From positions 4,339 through 68,338 of IMG/VR virus record IMGVR_UViG_3300020403_000006: a DNA stretch of 64,000 bases. One strand, 5' to 3'. The notes beneath the pieces are model-generated. The model searched no databases, had not been told where the DNA came from, and saw only the letters and a list, made by a program, of their open reading frames with translations. The position numbers and the translations under genes were made by a program. This document shows, piece after piece, positions 1 to 64,000 of this stretch. Within the stretch, counting starts at the first letter, position 1. Each line of letters starts with the position of its first letter. Origin of the DNA: a virus (taxonomy: Duplodnaviria; Caudoviricetes).

Positions 1-379
1 GTTTGGCAGCGATATCCTCTATTTTTTTGAATATCATCTTGGATTGCCTAAAAGATTTGGAAAGTATTCCTATTTCAACACCTTGGTTAAATATAGCATC
101 AAGAAAAGCGTATATACCCGTGGTAAAGGATTTAGACATACCTCTAGACCAAATCCCAAGAGTGTAGTCCGTCTCAAACATAGCCTTGATAGCCATGTGC
201 TGAAATGGAAAAAGCTCAACTCCAGATATTAAATCCGCTGCAAATGTTATATTTTCTTTAAGAAATTTATATAACAAGACTTTGGCTTCATCCTCATCTA
301 TATACCCTTCGATCTCAGATAGTATTTTATTGAAATCTTCCTTGGGGGGTCTTTTTTGACTTCCCTCTTCCCAAGACAT
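1..379 (-). CDS. terL: Terminase large subunit, N-terminal part (runs off the left edge; missing from ORF track)
   Basis: Manual translation from ATG 379: MSWEEGSQKRPPKEDFNKILSEIEG...ELFPFQHMAIKAMFETDYTLGIWSRGMSKSFTTG...GILSKSFRQSKMIF. Has the PFQ adenine-binding motif, Walker A-like SRGMSKS and the downstream S..FRQS segment typical of TerL ATPases. TAATG coupling with the upstream gene. Confidence 0.85.
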   Translation of the reverse strand, partial: MSWEEGSQKRPPKEDFNKILSEIEGYIDEDEAKVLLYKFLKENITFAADLISGVELFPFQHMAIKAMFETDYTLGIWSRGMSKSFTTGIYAFLDAIFNQGVEIGILSKSFRQSKMIFKKIEDIAAK

Positions 380-792
380 TAGTCTCTAAAAACTTTTTGA
401 CAAGAGTAGCTCTCTGGTTTTGTTTTTTCAACAATTAAAGCTATAGCCTCGCTAGGTCTATAACCAGCACAAGAGTGAATATTTAAATACACATTTTTAG
501 TCTTTTCTACAAAGTGAGCTGTTATTAAAGAGTTTTGTGTTTCGTGAATTAGCCTAAGACCCTTCATTGCCTCTTCATGTTTGCCAAATTCATTAACAAC
601 CCCAACAATTTCTCCGCCTTCGTCTATTTTTTCGCCAAGCATTTGAGCTAGCTCCTGTATTTCCTTTTCTTCAAAAGGGAAATCACTACAGTTAAATAAG
701 TTAACCATTAAATCAAGAGACCATATAATTGCCTCTTGGCTTTTCTGTTGATTCTTTAATTCTTCAGTCGGTTCTATTAATTGCTCTTTCAT
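379..792 (-). CDS. S-adenosylmethionine decarboxylase-like (pyruvoyl-type) protein
   Basis: LDLMVNLFNC at the N-terminus and NSLITAHF...VYLNIHSCAGY resemble the SpeD/AdoMetDC proenzyme fold with the conserved SC cysteine. The self-cleavage site is atypical (ETQN-S). Confidence 0.7.
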   Translation of the reverse strand: MKEQLIEPTEELKNQQKSQEAIIWSLDLMVNLFNCSDFPFEEKEIQELAQMLGEKIDEGGEIVGVVNEFGKHEEAMKGLRLIHETQNSLITAHFVEKTKNVYLNIHSCAGYRPSEAIALIVEKTKPESYSCQKVFRD

Positions 793-1714
793 GTATTTTT
801 TTGTTTAAAAAGTATTGCACATCCACATTCCATAATTTTTTTCCATATAATAATATTTTCGGAATTAATTTTTTCAACCCTGCTCTGTTTTCCGCAAACA
901 CAAATTGACAGCAGTCTTTATACTCTTGTGATACTGTTTTTAAATTATGCCAAATATAAGGAAGTTTCGATTTATGCGGAGAGAAAACATTATTCTTTTT
1001 GATTTTATCTATACTGCTTTCAACAACAACAAAAACATAAGAATTAAATAACCTAGCTCTAGCTAACTCTTTTTTAAAACGCTCGAAGTTAGAGCCGCTT
1101 AAAGTTGACTTTAGGTCACCCTCGCTTTTTCTATCTATATATGTATAATCGTAATAAGGAGAAGCTGCTGTGTAATCCCCAAAATCAAGTTTCATTGATT
1201 CTGAATTTATGAAATTTATAGGTTTTTGCTCCCTCGTGTCAACAAAAATTTTCATTCCTTCTTTATCTTTAAAATCAAAAAAATCACAAGGAATTTTTTT
1301 ATTTAAAATATTATTTAATCCAAGCTCTTCGCACAACAAAGAGTAACTTCCAAATAGATTTCTATAAACATCTATTGCTGGAAAATCACAAAGCTCTAAT
1401 TCAATTTCGCTAAGAGCATGTTTTAGCGATTTGCTTTCAATTCTATTTTTTAATTTGGATTTTAAGTACTTTTTGACTTTTTCGGGTTCAGATTTTTCAC
1501 ACCAATCCAAAAATTCAGATTTATTTATAAAATCCCTAGACATGTAGTCTTGATAATTTTTAAAGGGAATTTGACGTTTTAATAGAAGGCTTTTTTTGGG
1601 ATAATATTTTTTGTAATATTCCGCTTGTGTTACATTATGAATCCTTGATAAATGAATATGAAGACCAGAGAAAGATTTAAAATCTTTACCGCAAATTTTA
1701 CATTTTAAAACCAC
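764..1714 (-). CDS. C2H2 zinc finger + ERCC4/XPF-type nuclease
   Basis: CKICGKDFKSFSGLHIHLSRIH finger at the N-terminus; VDTREQ...GDY...IDRKS...VVE nuclease motifs. GTG 1714, just after the upstream stop, is preferred to the ORF-track start at 1747. Confidence 0.8.
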   Translation of the reverse strand: MVLKCKICGKDFKSFSGLHIHLSRIHNVTQAEYYKKYYPKKSLLLKRQIPFKNYQDYMSRDFINKSEFLDWCEKSEPEKVKKYLKSKLKNRIESKSLKHALSEIELELCDFPAIDVYRNLFGSYSLLCEELGLNNILNKKIPCDFFDFKDKEGMKIFVDTREQKPINFINSESMKLDFGDYTAASPYYDYTYIDRKSEGDLKSTLSGSNFERFKKELARARLFNSYVFVVVESSIDKIKKNNVFSPHKSKLPYIWHNLKTVSQEYKDCCQFVFAENRAGLKKLIPKILLYGKKLWNVDVQYFLNKKIHERAINRTD

Positions 1715-1715
1715 C

Positions 1716-2054
1716 TTATCTTTTGCCTCCGAAATACTCAACAGCATGACCCTCCGAAACCATTAGTTTATTCAAACTTACACCGTCTGAAAAAAGCTCA
1801 CCTAAAACTCTTCCATATTTGCCCAAACCATGGCATTTTAAAACCAAATCAGAGTCGCACATTTCTTTTAATCTTTCCTTAGATTTTATACCCCTTTTCT
1901 TTTCAGATAGATTTCTAGTTCTTGATTCGGGCGCATTGATACCCTGAAGTCTAACTCTTTTTTTTGTGTACAAGTAGAAGCCTAAGTCAATAAGAACATC
2001 GACAGTGTCGCCGTCAACCACCTTAATAACCTCTTTTACCTTATATTCATACAT
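1716..2054 (-). CDS. Thermonuclease (SNase-like)
   Basis: VVDGDTVDV, VRLQGINAPE and GKYGRVLG motifs. Confidence 0.9.
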   Translation of the reverse strand: MYEYKVKEVIKVVDGDTVDVLIDLGFYLYTKKRVRLQGINAPESRTRNLSEKKRGIKSKERLKEMCDSDLVLKCHGLGKYGRVLGELFSDGVSLNKLMVSEGHAVEYFGGKR

Positions 2055-3112
2055 TATAACACATCTTCCTTTCTTAAGCCTAATATGCGAGCTTTCCAGC
2101 TGTCCATATTTTCAAGCTTTGTCGCTTCCTCGCTAACAAGCTTTTTTTGCATTTCTGCTATTTTGATCATTCTAGATCTCTCCTCTTCTTCTTGGAACGA
2201 TTGAACCAAAGTGAGTACAGAAGCAAATTTCTCTTTTTTATCTTTTAGCCTTACGGATCTATCTCCATTTAATTTCTTAATTAAAGACTCTTGTCTTTGT
2301 TCGCATTGATGGTATTCCGAACTTTTAGCTTTTAGTATTTCTGCTAATTTCACAGACATTTCGGTTTGATCTTCGCAATCCTCAAACATCCTATTTAATT
2401 TTTCCATATTGCTTTGTATGGTTTTTAAATTTATATAATCAATGCAAACATTAATGTATAAATTAACTTCATCAGAAGTTAAATCAGGTTTATCCCAAAT
2501 AGCTCTTACAAATTCAGCCTCAAACAATTCCCTATCATTGCATTTATATGTTTCCATTAACTGAGAAAACCTGGGGGAAGATAAATTATTCTTTAAACTT
2601 AAAACATTTTCTCTTTCCTCTCTTTTTAACTTGTTAATATCTTCATTTAATTCAGCTTGGGTGAATTCATTTATTTTCTTGATAACTTTTGTTTCTGTTT
2701 TGGGAGGGCAATATGTATAACTTTCTGTTTCCTCTTCTGGTGAAAGTTTAATAAAATTAGCCGAATTAGTTTTTAAATATTCAGCAACACATCTTTGTTC
2801 GGAGCTTAAATTTTTAACTTCTTTATCTTGAAATATTAATTGAGCTATCTGCAAACTATTTAATTGATCCTTTGAATACTCGGTTATAAGCTCTTTCTGC
2901 TCCTCAGTTAGGGTTATTTTTTTAGCTTTTTTGTGTGCTCTGGTTTTATAACCATAACCTTTTTGTAGCATATATTCTGCAACAGCTTTACCTTCCTTAT
3001 TTCTGCCGTCTAAGGATTCGTCTTTAAAAATAACTTTAGTTAATTTATCAACATCTGGTATTTGTATATAGTTTTTATCTATAAACTGTTTTTGTTCTTC
3101 TGTTAATTTCAT
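2054..3112 (-). CDS. Hypothetical protein with two tandem HTH-like repeats and a coiled-coil C-terminus (possible small terminase)
   Basis: Internal duplication LTEEQKQFI...IFKD...VAEYM / LTEEQKELI...IFQD...VAEYL, then a long helical region. Lies in the same operon as TerL. Function is inference. Confidence 0.4.
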   Translation of the reverse strand: MKLTEEQKQFIDKNYIQIPDVDKLTKVIFKDESLDGRNKEGKAVAEYMLQKGYGYKTRAHKKAKKITLTEEQKELITEYSKDQLNSLQIAQLIFQDKEVKNLSSEQRCVAEYLKTNSANFIKLSPEEETESYTYCPPKTETKVIKKINEFTQAELNEDINKLKREERENVLSLKNNLSSPRFSQLMETYKCNDRELFEAEFVRAIWDKPDLTSDEVNLYINVCIDYINLKTIQSNMEKLNRMFEDCEDQTEMSVKLAEILKAKSSEYHQCEQRQESLIKKLNGDRSVRLKDKKEKFASVLTLVQSFQEEEERSRMIKIAEMQKKLVSEEATKLENMDSWKARILGLRKEDVL

Positions 3113-3819
3113 GTAAAAAATATATCTTTTTTTTCTAAAATTTTAATCACTAATTTTTTAAATTTTAGTTTTAAATTTTTAATTTGTTTATACCCCGCCT
3201 TCCTGCCTTTTTCTGATGTTTTATAACCGAGCCTCTTGGCTATTTCTTCTTCGCTTATTTCTTCTATAAAAAGCATAGTATATATATTATAGTTTCTTTC
3301 AGACACTTGCTTCTTTATTTCTTTATGTATTTTTTCTATATAAAAATCAAGTTCACAATACCCATCTTCTTTTGATTCTACCTCTGCTCTCGGAAGAACT
3401 TCTATAGGGACAGGTATCTTTACACCGTATGCATGTTTTTTTGATTTGCTCCATTTTTTATACAAAGGGCATGTTGTATCTTGAGTTTTTGATTTTGTAA
3501 AAGTGCAGGAGTTTTCTTCTTCGCTCATGCTGTTATTGAAAGGGCAACCCATACAAGGTTTAACAAAATTATGATAATGATTCCTAAGTATATTTTTGAA
3601 TTGATTTGTAATAATTTTATTAACCCAGGGAACCAAAGGTCTATCGGGATCCCATTGATCCCATTTTTTAGCAATGTGAGCTCTTATTATTTGTGAAACA
3701 TCGTCAAAGTCAACCCAGGCTAAAGATGTCAATCTCCATCTGGGTCTTCTTTTACGAATTTCATTATCAATCAGCTCGCTTTTTTCGTCGTACGTTGGTT
3801 TTTCTTTTTCGGGTTCCAC
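3109..3819 (-). CDS. Phage sigma-70/ECF-like factor with a Cys4 insertion
   Basis: Region-2-like DDVSQIIRAHIAKKWDQWD..RPLVPWVNKIITNQFKNILRN; region-4-like IYTMLFIEEISEEEIAKRLG; intervening CMGC-x12-C-x11-C. Confidence 0.65.
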   Translation of the reverse strand: MEPEKEKPTYDEKSELIDNEIRKRRPRWRLTSLAWVDFDDVSQIIRAHIAKKWDQWDPDRPLVPWVNKIITNQFKNILRNHYHNFVKPCMGCPFNNSMSEEENSCTFTKSKTQDTTCPLYKKWSKSKKHAYGVKIPVPIEVLPRAEVESKEDGYCELDFYIEKIHKEIKKQVSERNYNIYTMLFIEEISEEEIAKRLGYKTSEKGRKAGYKQIKNLKLKFKKLVIKILEKKDIFFT

Positions 3820-4159
3820 TTGCTTTTTTTGTAGGTTTTTGAGCCTCTTTTAAATCCTCCTCGCTTATATTCAATATGTCAGAACCTTTAAATACATTGT
3901 TTGTTGAATAATCAATATCGTATTGTAGGCGACTGACTGAAGGAACCTCAAAAGAATCTGAGAAATCATCGGAACTTGAATCCCCATCAGGAATTGGCAT
4001 TTCGTCTTTAATGGGTGCGGGCTTAGCTTCTTTTATAATACCACCTTTGCTAATATTGGAGATTTTAGAAAGTGGCTTATTGCAAGATTTGCAAAAATCT
4101 GGTTTCTTTAAAGAGTACTCGTTTTTGCTACCGCAGTGAGGGCAATATATCTTAGCCAT
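3767..4159 (-). CDS. Zinc-ribbon protein with acidic middle and basic tail
   Basis: CPHCG-x10-FCKSC double CxxC. Confidence 0.7.
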   Translation of the reverse strand: MAKIYCPHCGSKNEYSLKKPDFCKSCNKPLSKISNISKGGIIKEAKPAPIKDEMPIPDGDSSSDDFSDSFEVPSVSRLQYDIDYSTNNVFKGSDILNISEEDLKEAQKPTKKASGTRKRKTNVRRKKRAD

Positions 4160-4490
4160 GATGATTTATTATGTTAATTTTATTTTCCATATATCTAGTT
4201 ATTAGTTTTTCATTTTCGATTGATAGTTTTTCTGATGATTTAATTTGGATCGCAGCATCTCCCAACGGTATAAAAGACTCAAAAAGGCTCGAACCTTCGC
4301 TTTTAAATTTGAAATCACCGTTGTTTTCTTGTATATTTATTTGTATCGACTTAATATTATGAGATTTGATTATATCTTTTATGTCTTCAGACATTTTGCT
4401 TTCTTTTTTTCTCTCAAGATACACCTTTAGAAAAACAGCGCAAGCAGTTGTCAAAGAAGACAAAATAGCAACAATAATTTCAGAACTCAT
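4152..4490 (-). CDS. Small membrane protein with one N-terminal TM helix (holin-like topology possible)
   Basis: EIIVAILSSLTTACAVFL hydrophobic stretch followed by KVYLERKK. Confidence 0.5.
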   Translation of the reverse strand: MSSEIIVAILSSLTTACAVFLKVYLERKKESKMSEDIKDIIKSHNIKSIQINIQENNGDFKFKSEGSSLFESFIPLGDAAIQIKSSEKLSIENEKLITRYMENKINIINHHG

Positions 4491-4518
4491 TTAAAAATAA
4501 TAAATTATTTTAAAAAAA

Positions 4519-4547
4519 ATTCTATATTCTACTAAAAAAAGTGTAAA
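4519..4547 (-). promoter_or_regulatory. Sigma70-like promoter
   Basis: Minus strand TTTACA (4547-4542), 17-nt spacer, TAGAAT (4524-4519), upstream of the ATG at 4490. Confidence 0.55.
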
Positions 4548-5282
4548 TTATTTTTTTTCTGAAATCCGAGCTTGATCTTCTAGTCTAGAAATAATGTACT
4601 TTAATACTTTGCTTCTTTTTATGTCTGAATTATTGAATCTAAAGCAATGAATACCATTTTGAGCACTTTTTTCGTCATCAAAAATATTCATCATATCACC
4701 GAATCCACTTTTTCCATTAATATCACTTTGCATTAAATCTCCACATATAAAAAGTCTACTACCTTCCCCGATTCTAGTAATAAGAGTAGTCAGTTCTTTA
4801 AATGTAGCATTTTGAGCTTCATCCATAATAATTATCTTATTATTCCAACTAACCCCCCTAAGGAAATTTATTGGCATTGCATCAATCCTGCCTGCTTCTA
4901 ATAAATCTTTCTGAGTTGTTGTGCTGTCGGGCAGCATTTCGCTCAGCTTTTCCAAAAGAGGTATCATATAAGGGTTAAACTTATCTTCAAGGTCTCCTGG
5001 AAGAGCCCCTAGCCCTTTGTCAGCACTTTCTATGATAGTTCTTATGTAAATTAAGTCTGTTTCTTTAAACTGGCTCAAAAGCCTAAGAGCGCTATATACC
5101 GATATGTATGTTTTTGAACTTCCAGCGGGACCAGAAACAAAAACTATTTTACAGTTTTCATCAGAAGCTAACGAAAAAAATCTTTTCTGCTTTTCTGTAA
5201 GCTTTAGACTTTTAACATGAAATTTGTCAAAACTGTTTTGCATAATTGTTTCTTCGCACGACCTAACTTTTCTTTTTTTCAT
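4548..5282 (-). CDS. phoH: PhoH-like ATPase
   Basis: GPAGSSKT P-loop, LGALPGDLEDKFNPY, PINFLRG, DEAQN, CGDLMQSD. Confidence 0.92.
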   Translation of the reverse strand: MKKRKVRSCEETIMQNSFDKFHVKSLKLTEKQKRFFSLASDENCKIVFVSGPAGSSKTYISVYSALRLLSQFKETDLIYIRTIIESADKGLGALPGDLEDKFNPYMIPLLEKLSEMLPDSTTTQKDLLEAGRIDAMPINFLRGVSWNNKIIIMDEAQNATFKELTTLITRIGEGSRLFICGDLMQSDINGKSGFGDMMNIFDDEKSAQNGIHCFRFNNSDIKRSKVLKYIISRLEDQARISEKK

Positions 5283-5820
5283 AATAATTAATTATTTGAT
5301 TCATTATTTTCGATCTATTGACTTTGGGGGCATAATACCAATTCAGGAAAAATGTCCCCCTCAATTGTTCTATTTTCTTTTCCATATCCGAAATTTCTTC
5401 TTCTAGCTTATCTATTAAAGAGTATGAAACTTCAATCTTCTTTTTTTCTATTTTTTTTGCCTCGTCAAGAAAAATGTTGAGATCTCCGTCTTTTTTTGCC
5501 TTGGATATCTTTTGGAAAGATTCAACCTTAGATGAGCCATTTTTGTCAGGATGGCTTTTTTTTGCAACCTCCCTGTAAATCATCTTTATACATTCCTCAG
5601 AAAATACAGAAGTATTTTTTTTCTCAGGAACATTTTCTTGTTCCAAAAAAGGGTCTTTTATATTTTTAGCCTTTAGTGCTTTCTGGAATTCTGGATAGAA
5701 TTCGCTCCAAGCTAAATCAGACAAATGCTCAACATCTTTAAGCTCTTCTTTTAAAGCTCTCCACTTATTTCTGTATTTATTAAATAATACCCTCACAGAG
5801 GGGTGTTCCTTAAAGTCCAT
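5263..5820 (-). CDS. J-domain-like (HPD) coiled-coil protein
   Basis: IYREVAKKSHPDK...FQKISKA matches DnaJ helix II-HPD-helix III. Confidence 0.7.
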   Translation of the reverse strand: MDFKEHPSVRVLFNKYRNKWRALKEELKDVEHLSDLAWSEFYPEFQKALKAKNIKDPFLEQENVPEKKNTSVFSEECIKMIYREVAKKSHPDKNGSSKVESFQKISKAKKDGDLNIFLDEAKKIEKKKIEVSYSLIDKLEEEISDMEKKIEQLRGTFFLNWYYAPKVNRSKIMNQIINYYEKKKS

Positions 5821-5873
5821 TAAGATATATGTAGCCTTGATCCGTGGTTGATATGTCGTTTGGTCAACATATT

Positions 5874-5930
5874 ATAATACACTAAACCAGAAACTAGTCC
5901 ACTAAAATTCAAACAATAAAAGTGTATGAT
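5874..5930. promoter_or_regulatory. Back-to-back GTG-TAnnnT promoter-like motifs
   Basis: GTGTATTAT on minus (5882-5874) and GTGTATGAT on plus (5922-5930) in a divergent intergenic gap. Confidence 0.55.
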
Positions 5931-5936
5931 ATATTT

Positions 5937-6023
5937 ATGGGAGAAAAAATTTCGTTCTTAATCGAATTACTTATAGTTTTATATATAGTTATAAGCCTAT
6001 GGTCTGTCTTTGGTGTGGACTAA
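5937..6023 (+). CDS. 28-aa single-TM peptide (below ORF-track cutoff)
   Basis: MGEKISFLIELLIVLYIVISLWSVFGVD*. ATG lies 6 nt after the TATGAT hexamer; stop is 3 nt before the next ATG. Confidence 0.55.
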   Translation: MGEKISFLIELLIVLYIVISLWSVFGVD

Positions 6024-6026
6024 AAG

Positions 6027-6230
6027 ATGAGAAAAAACGCAGAAGACATAAAATTAATATGCCAAGAGTATTGCGAAGAAGTTGAGATTGACGGTTATGA
6101 TGTAACCTGCCTGGTGAACCAAAAATACCTAAAAGATTTAAAAAAGAGGGTTCTTGTTCACGGGTGGTCAATACAAAGTTTAAAAAGAAAACATTTTTTA
6201 TATTATGTCAGGTTTTTTAATTTTCTTTAA
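6027..6230 (+). CDS. Small hypothetical protein
   Basis: 67-aa ORF directly after the TM peptide; overlaps the convergent gene by 33 nt. Confidence 0.5.
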   Translation: MRKNAEDIKLICQEYCEEVEIDGYDVTCLVNQKYLKDLKKRVLVHGWSIQSLKRKHFLYYVRFFNFL

Positions 6231-6509
6231 AAAATAAGGGGTTATGTAAATTATCCCACAACCTATTGTGCAACCTAAGATTATATATAAGATTATAGTA
6301 AAGGCAGAAGAGGCCACATTTGGAGTCGTAGAAACAACTTCCCCGTTTTGATCAAGAACAATGTGATAGCTTTTATCAGAAACAGGCAGTTCAGAGACTA
6401 CAACAGGCTTGTCCTTAAGCCGATGGTTTGAGGGTTTTGTTTGATTAACAAAGGAGCTGGCAGAGCAGGAGCAGAGAAAAAAGCAAAGTAATATTGTAAA
6501 TGTTTTCAT
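6198..6509 (-). CDS. Lipoprotein with C-terminal TM helix (u-spanin-like architecture)
   Basis: Signal MKTFTILLCFFLCS-C (lipobox LCSC, Ser at +2), about 54-aa polar linker, TM FTIILYIILGCTIGCGIIYITPYFL, basic tail KKIKK. Confidence 0.55.
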   Translation of the reverse strand: MKTFTILLCFFLCSCSASSFVNQTKPSNHRLKDKPVVVSELPVSDKSYHIVLDQNGEVVSTTPNVASSAFTIILYIILGCTIGCGIIYITPYFLKKIKKPDII

Positions 6510-6549
6510 ATGCCTATATTATAAGTGGCTTGCTTTATTTCAATACCAA

Positions 6550-9168
6550 ATGATAAATTTAGAAAATTTAAAACCGACAAAAGAGCTTTGTGTTTTTTTT
6601 GTTTGTACTGAAAATGAAATCATAAACGAAGGTGTTGAATCAACCTTATGGAGCTACCTAAATTTAATACCATCAGTCGAATGGAAGATTGATATATTTA
6701 TTTTTTTAAACAAGATAGTAGACACAAAAAAAATAGAAATAATAATTGATAGAGTCGAAAAAAACCCATGGGTCAATAAGCTTGAAGTTGTGTCGTTAGA
6801 TCTTTGTGAAAAAGAAGATGTTTTTTGGTATCCCTGGTTAAAAACCCCAAAGCCAAAAGTTATGCCAGAATATGGATATACTTCTGGAGCCAACCTTTTA
6901 TTCTACAGGTCGATTAGGCTGATGATGGGAAAAAAAGAAAATTACAAAAACCTTTTAATGTTAGAGGCTGATAGTATTCCTCTTCAAAAAAATTGGTTTG
7001 ATAAAATTTTTAATTTTTGTAAAGAAAATGATTTCGAAATAGCAGGCAGCAAATATAAAGGCGATCAAGAATGCCATTACGAATCTGAATATAAAGATCA
7101 TTTAAATGGAATAGCTATATATAGGAATTCAGAGAAACTAGAAGAAATACTAAAAGGGGGAGAGGAAATTATAAAAAACAAAATGCCTCCAAGCGGATAC
7201 TTGAATTTCGATATAGCTAATTTCTTGTTTTACAAAAACCACTTGGATAAATACACCCTACTGGATATCGAGATGATAATTAACATGAGCGATCCTAGGG
7301 ATTTTTATATAGAAGAGAGTGAGGTTTTAGATAGGTATCCGAAATCATTGATACTTCATAAAAAAAGCAACAAGAATCACGAATTAATAGACGAAGATAC
7401 ATTCGATCAAACAGAAGGCGAAGATCTTCCTGTATGCCTGCTTCAACCACATTGCGGCTCAGAATATATACTAGATATCAGCTTAATTGCAGCAAGGCAA
7501 TACCTTAAAAAAGACAGTAGATACACAAAAGCTGTAAAACTAAAAATAATAACAGATGACGGTGCGAGAATAATTATTTTTGCTGTATGTAAAGAATACT
7601 TTGATGCATACCCAAGAAGCTTTTTTCAGGAAATAGATTTTAACTGCTATTCTATTTCTTTTTTTAATTTAGCTAAATTGATAGAAGATAAGTACATAAA
7701 AATATTATCGATATGTTTAGATTTTAGATCCACAACAAAACTAAATAAAACCATATTTAACTACTTCAAAGCTATAATTAAAAAAACAAACAAATCACCG
7801 TACTTATATTTATTTCATAAAGATCATTTAGATTTAGCTGGATCTAGTTTTATAAAACATGAGTTATTAAATCATCATAGGATTATAGAAAACAAAGAAG
7901 ACAGAGATAATGCTTTTTTGTCGTTCCTGCAAGAAGACTTCTCTCCTTATTTTTTGCAAAAATGTTTCTTTCAGAGAGAAGTGTTGAACGAATACGAAGA
8001 AAGTTTTCTTTTCTATATACTGAGTAAGTTTCAAATATTTGACACAAAAATTATAGACGAAATTTTATACAGAATATATAAGCAAACATATAATATAGAA
8101 ATCGAATTAAATCATCTGAATATAGCGAATTTCAATTCTACAGTAGGAAAAGTTGTGAAAGTTAGAGATGAGATGCCAGCCGAAACAAATGAAATTTTAG
8201 ATAATAAGTGTAGAATACACAATATCATATATAGAGAGATGGCTATTAAAGATTTAGGAACCGAAAATTTACAGAATGATAGCGAAAGAAAGGTGCCAAC
8301 ATTTTTACATATACCCAAGAATGCTGGAAGCTTTATAATTTCAGCTTTCACTAAATATTTCACCAGAATGCATGGGGGAGATAGATATTTTAACATACAA
8401 AGAATGCAGGTAGACTTTGATGATTGCTCGCATGCAACCTTTTTTATTTTATTTAAAAATGATATATGGAAAAACGATCCTAGAATAAGAAAATACAGGC
8501 ATGATGCCCCTAGATCTAGAAGTTCAGATATAGACACTTTAATTGAATACATCAAAGATGACAAAGCTAGCATATTAGCTGCGGTAGCTGAACCAGCTGT
8601 GAGTGAAAGCGAAGGCTGTTGTGGTAAAATATGCCCAAAAGTTATAGTAAAATCTCTTGAAAATATTTGGATGTTTTTTAAAAAGATTAATGTTGTTCCG
8701 TTTAATTTTACAATTTTAAGAGATCCGCTAGATAGAGCAATATCACTTTACAATTATATAACTTCAGAGAGATCTCAACACGAAGACACTCATGGAGTGA
8801 TAAAACAAAAAAATATACAGGAGTATCTTGAGTCAGATAGCACGGAGGACTCATGGATCATAAGAGCATTAAATGAAATAGGAAATAACAGCCCAATAGA
8901 ACATCAACATCTAGACAATGCATTGGATTTTTTAATAGAAAATAATTTTTTAGTAAAAGATATTTCTGATTCAGATAATATACTAAAAGAAGTAATTGAG
9001 TCCTGCTACGAGCAAAAAATCATTCCACAAGACATAAACACCGCTACAAAAAACGACAACAAGGAAAAAAAGAAAAATCCAAAAAACACTTTCCCAAAGA
9101 AAACGATTGAAGCTTTTCAAGCAAGAGCTTCTTGGGATCAAGCATTCTACAGTAAAATTATAAGATAA
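6550..9168 (+). CDS. Glycosyltransferase-like domain + degenerate middle domain + sulfotransferase domain
   Basis: N-terminal LMLEADSIP / IAGSKYKG / HLNGIAIY. C-terminal PAPS-binding motifs FLHIPKNAGS and ILRDPLDRAISLYNY (Sulfotransfer_2-like). Confidence 0.7.
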   Translation: MINLENLKPTKELCVFFVCTENEIINEGVESTLWSYLNLIPSVEWKIDIFIFLNKIVDTKKIEIIIDRVEKNPWVNKLEVVSLDLCEKEDVFWYPWLKTPKPKVMPEYGYTSGANLLFYRSIRLMMGKKENYKNLLMLEADSIPLQKNWFDKIFNFCKENDFEIAGSKYKGDQECHYESEYKDHLNGIAIYRNSEKLEEILKGGEEIIKNKMPPSGYLNFDIANFLFYKNHLDKYTLLDIEMIINMSDPRDFYIEESEVLDRYPKSLILHKKSNKNHELIDEDTFDQTEGEDLPVCLLQPHCGSEYILDISLIAARQYLKKDSRYTKAVKLKIITDDGARIIIFAVCKEYFDAYPRSFFQEIDFNCYSISFFNLAKLIEDKYIKILSICLDFRSTTKLNKTIFNYFKAIIKKTNKSPYLYLFHKDHLDLAGSSFIKHELLNHHRIIENKEDRDNAFLSFLQEDFSPYFLQKCFFQREVLNEYEESFLFYILSKFQIFDTKIIDEILYRIYKQTYNIEIELNHLNIANFNSTVGKVVKVRDEMPAETNEILDNKCRIHNIIYREMAIKDLGTENLQNDSERKVPTFLHIPKNAGSFIISAFTKYFTRMHGGDRYFNIQRMQVDFDDCSHATFFILFKNDIWKNDPRIRKYRHDAPRSRSSDIDTLIEYIKDDKASILAAVAEPAVSESEGCCGKICPKVIVKSLENIWMFFKKINVVPFNFTILRDPLDRAISLYNYITSERSQHEDTHGVIKQKNIQEYLESDSTEDSWIIRALNEIGNNSPIEHQHLDNALDFLIENNFLVKDISDSDNILKEVIESCYEQKIIPQDINTATKNDNKEKKKNPKNTFPKKTIEAFQARASWDQAFYSKIIR

Positions 9169-9231
9169 TAATCAAAATTTCGTGTAATATTTTTTGTTCA
9201 TCAAAATAACTAATTTAAAACAAAAAACGGC

Positions 9232-11877
9232 ATGAGTAAGATTATTTTAAATAAAAAACAGGGCAACGACTTTTTAGCGATATCTTTTGGTAAGCCTCGG
9301 TATTTCAACGAAACTGATATCAATGTAGCTGTGAATTGGGGAGACGGAAATGTCGAGAACATAAGCGGCCTGACCTCGGCAGGAGTCCAAAGAAGAACAA
9401 TTACATTCAAGGTTAAGGTTGAAAACAGAAGCGGAGATAAGTTTGTATTATATGACGAGAAAGGAACAACAGAAATATCAAACCCAACCCTCGAAGAAGG
9501 TAATACATATATTTTTGATCAAAGTGATGCATCAAATAATACTCACCCACTAGTATTTTCCTTAACCTCAGAAGGCACCACACACAGTACAAATGTAACG
9601 ATTAGTGGTACTCCAGGAAATGATGGAACGTCAACGATAGTAATTCAGGAAGGGGACACTTATCCAGCTGGAACCCTTGTGGCAGGACTTTATATTAAGT
9701 GCTCATCGCACCCCAATATGGGAACTGAAGTAGGTAAAATGGAAACCGACCAGCAGTCCCTTACACTTTGGCATTTATACAACAACAAAAATGCAAGAAA
9801 AATAGTGGTTAATGGTGGATTTGGAACAGCGGTAAATGCTTTTGATACCAGTCTTAAATTGTGCATGGCAGAAAGAGGTTCAAGATCACCATGCGCTAAT
9901 CACGAAGAAATAGATGAAATTGGGGGTAATCTTTGGGTGCATGGAGAAGGAGACTTCGAAGATATGTCTATAGCTCAAGGAAAATTTAACCCAGAAATAC
10001 ACATACTTGATTCAGCAGACCCATCATCAACGATATTAAAAACTGCAGGAGATGATGGAAATATAAGATGTCTCTATACATTCAAAGGCACAAAATTTAG
10101 AACCTCATTTCGTTGTAAACAGTTTTTTGCAAATATAAATTCTTCAAGCGTCAGTCTTATTTCAACAAAAGGATGCTTTCAAGATAGCAGATTCAATATG
10201 GGGGGGGTTAATTTTGGTTCAGCCCTAACGGACACATCATTCATGTTTAAAGATTCTCAATGGACAAACTCTATGGCGATAAATACCCAGAATGTTACAA
10301 CCATGGAAAGTATGTTCGAGGGATCAAAATTTAATAGCGGAATAAATGGTTGGAATGTTGGAAATGTTATTAGCATGAAAAACATGTTCAAGAACAGTAA
10401 GTTTAATAAAGTGCTGGCTGGCTGGTTTACCACCGCTAAATCTGTACAAAATATGTCAGGAATGTTTGAGGCGGCAAGTTTTACGGGAACAATAATGAGC
10501 TGGAACACATCCTCTGTTACGGATATGTCTAAGATGTTCAAAGACAATACAGTATTCCAGTCAAGCATGTTAATTTGGAATACCACCAATGTAACAAATA
10601 TGGAGAGCATGTTTGAGGGTTCGAAAGTTAATCCCAAGATTAATAGCTGGAATGTTCAAGGCGTTACAAATGCAAAGAACATGTTTAAAAACAGTCAATT
10701 TAATCAAGTTATAGGAGGTTGGTTCAAGGCAGGAAATGCTCTGCAAAATATGGAAGGAATGTTTGAGGGAAGTCTATATAATAAACCTATTAATTTCTGG
10801 ACTAATAATGTAACAAATATGTCCTTCCTTCTAAAAAATAATAAAGTATGGAATCAGGCCATTTTAGTTCTAAACACTGCAAATGTAACGACTCTTGAGG
10901 GCATGTTCCATGGATCTGTATGCAACCCAGGAGGACTAGCAGGCTGGAATACTTCAAATGTAACGACAATTAAAAACATGTTTAATTCGTCTTCTTTCAA
11001 TAAACCCTTGAGATGGTTTCAAACCGCTCAAAATTTATTGGATATGTCTGGATTGCTTGCTGGGAAGTCAGCCTTCAACCATCGAACCATAACATCATGG
11101 GACACATCGACGGTAACTAATATGTCTAGTTTATTAGAAGGAAACACCACATTCACTCAAGACATTAGTTTTTGGGACACTTCTGCTGTAACTGATATGA
11201 GTAGTATGTTTAATGGTTGCACTGCATTCAATCATTCGATAAGAGCTTGGGATGTATCTAAGGTTAAAACCATGAGAAACATGTTCAAAAATTCGATATA
11301 CAACCCCGCTCATTCGCTAGACCTTAACTTTTGGTTCAACAATAGAAACTCTTCAGGAGGCAACAATCCTGCAACTTTTGCGATTGAAGATATGAGTGGT
11401 ATGTTTGAGAATTCTGCATATAATAAAATTCTTCTATATTGGACCAAACATAAAGCTACTGTCAAGTACGCTGTTAGAATGTTCGCAAATAATAGCAGTC
11501 AAGTTAGAACTAATGTGCATAATCTTTTTATAGGCGCTACTTTAGTCGAAGATGTCTCAGCTATTTTTGAGAATTCTTTTGATATATCAGGTAGTCAAGG
11601 TCCTATAAGTAGGTGGACTATATTCCAATCAGGAAGCACTGAAGTAAAGGCGGCTCAAATCAATGTTCACAAGGGTAATACATATAGGGGAAATATCGGC
11701 GGTTACGATTACACAGCACAAGAACAAACACATAATTTCGAAATACCTAATTTTGATACTCCAGATCCAGTCGCTCCTGACGAAGGAGGATTGGATTGCC
11801 TTGCTCTCTATCAAGGTAGGCCGCCCGCTGATGACTCCTTAAATACAATATATTTTCATATCGTAGTACCCACTTAA
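9232..11877 (+). CDS. DUF285/BspA-type repeat protein with N-terminal PKD-like and cupredoxin-like domains
   Basis: VNWGDG; THPLVF...KCSSHPNMG; many W-[ND]-T/V-x-x-V-T-x-M-x-x-M-F repeats of about 25 aa; no signal peptide. Confidence 0.85.
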   Translation: MSKIILNKKQGNDFLAISFGKPRYFNETDINVAVNWGDGNVENISGLTSAGVQRRTITFKVKVENRSGDKFVLYDEKGTTEISNPTLEEGNTYIFDQSDASNNTHPLVFSLTSEGTTHSTNVTISGTPGNDGTSTIVIQEGDTYPAGTLVAGLYIKCSSHPNMGTEVGKMETDQQSLTLWHLYNNKNARKIVVNGGFGTAVNAFDTSLKLCMAERGSRSPCANHEEIDEIGGNLWVHGEGDFEDMSIAQGKFNPEIHILDSADPSSTILKTAGDDGNIRCLYTFKGTKFRTSFRCKQFFANINSSSVSLISTKGCFQDSRFNMGGVNFGSALTDTSFMFKDSQWTNSMAINTQNVTTMESMFEGSKFNSGINGWNVGNVISMKNMFKNSKFNKVLAGWFTTAKSVQNMSGMFEAASFTGTIMSWNTSSVTDMSKMFKDNTVFQSSMLIWNTTNVTNMESMFEGSKVNPKINSWNVQGVTNAKNMFKNSQFNQVIGGWFKAGNALQNMEGMFEGSLYNKPINFWTNNVTNMSFLLKNNKVWNQAILVLNTANVTTLEGMFHGSVCNPGGLAGWNTSNVTTIKNMFNSSSFNKPLRWFQTAQNLLDMSGLLAGKSAFNHRTITSWDTSTVTNMSSLLEGNTTFTQDISFWDTSAVTDMSSMFNGCTAFNHSIRAWDVSKVKTMRNMFKNSIYNPAHSLDLNFWFNNRNSSGGNNPATFAIEDMSGMFENSAYNKILLYWTKHKATVKYAVRMFANNSSQVRTNVHNLFIGATLVEDVSAIFENSFDISGSQGPISRWTIFQSGSTEVKAAQINVHKGNTYRGNIGGYDYTAQEQTHNFEIPNFDTPDPVAPDEGGLDCLALYQGRPPADDSLNTIYFHIVVPT
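10282..11175 (+). repeat. Three copies of a ~99-aa super-repeat, each of four DUF285 units
   Basis: Units start at 10282 (NTQNVTTMESMFEGSK), 10579 (NTTNVTNMESMFEGSK) and 10873 (NTANVTTLEGMFHGSV); each has a WF-x5-(Q/L)-(N/D)-M third repeat. Confidence 0.8.
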
Positions 11878-11897
11878 AAATTAAGCAATTAAAAATC

Positions 11898-14831
11898 ATG
11901 AAAAAAGACACAGTATCTAATTCTGGAAACAGAGAAGAATTTGAAAAATTTATAGCAGATAAATATAACAAACCATTCTTTCTCTCAAGAAACAAAGAAG
12001 GTAAGGAACTAGTAACATTCCTTGTAGATGTAGAAGAGGGGGCTAAGCTGGGAATACCAGACTCCATAACACTTCCAAACGGAAACGAAGTTCTTACTGA
12101 TTTTTCAGAAGGAATGGCTATGCCAATGGGATACATTGATACATTATCTTATCAAGATTGTAGTCCAGCTAATGCTGATGCAAATAAAGCTAAAACCAGA
12201 CCAATCAAGGGAGGTTCCAGTATAATATCACAAAATATGATTAATGAAGGTAAACCTGGATTTGGAACACTTGGTTTACTTGTGATTGATAATGATGATA
12301 ATACATTGTGCGCTCTAACAAATGCTCATGTTACCAACATAGACCCATGGCTTCCTGAATTAGTAGGTCAAACACAAAAGCCAGCAGACCAACTTTCTGC
12401 TTCTAATGTAGCTAATCAGTCAATCTTTCAAGGAGCGGAAAGTGCTGGATATAAAACCTTTGACCCTGAGACTAATGACAAAATTGGAATAGTAAAAAGA
12501 TATCACCCTATGGGAACTATGGGTAGTGTTGATGTATCTCAGACAAACACTCCATCTTGGAGGAGTTACGGAAACGTCATGACTAACAATAAGGGATACG
12601 AAGATGGTCCCAAGATTATGTGCGATGCAGCCTTGATAGCATTAAAGGAAAGTGTTGTTAATACTGATTCTTGGAAACAAATAGGAATATCCTCCCAAGG
12701 ATCAAACGCCCCAGGATGGGTTTCAATGGCGGAGTATGTTCAAGTAATGTATGATACAGATTGGGGAAACCATGCTACTGATGTAGGCGGTGGTGGAGGT
12801 CGCCCAAAAATGTTTATGTCTGGAAGAACAACTGGCCCAAAGGAAGGCGATCCAGAAATAGAATTTGCAGCACCAATGCAGGATTTCTCGATACCATACA
12901 GGAGTTCCGTTAATAGCTTAGGATACAATTGGGCTAGATTTTCTGAAGCCTTCTCTTTTGGTCTTAAAGCCGATGCTAAAGCCGATGAGATATTCTGTAA
13001 TAGTCCCTTAGAAGGGGGAGATTCTGGTTCTACAATATGGGTGGAAATAAATGGTGTCTGGAAAGTTTTAGGATTATGTTTTGCTGGTTGGATGAATAGT
13101 AAAACAGGGAAATCTCAATTAGGTTTTGCCATGCCAATGCCAATCGTTGCGCAAATAATGCGCATAAGCGCTTGGGATGGAAACCTATCTTCGGCTTTAT
13201 TTGTTGATGATAGTAACGAATTTACCGTAGAGACTATTACAAAAAAAGGTCTTGGGCAGGTAGAATCATATACAGTAGATGGAAAAACATACTATTTGGG
13301 CGGCACAGTTCTTGCCTCTAAAACTAGGGCTGAAGTATTTGAGCCGACATATCAAATGGACCACAGAGACGGACTGGGATACACTACTAATATTGTTTAC
13401 AATGATTGGTTGTCTCAAGCTAATGACACTGTTGGTTTTGAAGGAAGGCTTTACTTTAACTCAACGAATAACACCATAAATGGTGGTAACCCAGTAACCC
13501 AGTATACATGGACAAGTAGAACGGGTAGTTACATATTAAGTACGATTTTGATTAACGCTGAAGATAGCCCTTATGAGGGTATGAGTTTTGATACTACTGA
13601 GGTAGCAGAATTACTCAGTACTAGTGGAGCTTATGGCTTAAGCGGTTGTGATAATAACGGAGATATCGCCAATGTTCCTCCAACCTGTCTAAATGGAGAT
13701 CCAATTAGCTGGAAATCAAGGTATCCAAGTATTACCGATAGTTCATTTAGAACTGGACCTAATGGAAAAAGTTATTGGTCAGTAGGGGGAGCTGTAACGA
13801 TACCAAGCGAATACAAATCTTTCTACATAAGCATACCTTCTCAAAAGAAATATGAACCCATAAAAGTATCATATGATGATACTGCAAACGATGGGTTTGA
13901 CTATAGTAGCATTTTTGATTTGCCTGGTTATATAGCCGCTTTAGCTCCAACAGATTATAAAACTGCATCAAATGCTGGCAATATTGCTTTTGATAATATA
14001 GGTAGAGGAATGGAGATTATACCTCAAACTGCTAATTTAATATTCCCGATATTTAACTGGGAAGATATTTCAGCTAGAGGTCTTGAGAATAAGTGCGCGA
14101 GATATTGTTACGATTATACTACTTCGGACCCCGATTGGGAAAGATATATTGGCTACCAAATGGGATTAACACAAAATCCTCCGCAACCATGGTTTCAAAA
14201 CACAAGTTTGGGTACTAATGCTGGAGGAGCTACTAATATACGCTATAGTAGCGCGCATCACGAGCCAACATTAATACCATTGTGCATGCTGTCAAGTAAG
14301 TTGGATTATGGGGGGAGCGAAGGTTTAACAACTGGATATCAAGAATGGGGATATGCAGCAGCTGGCACGCATAAGGCCGAGCAAGGGGGTTGGAAATTTA
14401 ATAACATGTATGGTAGCATACCCACTGGAAATTCAACCGTAAGAAATCAGATGTCGGAAGCCCGTGGACAAATTAATTACGACTGGTTCGATGATCCTGA
14501 TAATGTAAATACTGCCTATAATAAAAATAAGGGCTATATGTCTATGTATTATGTAATAAATCCAAAATGGCAGATTGGTCACCAAATGTGGAGAGATGCA
14601 AATGGAATACCAGCTGATTCGGAATTAACTACGCCTTATGGTCACGAGTTCACATACAATAGCGCAGGGGCGAACGGGACAAAATGGGACAATGCTCAAA
14701 TAGATAAAAAGTTAAATAAATTAGATCTTCTTGTGTCTAGAAATATTGTAGCTTCTCACGATACTTATTTTCCCAGAGATCAATATAATGGTCGAGTAGA
14801 TCTTAGTTGGGTCAGAAACTTTACTGCTTAG
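11898..14831 (+). CDS. Trypsin-like (S1) serine protease with pro-region and large unknown C-terminal part
   Basis: RPIKGGSSI...GTLG; triad LTNAH (His 12327), CDAAL (Asp 12624), GGDSGS (Ser 13023). Confidence 0.85.
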   Translation: MKKDTVSNSGNREEFEKFIADKYNKPFFLSRNKEGKELVTFLVDVEEGAKLGIPDSITLPNGNEVLTDFSEGMAMPMGYIDTLSYQDCSPANADANKAKTRPIKGGSSIISQNMINEGKPGFGTLGLLVIDNDDNTLCALTNAHVTNIDPWLPELVGQTQKPADQLSASNVANQSIFQGAESAGYKTFDPETNDKIGIVKRYHPMGTMGSVDVSQTNTPSWRSYGNVMTNNKGYEDGPKIMCDAALIALKESVVNTDSWKQIGISSQGSNAPGWVSMAEYVQVMYDTDWGNHATDVGGGGGRPKMFMSGRTTGPKEGDPEIEFAAPMQDFSIPYRSSVNSLGYNWARFSEAFSFGLKADAKADEIFCNSPLEGGDSGSTIWVEINGVWKVLGLCFAGWMNSKTGKSQLGFAMPMPIVAQIMRISAWDGNLSSALFVDDSNEFTVETITKKGLGQVESYTVDGKTYYLGGTVLASKTRAEVFEPTYQMDHRDGLGYTTNIVYNDWLSQANDTVGFEGRLYFNSTNNTINGGNPVTQYTWTSRTGSYILSTILINAEDSPYEGMSFDTTEVAELLSTSGAYGLSGCDNNGDIANVPPTCLNGDPISWKSRYPSITDSSFRTGPNGKSYWSVGGAVTIPSEYKSFYISIPSQKKYEPIKVSYDDTANDGFDYSSIFDLPGYIAALAPTDYKTASNAGNIAFDNIGRGMEIIPQTANLIFPIFNWEDISARGLENKCARYCYDYTTSDPDWERYIGYQMGLTQNPPQPWFQNTSLGTNAGGATNIRYSSAHHEPTLIPLCMLSSKLDYGGSEGLTTGYQEWGYAAAGTHKAEQGGWKFNNMYGSIPTGNSTVRNQMSEARGQINYDWFDDPDNVNTAYNKNKGYMSMYYVINPKWQIGHQMWRDANGIPADSELTTPYGHEFTYNSAGANGTKWDNAQIDKKLNKLDLLVSRNIVASHDTYFPRDQYNGRVDLSWVRNFTA

Positions 14832-14845
14832 TCTCCAAGGGAAAT

Positions 14846-14888
14846 AGCTAAAGTTAGCTTTCAAAGTCGAAAGTTAACTTTAGACTTT
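14846..14888. repeat. Two adjacent palindromes upstream of the portal gene
   Basis: AGCTAA-AG-TTAGCT (14846-14859) and AAAGTC-G-AAAGTTAACTTT-A-GACTTT (14863-14888). Confidence 0.75.
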
Positions 14889-14899
14889 TTCTTAGCATG

Positions 14900-14908
14900 G
14901 TGTACTAT
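14900..14908 (+). promoter_or_regulatory. GTG-TAnnnT promoter-like motif before portal
   Basis: GTGTACTAT, 11 nt before ATG 14920; the same motif recurs before many genes. Confidence 0.55.
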
Positions 14909-14919
14909 ATTGTATAGCC

Positions 14920-16920
14920 ATGAAAAGAAAGTATACAAAAAAATCTCCGTATTGGAACAAATTCGAAGCAAAAGCGAATAACTCGCCCTCAAAGAGCAAG
15001 GATTTTAATCCAGCCTCTGCAGGAGAAAGTTATTATATTTCAAATGCATCGGTGTCAAGTGGTGGAACAGGAACGACCTCAAGAAGAAGAAATAGTATAT
15101 CAAGCTCTACAAAGAACAGTAGATACTCGAACATAAGTCAAGGAATACTACCTTACCAAGTTTCATCAGAAGGAGTAAATGTAAGAGATACTATAGAGCT
15201 TTGTCAAAAGGCATATGCAAACGTTCCAATATTCAGAAACGCTATTGACATAATGGCTGAATTGGCGAATTCTCCAATATATGTTGATGGAGGAAACGAG
15301 TCATCAAGAGTGTTTATTCAAAAATGGTTTTCAAAAATAAACCTATGGGGATTAAAGGATCAATATTTCAGAGAGTATTATAGATCTGGAAATGTATTTC
15401 TTTATAGATTAGATGGAAAATTTTCCGTAGAAGATTTTGCTAGATTAAATAAAGTTTATGGTTCTGAAAACTTTTTAAAACCAAACCATCTTCCAGTAAA
15501 ATATATATTATTAAATCCATACGACATAATTGCTACAAGAAGCACATCATTCAAGAATAATGTATATAAAAAGATTTTATCTGAGTATGAGCTTGAAAGA
15601 CTTCAGAATCCTAAGACGGAAGAAGATAAGCAAGTATTTGACGGATTACCAGAAGAGGTCAAAAAAAGGATAAAAGAAGGTGGCTGGTCGATGGATGGTG
15701 TATCGATGGATCTTGAGCCATCAAAACTTTCTCATTCTTTTTATAAAAAACAAGATTATGAACCATTTGCTATACCGTTCGGGTTCCCAGTTTTAGATGA
15801 CATTAATTGGAAGATTGAATTAAAAAAAGTAGATCAAGCCATAAGTAGAACTATTGAAAATGTAATACTATTAATTACCATGGGTACAGACCCAGACAAG
15901 GGAGGTATAAACCCACACAACCTTGAAGCTATGCAATCTCTTTTCCAGAACGAAAGTGTGGGTAGAGTTTTAGTTGCAGATTATACGACAAAAGCGGAAT
16001 TCATACTACCAGATATTGGTAAAGTTATTGGTCCAGAAAAATATCAAATAGTAAATGAAGATATACGACAAGGGCTTCAAAATGTAATCGTTGGAGACGA
16101 GAAATATAAAAACACCCAAGTTAAAGCTGAAATCTTTTTAGAAAGATTAAAAGAAGCAAGACAGTCATTTATTCATAATTTCTTACAACCTCAGATTAAA
16201 ATGGTTTGTAAAGCTATGGGATTCAAAAAGTATCCAACAGCGAAATTTGAAGAAATAGATATAAAAGATGAAGTTCAATTACAAAGAGTTGTAACCCGAT
16301 TGATTGAAATGGGAATACTTACACCTCAACAAGGAATAGAAGCAATCAAGACAGGAATATACCCCGACTCAGGAGATATAGAATCAGCTCAAGAAAGGTA
16401 TATAGAGAAAAGGAAAGAGGGAATGTATAATCCTTTGGTTGGCGGAATTCCTCTAATTGATGTTGATGGCGATGGGGAAGTAGATACTGTATCTAGTGAT
16501 GAGGGTGGTAAAACTGTTGCCCCTAAAAGCACTGGCAGACCAGTTGGCAGACCAAAGGGAACAACAGGAATACCAAGAACTGTAAATGCGGAAGAAGAGC
16601 TTTATTCAAGAAAAGATATTCAGAATATAGTATATAAAGTTGAAGATTTAAGATCTCACATAGAAGCCACATTAAAAAAGAAATATGGAACTGAAGAACT
16701 AAATAAGGATCAGCTGAAAATATGTCAAAACTTATGTGAATCCGTGGTTATGTCCAAAGATAAAAAAATGTGGAAAAGATCAGCAAATGCTTGCATTAAA
16801 GATATCGAAAAGATTGAAAGTCTTTCGGTCTTAAAGGAGATTTCCGAAATCTCTGGCTCTCATCAGCTTGAATTATATCCATCAGCACTTTTATATCATT
16901 CTCAAAAAGAGCCTAGTTAG
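14920..16920 (+). CDS. Portal protein
   Basis: 666 aa, first gene of the head module; YANVPIFRNAIDIMAEL, YYRSGNVF, YEPFAIPFGFPVLDDI, RVLVADYT segments fit a portal. Confidence 0.8.
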   Translation: MKRKYTKKSPYWNKFEAKANNSPSKSKDFNPASAGESYYISNASVSSGGTGTTSRRRNSISSSTKNSRYSNISQGILPYQVSSEGVNVRDTIELCQKAYANVPIFRNAIDIMAELANSPIYVDGGNESSRVFIQKWFSKINLWGLKDQYFREYYRSGNVFLYRLDGKFSVEDFARLNKVYGSENFLKPNHLPVKYILLNPYDIIATRSTSFKNNVYKKILSEYELERLQNPKTEEDKQVFDGLPEEVKKRIKEGGWSMDGVSMDLEPSKLSHSFYKKQDYEPFAIPFGFPVLDDINWKIELKKVDQAISRTIENVILLITMGTDPDKGGINPHNLEAMQSLFQNESVGRVLVADYTTKAEFILPDIGKVIGPEKYQIVNEDIRQGLQNVIVGDEKYKNTQVKAEIFLERLKEARQSFIHNFLQPQIKMVCKAMGFKKYPTAKFEEIDIKDEVQLQRVVTRLIEMGILTPQQGIEAIKTGIYPDSGDIESAQERYIEKRKEGMYNPLVGGIPLIDVDGDGEVDTVSSDEGGKTVAPKSTGRPVGRPKGTTGIPRTVNAEEELYSRKDIQNIVYKVEDLRSHIEATLKKKYGTEELNKDQLKICQNLCESVVMSKDKKMWKRSANACIKDIEKIESLSVLKEISEISGSHQLELYPSALLYHSQKEPS

Positions 16921-16934
16921 TGTACATATAAAGT

Positions 16935-18575
16935 ATGGCTATACCATATAAATATAAAACCAGCTTTGGCAGCGAAATAATAGCATCCTCAAACTTACCT
17001 AAAGATCAATTAGATTTATCTAAAGCATCTCTGGAGAGTTTAAGATCTCTTATGCCAGAAGAAATGGATCTTGATGCAAATGTTGATTTAATTGCGGTTG
17101 CCTTCAATGCTGCAGTTGTTAATGTTTTCAATAAGAATCATGACGGAATATCTACAGACACAGCAAAAGCGGTAAATCCATACTTTATTCACAAGCCAAC
17201 TAATATAGAACATAAGAAAGAAAAAGTAGTTGGTCATGTTGTTTCCTCTGGTTTTTCAACATTTGGATCTAATGAAATTTTAAAAGAAGGTGACATTAAT
17301 TCTTTGGAACCATTTAATATAGCACTATCTTCTGTTATATATAAAACAGTAAATCCTGACTTTGCGGAGTTAGTAGAAAAATCGACAGATCCTAGTAATT
17401 CGTTATATAATGCAATTTCTGCTAGCTGGGAAATAGGTTTTAATGATTTTCTAATAGCGATAGGCAGTAAAAATCTAGAAGAAGCAGAAATAGTCTCAGA
17501 CGAAAATCACATAAGTGAATTAAAAAAATATTTAAAGGCATTTGACGGAGAAGGATTAATGAAGGATGGCACCGAGATTTACAGACTTGTTTCAGGAGAT
17601 GTTTATCCTTTGGGCATAGGCTTTACGACGAATCCCGCCGCTAATGTATCAGGCTTAATTAAATTAGAAAATAAAAAAAAAGGAGAAGAAGACGAACTAA
17701 AGGATCTGGATGAACCCTCTGAGGGTGTAGAAAAAATAGTAGTGAATACAGAACAATTTTTAAAAAAAATAATAAAAAGCAAAAAAAAACCTTCACATAA
17801 TACAAAACAAGCTGTAATTTCAGACAAAGCCAAATTAAATTCAGAAATTCATAACATGGAAATGAAAGAAATAATTAACGAACTCAAAGAAACTATCGAG
17901 GCATCTGCTTCTGATAAGTTCTCGGAAGAAGCTGTTGCTAATATAGTAAAAGTTGTTACTGATGCCATTAAGGAAAAGAGCGACATTTACGTAAAAGAAA
18001 AAGCTGAGACCGAAAAACTAAAACTCGAAGCAGAAGAAGCTAAGGCTGAAGCTGAACAAAAGATTTCCGATCTAGAAGCTAACTTGGCAGAATCCCAAGA
18101 AAAGCTTTCGAAGATAGAAGCTGACGTAGCTGAATCCAGAAAGATTCAAATCTTTAACGACAGAATGGATTCCATTGATTCGGAATACGAATTGTCCGAT
18201 CAAGATAGAGCAATTTTAGTAGAAGACTTAAATAAGTTGGACGAAACAGACGAAAGCTTTGCTTCATTTTCTGAAAAAATGAAAGTGCTGTTTAGCCATA
18301 AAAGTAAAAAGCATTTAGAAGAACAAGAAAAGGCATTCGCTGAAAAGTTAGAAGCCGAAGTTCAAAAAAGAATGCAATCTTCGCAAGAGCCTAGCGAGGC
18401 TTCCGAAGAAGTTAAAGAAACTGCCTCTAGTGAAGAGGTTGAAGAAGTCCTCGAAAACGTAGAGGCAACCGAAGAAATTACATCAAATAACGGAGACACC
18501 CTTGATAAGGAAGTTTCTCTTAAGGATCAATTCAAATCTGCTTTCTCCAAAGAATCTATAACAATTAAATACTAA
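16935..18575 (+). CDS. Prohead protease fused to scaffold
   Basis: NIEHKKEKVVGH (His), ISASWEIGF (Ser), GIGFTTNPAANV, then a long Glu/Lys-rich coiled coil; lies between portal and capsid genes. Confidence 0.8.
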   Translation: MAIPYKYKTSFGSEIIASSNLPKDQLDLSKASLESLRSLMPEEMDLDANVDLIAVAFNAAVVNVFNKNHDGISTDTAKAVNPYFIHKPTNIEHKKEKVVGHVVSSGFSTFGSNEILKEGDINSLEPFNIALSSVIYKTVNPDFAELVEKSTDPSNSLYNAISASWEIGFNDFLIAIGSKNLEEAEIVSDENHISELKKYLKAFDGEGLMKDGTEIYRLVSGDVYPLGIGFTTNPAANVSGLIKLENKKKGEEDELKDLDEPSEGVEKIVVNTEQFLKKIIKSKKKPSHNTKQAVISDKAKLNSEIHNMEMKEIINELKETIEASASDKFSEEAVANIVKVVTDAIKEKSDIYVKEKAETEKLKLEAEEAKAEAEQKISDLEANLAESQEKLSKIEADVAESRKIQIFNDRMDSIDSEYELSDQDRAILVEDLNKLDETDESFASFSEKMKVLFSHKSKKHLEEQEKAFAEKLEAEVQKRMQSSQEPSEASEEVKETASSEEVEEVLENVEATEEITSNNGDTLDKEVSLKDQFKSAFSKESITIKY

Positions 18576-18580
18576 TAATC

Positions 18581-19240
18581 ATGGCACACAGACTATTACC
18601 TTTTAGACAATACGACGAAAACGACGTTGTTAACTTGTATGCACTTAAGTGCGACAATATAGCAATGCTTACCCAAAAGCCTGGCGTTGATGGAAACAAT
18701 GCAGACGGTGTTTTGGTGCAAGTAGAAAACGGAAACTTGGACGAAGGAGCTATTAATGGCACCAATGACCGTAGCGCTTTCCAGAATAGTTACAGTTCTC
18801 CAATTGGTCGTAACCCTTACCCAGAAAATCCACTCAAGGTTTCAGTAGCCAAGAGTGGGCAAGCAACACTTGGTGTTACTTTAGCTCAAACTCTTTCTAT
18901 CGACGAGAACAATGAGCAGTTGCTGTTTAATCCCGTAAAGAAAGACGAGCTTAATGCTGTTCTTTCTGGACAAACTGTACCAGTTCTCACCAAGGGCCTG
19001 ATCACAGTTCATGAAAATGGCATCGCCGATCCAACCGTTTCCAACCCACTTACAGTTGGAGCTAAAGTAGCCGCTAATCAAGGAAAATTCATTGAAGCTG
19101 CCGCAGGCGACAAGAATTACATCGGACGAGTTCTTGGAACTGGAAGTAGGGGAGGCAATCACCAAACTACATCCATGAAAGGTGCAGTTTCAGCAGATGT
19201 CCTGTCTGGTAAATATTACCTCATTAAACTCGACTGCTAA
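18581..19240 (+). CDS. Head decoration/cement protein
   Basis: 219 aa, G/A/V-rich (VLSGQTVPVLTKGLITV), immediately upstream of the capsid gene, with C-ending codon bias like the capsid gene. Confidence 0.65.
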   Translation: MAHRLLPFRQYDENDVVNLYALKCDNIAMLTQKPGVDGNNADGVLVQVENGNLDEGAINGTNDRSAFQNSYSSPIGRNPYPENPLKVSVAKSGQATLGVTLAQTLSIDENNEQLLFNPVKKDELNAVLSGQTVPVLTKGLITVHENGIADPTVSNPLTVGAKVAANQGKFIEAAAGDKNYIGRVLGTGSRGGNHQTTSMKGAVSADVLSGKYYLIKLDC

Positions 19241-19281
19241 TAAATTGCTAATCATTAACACTAACAAGGTTTAAAATAAAA

Positions 19282-20334
19282 ATGAATATTACACTAAAAA
19301 GAACCGACGAGCAGATCGAGCTGGTTAAGGCAATGGCCTCCCGTGACAGAACTGTAGCATACGAAGCCCAACAAGCCCTAGCCGAATTCATCGGGCCAGT
19401 ATTAGCTGAAGTAGTTGACAATGCTCCGACATTAAGTAATCTGTTTTCACCCTTCCAATTCGCTGCTGATGATAACCCAAGCATTCCTTTGGATCTTTAC
19501 TATGATGTAACTGACGAAGACTACATCAAGGTATACAGCTCCAATGCTCCTGGAGGATTACCTTCGAATCACGTCACTCCAACTCATAGCGAGTTAAAGA
19601 TAGCTACTTACAGACTTGAGAGTGCTGTTGATTTCGATAAGCGTTATGCTTCTCGTTCTCGCCTTGATGTTGTAAGCAAATCTATGACTAGATTAGCTCA
19701 AGAAATCTTGCTTCAGCAAGAAAACACTTCCGCTGGATTAATCATGGGAACTATTGCAGACAATCCAACGAAGCTTCTTCAAGCTGCTGGAGCAGCTGGT
19801 ACTGTCACTATGGATGACTTTAACGCTCTTCTCACGAAGGCTAAAAGAAACAATCCATCATGGTCTGGAGGCACTCCTGATCGTACTCGTGGAATTACTG
19901 ACTTGGTTTGTTCCCCAGAAGTTGTACAAGAATTGAGATCTTTTGCTTACAATTCCGTTAGCTCAACTGGCGGCTCCAACTTCATCGCTGATACCGATGA
20001 AAGACGTAAACAAGCTTTCAGTCAATCTGGACTTCCTGAATTCTTCGGTATTTCTATCATGGAAATTTATGAGTTCGGGCCAGGAGCTAAATACTCAAAG
20101 GTAGCCAGAAAGCTCATTAGTGGTGCTTCGGGTGCAGATTTCGCTTTAGCTTTAGACCGCTCTCGTGAGTCTATGCTCCGCGCAGTTGCTGTTGACGCTG
20201 AGTCTGGAACCACTATGACAGTTTCTTCTGATGACCAATACGTTGGTCGTTCCAAAAAGATCGGATACTATGCCGAGCTTGAGGAAGGTAGAGCCGTCAT
20301 TAATGACAGCGCGATTCTTGGACTAACTATTTAA
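19282..20334 (+). CDS. Major capsid protein
   Basis: Follows scaffold and decoration genes; strong bias to TTC/TAC/GAC/CGT codons against the AT-rich background; followed by a strong terminator; 350 aa compatible with an HK97 fold. Confidence 0.8.
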   Translation: MNITLKRTDEQIELVKAMASRDRTVAYEAQQALAEFIGPVLAEVVDNAPTLSNLFSPFQFAADDNPSIPLDLYYDVTDEDYIKVYSSNAPGGLPSNHVTPTHSELKIATYRLESAVDFDKRYASRSRLDVVSKSMTRLAQEILLQQENTSAGLIMGTIADNPTKLLQAAGAAGTVTMDDFNALLTKAKRNNPSWSGGTPDRTRGITDLVCSPEVVQELRSFAYNSVSSTGGSNFIADTDERRKQAFSQSGLPEFFGISIMEIYEFGPGAKYSKVARKLISGASGADFALALDRSRESMLRAVAVDAESGTTMTVSSDDQYVGRSKKIGYYAELEEGRAVINDSAILGLTI

Positions 20335-20363
20335 TAACGGAAGGTCCAAAATCACTTCTTTTC

Positions 20364-20392
20364 AAAAAATCCACCTTTATGGTGGATTTTTT
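20364..20392 (+). terminator. Rho-independent terminator (possibly bidirectional)
   Basis: AAAAAATCCACC-TTTAT-GGTGGATTTTTT. Confidence 0.9.
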
Positions 20393-20455
20393 GTTTCTAG
20401 GTTTTACTATAAATGTGTAATAAATTAAAAACGACCCTAAATAAGGAATAAAACT

Positions 20456-20911
20456 ATGGCTCCTCGAAGAAAAACAACAACAGCAGCAAAAACCAAGACT
20501 AGCAAGGCTACCAAGGCTACAAGAACCGTTAAGTCTACCAGAAAGAAAAAGACTGAAATGGAATATAGCACAGGTAAGTTTGAGACTGTAGATGAAAAGC
20601 AGGCTAAAGCAAAAAGTGTAGAAGATTTGCTTTCTGTTCCAAACAATCCTTTCGGAACAAATTCCTTCGAAGATCTGGAATCATCGCTCGAAGGTATGAA
20701 TTTAAGACAAATGCAAGAACTAGCTGTTAAGGCTAGCATTTTTCCTTCTGGAAACAAAACCTCTTTAAGAAACAAAATCAGAAGAGAATTTAAAGTTAAG
20801 TTTGGAACTAAAGATGGTTCAAACAGATACGACACATCTTCCGAAAGCCCCATAGTAGATCCTAAATCGAAACTAGCCAAAGAGGTCTTAGATATTCTTA
20901 ATGGTAGATAA
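20456..20911 (+). CDS. Basic-tailed protein with Rho_N/SAP-like (HeH) motif
   Basis: K/T/A-rich N-terminus (APRRKTTTAAKTKTSKATKATRTVKSTRKKK) and LEGMNLRQMQELAVKASIFPSGNKTSLRNKI. Confidence 0.6.
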   Translation: MAPRRKTTTAAKTKTSKATKATRTVKSTRKKKTEMEYSTGKFETVDEKQAKAKSVEDLLSVPNNPFGTNSFEDLESSLEGMNLRQMQELAVKASIFPSGNKTSLRNKIRREFKVKFGTKDGSNRYDTSSESPIVDPKSKLAKEVLDILNGR

Positions 20912-20929
20912 GTAGGTGAAAAGTGCTTT

Positions 20930-21451
20930 ATGGCTAGTACTTACAATTTTGACCCTGCAGTTAATGAAATAGGTAACCTTGCTTCGGGAATATATAAGTA
21001 TGATTTTGATGAAGATCCTAGTTTGGTAAACTCTGATTTTGTATCGGGATGGTTGCAAAACAATATCGGTGAACTAAATGTATTAATTTATTCGTGCTAC
21101 AGTGGAGAGTATCCAGGCATGGGTGATGCTGAAAAGTCTATATACAGGCAAGTTTTCTTAAAAGATTTTTATGCAAAGCTAGGTCGAAAAGCCCTTATGG
21201 GAGTAAGTCATGACAGCTCTAGTGTTAGTGCTGGATCTGTAGTGACTTCAGATTGGACAGAATTAAGGGATGGTGATAGTGTAATCAGAAGAAGGGCGAT
21301 GCTTTCGACTCCATCAGAAAGAGTAACCGCATCAAAGCAGTATTCACTTTACTCAAAAGAAGCCGAGGAAACTTTACTTTCACTTTTACAGAGTTATAAT
21401 GTAAATAAAGGTGGACCTAGGCAAGTTGCTGGCACTGATGCCCCAGAATAA
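20930..21451 (+). CDS. Putative head completion/adaptor protein
   Basis: Position after the capsid gene; ELRDGDSVIRR segment fits adaptor-type proteins. Mostly synteny. Confidence 0.45.
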   Translation: MASTYNFDPAVNEIGNLASGIYKYDFDEDPSLVNSDFVSGWLQNNIGELNVLIYSCYSGEYPGMGDAEKSIYRQVFLKDFYAKLGRKALMGVSHDSSSVSAGSVVTSDWTELRDGDSVIRRRAMLSTPSERVTASKQYSLYSKEAEETLLSLLQSYNVNKGGPRQVAGTDAPE

Positions 21452-21465
21452 AAACAATTTTTCAT

Positions 21466-22437
21466 ATGAACAAAAAAATAATATTAGATTTTTCGGAAGA
21501 AATACGTGAACGTGACTTAGATTGTAAATGCGACAATCAAGAAGGAGAACTGATTTCAATGGAATCATGGGCTTCAGAAAAAAACAAGGGCAAAAAATTA
21601 AACAAGCCCTTCAGAACCCCAGGGGGTCCCAAAAAGTTTTCTGTTTATGTTAAAAATGAAAGAGGTAATGTCGTAAAAGTTAATTTCGGGGATCCGAATA
21701 TGGAGATAAAACGGGATGATCCCGCTAGAAGAAAATCTTTTAGAGCAAGACATAATTGTGCAAACCCAGGACCAAAAACAAAAGCTCGTTACTGGTCTTG
21801 TAAACAATGGAGAGCTGGAACTAAAGTTAAGGGGTCAGAAGAAGAGATTGAAGAAGAGCTTCTATTATATTTAGATGAATCAGAAGCAGCAGGAGATTAC
21901 TTAGAAAAAGCCTTCATGAAACACTGCGCTTCTTACGATAAAGATCTTGTAAATACTGCTGGAATGGATAATGATAAGACTTATGCAGCATGTGCAATGC
22001 AGTATAAAAAAATGAAAGGTACTCTTTATGAAAAAGCCGAAGGAGGACTAACTGAAAAACAAAAAACCTTACCTAAGCCAATTCAAGAAGCAATACTCAG
22101 AAAACAAGGAGAAAAGTCTGAAGCTACGGAGGCTGAAGCCAAACGTGGGCTTTGGGAAAATATCCACAGAAAGAGGCAGAGGATAAAAGACGGCTCTGGC
22201 GAGAAAATGAGAAAAAAAGGCGATAAAGGCGCTCCTACGGAAAAACAAATGAAACAAGCTCAAAAGCCAAAACAAAAATCTAAAGCAGAAGATTCTGAAG
22301 AAAAGAAAAACTTCAAGCCTCATAAAATGTATGATCCCAAAACAGGAAAAGCTTATGATGCAAAAACTTACGAAGATCATGTAAAAATGAAAAAAATGGG
22401 CTACACTCATACAGCGGCAAAAAAAAAGAAATATTAA
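21466..22437 (+). CDS. Mosaic basic protein (possible internal head protein)
   Basis: Short basic modules (LNKPFRTPGGPKKF...SFRARHNC...YWSC; GLWENIHRKR...GAPT; FKPHKMYDPKTG...MGYTH) separated by acidic linkers. Confidence 0.6.
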   Translation: MNKKIILDFSEEIRERDLDCKCDNQEGELISMESWASEKNKGKKLNKPFRTPGGPKKFSVYVKNERGNVVKVNFGDPNMEIKRDDPARRKSFRARHNCANPGPKTKARYWSCKQWRAGTKVKGSEEEIEEELLLYLDESEAAGDYLEKAFMKHCASYDKDLVNTAGMDNDKTYAACAMQYKKMKGTLYEKAEGGLTEKQKTLPKPIQEAILRKQGEKSEATEAEAKRGLWENIHRKRQRIKDGSGEKMRKKGDKGAPTEKQMKQAQKPKQKSKAEDSEEKKNFKPHKMYDPKTGKAYDAKTYEDHVKMKKMGYTHTAAKKKKY

Positions 22438-22459
22438 TTTAAAAAGTTAAACCCACAAG

Positions 22460-22484
22460 AATCCATCTTTATGGTGGATTTTTT
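22460..22484 (+). terminator. Rho-independent terminator, near-copy of the post-capsid one
   Basis: AATCCATC-TTTAT-GGTGGATT followed by TTTT. Confidence 0.75.
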
Positions 22485-22516
22485 GTTTATGCAGTTTACT
22501 ATAATTAACTGTAAAC

Positions 22517-23368
22517 ATGCAAGATGTAGACAAAAATAAAACCAAGAGAATCTTGAGGGATAACATAACTTATGATTTAATTGTTAAGGAAAACTTAATT
22601 ACATTAGATAGCTCTTTTGAAGACCACTCTTTTTATACAAAAGATTTGCTGTTTAAATTAATAAAAGAATATTCTAATAAATACCAGCGCCCTTGTGTTT
22701 TTAACACAATGAATGAAAAAATATCAAATGAAAAAACAATTTTTTACAAAAATTTCTGTTGGAATTTATACGAGAACATTATACCGCCAGTCTACGAAAA
22801 ATATAAATATAGTTTTACATATTTGTGCGGGCATCCAAAGTTGGATAAATTACATATGTTATCTAGACTTTTTAAAGAAGACTTATTGAAAGGTTGCTTA
22901 TGGTCATGCGGCTCCTTGAGCGGAAAGTATAATTTAAGCTTACCGAAGTTACCAGAAATTATTGATTACGATAAGGCTAAAAAGGGCATTAAATCGTGCT
23001 GGCAAGAAATTAATAGCGAATTCTACAAGCACTCTCGATTTTCATTAGTACAGGAAACTGAAATGTCAAATCGATCAAATCGTTATACAGAAAAAACTTA
23101 CAAATGCTTTTGGATGAAACATCCATTTATTCTTGCAGGCAATTACCAAACATTAAAATTGTTAAAACAAGACGGTTTTAAAACATTCCACCCTTATATC
23201 AACGAAAGTTACGACGAAATACAAAATAGAGATCAAAGAATATTAGCAATCATAAAAGAAGTTAAAATTCTATGTAATAAAACTGCAAAAGAATGGCGAG
23301 AATTCATGCGCAGCATTAACGAAATATTAAAACATAATTATCAATATGCATCACGAAAAAATAACTGA
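22517..23368 (+). CDS. Glycosyltransferase-like protein
   Basis: FSLVQETE...YTEKTYK...HPFILAG...LKQDGFKTF..YINESYD resembles the C-terminal nucleotide-sugar lobe of GT-B-like proteins. Confidence 0.55.
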   Translation: MQDVDKNKTKRILRDNITYDLIVKENLITLDSSFEDHSFYTKDLLFKLIKEYSNKYQRPCVFNTMNEKISNEKTIFYKNFCWNLYENIIPPVYEKYKYSFTYLCGHPKLDKLHMLSRLFKEDLLKGCLWSCGSLSGKYNLSLPKLPEIIDYDKAKKGIKSCWQEINSEFYKHSRFSLVQETEMSNRSNRYTEKTYKCFWMKHPFILAGNYQTLKLLKQDGFKTFHPYINESYDEIQNRDQRILAIIKEVKILCNKTAKEWREFMRSINEILKHNYQYASRKNN

Positions 23369-23987
23369 TTATATCAAAAAATCAAAAATAGAACCCTCTG
23401 TTATCCTAGATATAGGAGCTAATAACGGAGGTCATTCGATATATTTTGCAAAGCAATTTAAATCAAGTTTGGTTTATAGTTTCGAGCCAGATAATCGAGC
23501 CTTTGAAAAATTTAATTCAAAATTAAAAAAATTACATCCCGATATTTCTTCAAGAATAAAAACCCATAAAACTTGTGTTGGTAATTCAGATGGAGAAGTT
23601 AATTTTTTCTCTTCTGACGGTTCTGGCAAATGGAGCAACTGGGATAGTTCGGGAAGCATAAAAAAGCCAACTCTTCATACAAAAGTTAGACCAGAAATTA
23701 CATTTCTTGAAACAACTCATAAAATTATAAAATTAAACAGTTGGTCAAAACAATCGGGTATACAAGAGATTGACTTTATTTGGGCAGATATGCAAGGAGC
23801 AGAACTTGATATGATACTTGGAGCTTCTGATATTTTGAATACGGTAAAATTTATTAATGTAGAATGCCATAACCCGCCTTTGTATGAGGACGATGCGAGC
23901 ATAGATGATATAAAAAGCGAGTTAAAAGATTTTGAAGTTGTCTTACACGCAGGACATGATTGGTTTTTTGCAAGAAAAGGTTTTTAA
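23346..23987 (+). CDS. FkbM-family methyltransferase
   Basis: ILDIGANNG, YSFEPD and IDFIWADMQGAE motifs. Confidence 0.9.
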   Translation: MHHEKITDYIKKSKIEPSVILDIGANNGGHSIYFAKQFKSSLVYSFEPDNRAFEKFNSKLKKLHPDISSRIKTHKTCVGNSDGEVNFFSSDGSGKWSNWDSSGSIKKPTLHTKVRPEITFLETTHKIIKLNSWSKQSGIQEIDFIWADMQGAELDMILGASDILNTVKFINVECHNPPLYEDDASIDDIKSELKDFEVVLHAGHDWFFARKGF

Positions 23988-24976
23988 TGCATATCCATTA
24001 AATCTTGCATACTTAAAGACCCGCCTTTTTCCTTAGCGGCTTGATGCAAAGATTTGCTCTTAGAAATATCTGTCGAAGATACACCCAAATCTGAGTAATC
24101 TTTCTCTGTGGCTCCAAAGACAGTGCTGGCACCATCTTTTTCTAGCAGCTCTTTAGTCTTCTCTCTGCTTTCCGAAGAATTAGAAAACTCTATAAGAGCT
24201 TCTGGATCTTTTTTTATTTTTTCTGGTATGTCTTTAACGTTTTCAAAAATATTTTTAAATATTCTAGCAAAGAGTAATACTGTAATTTGGTAGCTGCTTA
24301 GGTTTATAGCAGGAACACCGAATAACTCAGTAGGTTTTTCACAAAGAAACATATAAGGAAAAAAGAACTCTTCAAGAATCATTTTTTGAATATTTAATTC
24401 TGAAAAATTATTAGCATGAGAGTTGTTTATTTTTATAATTTCAGAAACTTCGCTATAAGATAATTCTGAAAAAGATTCAAAGGTAAAATAAGGTTCTGTT
24501 AAGTCCTTGTTTTTAAATAAACTTCTAACTACATAATAATCGTTTATTTGTCGGACGGCATATTCTTCAGCAGAATCTTTTGTTAGATTATTTTTTTGGA
24601 TTATTTTCTCGTTTAATTTCTTGGTTTCTTCGTCAATTGTTTTTTGGTGAAGATCTTTTTCGGATTTTAATAATAAATGTTCTTTGCTTTTGTTTAGATT
24701 ATCAACAAACATTGTTTGAGATTCTATAAAATTTTCATCTTCCTGAGTCCAGTATCCGTCTCGAATAGCATCAGCGATTATATTTTCCTTTTTAGGGATA
24801 CCTCTTTTTAGTGCTTTGTTTAAAATAACACTTTGTTGTTCGGCTGCTAATGTATAATCATTTATAGAAAGATGTTTTATGAAAACATCTTCATTTAAAT
24901 AAGAAAGAGGAGTAAATCCCTTACCTATATCTAGGAATAATCTTTTGTAAAAATATTCGCTGTCTGGATCATACAT
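23984..24976 (-). CDS. Hypothetical protein (candidate tail assembly chaperone)
   Basis: ATG 24976 overlaps the upstream stop (ATGTATGA), so it is preferred to 25033; helical, acidic. Function is inference. Confidence 0.5.
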   Translation of the reverse strand: MYDPDSEYFYKRLFLDIGKGFTPLSYLNEDVFIKHLSINDYTLAAEQQSVILNKALKRGIPKKENIIADAIRDGYWTQEDENFIESQTMFVDNLNKSKEHLLLKSEKDLHQKTIDEETKKLNEKIIQKNNLTKDSAEEYAVRQINDYYVVRSLFKNKDLTEPYFTFESFSELSYSEVSEIIKINNSHANNFSELNIQKMILEEFFFPYMFLCEKPTELFGVPAINLSSYQITVLLFARIFKNIFENVKDIPEKIKKDPEALIEFSNSSESREKTKELLEKDGASTVFGATEKDYSDLGVSSTDISKSKSLHQAAKEKGGSLSMQDLMDMH

Positions 24977-25730
24977 CTCCAGAGTCAATATCGCTATTGA
25001 GAGAATCGAAATCCTCTTTAGTAGCGTTTGCACTAAAGTACCAAAAGCTAATAATTGCAGTCAGTTTGTCTTTTACGATATCAAAAACATCATGACCGTT
25101 TTCGTCAATATCATAATATTGATTAATCTTATCTTCTGAATCTTCTGCATTGAAGAATGGGATTATTTCCTCATCATCATTATTTTGAAAGTGAGATAAG
25201 TGAACCACATACCAAAGTATAACTTTGTTTTGAGCCTTGCTGTCTGCGGTATGATTAAACAAAGAGGAGTAGCTTGTTTCCATTTCAACAATATCTCTTC
25301 TTTTTTCAGCCATCTCACCAAGGAGTTCCGCCTGCTTGGCTTCGTCTTGTTTGGTTTTCTTTGGTTTTGAACCAAGTCTGCTATATTTATTTTGAAGGTC
25401 TCCTAATTCACTGTATCTTCTAGTTAAAAGCTTAGCATCTTCTTCAGTAAGAAGACCACCCGTATCGCTGTACTTTTTGGCAAGCATAGCTTTTGTAAGT
25501 ATCCCTCTCTTAATGCACTTACTCATTTCTATACTATACTCAATATCTGCTTCCTCAAGATCTTTTCTGTTAGGCTCTTTGATTATGATTCTTACGGGGA
25601 TAGGCTTCTTCACCATAACCTGTTCGGAAACCTCTTCCATTTTCCCGCTATCTTTATTTTTTTTCTTTTTAGTAACAGTCTCTTCGACTTCGCGTTCGAT
25701 ATCTACACTAAAGCTATATATTTCTTTCAT
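24969..25730 (-). CDS. Hypothetical coiled-coil protein (candidate tail assembly chaperone)
   Basis: 253-aa ORF, coupled to both neighbours by overlaps. Confidence 0.5.
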   Translation of the reverse strand: MKEIYSFSVDIEREVEETVTKKKKNKDSGKMEEVSEQVMVKKPIPVRIIIKEPNRKDLEEADIEYSIEMSKCIKRGILTKAMLAKKYSDTGGLLTEEDAKLLTRRYSELGDLQNKYSRLGSKPKKTKQDEAKQAELLGEMAEKRRDIVEMETSYSSLFNHTADSKAQNKVILWYVVHLSHFQNNDDEEIIPFFNAEDSEDKINQYYDIDENGHDVFDIVKDKLTAIISFWYFSANATKEDFDSLNSDIDSGDV

Positions 25731-26053
25731 GATGTTTGTTTCTTATAATAATCTTTAAACTTAAATTCTACAGTAAATTTTTCTAAATCTTCATTTTGAC
25801 CACGTAAAGAGTCATTCCCTAAATCCAAAACTCTTTTTCTAAGGAATTGCATTTTATCATAATCAAAATAATTAGCTTGATCTATTAGACTGTGATATGT
25901 TTCAGGAATGGCTCTTTTTAGTTTTGCGAAATTTATATTATGATCATTGTTAAGATCCTCCAAGACAAACAAGAAAGACTTAAACAAATTCTTAATATGT
26001 TTTTCGTACCTATCCTGAAGGATTTCCTTATCTTCGTCACTCATTGTAAGCAT
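25727..26053 (-). CDS. Hypothetical protein
   Basis: 108-aa helical ORF, first gene of the minus-strand trio. Confidence 0.6.
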   Translation of the reverse strand: MLTMSDEDKEILQDRYEKHIKNLFKSFLFVLEDLNNDHNINFAKLKRAIPETYHSLIDQANYFDYDKMQFLRKRVLDLGNDSLRGQNEDLEKFTVEFKFKDYYKKQTS

Positions 26054-26068
26054 AATATAATATGCTTA
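26047..26068. repeat. Perfect 8-bp inverted repeat over the start of the minus-strand trio
   Basis: TAAGCATA-N6-TATGCTTA; the left arm contains the CAT (26051-26053) of the start codon. Confidence 0.7.
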
Positions 26069-26134
26069 ATTATTTTTTTTTCAATAAAAATGTAAATAAT
26101 TTTACTTACAATCTAATAAAGTGTAATTAATTTT

Positions 26135-26599
26135 GTGGGTAGTTTATTAACAGATGCTGAAAAAGATGATTTACAGAAATCATTTAATGATCTTCATGAT
26201 ACATTTGCCAGACCTGTTTATTATTTTAAAGAAGCTAAAACAGTAGTTCTGTCCACCAACCCAGGGTTCAACTCAATATACCAACAGAACACATTACAAT
26301 CTACCACCGTTAAGAATATAATTCAATCAGGAAGTTTTAATGCAAGAATTACATACGATACAGATAGAAGTCAAACACAAGTAAACTCTCCAGAAATTGA
26401 CTCTCAGTTAAAACTAAGACTTCCAGATGGATATGTTAGAATAAAGGTTGATGCAAGTGGCTACGAAACATTAACCACAACAAAAAGAGTTGACTTTGAT
26501 AATAGAAGGTTTTCTATAGAAAGCGATGTGAGACCGCATGGTTTATTTGAACCAAATTATTATACTTTCTTTCTTCTTCCTACAGATAAATCTAAATAA
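26135..26599 (+). CDS. Head-closure/neck protein
   Basis: GTG start 5 nt after a GTG-TAATTA motif; beta-rich 154 aa; first of three genes before the major tail protein. Confidence 0.55.
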   Translation: MGSLLTDAEKDDLQKSFNDLHDTFARPVYYFKEAKTVVLSTNPGFNSIYQQNTLQSTTVKNIIQSGSFNARITYDTDRSQTQVNSPEIDSQLKLRLPDGYVRIKVDASGYETLTTTKRVDFDNRRFSIESDVRPHGLFEPNYYTFFLLPTDKSK

Positions 26600-26600
26600 C

Positions 26601-27269
26601 ATGGCTTTATTACCTAGAGATGTGGTTAGATCGATAAACTCCCAATTACCTAAAGAGATAGGTAAACAGGTAGAAGCGAAGGTTTTAAAAGAATTTGAAA
26701 TTTTAAAAAATAATATGATTCAAGAATTCGAAAGACATCCAGTAACAAGAGAAATTGATGCTGGTCCGAATGCTACCAATACCAGTGAGACTTTAGGGGG
26801 ATACGGAAACTTATTTAGTTTTATTGGATTCCAAGAGGGGTCTGATCCTCTTGCAGAAGTAAGGTCAGCTTTAGAAGACACCGTGGTAACTAAGTTAAAA
26901 TATTCGAACGGGGTTTGGGATTTTATAGTTAGAAGCGGTAAAGATGTTCTAACGAAAGATAAACTATTTTCATTGACTCCGATCCCTTGGGCTCCAGGAA
27001 GAAGCTGGATGGATGGAATAGAAACTGGACTTTCTGGACTCGGCTTATACTTATACGACTCAAAGAAAAAATTTGGAGACAATTCAAAGTCTGGGACTGC
27101 GATCCAGTTGAAGGGCGGAAAAAAAGCTGAAAAAGCTTTTGGATCAGGATCGACAGGGGGAGCAATAAAATTGCAAAGATCTAGGTATAGAAGAGTTTCT
27201 TATATGAGTTCAATTTTAAAAAATTTTAATAAATCCATAGAGAGGTTAAGAAGTACCACTTTATCATGA
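26601..27269 (+). CDS. Neck/tail-completion protein
   Basis: ATG 26601 (MALLPRD) directly after the previous stop is preferred to 26538; call rests on synteny. Confidence 0.5.
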   Translation: MALLPRDVVRSINSQLPKEIGKQVEAKVLKEFEILKNNMIQEFERHPVTREIDAGPNATNTSETLGGYGNLFSFIGFQEGSDPLAEVRSALEDTVVTKLKYSNGVWDFIVRSGKDVLTKDKLFSLTPIPWAPGRSWMDGIETGLSGLGLYLYDSKKKFGDNSKSGTAIQLKGGKKAEKAFGSGSTGGAIKLQRSRYRRVSYMSSILKNFNKSIERLRSTTLS

Positions 27270-28129
27270 AAAATAATTTTGGACATGATGCAACGACTAG
27301 TTTTACCATGTGGTTTGAACATCATATGTTGGAATACGGGGAGGCGTATCAAAACTTCACAGGAAAACTTTACCATACATCTGATGAACGTCTTCCTGAT
27401 ACTTTTCACAGATACAGTAGTCCTTATAAGCAATGGGTAACCGAAAGTGGAGTCGGGGGAGGGGCATTTGTTCCTACTCATATATCTGGATCAGCAGGAA
27501 AGATTGACAAAAAAGACCCTAATAATGGTTATTTCTTTGATTTTAATAATGGTGGAATAGTTGTTACAGGAAACTCTGCTTCAGCAAATATGAACCTTAG
27601 CGGATCTTTTTCGGTAAAAGAATTTAATATATATAATACAAATCAAACAGAAGAAGCTTTAATAGTTGAATCTAAATTTGATACTAATAGTAGGTTTTTT
27701 GTTCCAGAAAGCGGAATTGCTCCGTATGATTTTGTAACTCCAGCTGTTTTTATAAATAATGAATACATAGAAAATGAACCTTTTGCATTTGGAGGGGAAG
27801 ACAAAACTGTTTTACATTTTAAATCAGTTGTTTTTGCTGAAAACCTATACCAACTAGATGCAATGCTTTCTTTATTTGCTGATACAAAAAATTCAGTAAT
27901 ACCTCATTTAGACTTTTCATCTCATCCAATTAATGAATATGGAGACCTTAAAACTGGAAAATATTTATATTCAGACCCGACAAAACAAACATTAGAAGCT
28001 CCCTTTAATATAGAAAGAGTAACTACATCAAAAATAAGTGAAACTATAAGAAATACAATAGCACCAGGGCTTTTCGTGGGATTTTTAGATTTTGAAATAA
28101 CAAAACCAAGGTTTCCGAGGGTTTGTTGA
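27266..28129 (+). CDS. Tail terminator-like protein
   Basis: ATGA overlap; PAVFI...FAFGG..KT.LHFKSVVFAENLYQLD fits a terminator fold; immediately before the tube gene. Confidence 0.55.
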   Translation: MKNNFGHDATTSFTMWFEHHMLEYGEAYQNFTGKLYHTSDERLPDTFHRYSSPYKQWVTESGVGGGAFVPTHISGSAGKIDKKDPNNGYFFDFNNGGIVVTGNSASANMNLSGSFSVKEFNIYNTNQTEEALIVESKFDTNSRFFVPESGIAPYDFVTPAVFINNEYIENEPFAFGGEDKTVLHFKSVVFAENLYQLDAMLSLFADTKNSVIPHLDFSSHPINEYGDLKTGKYLYSDPTKQTLEAPFNIERVTTSKISETIRNTIAPGLFVGFLDFEITKPRFPRVC

Positions 28130-28225
28130 ATTATTTTAAAGTTAATAAAAAATTTCACATTAAGACAAGTTATCTGTAATTTATGTTAAACCCACATCTT
28201 CAAAAAAAATTAAATACTAATAATC

Positions 28226-29944
28226 ATGGCTAGAAACAGAGTAATTTATCAAAGTGAGGCATTATTTGTAAGTCCTAACGCTACTGGGGCTCACTTCATA
28301 TGTGAGGCTTTAACGACTGGACTTGGACCCACAGGACACGACAATGCAATGTCCACGCCTCAATCACCTTTCGGAGGAAGTGGAAATAGCCCCGACTTCA
28401 TGGCTCTCGTTAATCCAATTGGATTAAACCAAGACCCCGCTATTACATGGGGATCGCACAAAGCTGGTACTACTTTGGGTGCGATTAATACTGCTACTAA
28501 AATCGAAAATGCAGCAAGTTTAGGTCTTAATGATTTAGCTAACCTTAGTGGAGCAGCTCTTGAGGCTTTTTCTGGTGCTTTTGGAACAAGCGTCTATCAA
28601 TATGGAGGCCCAGTTGGAGGTCTTAAATCAGCAACTCCCCAGACTACTTTTGGTGGCTTGAACAATACTTCTGGCGATGTCATGCTTTATTTCAATCAAG
28701 CCGCATGGATTGCAGCTAATACCGTCTACGCTCGCAATGATAATGACCCCGCAGTTGGAATTGCAGATAAAAACGTTGTTGGTTATGGTGTATTTATTCA
28801 GCCTTGGAGCGGTACTTACAAAAACTTAATTCAACAAGTCCATAGAGTACAAAGCGCAAACTACAGCTTTACTATTAACAGAACAGATGTAAATACATTT
28901 GGTCAATTGGCTAGAATTGATGCGATTGCTCTTGAGCCGCCCACAGTTAATCTTGATTTTACTTACTTCCCAACAGATGGTTTCAACGAAAGAAATCTTG
29001 GTTTTTACCTAAAGGGTAACGGTAAGGGTGTTGGAATGGGGACAGCCGATTCTAATTCCGCAACCAATCACTTAAAGAGTGACGCTGCAGGAAAGAACTT
29101 CTTCATAGTTACAACTCCAGAATCTACCGATGCTTTCAACACTAACGAAGCTATTGAAAATAGATCTGTTATTGGTTTGGGTAATGGTTTCTTGAGTGAT
29201 TACACCCTTGAGGCTTCTGTTGGATCAATTCCAACAGCTTCCGCAACAATTGAGCTGTATAATGCTAAATCTGATGCTGGAACTACTGGAGTAACTATAC
29301 CTGGTGTAAATCTTCAACAAGGAACACCAGCTTCTGGTATTAACTTCAGCTTAGCTCATCCATCTTCCTTAAGAGGAGATGATCAAGGAGCTTCTCCGAG
29401 CACAGGTCAATTTGGTTACGCAGCTTTATCTGCTCTAAAACCTGGCGACATTACCTTGGAGCTTCCTAACGAGTTATCAATGTTCTCAAAGCTTAGCGGA
29501 GAAGGAGCTATTCATATTCAGAACTTTAGCTTAAGCTTACCACTAAGCAGAAGCCCAATTGATAGACTTGGAACTAGGTTTGCATTCTCTAGAGTTGTTG
29601 ACCTCCCAGTAGTTGCTACAATGAGCGTTAGCGCTTTGATGTCGGAAATTGGAACAGGTAACCTTGCTCTCATCCTTGATGACTGTAAGGAGCATGATGT
29701 CAAGATCAAAATGAAGGGTGGAGTTCCTTGTGTGGGGGGAGAAACATTCGACGCTTTGGATATTGACTTCAAGGGTGCTAGAATAGACAGTGAGTCTATT
29801 TCCTCAGACATTGGAAGCAACAAGAGTGTAGACTTCACATTCACCACTCAAATTGGTGGACCAGAAGACTTACTTCATGGAGTTTTCATATCTGGAGCTA
29901 ACTCTAACGTTATCCCAGAGCATTACAGCATTCCTAATAGATAA
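28226..29944 (+). CDS. Major tail (tube) protein with two tandem tube-like domains and a ~178-aa insertion
   Basis: Directly before the TMP and followed by a terminator; RVQSANYSFTINR and IQNFSLSLPLSR half-repeats; aligns by eye with the 61854 paralog. Confidence 0.8.
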   Translation: MARNRVIYQSEALFVSPNATGAHFICEALTTGLGPTGHDNAMSTPQSPFGGSGNSPDFMALVNPIGLNQDPAITWGSHKAGTTLGAINTATKIENAASLGLNDLANLSGAALEAFSGAFGTSVYQYGGPVGGLKSATPQTTFGGLNNTSGDVMLYFNQAAWIAANTVYARNDNDPAVGIADKNVVGYGVFIQPWSGTYKNLIQQVHRVQSANYSFTINRTDVNTFGQLARIDAIALEPPTVNLDFTYFPTDGFNERNLGFYLKGNGKGVGMGTADSNSATNHLKSDAAGKNFFIVTTPESTDAFNTNEAIENRSVIGLGNGFLSDYTLEASVGSIPTASATIELYNAKSDAGTTGVTIPGVNLQQGTPASGINFSLAHPSSLRGDDQGASPSTGQFGYAALSALKPGDITLELPNELSMFSKLSGEGAIHIQNFSLSLPLSRSPIDRLGTRFAFSRVVDLPVVATMSVSALMSEIGTGNLALILDDCKEHDVKIKMKGGVPCVGGETFDALDIDFKGARIDSESISSDIGSNKSVDFTFTTQIGGPEDLLHGVFISGANSNVIPEHYSIPNR

Positions 29945-29966
29945 AAAATCTTTTAGCCCGCTCTCG

Positions 29967-29997
29967 AAAAAACCCCCTTGAAAAAGGGGGTTTTTTT
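29967..29997 (+). terminator. Rho-independent terminator
   Basis: AAAAAACCCCCTT-GAAA-AAGGGGGTTTTTTT. Confidence 0.9.
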
Positions 29998-30075
29998 GTT
30001 TTTAAATAGTCGAGAAACTATTTATAGATAGTTCTCTTGTTTTAGGTGTAATTTCCAGTAAGGAATAAGGAAAAA

Positions 30076-33000
30076 ATGCCTCTCAAAATACCAACAGTTC
30101 AAACGGGACTAGAAAAGTCCATCAGAAATGCGGTTAAAAATGTAAGCGCTAGGGGTGGTCTTAATTTATCAATAAATGATAGGAATTTCTCTAGACCCTT
30201 AGGTAAAATAACTGGATCTGTTAGTGAATTTAACAAATCGCTAGAAGCATCTAATGCTCGTGTTTTGGCGTTTGGAGCCTCCGTGGGCATGATTCAAGGA
30301 GTGCAAAAAGCATTCGCATCCTTAGTCACAACAACTATAGAAGTAGAAAGAAAACTTACCGAGATAAATGTTGTAATGGGATTAACTAATTCCCAATTAG
30401 AAGATTTTGGAAAAAGTTTATTTAAAGTCGCTAAAAATACCGCACAAAGCTTTGATACAGTAGCTAATGCAGCAACAGAACTAGCAAGACAGGGTTTGGG
30501 AGTCGAAGAGACATTAAGGAGAGCAAATGATGCATTGATATTAACACGCCTAACTGGGCTAGATGCAGCAGCTGCTGTTAGTGGTTTAACGGCGGCATTA
30601 AATACATTTAATAAAGCGGGATTAGATTCGACTCAGATATTGAGTAAAATGGCTGCTGTTGATGTTCAGTTTGCAGTAAGTACTGAAGATTTAATAGATG
30701 CGGTTTCTAGAGCTGGAGCGGTTGCAAATGATGCTGGAGTAAGTTTTGATGAACTTTTAGGTGCAGTTACTGCGGCTCAGCAAATGACAGCTAGAGGAGG
30801 TAAGGTAATAGGTAATAGTTTTAAGACTATCTTTACAAGAGTACAAAGGTCCAGTACTATAAAAAGGCTTGAAGAGTTGGGTATAGCTGTAAGAGACATA
30901 CAGGGTAACACTCTTCCCGCAATTAATGTTTTGCAGAATTTAGCAAAAACTTACGATACATTAGCAGATACAACTAAAGCAGCAGTAGCAGAACAGGTTG
31001 GTGGAGTATTCCAAATAAACATACTAAAAGCGGCAATAAAAGATTTAAGTGCAGAAAATAGTATCTTGGCTAGAGCTACACAAATCTCAGCACAAGCAAC
31101 AGATGAAGCATACAAAAAGAATGAAATTTTAAATAGATCTTTATCCGCCTTAACTTCTCAAGCAGCAACTAGTATAAAGGAACTATCTGGAGTGCTTGGA
31201 GAAATAGCTTTTGCAGATCAAATAAGAGATTATCTAACTTTCATAAAAGATCAAGTTTCTTCTATATCAGGTTTTATAAGCCAAAAAGAAGGAGAAAGTG
31301 CAGGCTCAGATTTTCTTAAGGGTGTTATACGTGGAATTGGTAATGTTTTATCTGGACCAGGGTTATTTCTCACATTATCTATATTGGGAAAATTGTTCGT
31401 TAAAACTTTTTCATTTTTAGCTGGTAGTGGAAAAGAGCTTTTGGGGGTTGTTTCAGCCGCCGAAAAGCAAAAACAAATACAAACAGCTATAGTAACTGTT
31501 TTAAATGAAAATAGTGCTTTACAAAAAAGAATACTTTCACAAGAAGGAAATAGAGCAGCTCAAGAAAAAACCATCTTAACTATATTACAACAACAAGCAA
31601 GAGAACAAGCAAAAATAGCAGCAGCAGCCAGGGCTGTTGCGCCAGGAATATCTCGTGCTGGATTTGGTGGAGACCTAAGAAAAACAAGGAGCGAAGGGCA
31701 TATTCCAAACTATGTATCACCCTCAGAACGCGCTAGCGAGAAAAAGGGAGCTAGAAAAGCGGGGTATACACCTGGTGCAGTTAAAAGTATGAACCTCAAA
31801 GGTGAGGGAAGAATTATCTATAATACAGCTGAAACTGTTAAAAGGTTTAGTGGGCTATCGCAACCAGCAATCATGCCCCCTCAGTCAAGCAGGGCTGGCA
31901 GAAAGTATAAAAAAGCATTTACTGATGTTCATGGAGTAGACCCTTATGCAAATAGAGGGTATATACCAAATTACGCAAGAGGAAGCAGAACTCCTATGGT
32001 ATATAAGCCAACCCCCTATAATTTGGCACATGGTCTTATATACGGAAAAAGAAGAGCTTTAAATCTTGATACTGGTGGAGGTAGACTGCTGAAAGATGCA
32101 TGGCACTCATCAAAGCCCGCCTTGTCTACTAGTACAGAGCTAGACTCCATAAGAACAATTATTTATAAAAAATTTCTATCCAAAAAAGACCCAACATTTA
32201 TAAAACAAGTTGAAGACGCTATGGCTGCCTTTGGAAATACTGTGCCAAGTGCATGGTCTAGAGGTAACGGTTATATTGACGGGATGCTTCTTGATTTAAA
32301 TATGAAAAGGGCTCAGGCAAGAGGGTTAAGCAGTTATCAAAAACTGCCACCAGGAAGAATGCTTGGACCTCAGGATCCTCTCATGGGTGGAGCAATGAGT
32401 CAAGGCATGATTCCGAATTACATGAAAATGCTAGGGCTTAAAGAATTGATGTCTAAAGCTGGTGGCGCTGCAAAAAGTTTAATAACTACACCTTTTAAAG
32501 ACGCTGGGACTCTTATTAAAGGTGGGTACAAAGGAATCATGGGTGTCGAGCACATGCTCAGATCTGGAATTAAAGGAACATATAAAGGTCTTCAGTTTGG
32601 AGAAAAGATGATAAGAGCGGGCCTAGGAAAAGGTTTTGACTTCATGAAAAACTTTCCTCGTACAACCTTATATGGAGGCGGGGGAGGAGCAGGCTTTGCT
32701 TTTCAAGATCAGATAATGGCTGCGATTCAGAAATACGGACCCAAAGCTCTTGAAATGGGCTCGAAAATAGGCAAAGGAGCTTTAGATATATTCCAAAATC
32801 CAACAGCTCATGTAGATTTAATATCTGCTGTGCTTGGCGGGGTTATTCCAGCTGGCGTTTTAGGATTCACTTTATTAGACGATGTCTTAAGGGTAAGAAA
32901 AGATGAAAAAGCAAGACGGCTCAAAGCAGAGAAAAAAGCCGCAGCTGAAAAACTAGGAAAAGAGTTAAAAGAAGGAGGAAAACATAGAGGTAATTTAATG

Positions 33001-36000
33001 GTAAGAGATCTTCCCCCAGAGTTACAAAAAATAGCTATGGGAAGAATGAAAATAATGAATCCCCAGGTTGGGCCAGGAGGTCCTAGAAGCACTAGTTTTG
33101 TTCCTAAATCTATATTAGATGAATTAGGTTTAGCCAGCGGATTTGTACCTAATTATGCGCTGAATATAGCTAGACTTCAGGAGTCTGCGACGTATGTGCG
33201 TGGAAAATTAAACCCGAAGCAAGCTAGATCGCAAGGAAGGTTAAAGGATTTTATATTAAGAAGAGCTAAATTAAATCCTGAAGCAAGAGAGTTTGAGCCG
33301 CCAAAGTTTGACTTAACAATGGCTAGAGATGGAAAGCCTGTTGGGTCTTTAGATAATCCTACTGCATCTAGAGCTAGAGCAGCCGTAATAACATCAGACG
33401 GAAAAACTCACTTGGGATTTTGGCATGATGACATAAGAGATGATTTAGCTAGGCGAAAAATTGATTTAAAGGGAGCAAAAGATTTAGAGCTCTTATGGGC
33501 TAATAAAGGATTTATTCCAAATTATTCAGCTTTTCATTTTGATAAAAATCTTCCTATGTCGATGCCAAAAGCGGGGGATCGAATAACATTTTTGAAAGCT
33601 TTAGAATTTATGCCTGAGCATAAATTAGCACAAGCGATGGATTTATTCCTAAAGGAAACGCAAATGGGGCTGGACATGAAAGCATCTTATCCAGGAATGC
33701 CGATAAAAGATTTCAAAAAACATTTTGGCGGAAGTTTAAGTTTAGACATGGGCTTAAATTATTTAAGCGATAAAAGACAAAAAGAAATATTAAGGAATCC
33801 TGATGTAATGAAGTCTTTCTACAGATATCTTACTGGGAAATCTAGTTCTATAGGAATAGAAAGTGCGCTAACAGCAGACGAGAGAAAATATTTTCTGGAT
33901 AAATACGGAATGATCCCAAGGATGAAAAGTGTTGAAGATGGCTTTGGGCAAACGAAAAAAGACAGATTGAGTTTACTGAGGGAGGATTTCTTGAGAGCGG
34001 GAGAAGGTCCAGGAGGAGGAAAAAAAGGATCGGTAAGAGGTTATATTCAGGAAGCCTTTAAGCAATCAAGAGGAAAACAGAATATTGAAAAACTGCTTGC
34101 CCAAAATCAAGCTTTAGCGCCTCCTCCTGTTTTAGGTTTACCTTATGACCCCGAAAGAAGTTTAACTTTTGAAGAAAGGCGGAGGAGGCTTTACTATAAG
34201 CTTGCACGCTCCAACCCTGATGTATTAAATACTTTGCATAAAGTATATGGTTCTGGTATGAGCAGAACTCCGAAATCAGGATCACTGGAGGGTATTGATA
34301 TGATTATAGATAAAGAAGGTAATGCTAAAAAAATAAGAAATCGATTTGGTGATATAAGCGGAAGATTTAGAGGGGTTGATGCTGACATTGCTCTTCAAAG
34401 AAAAATAGAAGCCCAACATCTCGAAAGCCAATCTAGAGAAAACAAACGCGCGGCAGTACCTGTAGCAAATCAAGTAGCATTAAGACAAATGCTAAAAGAA
34501 AATGCCACAGGTAGTTCTATGATTAATCAACGAGCTTTCGATGATTTTGAAGATATCCTTAAGGACGATAGGACAACAACACGTGAAGCGGAAAAAATGA
34601 TGTCTGGAAGGTTCCAGAAAAGCGATGTTATTGATGAAATAATGAGGGAGAGAGGAGTTCGTCGCAAAAACCTTTATGGAGAAAATTTTAGTAAATTAGG
34701 AAGGAGACCCTTAATAAGGGATAAGAAAAATATAAACTTAAATGCTCTTCCTACATTAGATGATTTATTGGCATTAGGTAAAGAAGGAGGGTTACCAAAA
34801 AATATCCCAGGATTACCTTCTATGCGTGAATTGTTAAACATGAAAAGGTTTGGGCATAGCCCCAAAAATCTATCAAATTTACCTACTTTAAAAGAGCTTT
34901 TAAAACTTAGAAAATTTAGGAGTTTTGGGAACATTCCTAATTTTGCATTAAGAATAAATACATCTAAAATAAAGCCAATATCTAAACCTCAAGGAAGAAT
35001 ACATGGAAGTAAATATGATGAAACTATAGGCTTGTCTCAATTAGATGAAATTTTACGAGCAAGAACTTTTTCATCAATAAAATACAGACCTAAAGGACAA
35101 GACATTGAGGAGCTTGTTTTATCTAAAGCCAGAAGCGGAGTACATCAATACAAGAAAGGCAAACCCCCACCCAAGGGATACGAAAGTTGGAATGAATTCG
35201 ATTTAGCTACTGGAACAAGAGTGATTCATGCAAGTTCTGCTGGTAAAGGTTCTGGGGCATATAGAAGATTAGCTCTAAATAGAGTTCACAGTGTGGTGTC
35301 TGGAGGAAAGCATTATAGAGTTGATCCTTTGATGGCTAGTCATGGGCTTATTCCTAATTTTATCAATATAAATCCTGCATTTTCTAAATTCAGGAAAATG
35401 GGATCTCAATCAATGCCATCTTCTGGAGGAGGTCCAAGATTGGGAGCTTTTTCAGACTCAGTGAAATATAGTAGCAATAATTTAGTAGATACATTTGCTA
35501 AGGGAATTTTAAATGGAAAGCTAAAATTAAGTCAAGCATCAAAAGAAATAAAAGAAACCGCTTCTTTTGTTGGTGGTAAAAGCGGATTTGAGTTATTGCA
35601 ATCATGGAGTAAACTTTTAGGAAATAAAACATTTAAATCAAAAATAAATAAAGGCATGATGAGCTCAGGGCTCATTCCTAATTTTGCAAATCTTGGAAAA
35701 TTAATAGCAGCTCATAATGCCAAGAAAAGAGCCAATTTAGCTATAAGAGAGCCAGCGGTTCAGCTTGGCGTGGTAGGAATACATCCTGGAAAAAACCCAT
35801 TGACAGATAGTTATATAAAAGCTTACAAGCAGGGGAAAATAACCGAAAAAGAACTTTATGAAATGATGCGGGGTCAAGCTGCTATGCTAAGAGGTCAACC
35901 AGGAAAGTTTGAGGCTCAAATGGACTATGTTGCAATGAATATAAAAAATGCTCCAGGTCAGATAAGAAGAAAAAATATTAATGACATGAGATCTGGAGCT

Positions 36001-39000
36001 ACAGATGCATTCAAGGGATTCCTTCCAAATTATGCAAGCCTTTTTTCGGAAGGCGCATCTAAAATATTATCAAAAAATCCTGAATATGGAGCAGCCGTAA
36101 AAGACGCAATATCTAGGGAAGCTTCTTTTGGCTTAACTCCCAAGGTTGTGCAGGCGCCTTCTTTAAAAAGCTCAACTAACCCTGGTCTTGCCGTGGTAAA
36201 TCAAGAACAAGAAGGTGGGTCTTTAGCTAAAGCTAGAACCTTACATGGAGGGTTAAACCCAAAACAAAAAAGCGGTGTTCCTAATTATGCTTCACCAGTC
36301 AGAAGCATTGGTGGCGCTGAAGTAATGTCGATGAGGGCTGGAGTAAGGCAAGCTATTAGCATGGATGGTTTAAAAGCTATGCAGGATTCCTTTTATAGGG
36401 CCGCCTCTGCTATAGATAAAATGACCGCCTCAACACAGAGGGGAAGGCAATTCTTAAAGGCATTGTCAAAAGAATACGGAAACAATGCTAACCTAATTAA
36501 GGAAGCAAATATAAGAGAAAAAGCTAAGTCAAGAGGTTTAACCTCAAAAGATGGGATTGAGAGAAACCAATTCGCCAGACAAATGTTCAGGAAAGATGCA
36601 TTAAAGGAAATAGCTGGCACTAAAGGGCCGCTTGGTACATTAGCATCAAACTTATTGCAAACACGTGGAGGGAAATTTGAAGAAGCATTACTATTCCAAC
36701 AAGGTGTGGCTAAAAAATCTGGAGATAAAGAAACCTTAAACGCATTAAGAAAACTAGATAGCGCAATGGAAAAAAGCGCAAGGAATGCGATGGATGGTCC
36801 AAAAAATTCCGCCAGAATGATAGAAAGAGCTTTAAAGCAAAATCAAGGAGAACTTAAAGCTTTGGAGAAATTTCAAGGAACGGGCGGATTCAACAAGGGT
36901 ACAGCTTCTAAGTTTTTTGCTCAAGAGTTTATAAGGGCTCGTGATCCTAATTTCACTGGAGGTCAAAGAGAAGCTAATAGCATAATGGCTATGATGGGAA
37001 AAGCTGGACAAAAGGAGTTCAGAAATTTTCTTCAAGAAAAAGGGGTAATGTCTTCAAATAAAGCCCTAGCTTCAGCTGGATTACAGTCTGGTCAGTTTAG
37101 ACAATTAGTTGGAGGACCTGCTGGAACCTCTTCAATAGCAGCAAATCAATTTATAAGACAATTAGGTGATTTTCAAAAAGCTTTAGAAAAAGGAGACAAA
37201 AGAACTGCTAGAGCTTTAGAAAGATCACTTCTTTCAGGTGCCGTAGGAATAGGTAGAGATAGTCAATCAGCTAAGCAATTACAGCAACTAGTGCAAGCAT
37301 CAAAAGATAATGCTAAAGAAAATGCGAAAAAAGTAAACAATACAGCCGCGCAAACAGCCGCAAGAGATAGATTAAGAGGTCAAGCTGGCGGAGGTATGGC
37401 TGCTAAATTTTTCAGCAGTATTTTAGGCAATCAAATAACGGGATCATTTATGTCTGGTGCATCTGGGGCTGGCCTTAGGGGGTCTGGTTTTGGAACTGGA
37501 ATAGCTAACAGGGCAGGGAGGGTGAGTGGATCACTTATGGGTGCTGCTAGAAATTTTGGAACAAGTGGTGCTCTTGGTAAATTTGGTGGGCAAATGGGGT
37601 TAGGAATGTCTTTTATTGCACCAATGGTTGCTGGCATGGTGTCAAACAAACAAGATAGAGCTGAAAGAGCTGTATTTAATAAGCAAACAGGATCGTTTGA
37701 AGTGCAAGATAGAGGTGGCGATGTAGCTTCTAGTGTACTAATGGGTGCTGGTCTAGGGGCTTTGTTTGGTCCAGCGGGAATGATAGTTGGTGCCATGGGT
37801 GGATTTTTCGCATCAATGAAAAAAGCAACCCTAACGATTGATGAGCAAATCAGGATGAGGGAAAAGGAGATTGCGGTAATAGGTCAAAATGTTCAAGCCA
37901 CTCAAAATATACAAAATTTGCAAAATGCAAGAAGGGCGGCTTTTGAAAAAGGAAACAAAGGAGAGACCGCTAAACTTGATGCAATGATAAACAGAACTCT
38001 AGCTGGGATTACTGACAAAGAGGTTCTTAATAAGGTAGCCATAGCAGCTGGAAACGAAGACTCTATGGCTGTTTTGCAAAAAGAATTGCAAGATCAAATG
38101 ACTATAGCCACAAGCACTCAGAATTTTGGAATGGCTATTAAAAATAAAAATTCTAGAAATGCTGGTGTTGCAATAGGATCAATTATAGCACAGGGGATTA
38201 GAGATGGAGACACCGATGAAAGTGAGGCTCTCGCTCTACTATCTAATATAAGGAAAAATGTAGAAAGTAGAAAAAGAACTGGAGCAATGCTTAGTACTGA
38301 GCAGATGAACGAGATCAGAACCAAAGCTGAAGGCAGGCAGGGCATGACAAGCATGGGAACTGTTGGGGGTGGTCTTGCGGCAGGGCTTGTTACGGCAGGT
38401 GTTGCTACTAGTATGAGTGGTGTTGGCCTCCCCCTTGGTTTAGTTATGACTGCAATTGGTGCTGCCTTAGGAGCTGGAGCGGGCCGTTACTTCGAATCAG
38501 AAAACGCTCAAAATACACTCAGGGAAGCGCAAGCCATGGGTGTAGACGAAATCATGCAATTTGATAAGTTGGTTCAGGCTGGGGTTATAACCGAATCAGC
38601 CATGAACTCTATGGTTGCTGCATTTAAAGAAGGCGAAGTGGGAATCGAAGACATTGCAAGAGAGGCAGAATCAGCAGTAAGAGATTTTAATAATGTTAGA
38701 AAAGCTAGTGAATCTGCATCCAAGGCACTATTTAATCTTGATAAAAAATTAAAATTAGCTTTATCGAGAATGACTTTAAAACTTGAGGTTGAAAAAATAC
38801 AAAATTCTGCAGCTATTCAGGCAGAAAGTTCTAATACTCAATTTTTGTCTCAGTTTATGTCTCCAACTCGTGCTTCTGAGTTTATGGCTAATCAGCAGAG
38901 CGGCATACTTTCTAGAGAAGTAGGATTTAAAATGGATGAATTTGCTGGTCAAGCAGATATAGATTTTCTTAGAAAGTTTAATTCAAGTAGTATGAATTTA

Positions 39001-42000
39001 ACATCAGTCACGCCTAGACAAAAGCAGGACTTGGTGGATGCGGTAGAAAGACGAGGAATTGGAATTGCGGAAGATTCTATCGCCTCTAGAGCTTTCAGGG
39101 GAACAATAAAGGATCAAACACTTACGAGAGATCAAGTAAATCAACTCGCTTCAATTGTCGGAATTAAAGATAGTCCATATGGAGATCAAGTGGATGTAAT
39201 GCGCACCATGCCATTCAATACTCAAAACGGAGTACGAACATCTCCTCTATTTACCACATTTAATCAACTGGATGCAGGAAAGAAAGATGAAGCTAGAGGT
39301 AAAATTGCTAATATTTTAGGAGTAAGCTCTGATCAAGATATATCTGCCGCATTGAAACAGGTTGATTTGTTTAGCTCAGTCAACACTAGGAACCTTGATC
39401 CTAAAACAACCCGAAGAGTTGATTTTGAAGATTCAATTATTGGGCGAGGTGGAGCAATTGAATATGATTACTTAGCGCAATTTAATAAAAAAGATGCCGA
39501 AGCGGCAGATGAGCTACTGGAAGAAAGAGATAGGCAGAAAAAGGTACTTGAAGCTCAAATAACAGCAATGAGAAAAGGTGCTAGTATACAAATAGCACAA
39601 AACAGAATACAAGCTAAAATACAAGAAGATCTTGAATTAATGCAAGCTCGTGTAAGAACTAGAAATATTGATAGAGAAACATCATTAATAAGAGAAAAGG
39701 GAGATAGTACGGGTAGGGTTAGTAATTTTAAAGCTTTAACTAGTGAAAGGTTTAGGGGCTCAAGGGATGATGCTTCTGAGGCAGCTAGACAAAAAGAATT
39801 AAGGAAAAAAATATTTCAGGAAGAATTAAAAATTCAAAAAGCAGAAAATCTTGAGACATTTAAAAAAGAAGCGGAAAGGTTGATGTCGGAAAAAAATCTA
39901 ATAGATGCATTAAATAATCTAAGAGATACCATTTCACCGATATTAGATATCGCTGCATCCGAAAGCGGTGGTCCAAAAACATCTACAGCACAGATGGTTC
40001 CTAGTTCGCCTTCTGGCGCTGGCGCTGGCGCGGGTGGTGGGTCTGGCGGTAGGTCTGGTGGCGGCTCATCTTCTACAGTTTTAAATGCCAATATAAATGT
40101 TTCTACCGCAGACAAAGCTTTAGCTGCAGGCGACAAAATAGCAAAAAGAACTGCATCCATAGATGAACTTCAAAAGCAAGTAGATGCTAAAGCAAACGAG
40201 GTAAGAACCAAAAGAGCGAAATTAGATTTTTCAAAAGCAAGGGTTAAGCCCGTGGAGGAACATCTTAATCGATTATTTCACCTTGCAATGCAACCTTATG
40301 ATGGTGCCTCTGGTACTCATGCTGGGCAAGGAGTTTTTAAGGATAGTGAGATGTTTAATGCTCAGGAAAAGTTTATTAAAAAGTATGCAGATCAAATAGC
40401 TAAAGATACTGGAAGGGGTGATATTCTTTTTGATGAGCATGGTCACATTCGCCCCCTACAGTCAAATCCAGTAAGGAGATCTGGGCAAGTACTTGACCCC
40501 GCAACTGGAGCAGGAAAAGGAAGTGTGCAATTATTAGAGGAGTACAAAGATAGCTTGAAGGCAAACTTGAACATAAAAGGACAAACAGAAGGTTTAGCTA
40601 CTGCAGAAAAAGAACAAAAAACACTTGAAGCTCAATTATTAGCATTGAAAGACGAGCAAGGAAGAGCCATAGCCGCAAGAAATGCAATGCAATCAGGGCA
40701 AGCTAGAGATGATATAGCCCAAAAGCTAAAAGGTCAAACTGTAGATATACAAAGCATTGATATTGGAATGACTAATCTAATGCTATCTGCTATAGATTCA
40801 AGCGGAAGTATAGAATCAGCTTTAGAAGAAGTCAATAAAGCAGTCACAATTGCTGGAAACAATGATCCAGTTGGAATTTTAGCGGAAAAAGCCCAAGGCC
40901 TCAAATCGATATCTGAGCAAATGAATCAAGGTATTCGAGAAATGGAAAGAAGATTTAATTTGCGTGAAGCCAAAATTGCTGTGGAAGACTTTAGTAAAAC
41001 ATTAAAGTTTTTTGATTATAGTAGAAGTACATTTTCTGAAATAAATGCATTGTCCAATGCAGATATTAATGCTCAATCAGCTAGCTCTGCATTAAGGAAT
41101 GCAAGTGGTCAAATTCAAAGGCAAAAAGAATTTGAAACAATAATGGGCGACCCAACTGCAACTAATTTACAAAAAGCGGAAGCTAGAATAGCTTTAGAAT
41201 CTCAAACAATAGGAACTCAGTCACAAAGAGATAGGTTTGTTCAAATAAGTCAGGAGGAAGCTGACTTGTCTGCCCAACTTACTACAGCTCAATTTCAAAA
41301 AACAGAAGCTATCGCCAACAAGGATAAAGCGGCTGAAAATAAGGCAAATAAGACAATTACAAGTCTTGAATCACAACTAAAAGTACTTAATAAAAATGCT
41401 GAACTTCTTGCTCTCGCTATGCAGAGAACAACCCCAAGAGGAGAGGGGCGAGTAGTTGATGAGATTAGAACTAATTTAGGTAATGGCCTACAAGGAGGTT
41501 TTGCTGCAGTAGAAAGCTCTGCTGAAGGTATATACACAAGACTAGGGCAAGACATGCCGTATGCTATGAGAAACGGCATGGTTGATGCAATGCAAGCTGC
41601 TCTTAGTGGAGCAGATGATTTATCAGGAAAGTTGTCTCAAATAGGAATATCTTTCTTGCAAATGATACAGAGGGCTTTCCTTGAAAGTGCTGCTAGCAGA
41701 GTAGTTGGCGCAATTGGCTCTGTTACTGGTCTAGGTAGAGCCGAAGGAAATAGCGGAGGTATCGTTAGTGGAGGTAGTGGGGTTAAGGACGATGTCCCTG
41801 CGATGCTAATGGGAGGAGAGTATGTTATTAAGAAATCATCTGTTGACAAATATGGGGTTAATTTCCTAGAACAGTTAAACAATGGAACCCTAACTGGATA
41901 TAGAAACGGAGGAGGTGTAAACTTGGCAATAGGTGCTCCTAGGGCAGCTGAAAGAGAAGAGTATACAGATGAAAATAAAGACGGAAATGTAACTAGATAT

Positions 42001-42852
42001 AGAGTTAAGAAAAAAGAAGTGGGAATTAATCGAGCATTAACTGGTTATGCAATATCTAAAGACAGAAAAATACAAGAATTCTTTAGAGATCAAGAAACGC
42101 AATTCAATGAAGACTTGTCAACAAAAAGACAAGAAGAAATGCGAGCAGAAAACAAAAAAAGAAGAAAGAAGGCTGAAAAAAATGCCTTATTAGGAATAAT
42201 TTACGGAATAGTCGGAGGCGCTCTTTTAAGCAAAGGTATAGATTTTGCAAAGAATAAATACAAGCAATCCTCTTTTGGTCAAAGACGTTTCGATAAAAAA
42301 ACCGCAAAAGATTTACAAACAAAAGGGACTACAAGCATTCCAGGCGGAAGCTTGACTGACAAATTTGAGTCTCCTTCGGATAGAGCTAGAGTACAGCAAT
42401 TCTATCAAAACATGTTAACTAAGCCTGATCAAAACGGGCAAGTTGCAGGCCCAATAGTAACGGCTAGAACAATGTGGCAGAACAACCAAGGAGGGTCGCT
42501 AGATGCTAACAAGGTTGAATTAAGGAGGAATAAAGGCGGTGGAGTTCCCGCAAGACTCACAGGGGGCGAGTATGTCATGAGCCCATCAGCAGTAAAAACA
42601 TACGGAGCCTCAATGATGAAAAGTATCAATAACGGCTCTTACAATGCTCCTTCCTCTTCGGGCTCTTCTAATCAACCCCAAAACACCGTAACTCATGGCG
42701 ATGTAAATATTTCCATTAATGTTTCAGACAATGGAAGCACGACAACCACAGCAAGCAACCCATTAAATACAAGAGAATTTGCAAGCAAAGTAAAAAATGC
42801 CGTAATTGAAGTTATAGGAAAAGAAAAGAGGGTCGGAGGGAAGTTGCGATAA
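30076..42852 (+). CDS. Tape measure protein, 4258 aa, with internal module array
   Basis: N-terminal TP901-type TMP domain (EINVVMG...ELARQG...LTAALNTF); Gly/Ala-rich TM-like segments near 37.6 and 38.4 kb; two C-terminal VPAxLxGGEYV motifs; lies between tube and tip genes. Confidence 0.92.
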   Translation: MPLKIPTVQTGLEKSIRNAVKNVSARGGLNLSINDRNFSRPLGKITGSVSEFNKSLEASNARVLAFGASVGMIQGVQKAFASLVTTTIEVERKLTEINVVMGLTNSQLEDFGKSLFKVAKNTAQSFDTVANAATELARQGLGVEETLRRANDALILTRLTGLDAAAAVSGLTAALNTFNKAGLDSTQILSKMAAVDVQFAVSTEDLIDAVSRAGAVANDAGVSFDELLGAVTAAQQMTARGGKVIGNSFKTIFTRVQRSSTIKRLEELGIAVRDIQGNTLPAINVLQNLAKTYDTLADTTKAAVAEQVGGVFQINILKAAIKDLSAENSILARATQISAQATDEAYKKNEILNRSLSALTSQAATSIKELSGVLGEIAFADQIRDYLTFIKDQVSSISGFISQKEGESAGSDFLKGVIRGIGNVLSGPGLFLTLSILGKLFVKTFSFLAGSGKELLGVVSAAEKQKQIQTAIVTVLNENSALQKRILSQEGNRAAQEKTILTILQQQAREQAKIAAAARAVAPGISRAGFGGDLRKTRSEGHIPNYVSPSERASEKKGARKAGYTPGAVKSMNLKGEGRIIYNTAETVKRFSGLSQPAIMPPQSSRAGRKYKKAFTDVHGVDPYANRGYIPNYARGSRTPMVYKPTPYNLAHGLIYGKRRALNLDTGGGRLLKDAWHSSKPALSTSTELDSIRTIIYKKFLSKKDPTFIKQVEDAMAAFGNTVPSAWSRGNGYIDGMLLDLNMKRAQARGLSSYQKLPPGRMLGPQDPLMGGAMSQGMIPNYMKMLGLKELMSKAGGAAKSLITTPFKDAGTLIKGGYKGIMGVEHMLRSGIKGTYKGLQFGEKMIRAGLGKGFDFMKNFPRTTLYGGGGGAGFAFQDQIMAAIQKYGPKALEMGSKIGKGALDIFQNPTAHVDLISAVLGGVIPAGVLGFTLLDDVLRVRKDEKARRLKAEKKAAAEKLGKELKEGGKHRGNLMVRDLPPELQKIAMGRMKIMNPQVGPGGPRSTSFVPKSILDELGLASGFVPNYALNIARLQESATYVRGKLNPKQARSQGRLKDFILRRAKLNPEAREFEPPKFDLTMARDGKPVGSLDNPTASRARAAVITSDGKTHLGFWHDDIRDDLARRKIDLKGAKDLELLWANKGFIPNYSAFHFDKNLPMSMPKAGDRITFLKALEFMPEHKLAQAMDLFLKETQMGLDMKASYPGMPIKDFKKHFGGSLSLDMGLNYLSDKRQKEILRNPDVMKSFYRYLTGKSSSIGIESALTADERKYFLDKYGMIPRMKSVEDGFGQTKKDRLSLLREDFLRAGEGPGGGKKGSVRGYIQEAFKQSRGKQNIEKLLAQNQALAPPPVLGLPYDPERSLTFEERRRRLYYKLARSNPDVLNTLHKVYGSGMSRTPKSGSLEGIDMIIDKEGNAKKIRNRFGDISGRFRGVDADIALQRKIEAQHLESQSRENKRAAVPVANQVALRQMLKENATGSSMINQRAFDDFEDILKDDRTTTREAEKMMSGRFQKSDVIDEIMRERGVRRKNLYGENFSKLGRRPLIRDKKNINLNALPTLDDLLALGKEGGLPKNIPGLPSMRELLNMKRFGHSPKNLSNLPTLKELLKLRKFRSFGNIPNFALRINTSKIKPISKPQGRIHGSKYDETIGLSQLDEILRARTFSSIKYRPKGQDIEELVLSKARSGVHQYKKGKPPPKGYESWNEFDLATGTRVIHASSAGKGSGAYRRLALNRVHSVVSGGKHYRVDPLMASHGLIPNFININPAFSKFRKMGSQSMPSSGGGPRLGAFSDSVKYSSNNLVDTFAKGILNGKLKLSQASKEIKETASFVGGKSGFELLQSWSKLLGNKTFKSKINKGMMSSGLIPNFANLGKLIAAHNAKKRANLAIREPAVQLGVVGIHPGKNPLTDSYIKAYKQGKITEKELYEMMRGQAAMLRGQPGKFEAQMDYVAMNIKNAPGQIRRKNINDMRSGATDAFKGFLPNYASLFSEGASKILSKNPEYGAAVKDAISREASFGLTPKVVQAPSLKSSTNPGLAVVNQEQEGGSLAKARTLHGGLNPKQKSGVPNYASPVRSIGGAEVMSMRAGVRQAISMDGLKAMQDSFYRAASAIDKMTASTQRGRQFLKALSKEYGNNANLIKEANIREKAKSRGLTSKDGIERNQFARQMFRKDALKEIAGTKGPLGTLASNLLQTRGGKFEEALLFQQGVAKKSGDKETLNALRKLDSAMEKSARNAMDGPKNSARMIERALKQNQGELKALEKFQGTGGFNKGTASKFFAQEFIRARDPNFTGGQREANSIMAMMGKAGQKEFRNFLQEKGVMSSNKALASAGLQSGQFRQLVGGPAGTSSIAANQFIRQLGDFQKALEKGDKRTARALERSLLSGAVGIGRDSQSAKQLQQLVQASKDNAKENAKKVNNTAAQTAARDRLRGQAGGGMAAKFFSSILGNQITGSFMSGASGAGLRGSGFGTGIANRAGRVSGSLMGAARNFGTSGALGKFGGQMGLGMSFIAPMVAGMVSNKQDRAERAVFNKQTGSFEVQDRGGDVASSVLMGAGLGALFGPAGMIVGAMGGFFASMKKATLTIDEQIRMREKEIAVIGQNVQATQNIQNLQNARRAAFEKGNKGETAKLDAMINRTLAGITDKEVLNKVAIAAGNEDSMAVLQKELQDQMTIATSTQNFGMAIKNKNSRNAGVAIGSIIAQGIRDGDTDESEALALLSNIRKNVESRKRTGAMLSTEQMNEIRTKAEGRQGMTSMGTVGGGLAAGLVTAGVATSMSGVGLPLGLVMTAIGAALGAGAGRYFESENAQNTLREAQAMGVDEIMQFDKLVQAGVITESAMNSMVAAFKEGEVGIEDIAREAESAVRDFNNVRKASESASKALFNLDKKLKLALSRMTLKLEVEKIQNSAAIQAESSNTQFLSQFMSPTRASEFMANQQSGILSREVGFKMDEFAGQADIDFLRKFNSSSMNLTSVTPRQKQDLVDAVERRGIGIAEDSIASRAFRGTIKDQTLTRDQVNQLASIVGIKDSPYGDQVDVMRTMPFNTQNGVRTSPLFTTFNQLDAGKKDEARGKIANILGVSSDQDISAALKQVDLFSSVNTRNLDPKTTRRVDFEDSIIGRGGAIEYDYLAQFNKKDAEAADELLEERDRQKKVLEAQITAMRKGASIQIAQNRIQAKIQEDLELMQARVRTRNIDRETSLIREKGDSTGRVSNFKALTSERFRGSRDDASEAARQKELRKKIFQEELKIQKAENLETFKKEAERLMSEKNLIDALNNLRDTISPILDIAASESGGPKTSTAQMVPSSPSGAGAGAGGGSGGRSGGGSSSTVLNANINVSTADKALAAGDKIAKRTASIDELQKQVDAKANEVRTKRAKLDFSKARVKPVEEHLNRLFHLAMQPYDGASGTHAGQGVFKDSEMFNAQEKFIKKYADQIAKDTGRGDILFDEHGHIRPLQSNPVRRSGQVLDPATGAGKGSVQLLEEYKDSLKANLNIKGQTEGLATAEKEQKTLEAQLLALKDEQGRAIAARNAMQSGQARDDIAQKLKGQTVDIQSIDIGMTNLMLSAIDSSGSIESALEEVNKAVTIAGNNDPVGILAEKAQGLKSISEQMNQGIREMERRFNLREAKIAVEDFSKTLKFFDYSRSTFSEINALSNADINAQSASSALRNASGQIQRQKEFETIMGDPTATNLQKAEARIALESQTIGTQSQRDRFVQISQEEADLSAQLTTAQFQKTEAIANKDKAAENKANKTITSLESQLKVLNKNAELLALAMQRTTPRGEGRVVDEIRTNLGNGLQGGFAAVESSAEGIYTRLGQDMPYAMRNGMVDAMQAALSGADDLSGKLSQIGISFLQMIQRAFLESAASRVVGAIGSVTGLGRAEGNSGGIVSGGSGVKDDVPAMLMGGEYVIKKSSVDKYGVNFLEQLNNGTLTGYRNGGGVNLAIGAPRAAEREEYTDENKDGNVTRYRVKKKEVGINRALTGYAISKDRKIQEFFRDQETQFNEDLSTKRQEEMRAENKKRRKKAEKNALLGIIYGIVGGALLSKGIDFAKNKYKQSSFGQRRFDKKTAKDLQTKGTTSIPGGSLTDKFESPSDRARVQQFYQNMLTKPDQNGQVAGPIVTARTMWQNNQGGSLDANKVELRRNKGGGVPARLTGGEYVMSPSAVKTYGASMMKSINNGSYNAPSSSGSSNQPQNTVTHGDVNISINVSDNGSTTTTASNPLNTREFASKVKNAVIEVIGKEKRVGGKLR
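31696..36288 (+). repeat. Ten dispersed Gx[IVL]PN[YF] motifs inside the TMP
   Basis: Motif Gly codons at 31696, 31957, 32404, 33139, 33508, 34927, 35344, 35668, 36016 and 36274. Confidence 0.9.
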
Positions 42853-43683
42853 ATGAAAGGGTTTGTTCATAACGCAGACCAAGCTGTTTATATTAATGGT
42901 CTGCAAATGTCAGGTATTTCTTCTATGGATGCAACCTATACAATACCAGCAGAAGAAAATAATTTCTTAGGATATGTAGGCCCTGCAGATTTAATACAAA
43001 ATGCACCTGGTGTGGGTAATTTTTCATTCCAAAGGGTTATGATGTCTAGTGATGAGCCTATAACAGAACTCCTCTTAATGGACGATGGTTTTGACGGAGG
43101 CATAGAGTTCAATTCGCAGGAAATAAATTTTCAAAGTGGTTATATAAATTCTTACGAATGTTCATTTGCGGTTGATAGTTTACCGCAATCAACAGTATCA
43201 ATATCCGCATATGGAGAGGTTGGGCCATCTGTCGTAAAGCAAAAAAGCACAACCAATCAGAAAGAACTTTTTACTCCAACAAGCAGCGGTATTAGTATTG
43301 ATTTCGACGGCAGACAAACTAATAGAGTTACAAGCTTTTCTTTTTCTATGAATTTGGATCATAAACCAGTTTATAAAATAGGGTCTATATTTCCATGTGA
43401 AGTGGTTTTGGGAACACCAATAAGACAAAGTTTTTCTATAGAGATAGATGTTGACGATTATCAAACCAGACCCGTGTATGATTACATGAGAACAGGTATA
43501 CACTTCGAAGATATTAAGGTTATTTTAAAAGATCAATGTGATCAAAGCAGGCAAATAGAATACAACTTTAATGATGCACATCTTTTATCTGAGCAATTTT
43601 CTACAGATGCTGATAATAACACTACGGTGAAATTAAATTATGCTACAGTTTCAAGGTATAAACCAAGTATAATATACAGATGA
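42853..43683 (+). CDS. Tail-tube-like baseplate protein
   Basis: Two tube-like halves (SGISSMDATYTIP; NRVTSFSFSMNLDHKPVYKIG); follows the TMP. Confidence 0.6.
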   Translation: MKGFVHNADQAVYINGLQMSGISSMDATYTIPAEENNFLGYVGPADLIQNAPGVGNFSFQRVMMSSDEPITELLLMDDGFDGGIEFNSQEINFQSGYINSYECSFAVDSLPQSTVSISAYGEVGPSVVKQKSTTNQKELFTPTSSGISIDFDGRQTNRVTSFSFSMNLDHKPVYKIGSIFPCEVVLGTPIRQSFSIEIDVDDYQTRPVYDYMRTGIHFEDIKVILKDQCDQSRQIEYNFNDAHLLSEQFSTDADNNTTVKLNYATVSRYKPSIIYR

Positions 43684-44441
43684 AATATATAAGGCATCAA
43701 GAATGTGAGGTTGAGATTAATCAACAAAAAATATTTGCAAAAAGTGCAAGGCTTACTGCTTCATCGAGCGCGACAGAAGAGCGTGTTTACGGTGGAGATT
43801 TAAGATATTACACTGCTTCGTCTCCCCTTTCAGCTTCTGTTGATTTTAATTACTATATAACAGGTAAAGAGGATTTTATAGGAAATTTAACTGGAGAGCT
43901 ACCATGCTCTGGCAGGTTTTGCGGTATAGAGTTTTCTGGTGCATACCTTTCTAATTATTCTATAAGAATTGAAGCTTACAAGCCCGTCGAGTTTAATGCG
44001 ACTCTTTCTATATACAGCGGATACAGGGGCTTAACAGAAACTGGATCATTTGGAGGGGCATCAACTGGGTTAGCGAATGGAGCTTATACCGAATTAATAA
44101 ATTTTAATCAAAATAGTATTGGAATAGATTTTCCTCAAACAATAACTTATGATGTCGATTGTCAGAGAACACCTAATTACATAATAGGTTCAGAGTTCCC
44201 TGAAGATGTAAGATACGGATCTGTAAAAAGAAGAATGTCTGTAGCTGGAGAAAATATTGGTGCTGTTATAAATTTTTCAGGTAGAGATTTTGGAGAAATA
44301 CTAGTGTCACCCAGAAATATAGACTATGCAGCAAGAGGTCAAACCTTAAGATGTAAAGGCATAATAAATTCTCAAAATTTATCTATGTCTTCTAACGGAT
44401 TACTTGCTGGTTCAGTGGAGGTAATGGAGAGCTTGAGATGA
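43680..44441 (+). CDS. Tail-tube-like baseplate protein (paralog)
   Basis: GAYLSNYSIRI and ITYDVDCQRTPNYIIGS parallel the previous gene. Confidence 0.55.
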   Translation: MKYIRHQECEVEINQQKIFAKSARLTASSSATEERVYGGDLRYYTASSPLSASVDFNYYITGKEDFIGNLTGELPCSGRFCGIEFSGAYLSNYSIRIEAYKPVEFNATLSIYSGYRGLTETGSFGGASTGLANGAYTELINFNQNSIGIDFPQTITYDVDCQRTPNYIIGSEFPEDVRYGSVKRRMSVAGENIGAVINFSGRDFGEILVSPRNIDYAARGQTLRCKGIINSQNLSMSSNGLLAGSVEVMESLR

Positions 44442-45412
44442 TGTTTAATAGTGGACATTTTTGGAATCTAGAAAAAGATTTTTATAGCGAATCAACGAAT
44501 GCTAGCCCCTCAAACTACAACTCGTACAAAGAATTTATTACAGGCTCAAAAGTAGATAGTGTATTGAAAAATTTTGAATACGAAGATCCTTTTAATTTTG
44601 TACCCTCTTATGGTTCGTCAGCTTCTGTTGGTTTTTATTCTAATATAAATGAATTTGGAGATAATTATATCAACTCTAATCAGGGTGGAGTATTAAACAG
44701 GGTAGCTCTTAGTCTTGATTTAAATTTTACAAACAGAGGTAATGCGGAATCAGAGAGAATAATAAATTATATAAAATCTAAAGAGGGGGGAGAAAAATTC
44801 ATATTTCAACCAACTCCCAATGCAGGACTCTCTCCACAAGATGCCTATAAATCTTTGTATTCTATTCAACCATATTTCGCTCAAGAATTTTCTTGTGACA
44901 ATATTGATATCGAGCACGAATATATAGATCACAATAATATTTCATTATCATTCACTAATGAAGATTACTCACAATTTTCTGTTAGAAATTTATTAAGAGT
45001 AAATAGCATGCCTCAAGAGAAAAAAGACATAATAGACGATTATTCTTCTAGATACCACTTGGACATAGAGCCTTCTTATACCATAAAGAGAGACGAGCCA
45101 CTTCATTTAACTAGATTTAGATTTAATAGCTCAAGAACTCATGATGGCGAAGGTGGTGTAAATAGATCTCAAACAAATATAGAATTAAATTACAATGGAA
45201 TTACTGATGAAATATTATTAAAACTATTAGCGTTCTTTTACTCAAAACAAGGACACGAAACATTTACATTTACCCTTAAAGAACCAGAAGAAAAAACATT
45301 AAATTTTTTCTGTCACACTGTTCAGCATACATATTTATTTAAAAACTCAAATGATTTGACGGTTACACTAGAGGAAGATTACATAAGAAGGAGATTAAAT
45401 TGGGGGTATTGA
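44438..45412 (+). CDS. Minor tail protein with duplicated gpM/Dit-like domain
   Basis: Two halves, each PSY...LNF/Y...IL.Y/FF.SK.G.E.F.F...F.C; precedes the gpL-like gene. Confidence 0.6.
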   Translation: MMFNSGHFWNLEKDFYSESTNASPSNYNSYKEFITGSKVDSVLKNFEYEDPFNFVPSYGSSASVGFYSNINEFGDNYINSNQGGVLNRVALSLDLNFTNRGNAESERIINYIKSKEGGEKFIFQPTPNAGLSPQDAYKSLYSIQPYFAQEFSCDNIDIEHEYIDHNNISLSFTNEDYSQFSVRNLLRVNSMPQEKKDIIDDYSSRYHLDIEPSYTIKRDEPLHLTRFRFNSSRTHDGEGGVNRSQTNIELNYNGITDEILLKLLAFFYSKQGHETFTFTLKEPEEKTLNFFCHTVQHTYLFKNSNDLTVTLEEDYIRRRLNWGY

Positions 45413-45448
45413 TCGAAAATAACTAATTACAATTTATTATAATAAGAC

Positions 45449-46360
45449 ATGGCTTTCAAGAAAACAGAGAATATAAATCAAGAAATTTTTGGAAATAGCA
45501 AAAGTTTAATGATTACTTTATGGGAGATATCTCAAATAGCGAATAGTGATGAAGTTATAAGGTTCCATGGAGGCGTTAATAATATGCATTACTCTTTATT
45601 TTTTGATAGTAAGGAATATTTTTATATACCATATGAAGGCTCTGATTTTAGTACTAGATCTGACGGAGGATTGCAAAGACCAAAAATAAAAATTATAAAT
45701 TTTTCGGGGTTTTTATCTAGATATTTAATCGGAAAAGATGATATGCTTAAAGCTAAAGTAGTTCGAAAGAGAACTTTCTTAAGGTTTCTCGATAAGGAAA
45801 ACTTTTTGGATTACGACAACGAGAGGCAATATTGGGCAAAGGAAGGTGTTAACCCAGACCCATCATCAACATTAAGACCTGATGTTTGGTATATAAATCA
45901 AAAAACTGAAGAAAATAAATATTTTGTAGAATTTGAATTATCAAATGCTTTGGACCTAGAGGGTGCGACTTTACCAAGAAGACAAATTATAAACAATTAT
46001 TGCACATGGAAATATAGAGGTAAAAACTGTGGTTATAATGGAAACCCTTGTGCTGATTATAATAATGTTAAATTTGATAAAACTTCTTTAAATCCAAGAG
46101 GTTTATGGCAGGAAGGTCAATCCTATGCTCAACAAGATGTTGTTTATCTTGTTACAGAAGAGGGGAATGACACCAGAAATGTAGTATATATATGTACAGA
46201 AGCTCACACAGCAACTCCGCAAACAAAACCGTCAGTAAATACAAGCAAATGGGTAACAGATGCTTGCTCTAAAACCTTAACTGGTTGCAAATTAAGATTT
46301 CCAGTGTCCTGGAAAGAAGGTATTCCTTTTGGTGGGTTTCCAAGTAGTAGAATATTTTAA
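45449..46360 (+). CDS. Minor tail protein L-like with CBM5/12-like insert
   Basis: RPKIKI, RKRTFLRFLD, FELSNALD, CTWKYRGKNCGY, DACSKTLTGCKLRF, PFGGFP; four cysteines as in lambda gpL. Confidence 0.88.
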   Translation: MAFKKTENINQEIFGNSKSLMITLWEISQIANSDEVIRFHGGVNNMHYSLFFDSKEYFYIPYEGSDFSTRSDGGLQRPKIKIINFSGFLSRYLIGKDDMLKAKVVRKRTFLRFLDKENFLDYDNERQYWAKEGVNPDPSSTLRPDVWYINQKTEENKYFVEFELSNALDLEGATLPRRQIINNYCTWKYRGKNCGYNGNPCADYNNVKFDKTSLNPRGLWQEGQSYAQQDVVYLVTEEGNDTRNVVYICTEAHTATPQTKPSVNTSKWVTDACSKTLTGCKLRFPVSWKEGIPFGGFPSSRIF

Positions 46361-46746
46361 TGACAAAAAAAATTATAGATGAAATCAAGTTAATATCTAG
46401 GAATAATGAACCTTTTGAAGCTTGCGGTTTTATTTTAAAAAAAAATAAAAAATATTTAACAGTGGAATGTGAAAATATTTCCGAAAATCAAGAAACTAAT
46501 TTTGAAATATCAAGTAAAGAGTATTTATTTGCATTTAAAAATTATGAAATAATTTCCATTTTTCACTCTCATGTTATAGGTGATGAAACCTTCTCCCAAG
46601 AAGATTTAAATATTTCAAATGAGCTGGATATACCAATTATAGTGTACAGCCTAAAAACAAATAATATAAATTTCTACAACCCATCAAAAAAAAGACACAA
46701 GAAAATTAATTCTTTTTTTCAAAAAGAAGGTGCTGTTGTTGTGTAA
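46360..46746 (+). CDS. Tail assembly protein K-like JAB/MPN peptidase (no NlpC/P60 domain)
   Basis: EACGFI plus intact HSH-x7-S-x2-D JAMM motif. Confidence 0.85.
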   Translation: MTKKIIDEIKLISRNNEPFEACGFILKKNKKYLTVECENISENQETNFEISSKEYLFAFKNYEIISIFHSHVIGDETFSQEDLNISNELDIPIIVYSLKTNNINFYNPSKKRHKKINSFFQKEGAVVV

Positions 46747-46767
46747 ATTATATTAAGGCATAAGGAT

Positions 46768-47472
46768 ATGAATGTTTTTTTACATGGCAAGCTGGGGCAG
46801 AAATTCGGCAAAGAATGGAGTTTAAATATTAAAACTCCAAATGAAGCATTGAGAGCAATAGATGCAAACACCAGTGGTTTCTTTAAGTATATTGCGGATA
46901 AAGAAAACCAAGACATAAAATACAGGGTTTATATAGATAAAAATCCAGTTATGTGTTCTGAAGAGATGGGAATCGACATTCAAAATAAAAAAGATTTACA
47001 TTTCTTTCCTATAGTAAAAGGAAAAGATCGAAACGGAGATATGATGATGTATGGTGGAGCTGGAATGGCTGCGGGCTGGGGACTTGGGGAATGGGGGGCA
47101 TCCATGGGAGACACTTGGTACGGAAACTTAACATCGTGGGTTGGAGATCTAGTTTTTGAAATTGGTGCTGCTGTTTTTTTGCAAGGAGCTATAGGTGGAC
47201 TAATGGATGATCCTCCACCGCCACCCACGGAACCGCAAGGACCTACACAAAAGAACACCAGCTCTTATATATTCTCAAGACCTCTTAATAACACAGTCCA
47301 AGGTGCTCCAGTTCCTTTGGGATACGGAAGATTAAGGGTCGGAAGTCATGTGATATCCTCGTCAATATTGAACTGTAGATTAAACGCGTTTGATAGTGTA
47401 GCAGGCGAAACTGTTGATGAAAATGGTAATACGGTTGGTGCAATTAGCATAGACCAATATTCGGAAATATAA
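46768..47472 (+). CDS. Tail assembly protein I-like
   Basis: VFLHGKLGQKFG...EALRAI ubiquitin-like N-domain; SYIFSRPLNNTVQGAPVPLGYGRLRVGSHVISS. Confidence 0.88.
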   Translation: MNVFLHGKLGQKFGKEWSLNIKTPNEALRAIDANTSGFFKYIADKENQDIKYRVYIDKNPVMCSEEMGIDIQNKKDLHFFPIVKGKDRNGDMMMYGGAGMAAGWGLGEWGASMGDTWYGNLTSWVGDLVFEIGAAVFLQGAIGGLMDDPPPPPTEPQGPTQKNTSSYIFSRPLNNTVQGAPVPLGYGRLRVGSHVISSSILNCRLNAFDSVAGETVDENGNTVGAISIDQYSEI

Positions 47473-47475
47473 ACC

Positions 47476-50400
47476 ATGGCTACTGTCAACGCTAATGCAT
47501 CGGATACTGAACCAAGATTGTTTTTTAGAACAGTCACTGGGAATTTCAATCCGTCAGACGAAGACAAAGAAAAGTTACAATCAACTTCTTTCTTAAAAGC
47601 ATTAGATCTTATATGTGAAGGTCCAATCGAGGGATTTTGTAACCAAACTGGAGAATTAGTTTCTGGACAAAATATACTTGAGGGGATATATTTAAACGAA
47701 GTACCTATAAAGCAAACCAACGATTTTGATCCGTTTGGTCAATATAATTTTAGAAATGTACAATTAGCATACAAAAAAGGTGCTGGAGATCAAGAGCCAT
47801 TTTTTACAGGACAAGGTTGTGGGTGTGCCAGCACTGCTGTTGACAATTTTTATTGGTTGCAAGATTTTTCTTATGCATCGCAGACGATACCTAAAAATAT
47901 AAATTTAGACAATCAGACTGTCGTTGAAAAACAACCGAACGGACAAGCTTTAAAACTCTTATCACAGGGAAGTCATGCTGTAGTAGATCAAGATGTAGAC
48001 TGGCTTGGTGTTACCCTTGGAATAAGTCAATGTTATAACATAGATGCTGAAGGCGAGCAGAAACCAAATAAAGGAGCTTTTCACATATGGGGCGACATAA
48101 CTGGTTATGTTCACAGAAGCCTTCCTGCTGGAACTACGGGGCATATTGTAGATGATGGAGTAAATGAACATAATTTATTTGTAGAGTTCGATGGTTTGGC
48201 CTTGTCAAATTATAGAGAAGATGTTTTCTTAAAACTAAAAGACGTTAAAGACCTTAAAAAAAATAGACCTAGGCAAGTCTATATAAGAAACATTACTCAA
48301 GCATCAACTTCATTTAAGTCAAAATTTGCTGGAACATTAGAGTCTGTAACTGAAATAGTAGACCAAAACTTAAAATACCCATCGTCAGCATTGGTGGCTT
48401 CAGAAGTAAGTGCGGAATCTTTTGGTAGCCCACCTCAACGATCATTCCATTTAAAATTAAAAAAAGTAAAAGTTCCCAGCAACTATGTAGAAAAGCAAAT
48501 AGGAGAAGACGGTCCTACAAAAAAAAGAGCTTACCATTCTGCTTACGGACCCAAAGGCAGCAAGCATACCAGCGAAGAAAGGCACGAAGGGGTGTGGGAT
48601 GGTAACTTTAAGACTGAATTAGAGTGGACTGATAATCCTGCATGGATACTTTATGATTTAATTACTAATGATAGGTATGGATTAGGTGAATACATAAAAG
48701 ATGTAAATATAGATAAATGGGAATTATATAAAATAGCAAAATATTGTGATGAGCTAGTAAACACATCAATGTCTGACAGCAGTGGTGTGGATTTTATAAG
48801 AGAAAGAAGATTTTCTTGTAATATATTACTTCAAAATGCGGCTGATGCATATCAAACAATAAATGAAATATCTTCCATATTCAGGGGGATGACTTATTTT
48901 AATAATTTAGAAATATTTGTATCTATAAACAGTTTAAAAGAATCTATTCTAAATTTTACCAATGAAAATGTATTAGACGGTTCGTTCAGGTATAGCGGAA
49001 CCCCAAATCACACAAAATTCACAGCTGTAAAAATTGCCTACAAAGATAAAGATGATTCTTTTTTACCAAAATACGAATACATAGAAGACCCAGAGGGTAT
49101 TATAAGGTACGGAATAATCCTGAAAGAATCCAGTGCTATAGGATGCACATCTAGAGATCAAGCTTTAAGGTTAGGTAGATGGATTCTGCTTACATCAAAC
49201 TTAGAAGAAGAAACGGTAAATTTTGTAACAGACAGGCAAGCTGAATACATAGAGCCTGGAGAAGTTTTCTCGGTTTACGATAAAAATCGAAGTGGCTTCA
49301 GGGTAGGGGGTAAGGTAAAATTTGTACAAGGATCAAAAAACAGCGTAAACGAAAATTTTATACTACTAGATCAACAAATAGATACTGGAAGTTATAATTA
49401 TAATAGCATAAGCTTTTTAATACCTGGTAAAGATTTTAATACAGATAATAGCCAGTATAAGGAATTTATTCATAGGAATGGCTATAATATTGGGGGTCAA
49501 GATAATGGTGATAGATCTTGGGGTAAAACACCTATTAATTCTAATACATCAAACAATACGACTCTTAACAATTATTTTGAAAATACAACTTCTGGAACGA
49601 AAATATTAACCGATGAAGATGAAGATTTAATCTTAATAGATCCCTTAAGCACTCAAGATTCTTTCATAAGCAATAATGCAAAACATAAAACTCTAAATGA
49701 TTACCTACTTCAAAGCGGGGTTTTAAATCAAGGTGGCATAAGAGATGGGGCAGATAGATGTACAGGAACCCAAAAAATAAGAGAAGGTGCTATTTTCTTA
49801 CTTCATGGAGAATCCAAAGCGGGCGAAACAGACGAATTTAAAAGTAAAGATTTTCAATTATTATCTAAGTCAGATAATGGAGATGGAACATATTCTATGG
49901 TTGGATTAGAGTATGATTCTGGTAAATTTGCCCAAACCGATGACCTCTCTACTATTTATACGGATACAACTTTTGATTACGACTTAGATGATACTAAGAA
50001 ACCAACAGGTCCTGGAGATGAGCCTCCTGGCTTGGTTGTAGGCCCCCCTGGACCCCCTCAAATAATAAATTACGGTTACCCAAAAGAAAATACTGTAGAT
50101 TTAATTGTTAGAACTTCGGGGGTTATAAATTCTCAGGGAGAAAGTATATCAAAGGCATTTTACTATTTCCATAACACAATGGAAAATGCAAAATACTACC
50201 AGAATGGACTTTCGGTAGGCGATAGATATCAAATTAGGGTACAGCAAATAACAGAAGAATATTACGGATCTATTTTAGGTACTATACAAAATGCAAAAAA
50301 TGTATTACAACAAGGTCAATATGTAGTTTCTGGAATTCAAGATTGTGGTGAATATAATGTAATATACGACAATGCTAACCCAGATCTAAATAAAAGATTT

Positions 50401-53400
50401 ACTCCAAGCGGTAAAGCATTGGTAGCAGGAACTCAAAACGTTCAATTATCTATACCAAATTATAACGAAGCAAAATTTAATCCATTCATTAAGATAGAAC
50501 GCCCAAGAAATACACTAGAATTTGACGATCTAAAACTTGAAGGGTGTACTGTTTTTTCTAAAAAATATGATGATGTAATTACTGGAAATGTTCTGTCTGG
50601 AGAATTTGAACTCCCAGATCCAGATGCATACTACGAATTAAGATGGAATGAAGCCAATAGTTTAGGCGAGAGTCCTGAAAAAATAATGATATTTAAGGGG
50701 TCTAAAGATAAGATCCCTCCAGCTACACCAACTGATTTTGTATTAAGTATTAATAATATTTTTCCAAATGTTTTAAATTTTAATTGGAAGCATCAGGCAG
50801 AAATAGATTCAGACTTAGCGGGTTTTAGAATATACACTGGTCATATAGGCGGGACAAATACAGATATGGAGTTTACGGATTTTTCTTCGCAAAAAAATCC
50901 CCATAACACATATAATGATCCTATTCCTGGATCTTCTTTCGGTGAAATAATGGGACCTAATGCAAGGTACTATACATACGAAGCTAATACTAAAGATGGC
51001 ACGATAAAAAATGATGCAGGAGAACAGATAAGTTTTGGAGAAACTGGAGCTTTTCACCTTAGAGCTTTTGACTTTTCACAAAACTTAAGTGACCCTGTGA
51101 ATAGTAATGCATTAACTCTTTTTGGTTTTGCATCTGCTCCAGAATTAATCCTTTCTGGAGAAATAAGAGAAGAAGGTTTGGGTACAGATACTTATGGAGC
51201 ATTTCCAATACTACATGCTTTTTATTCTGGCAATTTTCACAATTTTGATGCATTCAAAAAGTATCTATTAAAAATCCACGACCAAACAAATGGATTTGGA
51301 GTACCCCAAAGATTTAGTATCACAAAAGATGAGATTAAAACAGCCCCAGCTATATATAATGCTGGAGCATCTGGTCATCTTGAGATAAGATCGGTGCTGC
51401 CAGAATCTGAATATTTTGGGCAATTAGTTGCGGTAACAAATGATGACAGAGAGTCGCCTGAAGGGACGGATACAGCTAGAATAGGTAAAGATGAGTTCCC
51501 TCCAGGAAAACTTCAAAATTTTAGGGTAAGAAAGCAGTGGTCTAATTTTAAATTTTCTTGGGATAAGCCTCCAGAATATGATGTAGCTAAGGTTCTTCTT
51601 TTTACTGGAAGCGGATACCAAAATTTCGGAATAAACAAAGCCACAGAAAGTACTGTAACTAAGTTAGAACAACCTGCCAATCAAGCACCTGTGTTTGAGA
51701 TGTTCGGGGCTGTTGATCCAATGGATAGTCCTATTTATAGGATAGATAAATTTAGAGACGAAGGTAAAGAATCTTGGGAAAAAACAAGGTTTCCTTTTCA
51801 TGTAGTTCCCGTTGATACCTCCAATAATACAGGGATGTATTCGGACTACACTTATAGGTATGTAAATTTGGCGGGGCCAGAAGTTCATACCAGCGGATCA
51901 TTGGCGGAAGATGGAAGATCTATGATTCATGTGTTCTATTCTGGAATAGCTCAACACGATGAATCTTTTAAATCATACGAAACAGAATACCAAGATACAT
52001 CTCAATTTGAGATACAAAACTTTAATCATCCAGTAAAAGCATCATACGATCCATCCGCTGAAGGTTTAGGTTCTGGTCATTTCGCTTTTGAAGCTGTAGG
52101 TAGTCATTTTTATGATGTAAAAGTTAGGGCAATATTCGATTCTTTCGAGTCAAATTACTCAACAGACACGATACTTACAAATCATTTATATGGAATAACT
52201 AGCCAAGATATTTATGCTCCGCCTGATGAAATTCCTCCTGGTCCATGTACTTGGATTGCTTCTCAAAAGAATGGAGGTAATATATTTTTATCTTGGAAGA
52301 ATCCGCCAGATAGAGATCTTTCCCACATAAATCTATATACTGGTTATCAAAATTTTACAGGCACCGAATATGGCACAAAGTTACATCAGCAATCTCTGGC
52401 TATATCTGACCTGATTCCACTAAAAGATTTTGCTAAAAATGCTAATAGCGATTTATATTTTTGGTTAAGGGCGGTTGATACATCAAATAATACTGGAGAT
52501 TGGAGTGTGGGTAACGCACAATACGATGTACTTCCCCATAATAGCGGTCAACGGGCTTCCATAGGTGTCCCAGAGCCTTTACATAGAAAACATATCATTG
52601 TTAATAGTGGTATTAATGTAGATGAAGATGGAGATGGGGCAGCTACAGCATTTATAGAATACCAAATAACTGGTGTCTTGGATTACCAGCAATCATATTA
52701 CAAAGTAGATCTTGCAAGAAATTCTTTATATAACCCATTGGTTGCGACACAAACTGCAGAAATAGAGCATGGTCCAAAAACCAACAGTATGACGGGTAGC
52801 GGTGTGTTTAATGGGCTTCTATGTAATAAAGATTATTACTTAAGAGCAAGGGTTCATGAGCATGATGGTAGACATAGTGACTATAGCGATGCTTGGCAAA
52901 ACCCAATAAGAACACCTAGAGATAATACTTTACCAATAGAAATGCAAAATTTCTATATTACCTCTGGACCTAAGCAAGTATTTTTAGAGTGGGACTGGGG
53001 GAACGGGATATCAAGAGATATATCTCATATATATGTTTATAGAACTGGCATACCTACAGGCAGATTAAACGAAAAGTCTTCTAAAGAAAAATATTGCTGG
53101 AAGATGTCTGATATAAGTGGTTACTTTAAAGATAATCCAGATGAATATTATTATAAACTAAGCGCCTCGACCTCTTATACAGACAATGAGATTGTAACTG
53201 GAATGCTTTCGGGACAAGGTGTTGACCTTAATCCTGGAACAGTTAGGCAAGAGCCTTACTACTTTTATTTTCTTCAACCAGAAGATAGGTCTCAAAACAG
53301 AAGTGCAAATTTTGTTTCTGGAGTGTCTAGAGATGCTCATAATTTCTACTATACAAATAAAGCAAAAACAGAAGTTTCAAATTATGTAAATTCGCTTTAT

Positions 53401-55947
53401 GGTAACGTTCCCCATCATCAAGGATACATAACTGGAGGGGGCGTTAGTGCCGATTATATAACAAATATTTATGCTGGTAACATATTAACAGATAGAATTA
53501 CTGCAACAGATTTTGTACTCGCTCATCCAAGCGGAAGGATTTTGAGTGATAACATTCATGCCAGAGGATCTAATAATCATGAATACGATTATTTAAATGG
53601 TAGTGGTGTTTATATCGATCACAAAATGTTCAGGATAGGAGATCCCGAACCTGGAGGTTTTGGTTTGTTTTGGACGGGGGAAAAGCATGGTCTTTTGGGT
53701 GAATACAAGAAGCCTAGATTTAATAAAGATGGAGATGGATTTCATGCTATAAATATAAATCCTAATACTTTAGAAATCAGGGGCAACATGACCGCTGGTT
53801 CGATAAGAATTGGAAACTCTGACGAAGCCGCATTAGATGTAGATAATCAAGGTAATTTAACAATAGGAGATCAGAGAAAAAATATAACAGGATTCTTTCA
53901 TGGAGAATTGGGTTACAGTGGTTTATTGAGAGATGAATTCGGTGAATCAAGCCCCCCTTCAAATGTTCCACCAAATGCATCCGACGCGGGAAAAGTTTTT
54001 GTACAATTAGATCTAAGTAATTACAGCGCAGCAGAGTTGAGTGACCTAGCTGGTGGAGGAATGTTTTTAGAAACTCATTGGATACGAGGAGATAATTACA
54101 GAGGTATAGAGAATAGACAAATTGAAGCCATACAATTAACGCCTCACGGAAACTATGCTGCTGGATTCGGGGTAGCTAGACTAGGTATTCCATTTGCGGT
54201 TAACATGGGTTTTGATTTTTCAACAAGATTCGGAAACAATTATGATTTGTATGGAGCGGTTACAACTGGCACTAAGCAGACAGAATTAAATACCCTTAGC
54301 CCTTATTATAGCACTCCAAAATATAGAGATTGGTTTAGAGTTCATAATGCAAAATTTAAAGTATTAAACGATGGTACTCTATTTGCCGCAGATGCTCAAA
54401 TAATGGGTACGATAAAAGCGGCTGCTCTTGAAGTGGGTCAAACTATAGTTTTAGGAGATGAATTTAATACCCATAACACTATAATACAGAGTTATGGGTT
54501 TCAGGAAGCATTACCCTGTGATGATCCAACAGCTGATGCTAGAGGGTGGGCTATCAAAGGAGATGGTAGTGCATACTTTAAGAGTATAGATATAAGATCT
54601 GGAATAATAAGCGGATCTTTAGGTCTTGCAGTAGGTAAATGTAACGAGCCTAACCATTTTAGAGTAAATGGAAAAGGGGATATGTCGATAGGTCCTTATT
54701 TAGTGCCTGATCAAAATAATTTTTATGTTAGTAGGTATGGAGATTTAAAAGCTAGGAATGCCACTATATCTGGAGATCTTGCAGTAACGGGAACAATTGA
54801 TGTTGGCGAAGGAATAAGACTATGCACAGACATAACTAGAGATGCTTTTGGAAATGTTATTGATGTAGATAAAACAAAAGGGATTTTTATTGATAGTGAC
54901 TCTATTAGATCTAGCACTTTTACAAATACAGCATTTAGTTTTCCAACAGATTTTGTAGCAAGAGGGAATGGCGGTTTTCAAATCAGAAATGATGGAAGAA
55001 GTGTGTTTCATGATGTTTTTGTTACTGGAGGATTCTTAAGTGGTGTTTCTATTATAGCTGGTAAGGGAGATTCAACCGATCCATTCTTTAAAGTATTTAA
55101 TAATGGAGAAATGAGTATAGGGTCATATGATAGTCCTAGTTCTGCACCACAGAAATCTCACCCATTTTATGTAACAAGAAGAGGTGACCTTTATGCGCAA
55201 AATGCATATATAAAAGGAACAATAACAGGGCAGTATGGAAAGATAGGATCTCTTTACTTAAATCCAAATTTTCTTTCAACATATGATGCAGACACTAATA
55301 AGATAAGAACTAGTAATACTCATCAAGCAGGAAGAACTGGATTGTATATGGGAAAAAATGGAGAGTTTTCTATAGCAAATAAGCACGGTTTAGTTTTAGC
55401 ATGGAACGGAAGTAATAAATACATTACAGCAACTGGTATCGCATCAAGCGATACCCAAAATGCAGTTTTCACTAGAGCTCTTGACAGCTCAAGCAGGGGT
55501 AAAGGATTCCACCTCCAAGGGGATGGGGCAGGAAGCTGGATATCAAACTTTGACACGGATCCGTATAGTGCGAGTGGTATAGCTGCTGATGTTCAAACAT
55601 CAATCAATGGAGATATTAAGAACCCAATAAAAGATGAAAAATATTATGTATTAAATAATTCAGAAATTGGTTACAATATACATGGAATATACATGGAAAC
55701 AGATGTTGGCACATGTCAATGTCAATGGTATAAAAACAAAGCCGCAAACAGTGTAGTAGGATCCGCTATGAATGCTACAGCAGGAGGAAATCATCAAACC
55801 CTAATAGGTGTGGCAACTAATAATATCAATCCAAATGGAACGGATAACTACTTAGTAGTAAAGCCAACTGCAGTTAACGCTTCCACAACAAGTTTGAGAT
55901 TCAGAGTTGACCTACAAAGAGACAACAGCTTTAAAGATCGCCATTAA
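47476..55947 (+). CDS. Central tail fibre / host specificity protein J-like, 2823 aa
   Basis: LICEGPIEG, WTDNPAWILYDLITNDRYGLG, RRFSCNILL; four FN3-like units; C-terminal F-x-V-x3-G-x-L/M repeats. Confidence 0.9.
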   Translation: MATVNANASDTEPRLFFRTVTGNFNPSDEDKEKLQSTSFLKALDLICEGPIEGFCNQTGELVSGQNILEGIYLNEVPIKQTNDFDPFGQYNFRNVQLAYKKGAGDQEPFFTGQGCGCASTAVDNFYWLQDFSYASQTIPKNINLDNQTVVEKQPNGQALKLLSQGSHAVVDQDVDWLGVTLGISQCYNIDAEGEQKPNKGAFHIWGDITGYVHRSLPAGTTGHIVDDGVNEHNLFVEFDGLALSNYREDVFLKLKDVKDLKKNRPRQVYIRNITQASTSFKSKFAGTLESVTEIVDQNLKYPSSALVASEVSAESFGSPPQRSFHLKLKKVKVPSNYVEKQIGEDGPTKKRAYHSAYGPKGSKHTSEERHEGVWDGNFKTELEWTDNPAWILYDLITNDRYGLGEYIKDVNIDKWELYKIAKYCDELVNTSMSDSSGVDFIRERRFSCNILLQNAADAYQTINEISSIFRGMTYFNNLEIFVSINSLKESILNFTNENVLDGSFRYSGTPNHTKFTAVKIAYKDKDDSFLPKYEYIEDPEGIIRYGIILKESSAIGCTSRDQALRLGRWILLTSNLEEETVNFVTDRQAEYIEPGEVFSVYDKNRSGFRVGGKVKFVQGSKNSVNENFILLDQQIDTGSYNYNSISFLIPGKDFNTDNSQYKEFIHRNGYNIGGQDNGDRSWGKTPINSNTSNNTTLNNYFENTTSGTKILTDEDEDLILIDPLSTQDSFISNNAKHKTLNDYLLQSGVLNQGGIRDGADRCTGTQKIREGAIFLLHGESKAGETDEFKSKDFQLLSKSDNGDGTYSMVGLEYDSGKFAQTDDLSTIYTDTTFDYDLDDTKKPTGPGDEPPGLVVGPPGPPQIINYGYPKENTVDLIVRTSGVINSQGESISKAFYYFHNTMENAKYYQNGLSVGDRYQIRVQQITEEYYGSILGTIQNAKNVLQQGQYVVSGIQDCGEYNVIYDNANPDLNKRFTPSGKALVAGTQNVQLSIPNYNEAKFNPFIKIERPRNTLEFDDLKLEGCTVFSKKYDDVITGNVLSGEFELPDPDAYYELRWNEANSLGESPEKIMIFKGSKDKIPPATPTDFVLSINNIFPNVLNFNWKHQAEIDSDLAGFRIYTGHIGGTNTDMEFTDFSSQKNPHNTYNDPIPGSSFGEIMGPNARYYTYEANTKDGTIKNDAGEQISFGETGAFHLRAFDFSQNLSDPVNSNALTLFGFASAPELILSGEIREEGLGTDTYGAFPILHAFYSGNFHNFDAFKKYLLKIHDQTNGFGVPQRFSITKDEIKTAPAIYNAGASGHLEIRSVLPESEYFGQLVAVTNDDRESPEGTDTARIGKDEFPPGKLQNFRVRKQWSNFKFSWDKPPEYDVAKVLLFTGSGYQNFGINKATESTVTKLEQPANQAPVFEMFGAVDPMDSPIYRIDKFRDEGKESWEKTRFPFHVVPVDTSNNTGMYSDYTYRYVNLAGPEVHTSGSLAEDGRSMIHVFYSGIAQHDESFKSYETEYQDTSQFEIQNFNHPVKASYDPSAEGLGSGHFAFEAVGSHFYDVKVRAIFDSFESNYSTDTILTNHLYGITSQDIYAPPDEIPPGPCTWIASQKNGGNIFLSWKNPPDRDLSHINLYTGYQNFTGTEYGTKLHQQSLAISDLIPLKDFAKNANSDLYFWLRAVDTSNNTGDWSVGNAQYDVLPHNSGQRASIGVPEPLHRKHIIVNSGINVDEDGDGAATAFIEYQITGVLDYQQSYYKVDLARNSLYNPLVATQTAEIEHGPKTNSMTGSGVFNGLLCNKDYYLRARVHEHDGRHSDYSDAWQNPIRTPRDNTLPIEMQNFYITSGPKQVFLEWDWGNGISRDISHIYVYRTGIPTGRLNEKSSKEKYCWKMSDISGYFKDNPDEYYYKLSASTSYTDNEIVTGMLSGQGVDLNPGTVRQEPYYFYFLQPEDRSQNRSANFVSGVSRDAHNFYYTNKAKTEVSNYVNSLYGNVPHHQGYITGGGVSADYITNIYAGNILTDRITATDFVLAHPSGRILSDNIHARGSNNHEYDYLNGSGVYIDHKMFRIGDPEPGGFGLFWTGEKHGLLGEYKKPRFNKDGDGFHAININPNTLEIRGNMTAGSIRIGNSDEAALDVDNQGNLTIGDQRKNITGFFHGELGYSGLLRDEFGESSPPSNVPPNASDAGKVFVQLDLSNYSAAELSDLAGGGMFLETHWIRGDNYRGIENRQIEAIQLTPHGNYAAGFGVARLGIPFAVNMGFDFSTRFGNNYDLYGAVTTGTKQTELNTLSPYYSTPKYRDWFRVHNAKFKVLNDGTLFAADAQIMGTIKAAALEVGQTIVLGDEFNTHNTIIQSYGFQEALPCDDPTADARGWAIKGDGSAYFKSIDIRSGIISGSLGLAVGKCNEPNHFRVNGKGDMSIGPYLVPDQNNFYVSRYGDLKARNATISGDLAVTGTIDVGEGIRLCTDITRDAFGNVIDVDKTKGIFIDSDSIRSSTFTNTAFSFPTDFVARGNGGFQIRNDGRSVFHDVFVTGGFLSGVSIIAGKGDSTDPFFKVFNNGEMSIGSYDSPSSAPQKSHPFYVTRRGDLYAQNAYIKGTITGQYGKIGSLYLNPNFLSTYDADTNKIRTSNTHQAGRTGLYMGKNGEFSIANKHGLVLAWNGSNKYITATGIASSDTQNAVFTRALDSSSRGKGFHLQGDGAGSWISNFDTDPYSASGIAADVQTSINGDIKNPIKDEKYYVLNNSEIGYNIHGIYMETDVGTCQCQWYKNKAANSVVGSAMNATAGGNHQTLIGVATNNINPNGTDNYLVVKPTAVNASTTSLRFRVDLQRDNSFKDRH

Positions 55948-55962
55948 GATTTATTATAAGTT

Positions 55963-56148
55963 ATGAACATTAAAGATCTTGACGATTTAAATATAAAAGC
56001 ATTACTCTACGATTTTATTACTGAAAAAGAAAGGCTTGATGAAAGTATTTTAGTTATGCGAGACGAGTTAGCAAGAAGAGAGCAAGACAGACAAAAACAG
56101 CTAGAGGATAGAAAAAAACAAAATAAGCCTATAAGTAAAGAGTCTTAA
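55963..56148 (+). CDS. Small coiled-coil protein (fibre chaperone-like)
   Basis: 61 aa (IKALLYD...LARR) directly after the J gene; TATTAT 5 nt before ATG. Confidence 0.55.
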   Translation: MNIKDLDDLNIKALLYDFITEKERLDESILVMRDELARREQDRQKQLEDRKKQNKPISKES

Positions 56149-56150
56149 AA

Positions 56151-58808
56151 ATGCCCTACGATCAGATATACTGGAATAATTACGGGGGTGCATCTTATGC
56201 TGGAAGTGGAGAAGCTGAGTTTTCAAATGCGCATGATGTAAGATATGGAAAAACTGACACAGAAGACAGTCATTCGACTTTTTCTTTTGTTGGAAAAAGA
56301 AGAGAATATATTCAAGACTTTTTTCAACTATTAATTAGAGACGATAGGCATCCTTTTGATTTTTTTGACATTGCTAGTTCTGCAAATGGAGTAAGTGTAG
56401 AATACTGGACAACATTTAACTCCCCAATGGTTTATGGGTGGCCTGGTGTAACCACTTATGGATCTAATGTTTCAGCTATGACAGTAAATAGCATCGCATC
56501 AGTATACCCCCAAAAAAGAGATAAAAGTGGAACCACTGAGCATTCTACTTCTACGGATGATTTATTTCAGGCGCAAAACAGAGAGAGCTGTCATCACCTT
56601 TCAAATTCAGCATTATCTAATAATATAAGCAATCCTTTTGTTGGAATACACAAGGATAACCCATTAAAAATAACTACTACAAAAAGTTATAAAGGATATA
56701 GATTAATATTAAAGAGGAAAAGATTCTATTATAATGAATGTGGCGCTGGAGGAAATAACCTTGGAGTTAGAGTTGTTCAGCCTTTTTGCACACAATTCGA
56801 AGACGGGTGGGGAAGTTTACACCCAGCTGGTGCTGCACCAAATAGTTGGATCGCTAACGGTATAGACGGAACTACTCTTTCGGGCGGAGGAAGTTCATCG
56901 AATCCACTTACTTACAATAGAGATGGTCCTCAGAATTCTTTAACAGATGTTGCTGATTTAAAAAAATTATTTAGAAGTAAAATACCATCAACGAGTAACG
57001 CAACAGCAACTGATAGACTACAAGTCGAAACATCGCCGAGTTGGAAGGGAACAATAGATGGTGAAGAAGTTTATCCATGTTGCCCAGAAAGATACGACAA
57101 TCCCTTCCTAGAAGAAGAAAATGCATACGATTGGGATAATGAAATAGATGTTAAAGATGCTGTCATTAGTGATGATTACAATACAAGACTGCAAACTCAT
57201 ACTGGGTCAGTATATTTAAAAAATATAACAATTAAAGTTAATGGATCAGTGCTCTCTGCACAAAACGATATAAAAGGACAATATGCAGAAATGTCAAATA
57301 CTGATATATATACAGACAGAGGGGTTGCGATAAAAGCAACAAGTGGTGGAGCTGGAAATAAAACAATAACATTTTCTAACCTGTATGGTGGCTCAACCTC
57401 GATACTTAGAAGATATATATCAACGGATTTTAAAATAAAGTTCGCAGGGGACAGTACTGAATATGGAATAGCATCTGTTTCAAACTCAAATATTACATTA
57501 TCAAGCAATTTAGCTTCAGCAAAAACTAATTCAAATTTTACATTATTAATACCTAGAGGATCTACAGATAGCAACTATACATGGGGAAACTACAAATTAA
57601 CTAGTTTTGACGGAGATACATATGATAATACAGCATGTGATGACATAAGGGTTGGACATAACCCACCCAGCTCGGTGGTTTCAGATTTGTTTAGAAATAC
57701 TCCAGCAGTAAGCACTGGAAGCGGAAAAACTTTTCATACAATAATGAATAGCAATCAAGAAGGTACTGGCGGTGGAAAATCAGAGATCCCAGTAAGGCAC
57801 CCTTATTGGTCTAACGAGTTATCAGAAGCTCTTCATGTTAAGCGCGATTTTTCGTCACTAGCTTATTGGACCCATATATATTGGCACTCTCATACAGGTC
57901 ATTTTATGCATATTGCTTCTAAGGTAAATTCTGCCACAACAAATGTAAGTTGGAATAAATGTAATTGGGTAAAGTATTGGGAACAAGAACACACTAATGA
58001 TTCTACCGATTCGTCTACAGAATATAGTGGAAGTGGATATAGTAATTTAAAGACGTCCGAAATATATTTAACAATATTTGGTGATTCGGATCTTGAAGGA
58101 GAGGATTTTACTTTTAATATTAAACAATTTCATCATGGCGGGCTAGATGAAGCTACTGGTGCTCTATGGCCCTCTTATAAAAATAATGTAGCATCACTAA
58201 ATTCTACATATTTAAACAACGGAAGCTTTACAAGTACTTGGAGTGATTGGGCTAAAGAATTTGAGGAAGCATATGGGTCTTCGGTAGTCAAGGCTAAGGA
58301 GCTTGATAAATGTAATTTTTCGGGATGTGCAATAGGATTTGACCCATCAATGAGAGGTTTTTTTATGATGAGCCAACGCTTAGGATCTGGCTTACAGGGT
58401 TTCGATGTGTGTTTATTGTTGAGTATGTGTGGGGCTGGTTATACCAACAACTCCACAAATAATGGAAATCAATGGGCAAAAGAAATTAGGCATAAATGCC
58501 ACAAAACTTTGTTGCATCCGTGGGCTTTAGCTCAGTACGGATTTGAAACAGATATGCTTGGCTGGAACGGTTATCTTGCTGGAAAAAAAAGCGGAAGATG
58601 GCCTTTTCATGCATTCACGATATATGATAGCGATGCTATATTACCAGCAGGAACAAATATTGAAGTGTCGCTCCACCAAGCATCGAATGCTTTTAGTAGA
58701 GAGCTTGAAGATGATCAAGGAGATTTGCAAGAAGAGGGACCATTTTTGGGTTATGGTCAAGGCACAAAACCTATAGATAATTATCAATTATTTATAGTTG
58801 CAAAATAA
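56151..58808 (+). CDS. Large hypothetical structural protein
   Basis: 885-aa S/T/N/G-rich ORF in the tail region; no motif recognised. Confidence 0.6.
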   Translation: MPYDQIYWNNYGGASYAGSGEAEFSNAHDVRYGKTDTEDSHSTFSFVGKRREYIQDFFQLLIRDDRHPFDFFDIASSANGVSVEYWTTFNSPMVYGWPGVTTYGSNVSAMTVNSIASVYPQKRDKSGTTEHSTSTDDLFQAQNRESCHHLSNSALSNNISNPFVGIHKDNPLKITTTKSYKGYRLILKRKRFYYNECGAGGNNLGVRVVQPFCTQFEDGWGSLHPAGAAPNSWIANGIDGTTLSGGGSSSNPLTYNRDGPQNSLTDVADLKKLFRSKIPSTSNATATDRLQVETSPSWKGTIDGEEVYPCCPERYDNPFLEEENAYDWDNEIDVKDAVISDDYNTRLQTHTGSVYLKNITIKVNGSVLSAQNDIKGQYAEMSNTDIYTDRGVAIKATSGGAGNKTITFSNLYGGSTSILRRYISTDFKIKFAGDSTEYGIASVSNSNITLSSNLASAKTNSNFTLLIPRGSTDSNYTWGNYKLTSFDGDTYDNTACDDIRVGHNPPSSVVSDLFRNTPAVSTGSGKTFHTIMNSNQEGTGGGKSEIPVRHPYWSNELSEALHVKRDFSSLAYWTHIYWHSHTGHFMHIASKVNSATTNVSWNKCNWVKYWEQEHTNDSTDSSTEYSGSGYSNLKTSEIYLTIFGDSDLEGEDFTFNIKQFHHGGLDEATGALWPSYKNNVASLNSTYLNNGSFTSTWSDWAKEFEEAYGSSVVKAKELDKCNFSGCAIGFDPSMRGFFMMSQRLGSGLQGFDVCLLLSMCGAGYTNNSTNNGNQWAKEIRHKCHKTLLHPWALAQYGFETDMLGWNGYLAGKKSGRWPFHAFTIYDSDAILPAGTNIEVSLHQASNAFSRELEDDQGDLQEEGPFLGYGQGTKPIDNYQLFIVAK

Positions 58809-58820
58809 TTAATTTTTATT

Positions 58821-59957
58821 TTAGCAATTTGGGCAGGGAAGATCGAAGCAGTATGGAATCGTTGTGCTTGCGTATCCTACACAAGAAGGATGAGAACTAG
58901 GACATCTTGGATAAGCTGGAGGAGTCCATGTTACATCTACTACTACAGAACCGCAATGTTGTCCTGGATTATTGTTCCCTGCAGGATGGCTACTTCTTTC
59001 GGGAAAATAAAATCTTGGTTGAATTCCTTTGGTTGACCAACCTGGGTTAAGCATTGGTTTAATATAAGCATTATACCCAGAGTTTTGCCTTCTTCTATTG
59101 TCAAGAGCTACAACATAATGAACAAGGTCTGGAGCTTGTGGAGCCCCTCTAGAGACTGAGTTATGAGGGTTTTGATAAAGCAAACTTTCTATTGAATCAA
59201 GATCTAAAGATCTACCATGTGCATATAAAACATTTTCTTCTTTTGCAAAACTCACACTACCTCTAGTTTTTAAACCAAACCCTCCTTCGCCAACTCGATC
59301 AGCTTTAGTGGAATAGCTTTCATTATAATTAGATTTGCCTTTTACTTCTTGCAATCTGGTTAAAAATTGTGCTATATTTTCTTTTCCTCCATTTGCTGTA
59401 TTTTCTATTTTCGAGAAAAAGCTTCTGTCATTTTTGTTGGCTATCTCTATAGTTCTTTCTATAGCATTATCATATATATATTCTTGTTCAATTTTTCCGT
59501 TTTTAGTTGAAAATATTCTGAATCTAGTATTTTCTGGATCACCCCTGTAAACTGTTTGGTTTGATATAATCTTACTCCCATACTCATAATCATAATTAAG
59601 AAGAGCAGTTGGATTACCAGAATCTGCTATGGAGCATGCTATTTGAATGAAGACAACTTCTCCATCCTGGATGTTTGAAACCTCATATGCTACAAATTTT
59701 TCATTAGTTGCGGTTAAGGGGGTTACTGTAGCATAAGTTTGTTTATTAATAGCATTTTTATAATTGCTGTTTATATTTAATACTTCCCATTGATAAGTGT
59801 CGATATTTAAAATAGTTCCTCCGCCTGGTGCTTGAGCAGCTTCGCCTTGAGCAACAGTTAGCTTGGGCGTTATTATTACCTTACTTTCACTTTCTCCGTC
59901 TTTATCGTTACATGTTTTGTATAAAGAGCTATCTATTGTTGCATAAAAATCTGACAT
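58821..59957 (-). CDS. Hypothetical structural protein with Cys-rich C-terminus
   Basis: 378 aa; Ig-like beta N-terminus; ends RCPSSHPSC...YCFDLPCPNC. Confidence 0.55.
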   Translation of the reverse strand: MSDFYATIDSSLYKTCNDKDGESESKVIITPKLTVAQGEAAQAPGGGTILNIDTYQWEVLNINSNYKNAINKQTYATVTPLTATNEKFVAYEVSNIQDGEVVFIQIACSIADSGNPTALLNYDYEYGSKIISNQTVYRGDPENTRFRIFSTKNGKIEQEYIYDNAIERTIEIANKNDRSFFSKIENTANGGKENIAQFLTRLQEVKGKSNYNESYSTKADRVGEGGFGLKTRGSVSFAKEENVLYAHGRSLDLDSIESLLYQNPHNSVSRGAPQAPDLVHYVVALDNRRRQNSGYNAYIKPMLNPGWSTKGIQPRFYFPERSSHPAGNNNPGQHCGSVVVDVTWTPPAYPRCPSSHPSCVGYASTTIPYCFDLPCPNC

Positions 59958-59971
59958 ATTAATTTCTTTCT

Positions 59972-61798
59972 TTATTCTGGAAGTCGGTCAAAAGATCCAT
60001 CGTGAATAACAGTCCAACCATTTTTCTTTAATTCATTTATACCGCTAATGCAATAATTATTAATATCGGGAAAACCTTCTTCGTGAGCATTACTCCTCAA
60101 TCCATCAAAAACTGGTGATTCTGGTCCTACCCTTGGGTCTTGGTTCGAGATATTTAAGTAACCATTTTTTCTGAAGGTTATATTTGCAGCCCTTATCCAG
60201 TAGTAAAGGCCAGTTTGATTAAGACTATTACCAGCTACATTTATATGTTTTAATAAATAAGAGTTAATTGGTGCTGGATCTGCTCCCTCAGGAACGGCTT
60301 GATCATGAGCTTCGTCAACTTCTATACCGTTGTAATAAGGCACTCTTAAGTAATCGGGGACGGTTCTATATACATTTTGAGGAAATTCTCCAGTGCTACT
60401 ATAAAAAGCCGATGAATGAGCTCCATGTAAATCATTTTGTGTGGATAAAGAGCAGCCTGAAAGATCAAGATGCGCAATAGCCTTTAATTCCATTGGATGA
60501 CCTCTAAAATGCTCAAAATTAGGGCAATTAGTTATAACAACCCTTGATAAAGTATCATTTACGGTTGGATTGTTTTGATAGGGTATTCTAAAACCTTTTA
60601 TTTCATTTGAGTTTGTAATTTTTATACCTGAATAATGAAAATGCCTATGACCCAAGTATCCGCTTGGAGCTCCTAGATACCAATAATTTTCTTTAGTATA
60701 ACCGTATGCTCCATCCCCGTCAACTTCTAAATTAAGTTCATATGCCTGATATGGAGTAATTTTTAATGTACGCAAAACATTAGGATTTGGAGTCGCTAAA
60801 GCTCCAGTTATATATATTTTTTTCTCTGAATCATTGGGGTCTATCTCGTCGCTAAAAACAAAATCTATGCCCGTAGTCCATTGAACAACTCTTGCTGCGG
60901 ATGGCCTAGTAATCATTCCCGCAGAATCAGAGGTTGTAAGAGTAGTATGAAATATGGACTCTGAGGAATCTACCCCACTAACACCTACAAGTAAAGGTAT
61001 GCTTGTAGCAGAATCCACCATATAAGAGCCAGCATCAACATCATAATCTTGAAATACAGTTTCTACTCTTATTTCCGTGTCTGGCTCGAAGTTAGTACCA
61101 GAATATGTATGAGTGTAAATGCCAGATCCAGTTTTTGCAAAATTTAAAGTATAATGGCTATGAGAGTTCAATCCTCCATGATAACCAGTAATAAAACCGC
61201 TTATTAATTCTTTATTAGAATTTTCGCTTACATAAATTGGATTAGTATTTAATCCAGTCCAATTAGATTGAAGCATGTATGGTCCAAAACTACCAAACTC
61301 TATATCACCAGCATTAGAAACACTATAACCAGAATAGCCAGATATTAAATCTTCATTTATTACAGTTTGTATTTCTTCGCATGTAAAATAATATTTTAAC
61401 GATCTGGACTGCTTTAATCCTTCTTCTGGATGATTAAATGATAACTTATAAGTAGCATCTGTAAATTGATTTAAATAAGTTTTATCGTAATCAACATAAA
61501 ATTTTGCGGCTCTGGGTAATTTATCAGAATAAATTAATGATGGAGACCCTTCAGCAGGATTTTTAACAACTTTAGGGTCTTTAACTTCGTACCAATCGTC
61601 TTTTTTAATTGTTCTCTTATCGTAACTTAAGCCAAAATATTCAGCAACTTCTCTTAAGTAATAATCGGGCCTATCTACAAGATCTGTGTAGGTTATAGCA
61701 GTACCAGTACCATTCCATTTCTTTAACTGGTTTGCAAAAACGCTATGACCAACCTTTAATGATCCTCCGCCTAATTTTACATTTGGGACTCTGCTCAT
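59972..61798 (-). CDS. Hypothetical structural protein with LRR-like C-terminus
   Basis: LSRVVITNCP, IAHLDLSGCSL, LKHINVAGNSL repeats and a GWTV cap. Confidence 0.6.
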   Translation of the reverse strand: MSRVPNVKLGGGSLKVGHSVFANQLKKWNGTGTAITYTDLVDRPDYYLREVAEYFGLSYDKRTIKKDDWYEVKDPKVVKNPAEGSPSLIYSDKLPRAAKFYVDYDKTYLNQFTDATYKLSFNHPEEGLKQSRSLKYYFTCEEIQTVINEDLISGYSGYSVSNAGDIEFGSFGPYMLQSNWTGLNTNPIYVSENSNKELISGFITGYHGGLNSHSHYTLNFAKTGSGIYTHTYSGTNFEPDTEIRVETVFQDYDVDAGSYMVDSATSIPLLVGVSGVDSSESIFHTTLTTSDSAGMITRPSAARVVQWTTGIDFVFSDEIDPNDSEKKIYITGALATPNPNVLRTLKITPYQAYELNLEVDGDGAYGYTKENYWYLGAPSGYLGHRHFHYSGIKITNSNEIKGFRIPYQNNPTVNDTLSRVVITNCPNFEHFRGHPMELKAIAHLDLSGCSLSTQNDLHGAHSSAFYSSTGEFPQNVYRTVPDYLRVPYYNGIEVDEAHDQAVPEGADPAPINSYLLKHINVAGNSLNQTGLYYWIRAANITFRKNGYLNISNQDPRVGPESPVFDGLRSNAHEEGFPDINNYCISGINELKKNGWTVIHDGSFDRLPE

Positions 61799-61803
61799 AA
61801 CTT

Positions 61804-61847
61804 ATTATACACAATATCTAGGTAAAATCCATGTAAAGGTGTAATAT
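61804..61847. promoter_or_regulatory. Back-to-back GTG-TAnnnT promoter-like motifs
   Basis: GTGTATAAT on minus (61812-61804), 5 nt before ATG 61798; GTGTAATAT on plus (61839-61847), 6 nt before GTG 61854. Confidence 0.65.
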
Positions 61848-61853
61848 TTATTT

Positions 61854-63053
61854 GTGAAGGGTAATGATATATTAAGGTATAATTCTGCTAGATTATTTGC
61901 TGCATCAAGGACTGTACCCGATCAAATACAGGCAATATCATTAATACAGGACTTTAGTTTTGGATTTAATATCCAAAGAGAAGAAATAAAATCCGTAGGA
62001 TATGAGGAAATATTAAAGCCAGTCATATCTAACCAAAGACCTTATTTAAGCTTTTCATATTTCTTATCAGATGTAGATAATGAGAAATTATTTAGGATGC
62101 CCGTTACATCCGAAGCGGCAATATTAGATAAAATTCCTTTATTTTCTGGGCTAGAATCTTTTGATTTGTTTTTTCTATCCAACACAGAAGGTCAAGATTT
62201 CAAAGATTTTACACCCGAAGGAGAATTATCAGCATGTGCATTTATTAATGCAAATTTAACCAGTTATTCTTTTGATATATTAGCGTCTGGACTAATAAAG
62301 GTTAACGTTTCTTTTGAGGCGGAAGATGTTTTATATGATACATTTGAAAATATATCAGACTATAGTTACTTGGATTACGACAGAGAGGATCTACAAATAA
62401 CAAATAGAAATATTTTCCAAATAAATGATGGGCAAAGAGAAATTAATTTAGGTATAGGGGGGTTTGAGACTCAAGGACGAGTTCAATCCTTCTCTTTTTC
62501 TGCGGATATATCGAGGAAAGTGCTTTATGATTTTGGGCAACATGCTCACCAAAGAGAAATAATGTTTCCAGTAGAGGCTTCAATTAGCTTAGACGCTTTT
62601 GTGAGTAATCAAATATCTGGAAGATTAAAAAATATACTTTGTGAAAATCATTCAACCGATTTTTTGATATCAAACTCAAGAGCTACATGCGAAAACCCGA
62701 ATATTGATGATGATAAGTCTGGAATGGCATTTCTTGGTTCGAGATTAGTTTCTCAACAATATGAAACTTCAGTCTCTAAAGGAGATTATCTTACTACATC
62801 TTTAAATTTTTCATTAGACATACCTAAAGTTTTTACAGGGAAAGCTGGTGCATTTATAAGTCAGCACATAACACAACTTGATGGTATTGTAACATCAGAG
62901 GATAGTGAGCCTGATGGAGCGGGGGGGAGAAGGTCAAAAACAGGAACTGGTAATGTTCTAGATATTTTACTTGAAGATGGTAGTGGTGGTAAGCTGTTAC
63001 TTGAGGTTGCTAAAGACATGATTGAACAATTAAGGGATCTTCAGGGCGGATAA
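61854..63053 (+). CDS. Paralog of the major tail tube protein
   Basis: Collinear by-eye matches to 28226: LIQDFSFGFNIQR~RVQSANYSFTINR, NANLTSYS~NGFLSDYT, VQSFSFSADISR~IQNFSLSLPLSR. Confidence 0.7.
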   Translation: MKGNDILRYNSARLFAASRTVPDQIQAISLIQDFSFGFNIQREEIKSVGYEEILKPVISNQRPYLSFSYFLSDVDNEKLFRMPVTSEAAILDKIPLFSGLESFDLFFLSNTEGQDFKDFTPEGELSACAFINANLTSYSFDILASGLIKVNVSFEAEDVLYDTFENISDYSYLDYDREDLQITNRNIFQINDGQREINLGIGGFETQGRVQSFSFSADISRKVLYDFGQHAHQREIMFPVEASISLDAFVSNQISGRLKNILCENHSTDFLISNSRATCENPNIDDDKSGMAFLGSRLVSQQYETSVSKGDYLTTSLNFSLDIPKVFTGKAGAFISQHITQLDGIVTSEDSEPDGAGGRRSKTGTGNVLDILLEDGSGGKLLLEVAKDMIEQLRDLQGG

Positions 63054-63072
63054 ATAAGTGTAAGGTAATATA

Positions 63073-64000
63073 ATGGCTGTAGATAGAAAAATTTCAGATC
63101 TCGATAACGTTCCTTATCTTAAAGGGACCGATTACTTTTTAGTAGCCAGAGAAGACTTTAACAACTACAAGATAGACTTTAAGACTCTATTTGGTGATGT
63201 AGTTTATGTTACTGGCGATCAAACAGTAAATGGAATAAAAACTTTTACATCTTTTATTGTTGGTAATGTTAGCGGAAACCTTTCTGGCATAGCGAGATAT
63301 GTTCAAGATGGTGTTTATACTACTGGAGATCAAACTATCGGAGGTATAAAAACTTTCGAGGAGTTCATTGAAGGAAATGTTAGCGGAAACCTTTCAGGAA
63401 CAGCAAGATATGTAGTAGACGGAGTATATACAACTGGTGACCAAAGTATATATGGGGTAAAAACATTTGATGATTTTGTAAAAGCGAATGTTAGTGGGAA
63501 TTTATCTGGAACAGCTAGGTATGTTCAGGACGGTGTTTATCTAACTGGAGACCAGTTAATCGGTGGAATTAAAAGTTTTCAAAATTTTGTAAATGCTAAT
63601 GTTAGCGGAAATCTCTCTGGTACAGCTAGATATGTTCAGGATGGGGTCTATGTAACAGGAGATCAATCTGGAGCAAAATTTGGAATTAGCGGAATTAAAG
63701 ATTTTCGTGATGATATTTACTTAAGCGGTTCTCCTATAGCAAGACATATAGAAGATGCTGTTGGGAATGTTAGAGATTATGCAGTTTACATTACTGGCAA
63801 TCAGTATATAAGCGGCATAAAATCTTTCGATTCTTTTATCTCTGGAAATGTAAGCGGCAATCTTTCTGGAACCGCAAGGTATGTACAAGACGGAGTTTAC
63901 CTTACTGGCGAGCAAACCATAATAGGTGGTAAAAGGTTTCTTGAGCCAATCACGGGAAATCTTTCGGGAACCTCCATGTATGTCAGAGACGGTGTCTATA
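63073..64000 (+). CDS. Tail-fibre-like protein with 37-aa repeats (runs off the right edge; missing from ORF track)
   Basis: MAVDRKISDL...YFLVAR N-terminus, then VYxTGDQxIxGxKxF...NVSGNLSGTARYVQDG repeats; open frame to the window end. Confidence 0.85.
   Translation, partial: MAVDRKISDLDNVPYLKGTDYFLVAREDFNNYKIDFKTLFGDVVYVTGDQTVNGIKTFTSFIVGNVSGNLSGIARYVQDGVYTTGDQTIGGIKTFEEFIEGNVSGNLSGTARYVVDGVYTTGDQSIYGVKTFDDFVKANVSGNLSGTARYVQDGVYLTGDQLIGGIKSFQNFVNANVSGNLSGTARYVQDGVYVTGDQSGAKFGISGIKDFRDDIYLSGSPIARHIEDAVGNVRDYAVYITGNQYISGIKSFDSFISGNVSGNLSGTARYVQDGVYLTGEQTIIGGKRFLEPITGNLSGTSMYVRDGVY
63202..64000 (+). repeat. Coding tandem repeat, 111-nt unit
   Basis: Units start at 63202, 63313, 63424, 63535, 63646 (irregular), 63784, 63895 (33 aa) and 63994. 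Confidence 0.9.

Follow-up and report, generated by a model that had tools for sequence, protein, structure and literature searches.

A peptide-bounded array of shuffled modules within the giant tape measure protein of an uncultured aquatic siphophage

We analysed a 64,000-nucleotide stretch of phage DNA, referred to here as the window, and found that its giant tape measure protein (TMP) contains nine modules set off by ten copies of a short peptide. Across relatives, the inner modules have been gained, lost, duplicated, reordered and exchanged between lineages, with the junctions falling at the peptide, and we consider this region likely to be a swappable payload array inside an ejected TMP. 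The source phage is a large lambda/T5-like siphophage, uncultured and aquatic. The array is flanked by the N-terminal TMP domain on one side and by a long C-terminal part with TM-like segments on the other:

30076–42852, plus strand: TMP gene, an open reading frame of 4258 aa with no cysteine, matching PF10145 and PHROG TMP families
30076–31695, plus strand: N-terminal TMP domain (aa 1–540), which stops at motif 1 and is conserved in relatives
31696–31713, plus strand: motif 1, GHIPNY, located by regular-expression scan
31714–31974, plus strand: module C, 87 aa, a small alpha/beta domain closing with motif 2, GYIPNY; first module in 69 of 110 arrays
31975–32421, plus strand: module E, 149 aa, a conserved domain closing with motif 3, GMIPNY
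32422–33156, plus strand: module G, 245 aa, glycine-rich, closing with motif 4, GFVPNY
33157–33525, plus strand: module H, 123 aa, closing with motif 5, GFIPNY
33526–34944, plus strand: module D, 473 aa, closing with motif 6, GNIPNF
34945–35361, plus strand: module B, 139 aa, a compact, weakly Sm/SH3-like alpha/beta domain closing with motif 7, GLIPNF
35362–35685, plus strand: module L, 108 aa, closing with motif 8, GLIPNF
35686–36033, plus strand: module M, 116 aa, closing with motif 9, GFLPNY
36034–36288, plus strand: module A, 85 aa, a distant homologue of C closing with motif 10, SGVPNY (36271–36288); last module in 90 of 110 arrays
36289–42852, plus strand: C-terminal 2187 aa of the TMP, motif-free, with three TM-like segments and two repeats

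The protein matches PF10145 (PhageMin_Tail, TP901-1-type TMP) over aa 117–310 (E 9.6e-26, 91 bits against a Pfam cut-off of 33) and PHROG TMP families (best E 6e-49), and its N-terminal domain is 60–91% identical to the counterpart in the window's close relatives. The TM-like segments of the C-terminal part span aa 2553–2578, 2776–2803 and 4037–4055, and a ...VPA.L.GGEYV... repeat occurs there twice (aa ~3894–3937 and ~4154–4187). As is the case for TP901-1-type TMPs, the gene has the presumed tube gene on one side and the tail-tip genes on the other:

28226–29944, plus strand: 572-aa gene directly upstream of the TMP gene, presumed major tail tube protein, conserved in relatives
44438–55947, plus strand: lambda-like tail-tip gene block, in the same order in relatives
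44438–45412, plus strand: gpM-like gene
45449–46360, plus strand: gpL-like gene
46360–46746, plus strand: gpK-like JAB peptidase gene (HSH-x7-S-x2-D)
46768–47472, plus strand: gpI-like gene
47476–55947, plus strand: gpJ-like gene

The 572-aa product, which has no Pfam or PHROG match, is presumed to be the tube protein from its position and synteny. The relatives' tail-tip genes carry Pfam families PF05939, PF05100, PF14464 and PF13550.

The first-pass annotation of this DNA had reported ten motif copies across aa 541–2071 (nt 31696–36288), and this count was confirmed. Nine sites of the form G-x-[IVL]-P-N-[YF] were located by regular expression at aa 541, 628, 777, 1022, 1145, 1618, 1757, 1865 and 1981, and the tenth is the variant S-G-V-P-N-Y at aa 2066–2071. 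Shuffling of the TMP yielded an expectation of 0.07 [IVL]PN[YF] sites, against the 10 observed. A six-frame scan of the window returned one further full match, on the plus strand at nt ~2308, which is probably not translated because it lies opposite a minus-strand open reading frame. At the nucleotide level, as had been described, CATTCCTAATTTTGCA is common to motifs 6 and 8, and 17 of 18 nt are the same in motifs 7 and 8. The suggestion that the motif serves as a recombination anchor fared less well and is weak on the DNA evidence: the similarity among motif sites barely exceeds what codon usage would give (9.47 versus 8.98 of 12 nt, P 0.046). The described module lengths stood with the exception of the last, which is 85 rather than 86 aa. 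The modules had also been called mutually unrelated, but this does not hold for all of them: a distant homology links the first (C) with the last (A), at an hhalign probability of 95.6% and E 1.2e-8, a score inflated by the motifs common to both ends.

Every module of the window is basic, with a pI of 9.6–10.3 and a K+R content of 12–20%, in keeping with their description as K/R-rich. Cysteine is absent from the window TMP, versus 1.0% across the other open reading frames of the window, and only 3 cysteines occur in 91,646 module residues across relatives. The whole chain, all cargo families included, avoids cysteine as TMPs in general do. Cysteine scarcity and a pI of about 10 in the window modules can be read as an adaptation to the route that the TMP takes.

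Related loci number at least 557 in IMG/VR, and 110 non-redundant relatives of the window TMP were used for comparison. These carry 3–13 motif copies each, and 575 unique sites gave the logo A-[SAN]-x-G-[FLHY]-[IV]-P-N-[FY]-[AS], a peptide of about ten residues with about 7 informative positions. The proline is practically invariant and the asparagine nearly so; substitutions are conservative only, with N to S in 16 of ~620 junction sites and the aromatic residue changed to L or M in 5. The peptide is kept as amino acids while its codons vary, and it is conserved even among phages whose TMP N-terminal domains are only 26–45% identical. It was absent from ~690,000 residues of non-TMP open reading frames flanking the TMP genes. 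Bins containing related contigs belong nearly all to diderm lineages.

Alignment of these relatives bore out the idea of a swappable array, in that the end modules are kept and the inner content and order vary at motif boundaries. The 110 arrays contain 524 inter-motif modules, which were grouped into 104 families and occur in 61 distinct orders, bracketed by C in first place and A in last place in the proportions listed above. BLAST homology blocks start 2–12 aa before the motif asparagine in 63% of cases and end 1–12 aa after it in 54%, against an estimated random expectation of 7–8%. Module H of the window is 90% identical to H of relative P0004, where its position in the array differs, and the order of L and M is inverted in relative P0006. 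For module D, identity is 43% with the nearest relative (N-terminal domain, 91%) but 62% with a more distant one, and judged from such identities its history is mosaic. The same architecture was not found in any paper searched or among 50,697 deposited phage genomes.

Several modules appear to be domains in their own right. The alignment of module E (11 sequences) has a mean column identity of 57% and that of module B 48%, each with many invariant residues, and in both alignments indels are clustered beside the motifs. AlphaFold2 modelling of a homologue gave core pLDDT values of 72–90 for C and 69–89 for A; the model of the window's module B reached pLDDT 70 and pTM 0.63, with both flanking motifs below pLDDT 50. 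The motifs fall within low-confidence linkers just outside the folded cores in both models, and are thus predicted to sit in flexible linkers between self-folding modules (C and A of the relative, B of the window). The best fold matches of B are WYL/Hfq-type barrels, with Z scores of 4–5 only, and its sequence had only 38 matches in 1.84 billion representatives, all of them giant TMPs or fragments. Module E has no sequence match in the PDB and no stand-alone homologue in the searched length class of 78–251 aa, and module G has a conserved hydrophobic TM-like stretch at aa 911–938.

The proposal that the modules are effector cargo was upheld in part, through the relatives. Among the modules of relatives, an SNase domain was found (Pfam E 2.2e-6, above cut-off), another module type is GNAT-like (PF00583 E 0.006, with all six weak PDB matches being N-acetyltransferases), and module F of relatives shows a conserved E...D...(D/E)xK pattern and is PD-(D/E)xK-like. 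The window's nine modules, however, matched no known family, enzymes included; no recognisable function was found for E, G, H, D, L and M, and the window's own modules are only putative effectors. The lack of a stand-alone relative of E in the 78–251 aa class, and the restriction of B's relatives to giant TMPs and fragments, were counted against such a role.

MARTX toxins carry exchangeable effector domains in one chain, which are freed at repeated short sites after delivery. Their protease (CPD) is part of the toxin, and viral polyproteins likewise have 3C/NIa-type enzymes. The likeness of the window array to these systems holds only if cutting is real, and it differs in that no protease of its own was found here and that the vehicle is a phage tail. 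Thermus phage P23-45 gp96 is a 5002-aa TMP, uncut in virions, with an active N-terminal virion RNA polymerase (PMC10770324). On our reading it resembles the window TMP in being a giant siphophage TMP with an N-proximal, non-ruler functional domain, which the virion brings along and which serves when infection begins; unlike the window TMP, gp96 has one enzyme rather than an array, no delimiting peptide and no reported module shuffling. Judged by the DxDxD pattern, to which the window TMP has a single match (DGDTD), no sequence kinship with gp96 was apparent. Polyvalent proteins are giant multi-domain proteins delivered with invading DNA, for which domain release by proteolysis has been proposed (Iyer et al. 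2017, PMC5512222). They share size, variable mosaic domain content and, if the modules are ejected as proposed, delivery with DNA with the window TMP, but typically contain a zincin-like peptidase and known anti-restriction domains, neither of which was found in the window TMP; moreover, that paper describes no common delimiting peptide or fixed end modules, and it contains no mention of tape measure proteins. Maturation cleavage of TMPs is known from lambda (gpH to gpH*) and from T5, whose pb2 is cut after R1127 during tail morphogenesis into pb2* and pb2C (PMC10038345). Cleavage of pb2 separates an enzymatic domain in a TMP that is expelled at infection, but the protein is cut only once, close to its C-terminus, at a sequence that does not resemble the window motif, and it has no array. 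Sle1-type effectors of actinobacterial contractile injection systems (CIS) have a TMP-derived scaffold packaged in a tail-like tube and an exchangeable functional domain (PMC13277306); they differ in having one C-terminal functional domain, a CIS rather than a phage as vehicle, and no repeated delimiting peptide. Extra functional segments inside the ruler are also found in the TMP of mycobacteriophage TM4, which has an Rpf-like motif (Piuri and Hatfull 2006, as cited in PMC5099701), and in T5 pb2, whose metallopeptidase motif has muralytic activity. These are single and directed at the cell wall, in contrast to a bounded, shuffled multi-module array.

For the swappable array, we propose that the modules would be carried in the tail lumen, exit along with the TMP when the phage infects, either before the DNA or at the same time, and act at the envelope or on nucleic acids. 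The proposed sites of action are suggested by the SNase, PD-(D/E)xK-like and GNAT-like modules of relatives and from the TM-like G and small barrel B of the window. The peptide itself may tentatively be regarded as a processing site, a possibility that we hold with limited confidence, at which a conserved, yet unnamed protease would cut the chain into separate modules in the manner of a viral polyprotein. Linker position, nearby indels and TMP-only occurrence, which would make the motif an accessible signal, were counted for cutting; counted against it were the six or more conserved positions, which exceed those of most polyprotein sites and fit a binding peptide equally well, and the retention of the P23-45 enzyme in full-length TMP in virions. 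No cognate protease was found, which was also counted against cutting: the window's trypsin-like protease, P0037 (11898–14831), is missing in 14 of the 15 related records, among them 3 rated complete. The gpK-like gene belongs to the JAB peptidases, a family known for cutting after Gly-Gly. The window TMP contains no HExxH or GDSG motif and no peptidase Pfam match, but it may contain a divergent peptidase fold, the structure models covering only B of the window and C and A of a relative.

Alternatively, the peptide could be a docking site for a virion partner, either the lumen face of the tube or an assembly chaperone, rather than a cut site, which we regard as rather unlikely. In that case the motif would anchor every non-helical module within the tail or aid the growth of the tube over it. 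The modules would remain a covalent part of the chain and would work from their tether at the TMP channel, a mode of action that has been proposed for the virion RNA polymerase of P23-45. About 7 informative positions are long for a cut site, and the tolerance of conservative changes only, the confinement of the motif to the TMP and the uncut state of P23-45 gp96 all fit docking. So does conservation across TMPs with divergent N-terminal domains, which would be expected of a co-inherited phage partner, and neither the window nor its relatives have a tail-chaperone gene in the interval from the presumed tube gene to the TMP gene. The lumen of tail tubes is acidic, which basic modules would suit. 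However, motif spacing is irregular (12–1368 aa, median 124), the C-terminal 2187 aa necessarily occupy the same tube with no motif, and no binding partner was found. Another alternative, an improbable one, places the reader of the motif in the host, with the peptide mimicking the client motif of a periplasmic PPIase-type chaperone (such as the SurA P1 parvulin domain or FkpA), so that the linkers would recruit it in the periplasm and the modules would be kept soluble or unfolded until the inner membrane is crossed. The phage-display peptide WEYIPNV binds E. coli SurA P1 with a Kd of 1–14 uM (PDB 2PV1), the binding site being described as conserved (PMC11401910), and the motif core [FYHL]-[IV]-P-N-[FY] matches its positions 3–7. 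HK97 genome injection requires FkpA, a periplasmic PPIase chaperone (Cumby et al. 2015, as cited in PMC5099701 and PMC7229145). The practically invariant proline, the avoidance of cysteine in a chain that would pass the oxidising periplasm, and the diderm affiliation of nearly all bins agree with such a partner, and reliance on a host factor found everywhere would account for the peptide being kept in phages that infect many different hosts. The requirement of HK97 for FkpA is reportedly set by its TMP. Yet the motif departs from SurA's Ar-X-Ar-X-Pro preference, being aromatic at the W1 position in 4% and at Y3 in 49% of 534 sites, and only Y/F-I-P-N-hydrophobic is common to it and WEYIPNV. 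The likeness depends on one selected heptamer, and it is not obvious what nuclease or acetyltransferase modules would do in the periplasm.

More improbable still is a reading without payload, in which the array does no more than lengthen the ruler as a rapidly evolving spacer and the peptide is chiefly a recombination hotspot or an inherited scar. Most window modules indeed lack a recognisable function, and motif DNA is slightly more uniform than codon usage predicts. However, modules such as E and B are conserved as proteins across lineages, the B and C/A cores are predicted to fold (pLDDT 70–90), some modules are enzyme-like in relatives, and the peptide is kept at the amino-acid level while its codons vary; a scar would not retain 7 positions in 575 sites. 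Self-cutting of the chain at the motif asparagine via succinimide, as in asparagine peptide lyases (nodavirus and tetravirus coats, EscU/FlhB), is very improbable. It would need no protease, consistent with none having been found, and the nearly invariant Asn is followed by F or Y, as at the Asn|Phe self-cleavage site of tetravirus coats. Such lyases have a strict requirement for Asn, however, and serine takes its place in 16 of the ~620 junctions, for example GFVPSY between J and H in relative L109; moreover, known Asn lyases need a folded catalytic environment, whereas the motif is predicted to be flexible.

The reading we prefer for the array as a whole is that of swappable payload, with the tail probably delivering a variable protein cargo to the host. 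At its fullest, this reading describes a plug-and-play injection train, in which any small cysteine-free domain placed between two peptides would be packed into the lumen of the tail, expelled into the host cell and set free at the peptide by a conserved reader; we think this fullest version rather unlikely. If it is true, the array would be a phage counterpart of MARTX-type effector arrays, present across hundreds of uncultured aquatic phages, and would offer about 100 unstudied first-minute takeover or anti-defence domains together with a portable delivery tag.

The open reading frame at 30076-42852 (plus strand) encodes a protein of 4258 amino acids and lies in a window with a G+C content of approximately 35%, part of a 68-kb viral record; relatives rated as complete measure 180-211 kb. 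Residues 117-310 matched the PF10145 tape-measure domain (E 9.6e-26), and PHROG tape measure families were matched as well. Immediately upstream is a conserved gene of 572 amino acids, presumed from its position to be the tube gene, while two small conserved genes followed by gpM-, gpL-, gpK(JAB)-, gpI- and gpJ-like genes are located on the 3' side, and this gene order was identical in relatives. The ORF is that of the tape measure protein (TMP) of a lambda/T5-like siphophage. Other features of the window are as follows.

9232-11877: DUF285 repeat protein of 881 aa (Pfam E 1.7e-89; PHROG families of unknown function also matched), two genes upstream of the presumed portal gene (14920-16920, as assigned in the first-pass annotation)
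11898-14831: trypsin-like protease P0037 of 977 aa, adjoining head genes and the presumed portal; His/Asp/Ser triad (TNAHV, CDAAL, GGDSGS)
26135-26599 and 26538-27269: a pair of ORFs preceding the presumed tube gene, with a 62-nt overlap in a +1 frame relation
46360-46746: gpK-like protein of 128 aa in the tail-tip cluster, with an intact JAMM metalloprotease motif (HSH-x7-S-x2-D) and without the NlpC/P60 half of lambda gpK

The ORF overlap at 26135-27269 is a possible recoding site of the tail-chaperone type, but one that is inconsistent among relatives: in one related locus (L104) the pair is arranged as in the window, and in another (L105) both ORFs are adjacent and in frame. Toward its C-terminal end the TMP contains two G-G-x-VPA-x-L-x-GGEYV...G...N.G elements (aa ~3894-3937 and ~4154-4187, at about nt 41755-41886 and 42535-42636) with a transmembrane-like segment between them; these elements are nearly invariant in 26 relatives. 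The TMP of one related locus on a long-read MAG contig (L017:10772-16085) is split into at least three overlapping ORFs with motifs in each, breaks that probably stem from frameshift errors left uncorrected in the sequence and not from natural splitting. TMP-bearing contigs of the related loci L001-L020 had been assigned to MAG bins from many phyla, with Flavobacteriales the most frequent and other bins belonging to Halobacteriovorax, Neomarinimicrobiota, Nitrospinales, Verrucomicrobiales, Cellvibrionales and one Bacillota. This spread probably reflects mis-binned phage DNA.

The first-pass annotation had described ten G(x)[IVL]PN[YF] sites between residues 541 and 2071 of the TMP. All ten were confirmed, against a shuffling expectation of 0.07, and the nucleotide identities that it reported among motifs 6, 7 and 8 were correct. 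A search of 5.8 billion proteins yielded 35 giant TMPs of 2459-4845 aa with 3-13 motif copies each. Related TMP loci in IMG/VR numbered at least 557, with no cultured representative among them, and the motif was present in all near-complete TMPs of the 80 loci that were fetched. It was absent from distant TMPs of Firmicutes prophages. No copies were found outside TMPs in ~690,000 residues of other ORFs flanking TMP loci, all apparent matches having fallen within TMP fragments. The logo derived from 575 unique sites across 110 non-redundant arrays is A-[SAN]-x-G-[FLHY]-[IV]-P-N-[FY]-[AS], with information dropping steeply on either side of the motif. Variants were few (N to S at 16 sites, aromatic to L/M at 5, I/V to M at 3), and the proline was practically invariant. 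At the DNA level the similarity of motif sites only marginally exceeded the codon-usage prediction (9.47 versus 8.98 of 12 nt, P 0.046). The constraint acts mainly on the peptide. The motif isoleucine is encoded by ATT in six of seven cases in the window; in the rest of the gene ATA is the main isoleucine codon, accounting for 59% against 31% for ATT. Mutual information between motif variant and neighboring module was similar upstream and downstream, a comparison confounded by relatedness.

When cut at the motif, the arrays gave 524 modules, which fell into 104 families (57 singletons). Families were defined by BLAST clustering at E 1e-4 and 50% coverage, so distant links between them are missed, and degenerate motifs cause adjacent modules to be fused. 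Two such drifted junctions were located in related loci, L109:6526-7389 (J+H, GFVPSY) and L024:8044-9168 (G+H, GFIPNM), where two otherwise separate modules are read as one; they offer natural experiments on the motif positions open to change. The nine window modules (C, E, G, H, D, B, L, M and A, of 87, 149, 245, 123, 473, 139, 108, 116 and 85 aa) are all basic, with pI values of 9.6-10.3. The first module was C in 69 of the 110 arrays and the last was A in 90. Modules occurred in 61 distinct orders among the 110 arrays, and in 24 orders among the 30 arrays that have any inner module in common with the window; the most frequent form was a minimal C-F-A array, F being a module of relatives.

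Module order in the window TMP and in four TMPs of relatives (J, K, t and f are modules of relatives)
Window: C-E-G-H-D-B-L-M-A
P0004: C-H-D-B-t-G-E-A
P0006: C-E-f-H-D-B-M-L-A
P0007: C-E-E-B-D-H-G-A
P0023: C-B-J-D-K-A

When TMPs were compared with one another by BLAST, 63% of homology blocks started 2-12 residues before a motif Asn and 54% ended 1-12 residues after one, against an estimated random expectation of 7-8% for block ends near the motif. Window module D was only 43% identical to that of the nearest relative, though the N-terminal domains of the two TMPs are 91% identical, and it was 62% identical to that of a more distant relative (N-terminal domains 75%); window module H was 90% identical to an H at a different array position. 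Modules within one protein have therefore had differing histories, and whole modules have been exchanged as well as rearranged. The multi-module alignments A2 and A3 were dropped because MAFFT piled unrelated modules onto the shared end motifs, and per-module or colinear alignments were used instead.

The window TMP contains no cysteine in 4258 residues, compared with an average of 1.0% in the other 34 window ORFs (P about 1e-19). Only 10 cysteines occurred in the 332,780 residues of 110 TMPs and 3 in the 91,646 residues of the 104 module families, with none in the nuclease-like and GNAT-like modules. These counts suggest that cysteine avoidance is a trait of TMPs which all cargo families have taken on. 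Because motif-less control TMPs are cysteine-poor too (0-3 per 1562-2331 aa), scarcity of cysteine may be a general, little-noted property of TMPs. Modules that travelled the same way as the TMP, threading a narrow lumen and an oxidising compartment and probably unfolded while doing so, would be expected to avoid cysteine in this manner; the avoidance supports co-ejection of the modules with the TMP, short of proving it.

The two end modules, C and A, share distant homology (hhalign probability 95.6%, E 1.2e-8, a score inflated by the shared motifs). Modelling with AF2 covered three module types. In the model of a C-F-A array, based on a 30-sequence alignment, C and A formed small alpha/beta domains (pLDDT 69-90), and all four motifs lay in or beside low-confidence stretches (~pLDDT 50 or less) just outside the domain cores. 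Fold searches with this model returned matches (Z up to 6.9) from the poorly predicted helices of module F only, and nothing usable was obtained from BFVD. Window module B (15-sequence alignment) was modelled with a pLDDT of 70 and a pTM of 0.63, both motifs scoring below 50. Its best structural matches by VIA-align were Sm/SH3-like barrels (WYL domains, Hfq) at Z 4-5, and Foldseek against the PDB gave nothing at E <= 0.001; the model is suggestive of an Sm/SH3-like barrel, with a match too weak for a family name. Modules E and B are well conserved, with a mean column identity of 57% and 48%, respectively. No stand-alone homologue of module E was found in the range of 78-251 aa, and none of module B, whose 38 matches in 1.84 billion representatives were all giant TMPs or fragments and were located at positions 86 to 1409. 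Module G contains a conserved glycine-rich hydrophobic stretch (aa 911-938). Profile searches gave no significant match in PDB sequences for modules E, B, D, C, A, H and G, there was no Pfam match for E, G, H, D, L and M, and no usable ESM Atlas match for E and D. Modules of relatives include an SNase domain (Pfam E 2.2e-6, above the cut-off), a GNAT-like module with an R-G-x-G-Y-G motif, and module F with a conserved E...D...(D/E)xK pattern. Since Pfam finds no family in 30 C-F-A arrays, it is only this residue pattern that points to PD-(D/E)xK in module F.

The first-pass annotation had proposed that the motif is a cleavage, sorting or chaperone signal. We tentatively favor a processing site, as the motif stands at every domain boundary, is flexible and is specific to TMPs; however, no protease emerges. 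The protease P0037 combines a chymotrypsin-fold catalytic triad with a long Y/W/N/G-rich C-terminal part and has no Pfam match, and it was ruled out as a general reader of the motif, as 14 of the 15 related viral records lack a relative of it. Neither HExxH nor GDSG is present in the window TMP. That the precedent which has been studied, gp96, the TMP of Thermus phage P23-45, is uncut in virions (PMC10770324) also counts against processing. Nearly as likely, though itself doubtful, is a docking peptide for a tail partner, for which the length of the conserved stretch speaks, as does the lack of a chaperone gene between the presumed tube gene and the TMP.

A ligand of a periplasmic PPIase chaperone is a rather improbable third reading, for which SurA offers the lead. 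The core Y/F-I-P-N-hydrophobic corresponds to positions 3-7 of WEYIPNV, a peptide ligand of SurA, a periplasmic chaperone, at its P1 parvulin domain (PMC11401910), and another periplasmic PPIase, FkpA, is required for HK97 injection according to Cumby 2015, as cited in PMC5099701 and PMC7229145. We rate this lead low because the motif departs from SurA's Ar-X-Ar-X-Pro rule. A complex prediction for E. coli SurA (21-428) with module C scored 0.02 against a mark of 0.32, which argues neither for nor against binding. Ser stands in place of Asn at some regular junctions, which makes self-cleavage of the chain at the motif Asn unlikely. The idea of a staple, in which successive motifs pair and loop out the modules, was not borne out by the AF2 monomer model of C-F-A, which contained no confident inter-motif contact.

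TMPs with additional functions have been described, including the virion RNA polymerase of P23-45 (PMC10770324), the muralytic domain and maturation cut of T5 pb2 (PMC10038345) and, as cited in PMC5099701, the Rpf-like motif of TM4. Giant mosaic 'polyvalent' proteins travel with DNA (PMC5512222), and TMP-derived CIS effectors have a swappable domain (PMC13277306). A bounded array that combines a single delimiting peptide, fixed end modules and free reordering is present in none of these. Our literature search found no paper pairing 'IPNF' with 'tape measure', and by tblastn neither the window array nor a C-F-A array had a match in 50,697 deposited phage genomes.

TMPs are usually seen as rulers and channel formers. 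Here a third of the protein forms a bounded, exchangeable payload region whose simple rules are a single delimiting peptide, two fixed end modules and no cysteine. If the modules are delivered, the 104 families would make up a catalogue of proteins whose action precedes all phage gene expression, the stage at which host defences are decided, and this catalogue would span nucleases and acetyltransferase-like, membrane-active and nucleic-acid-binding-like domains. The peptide would provide a testable handle, by mutation, pull-down or a search for chain termini, and might help in loading phage tails with foreign proteins. Should the modules stay attached instead, the peptide would mark a novel contact in tail assembly. 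Either outcome would be new biology for long-tailed phages.
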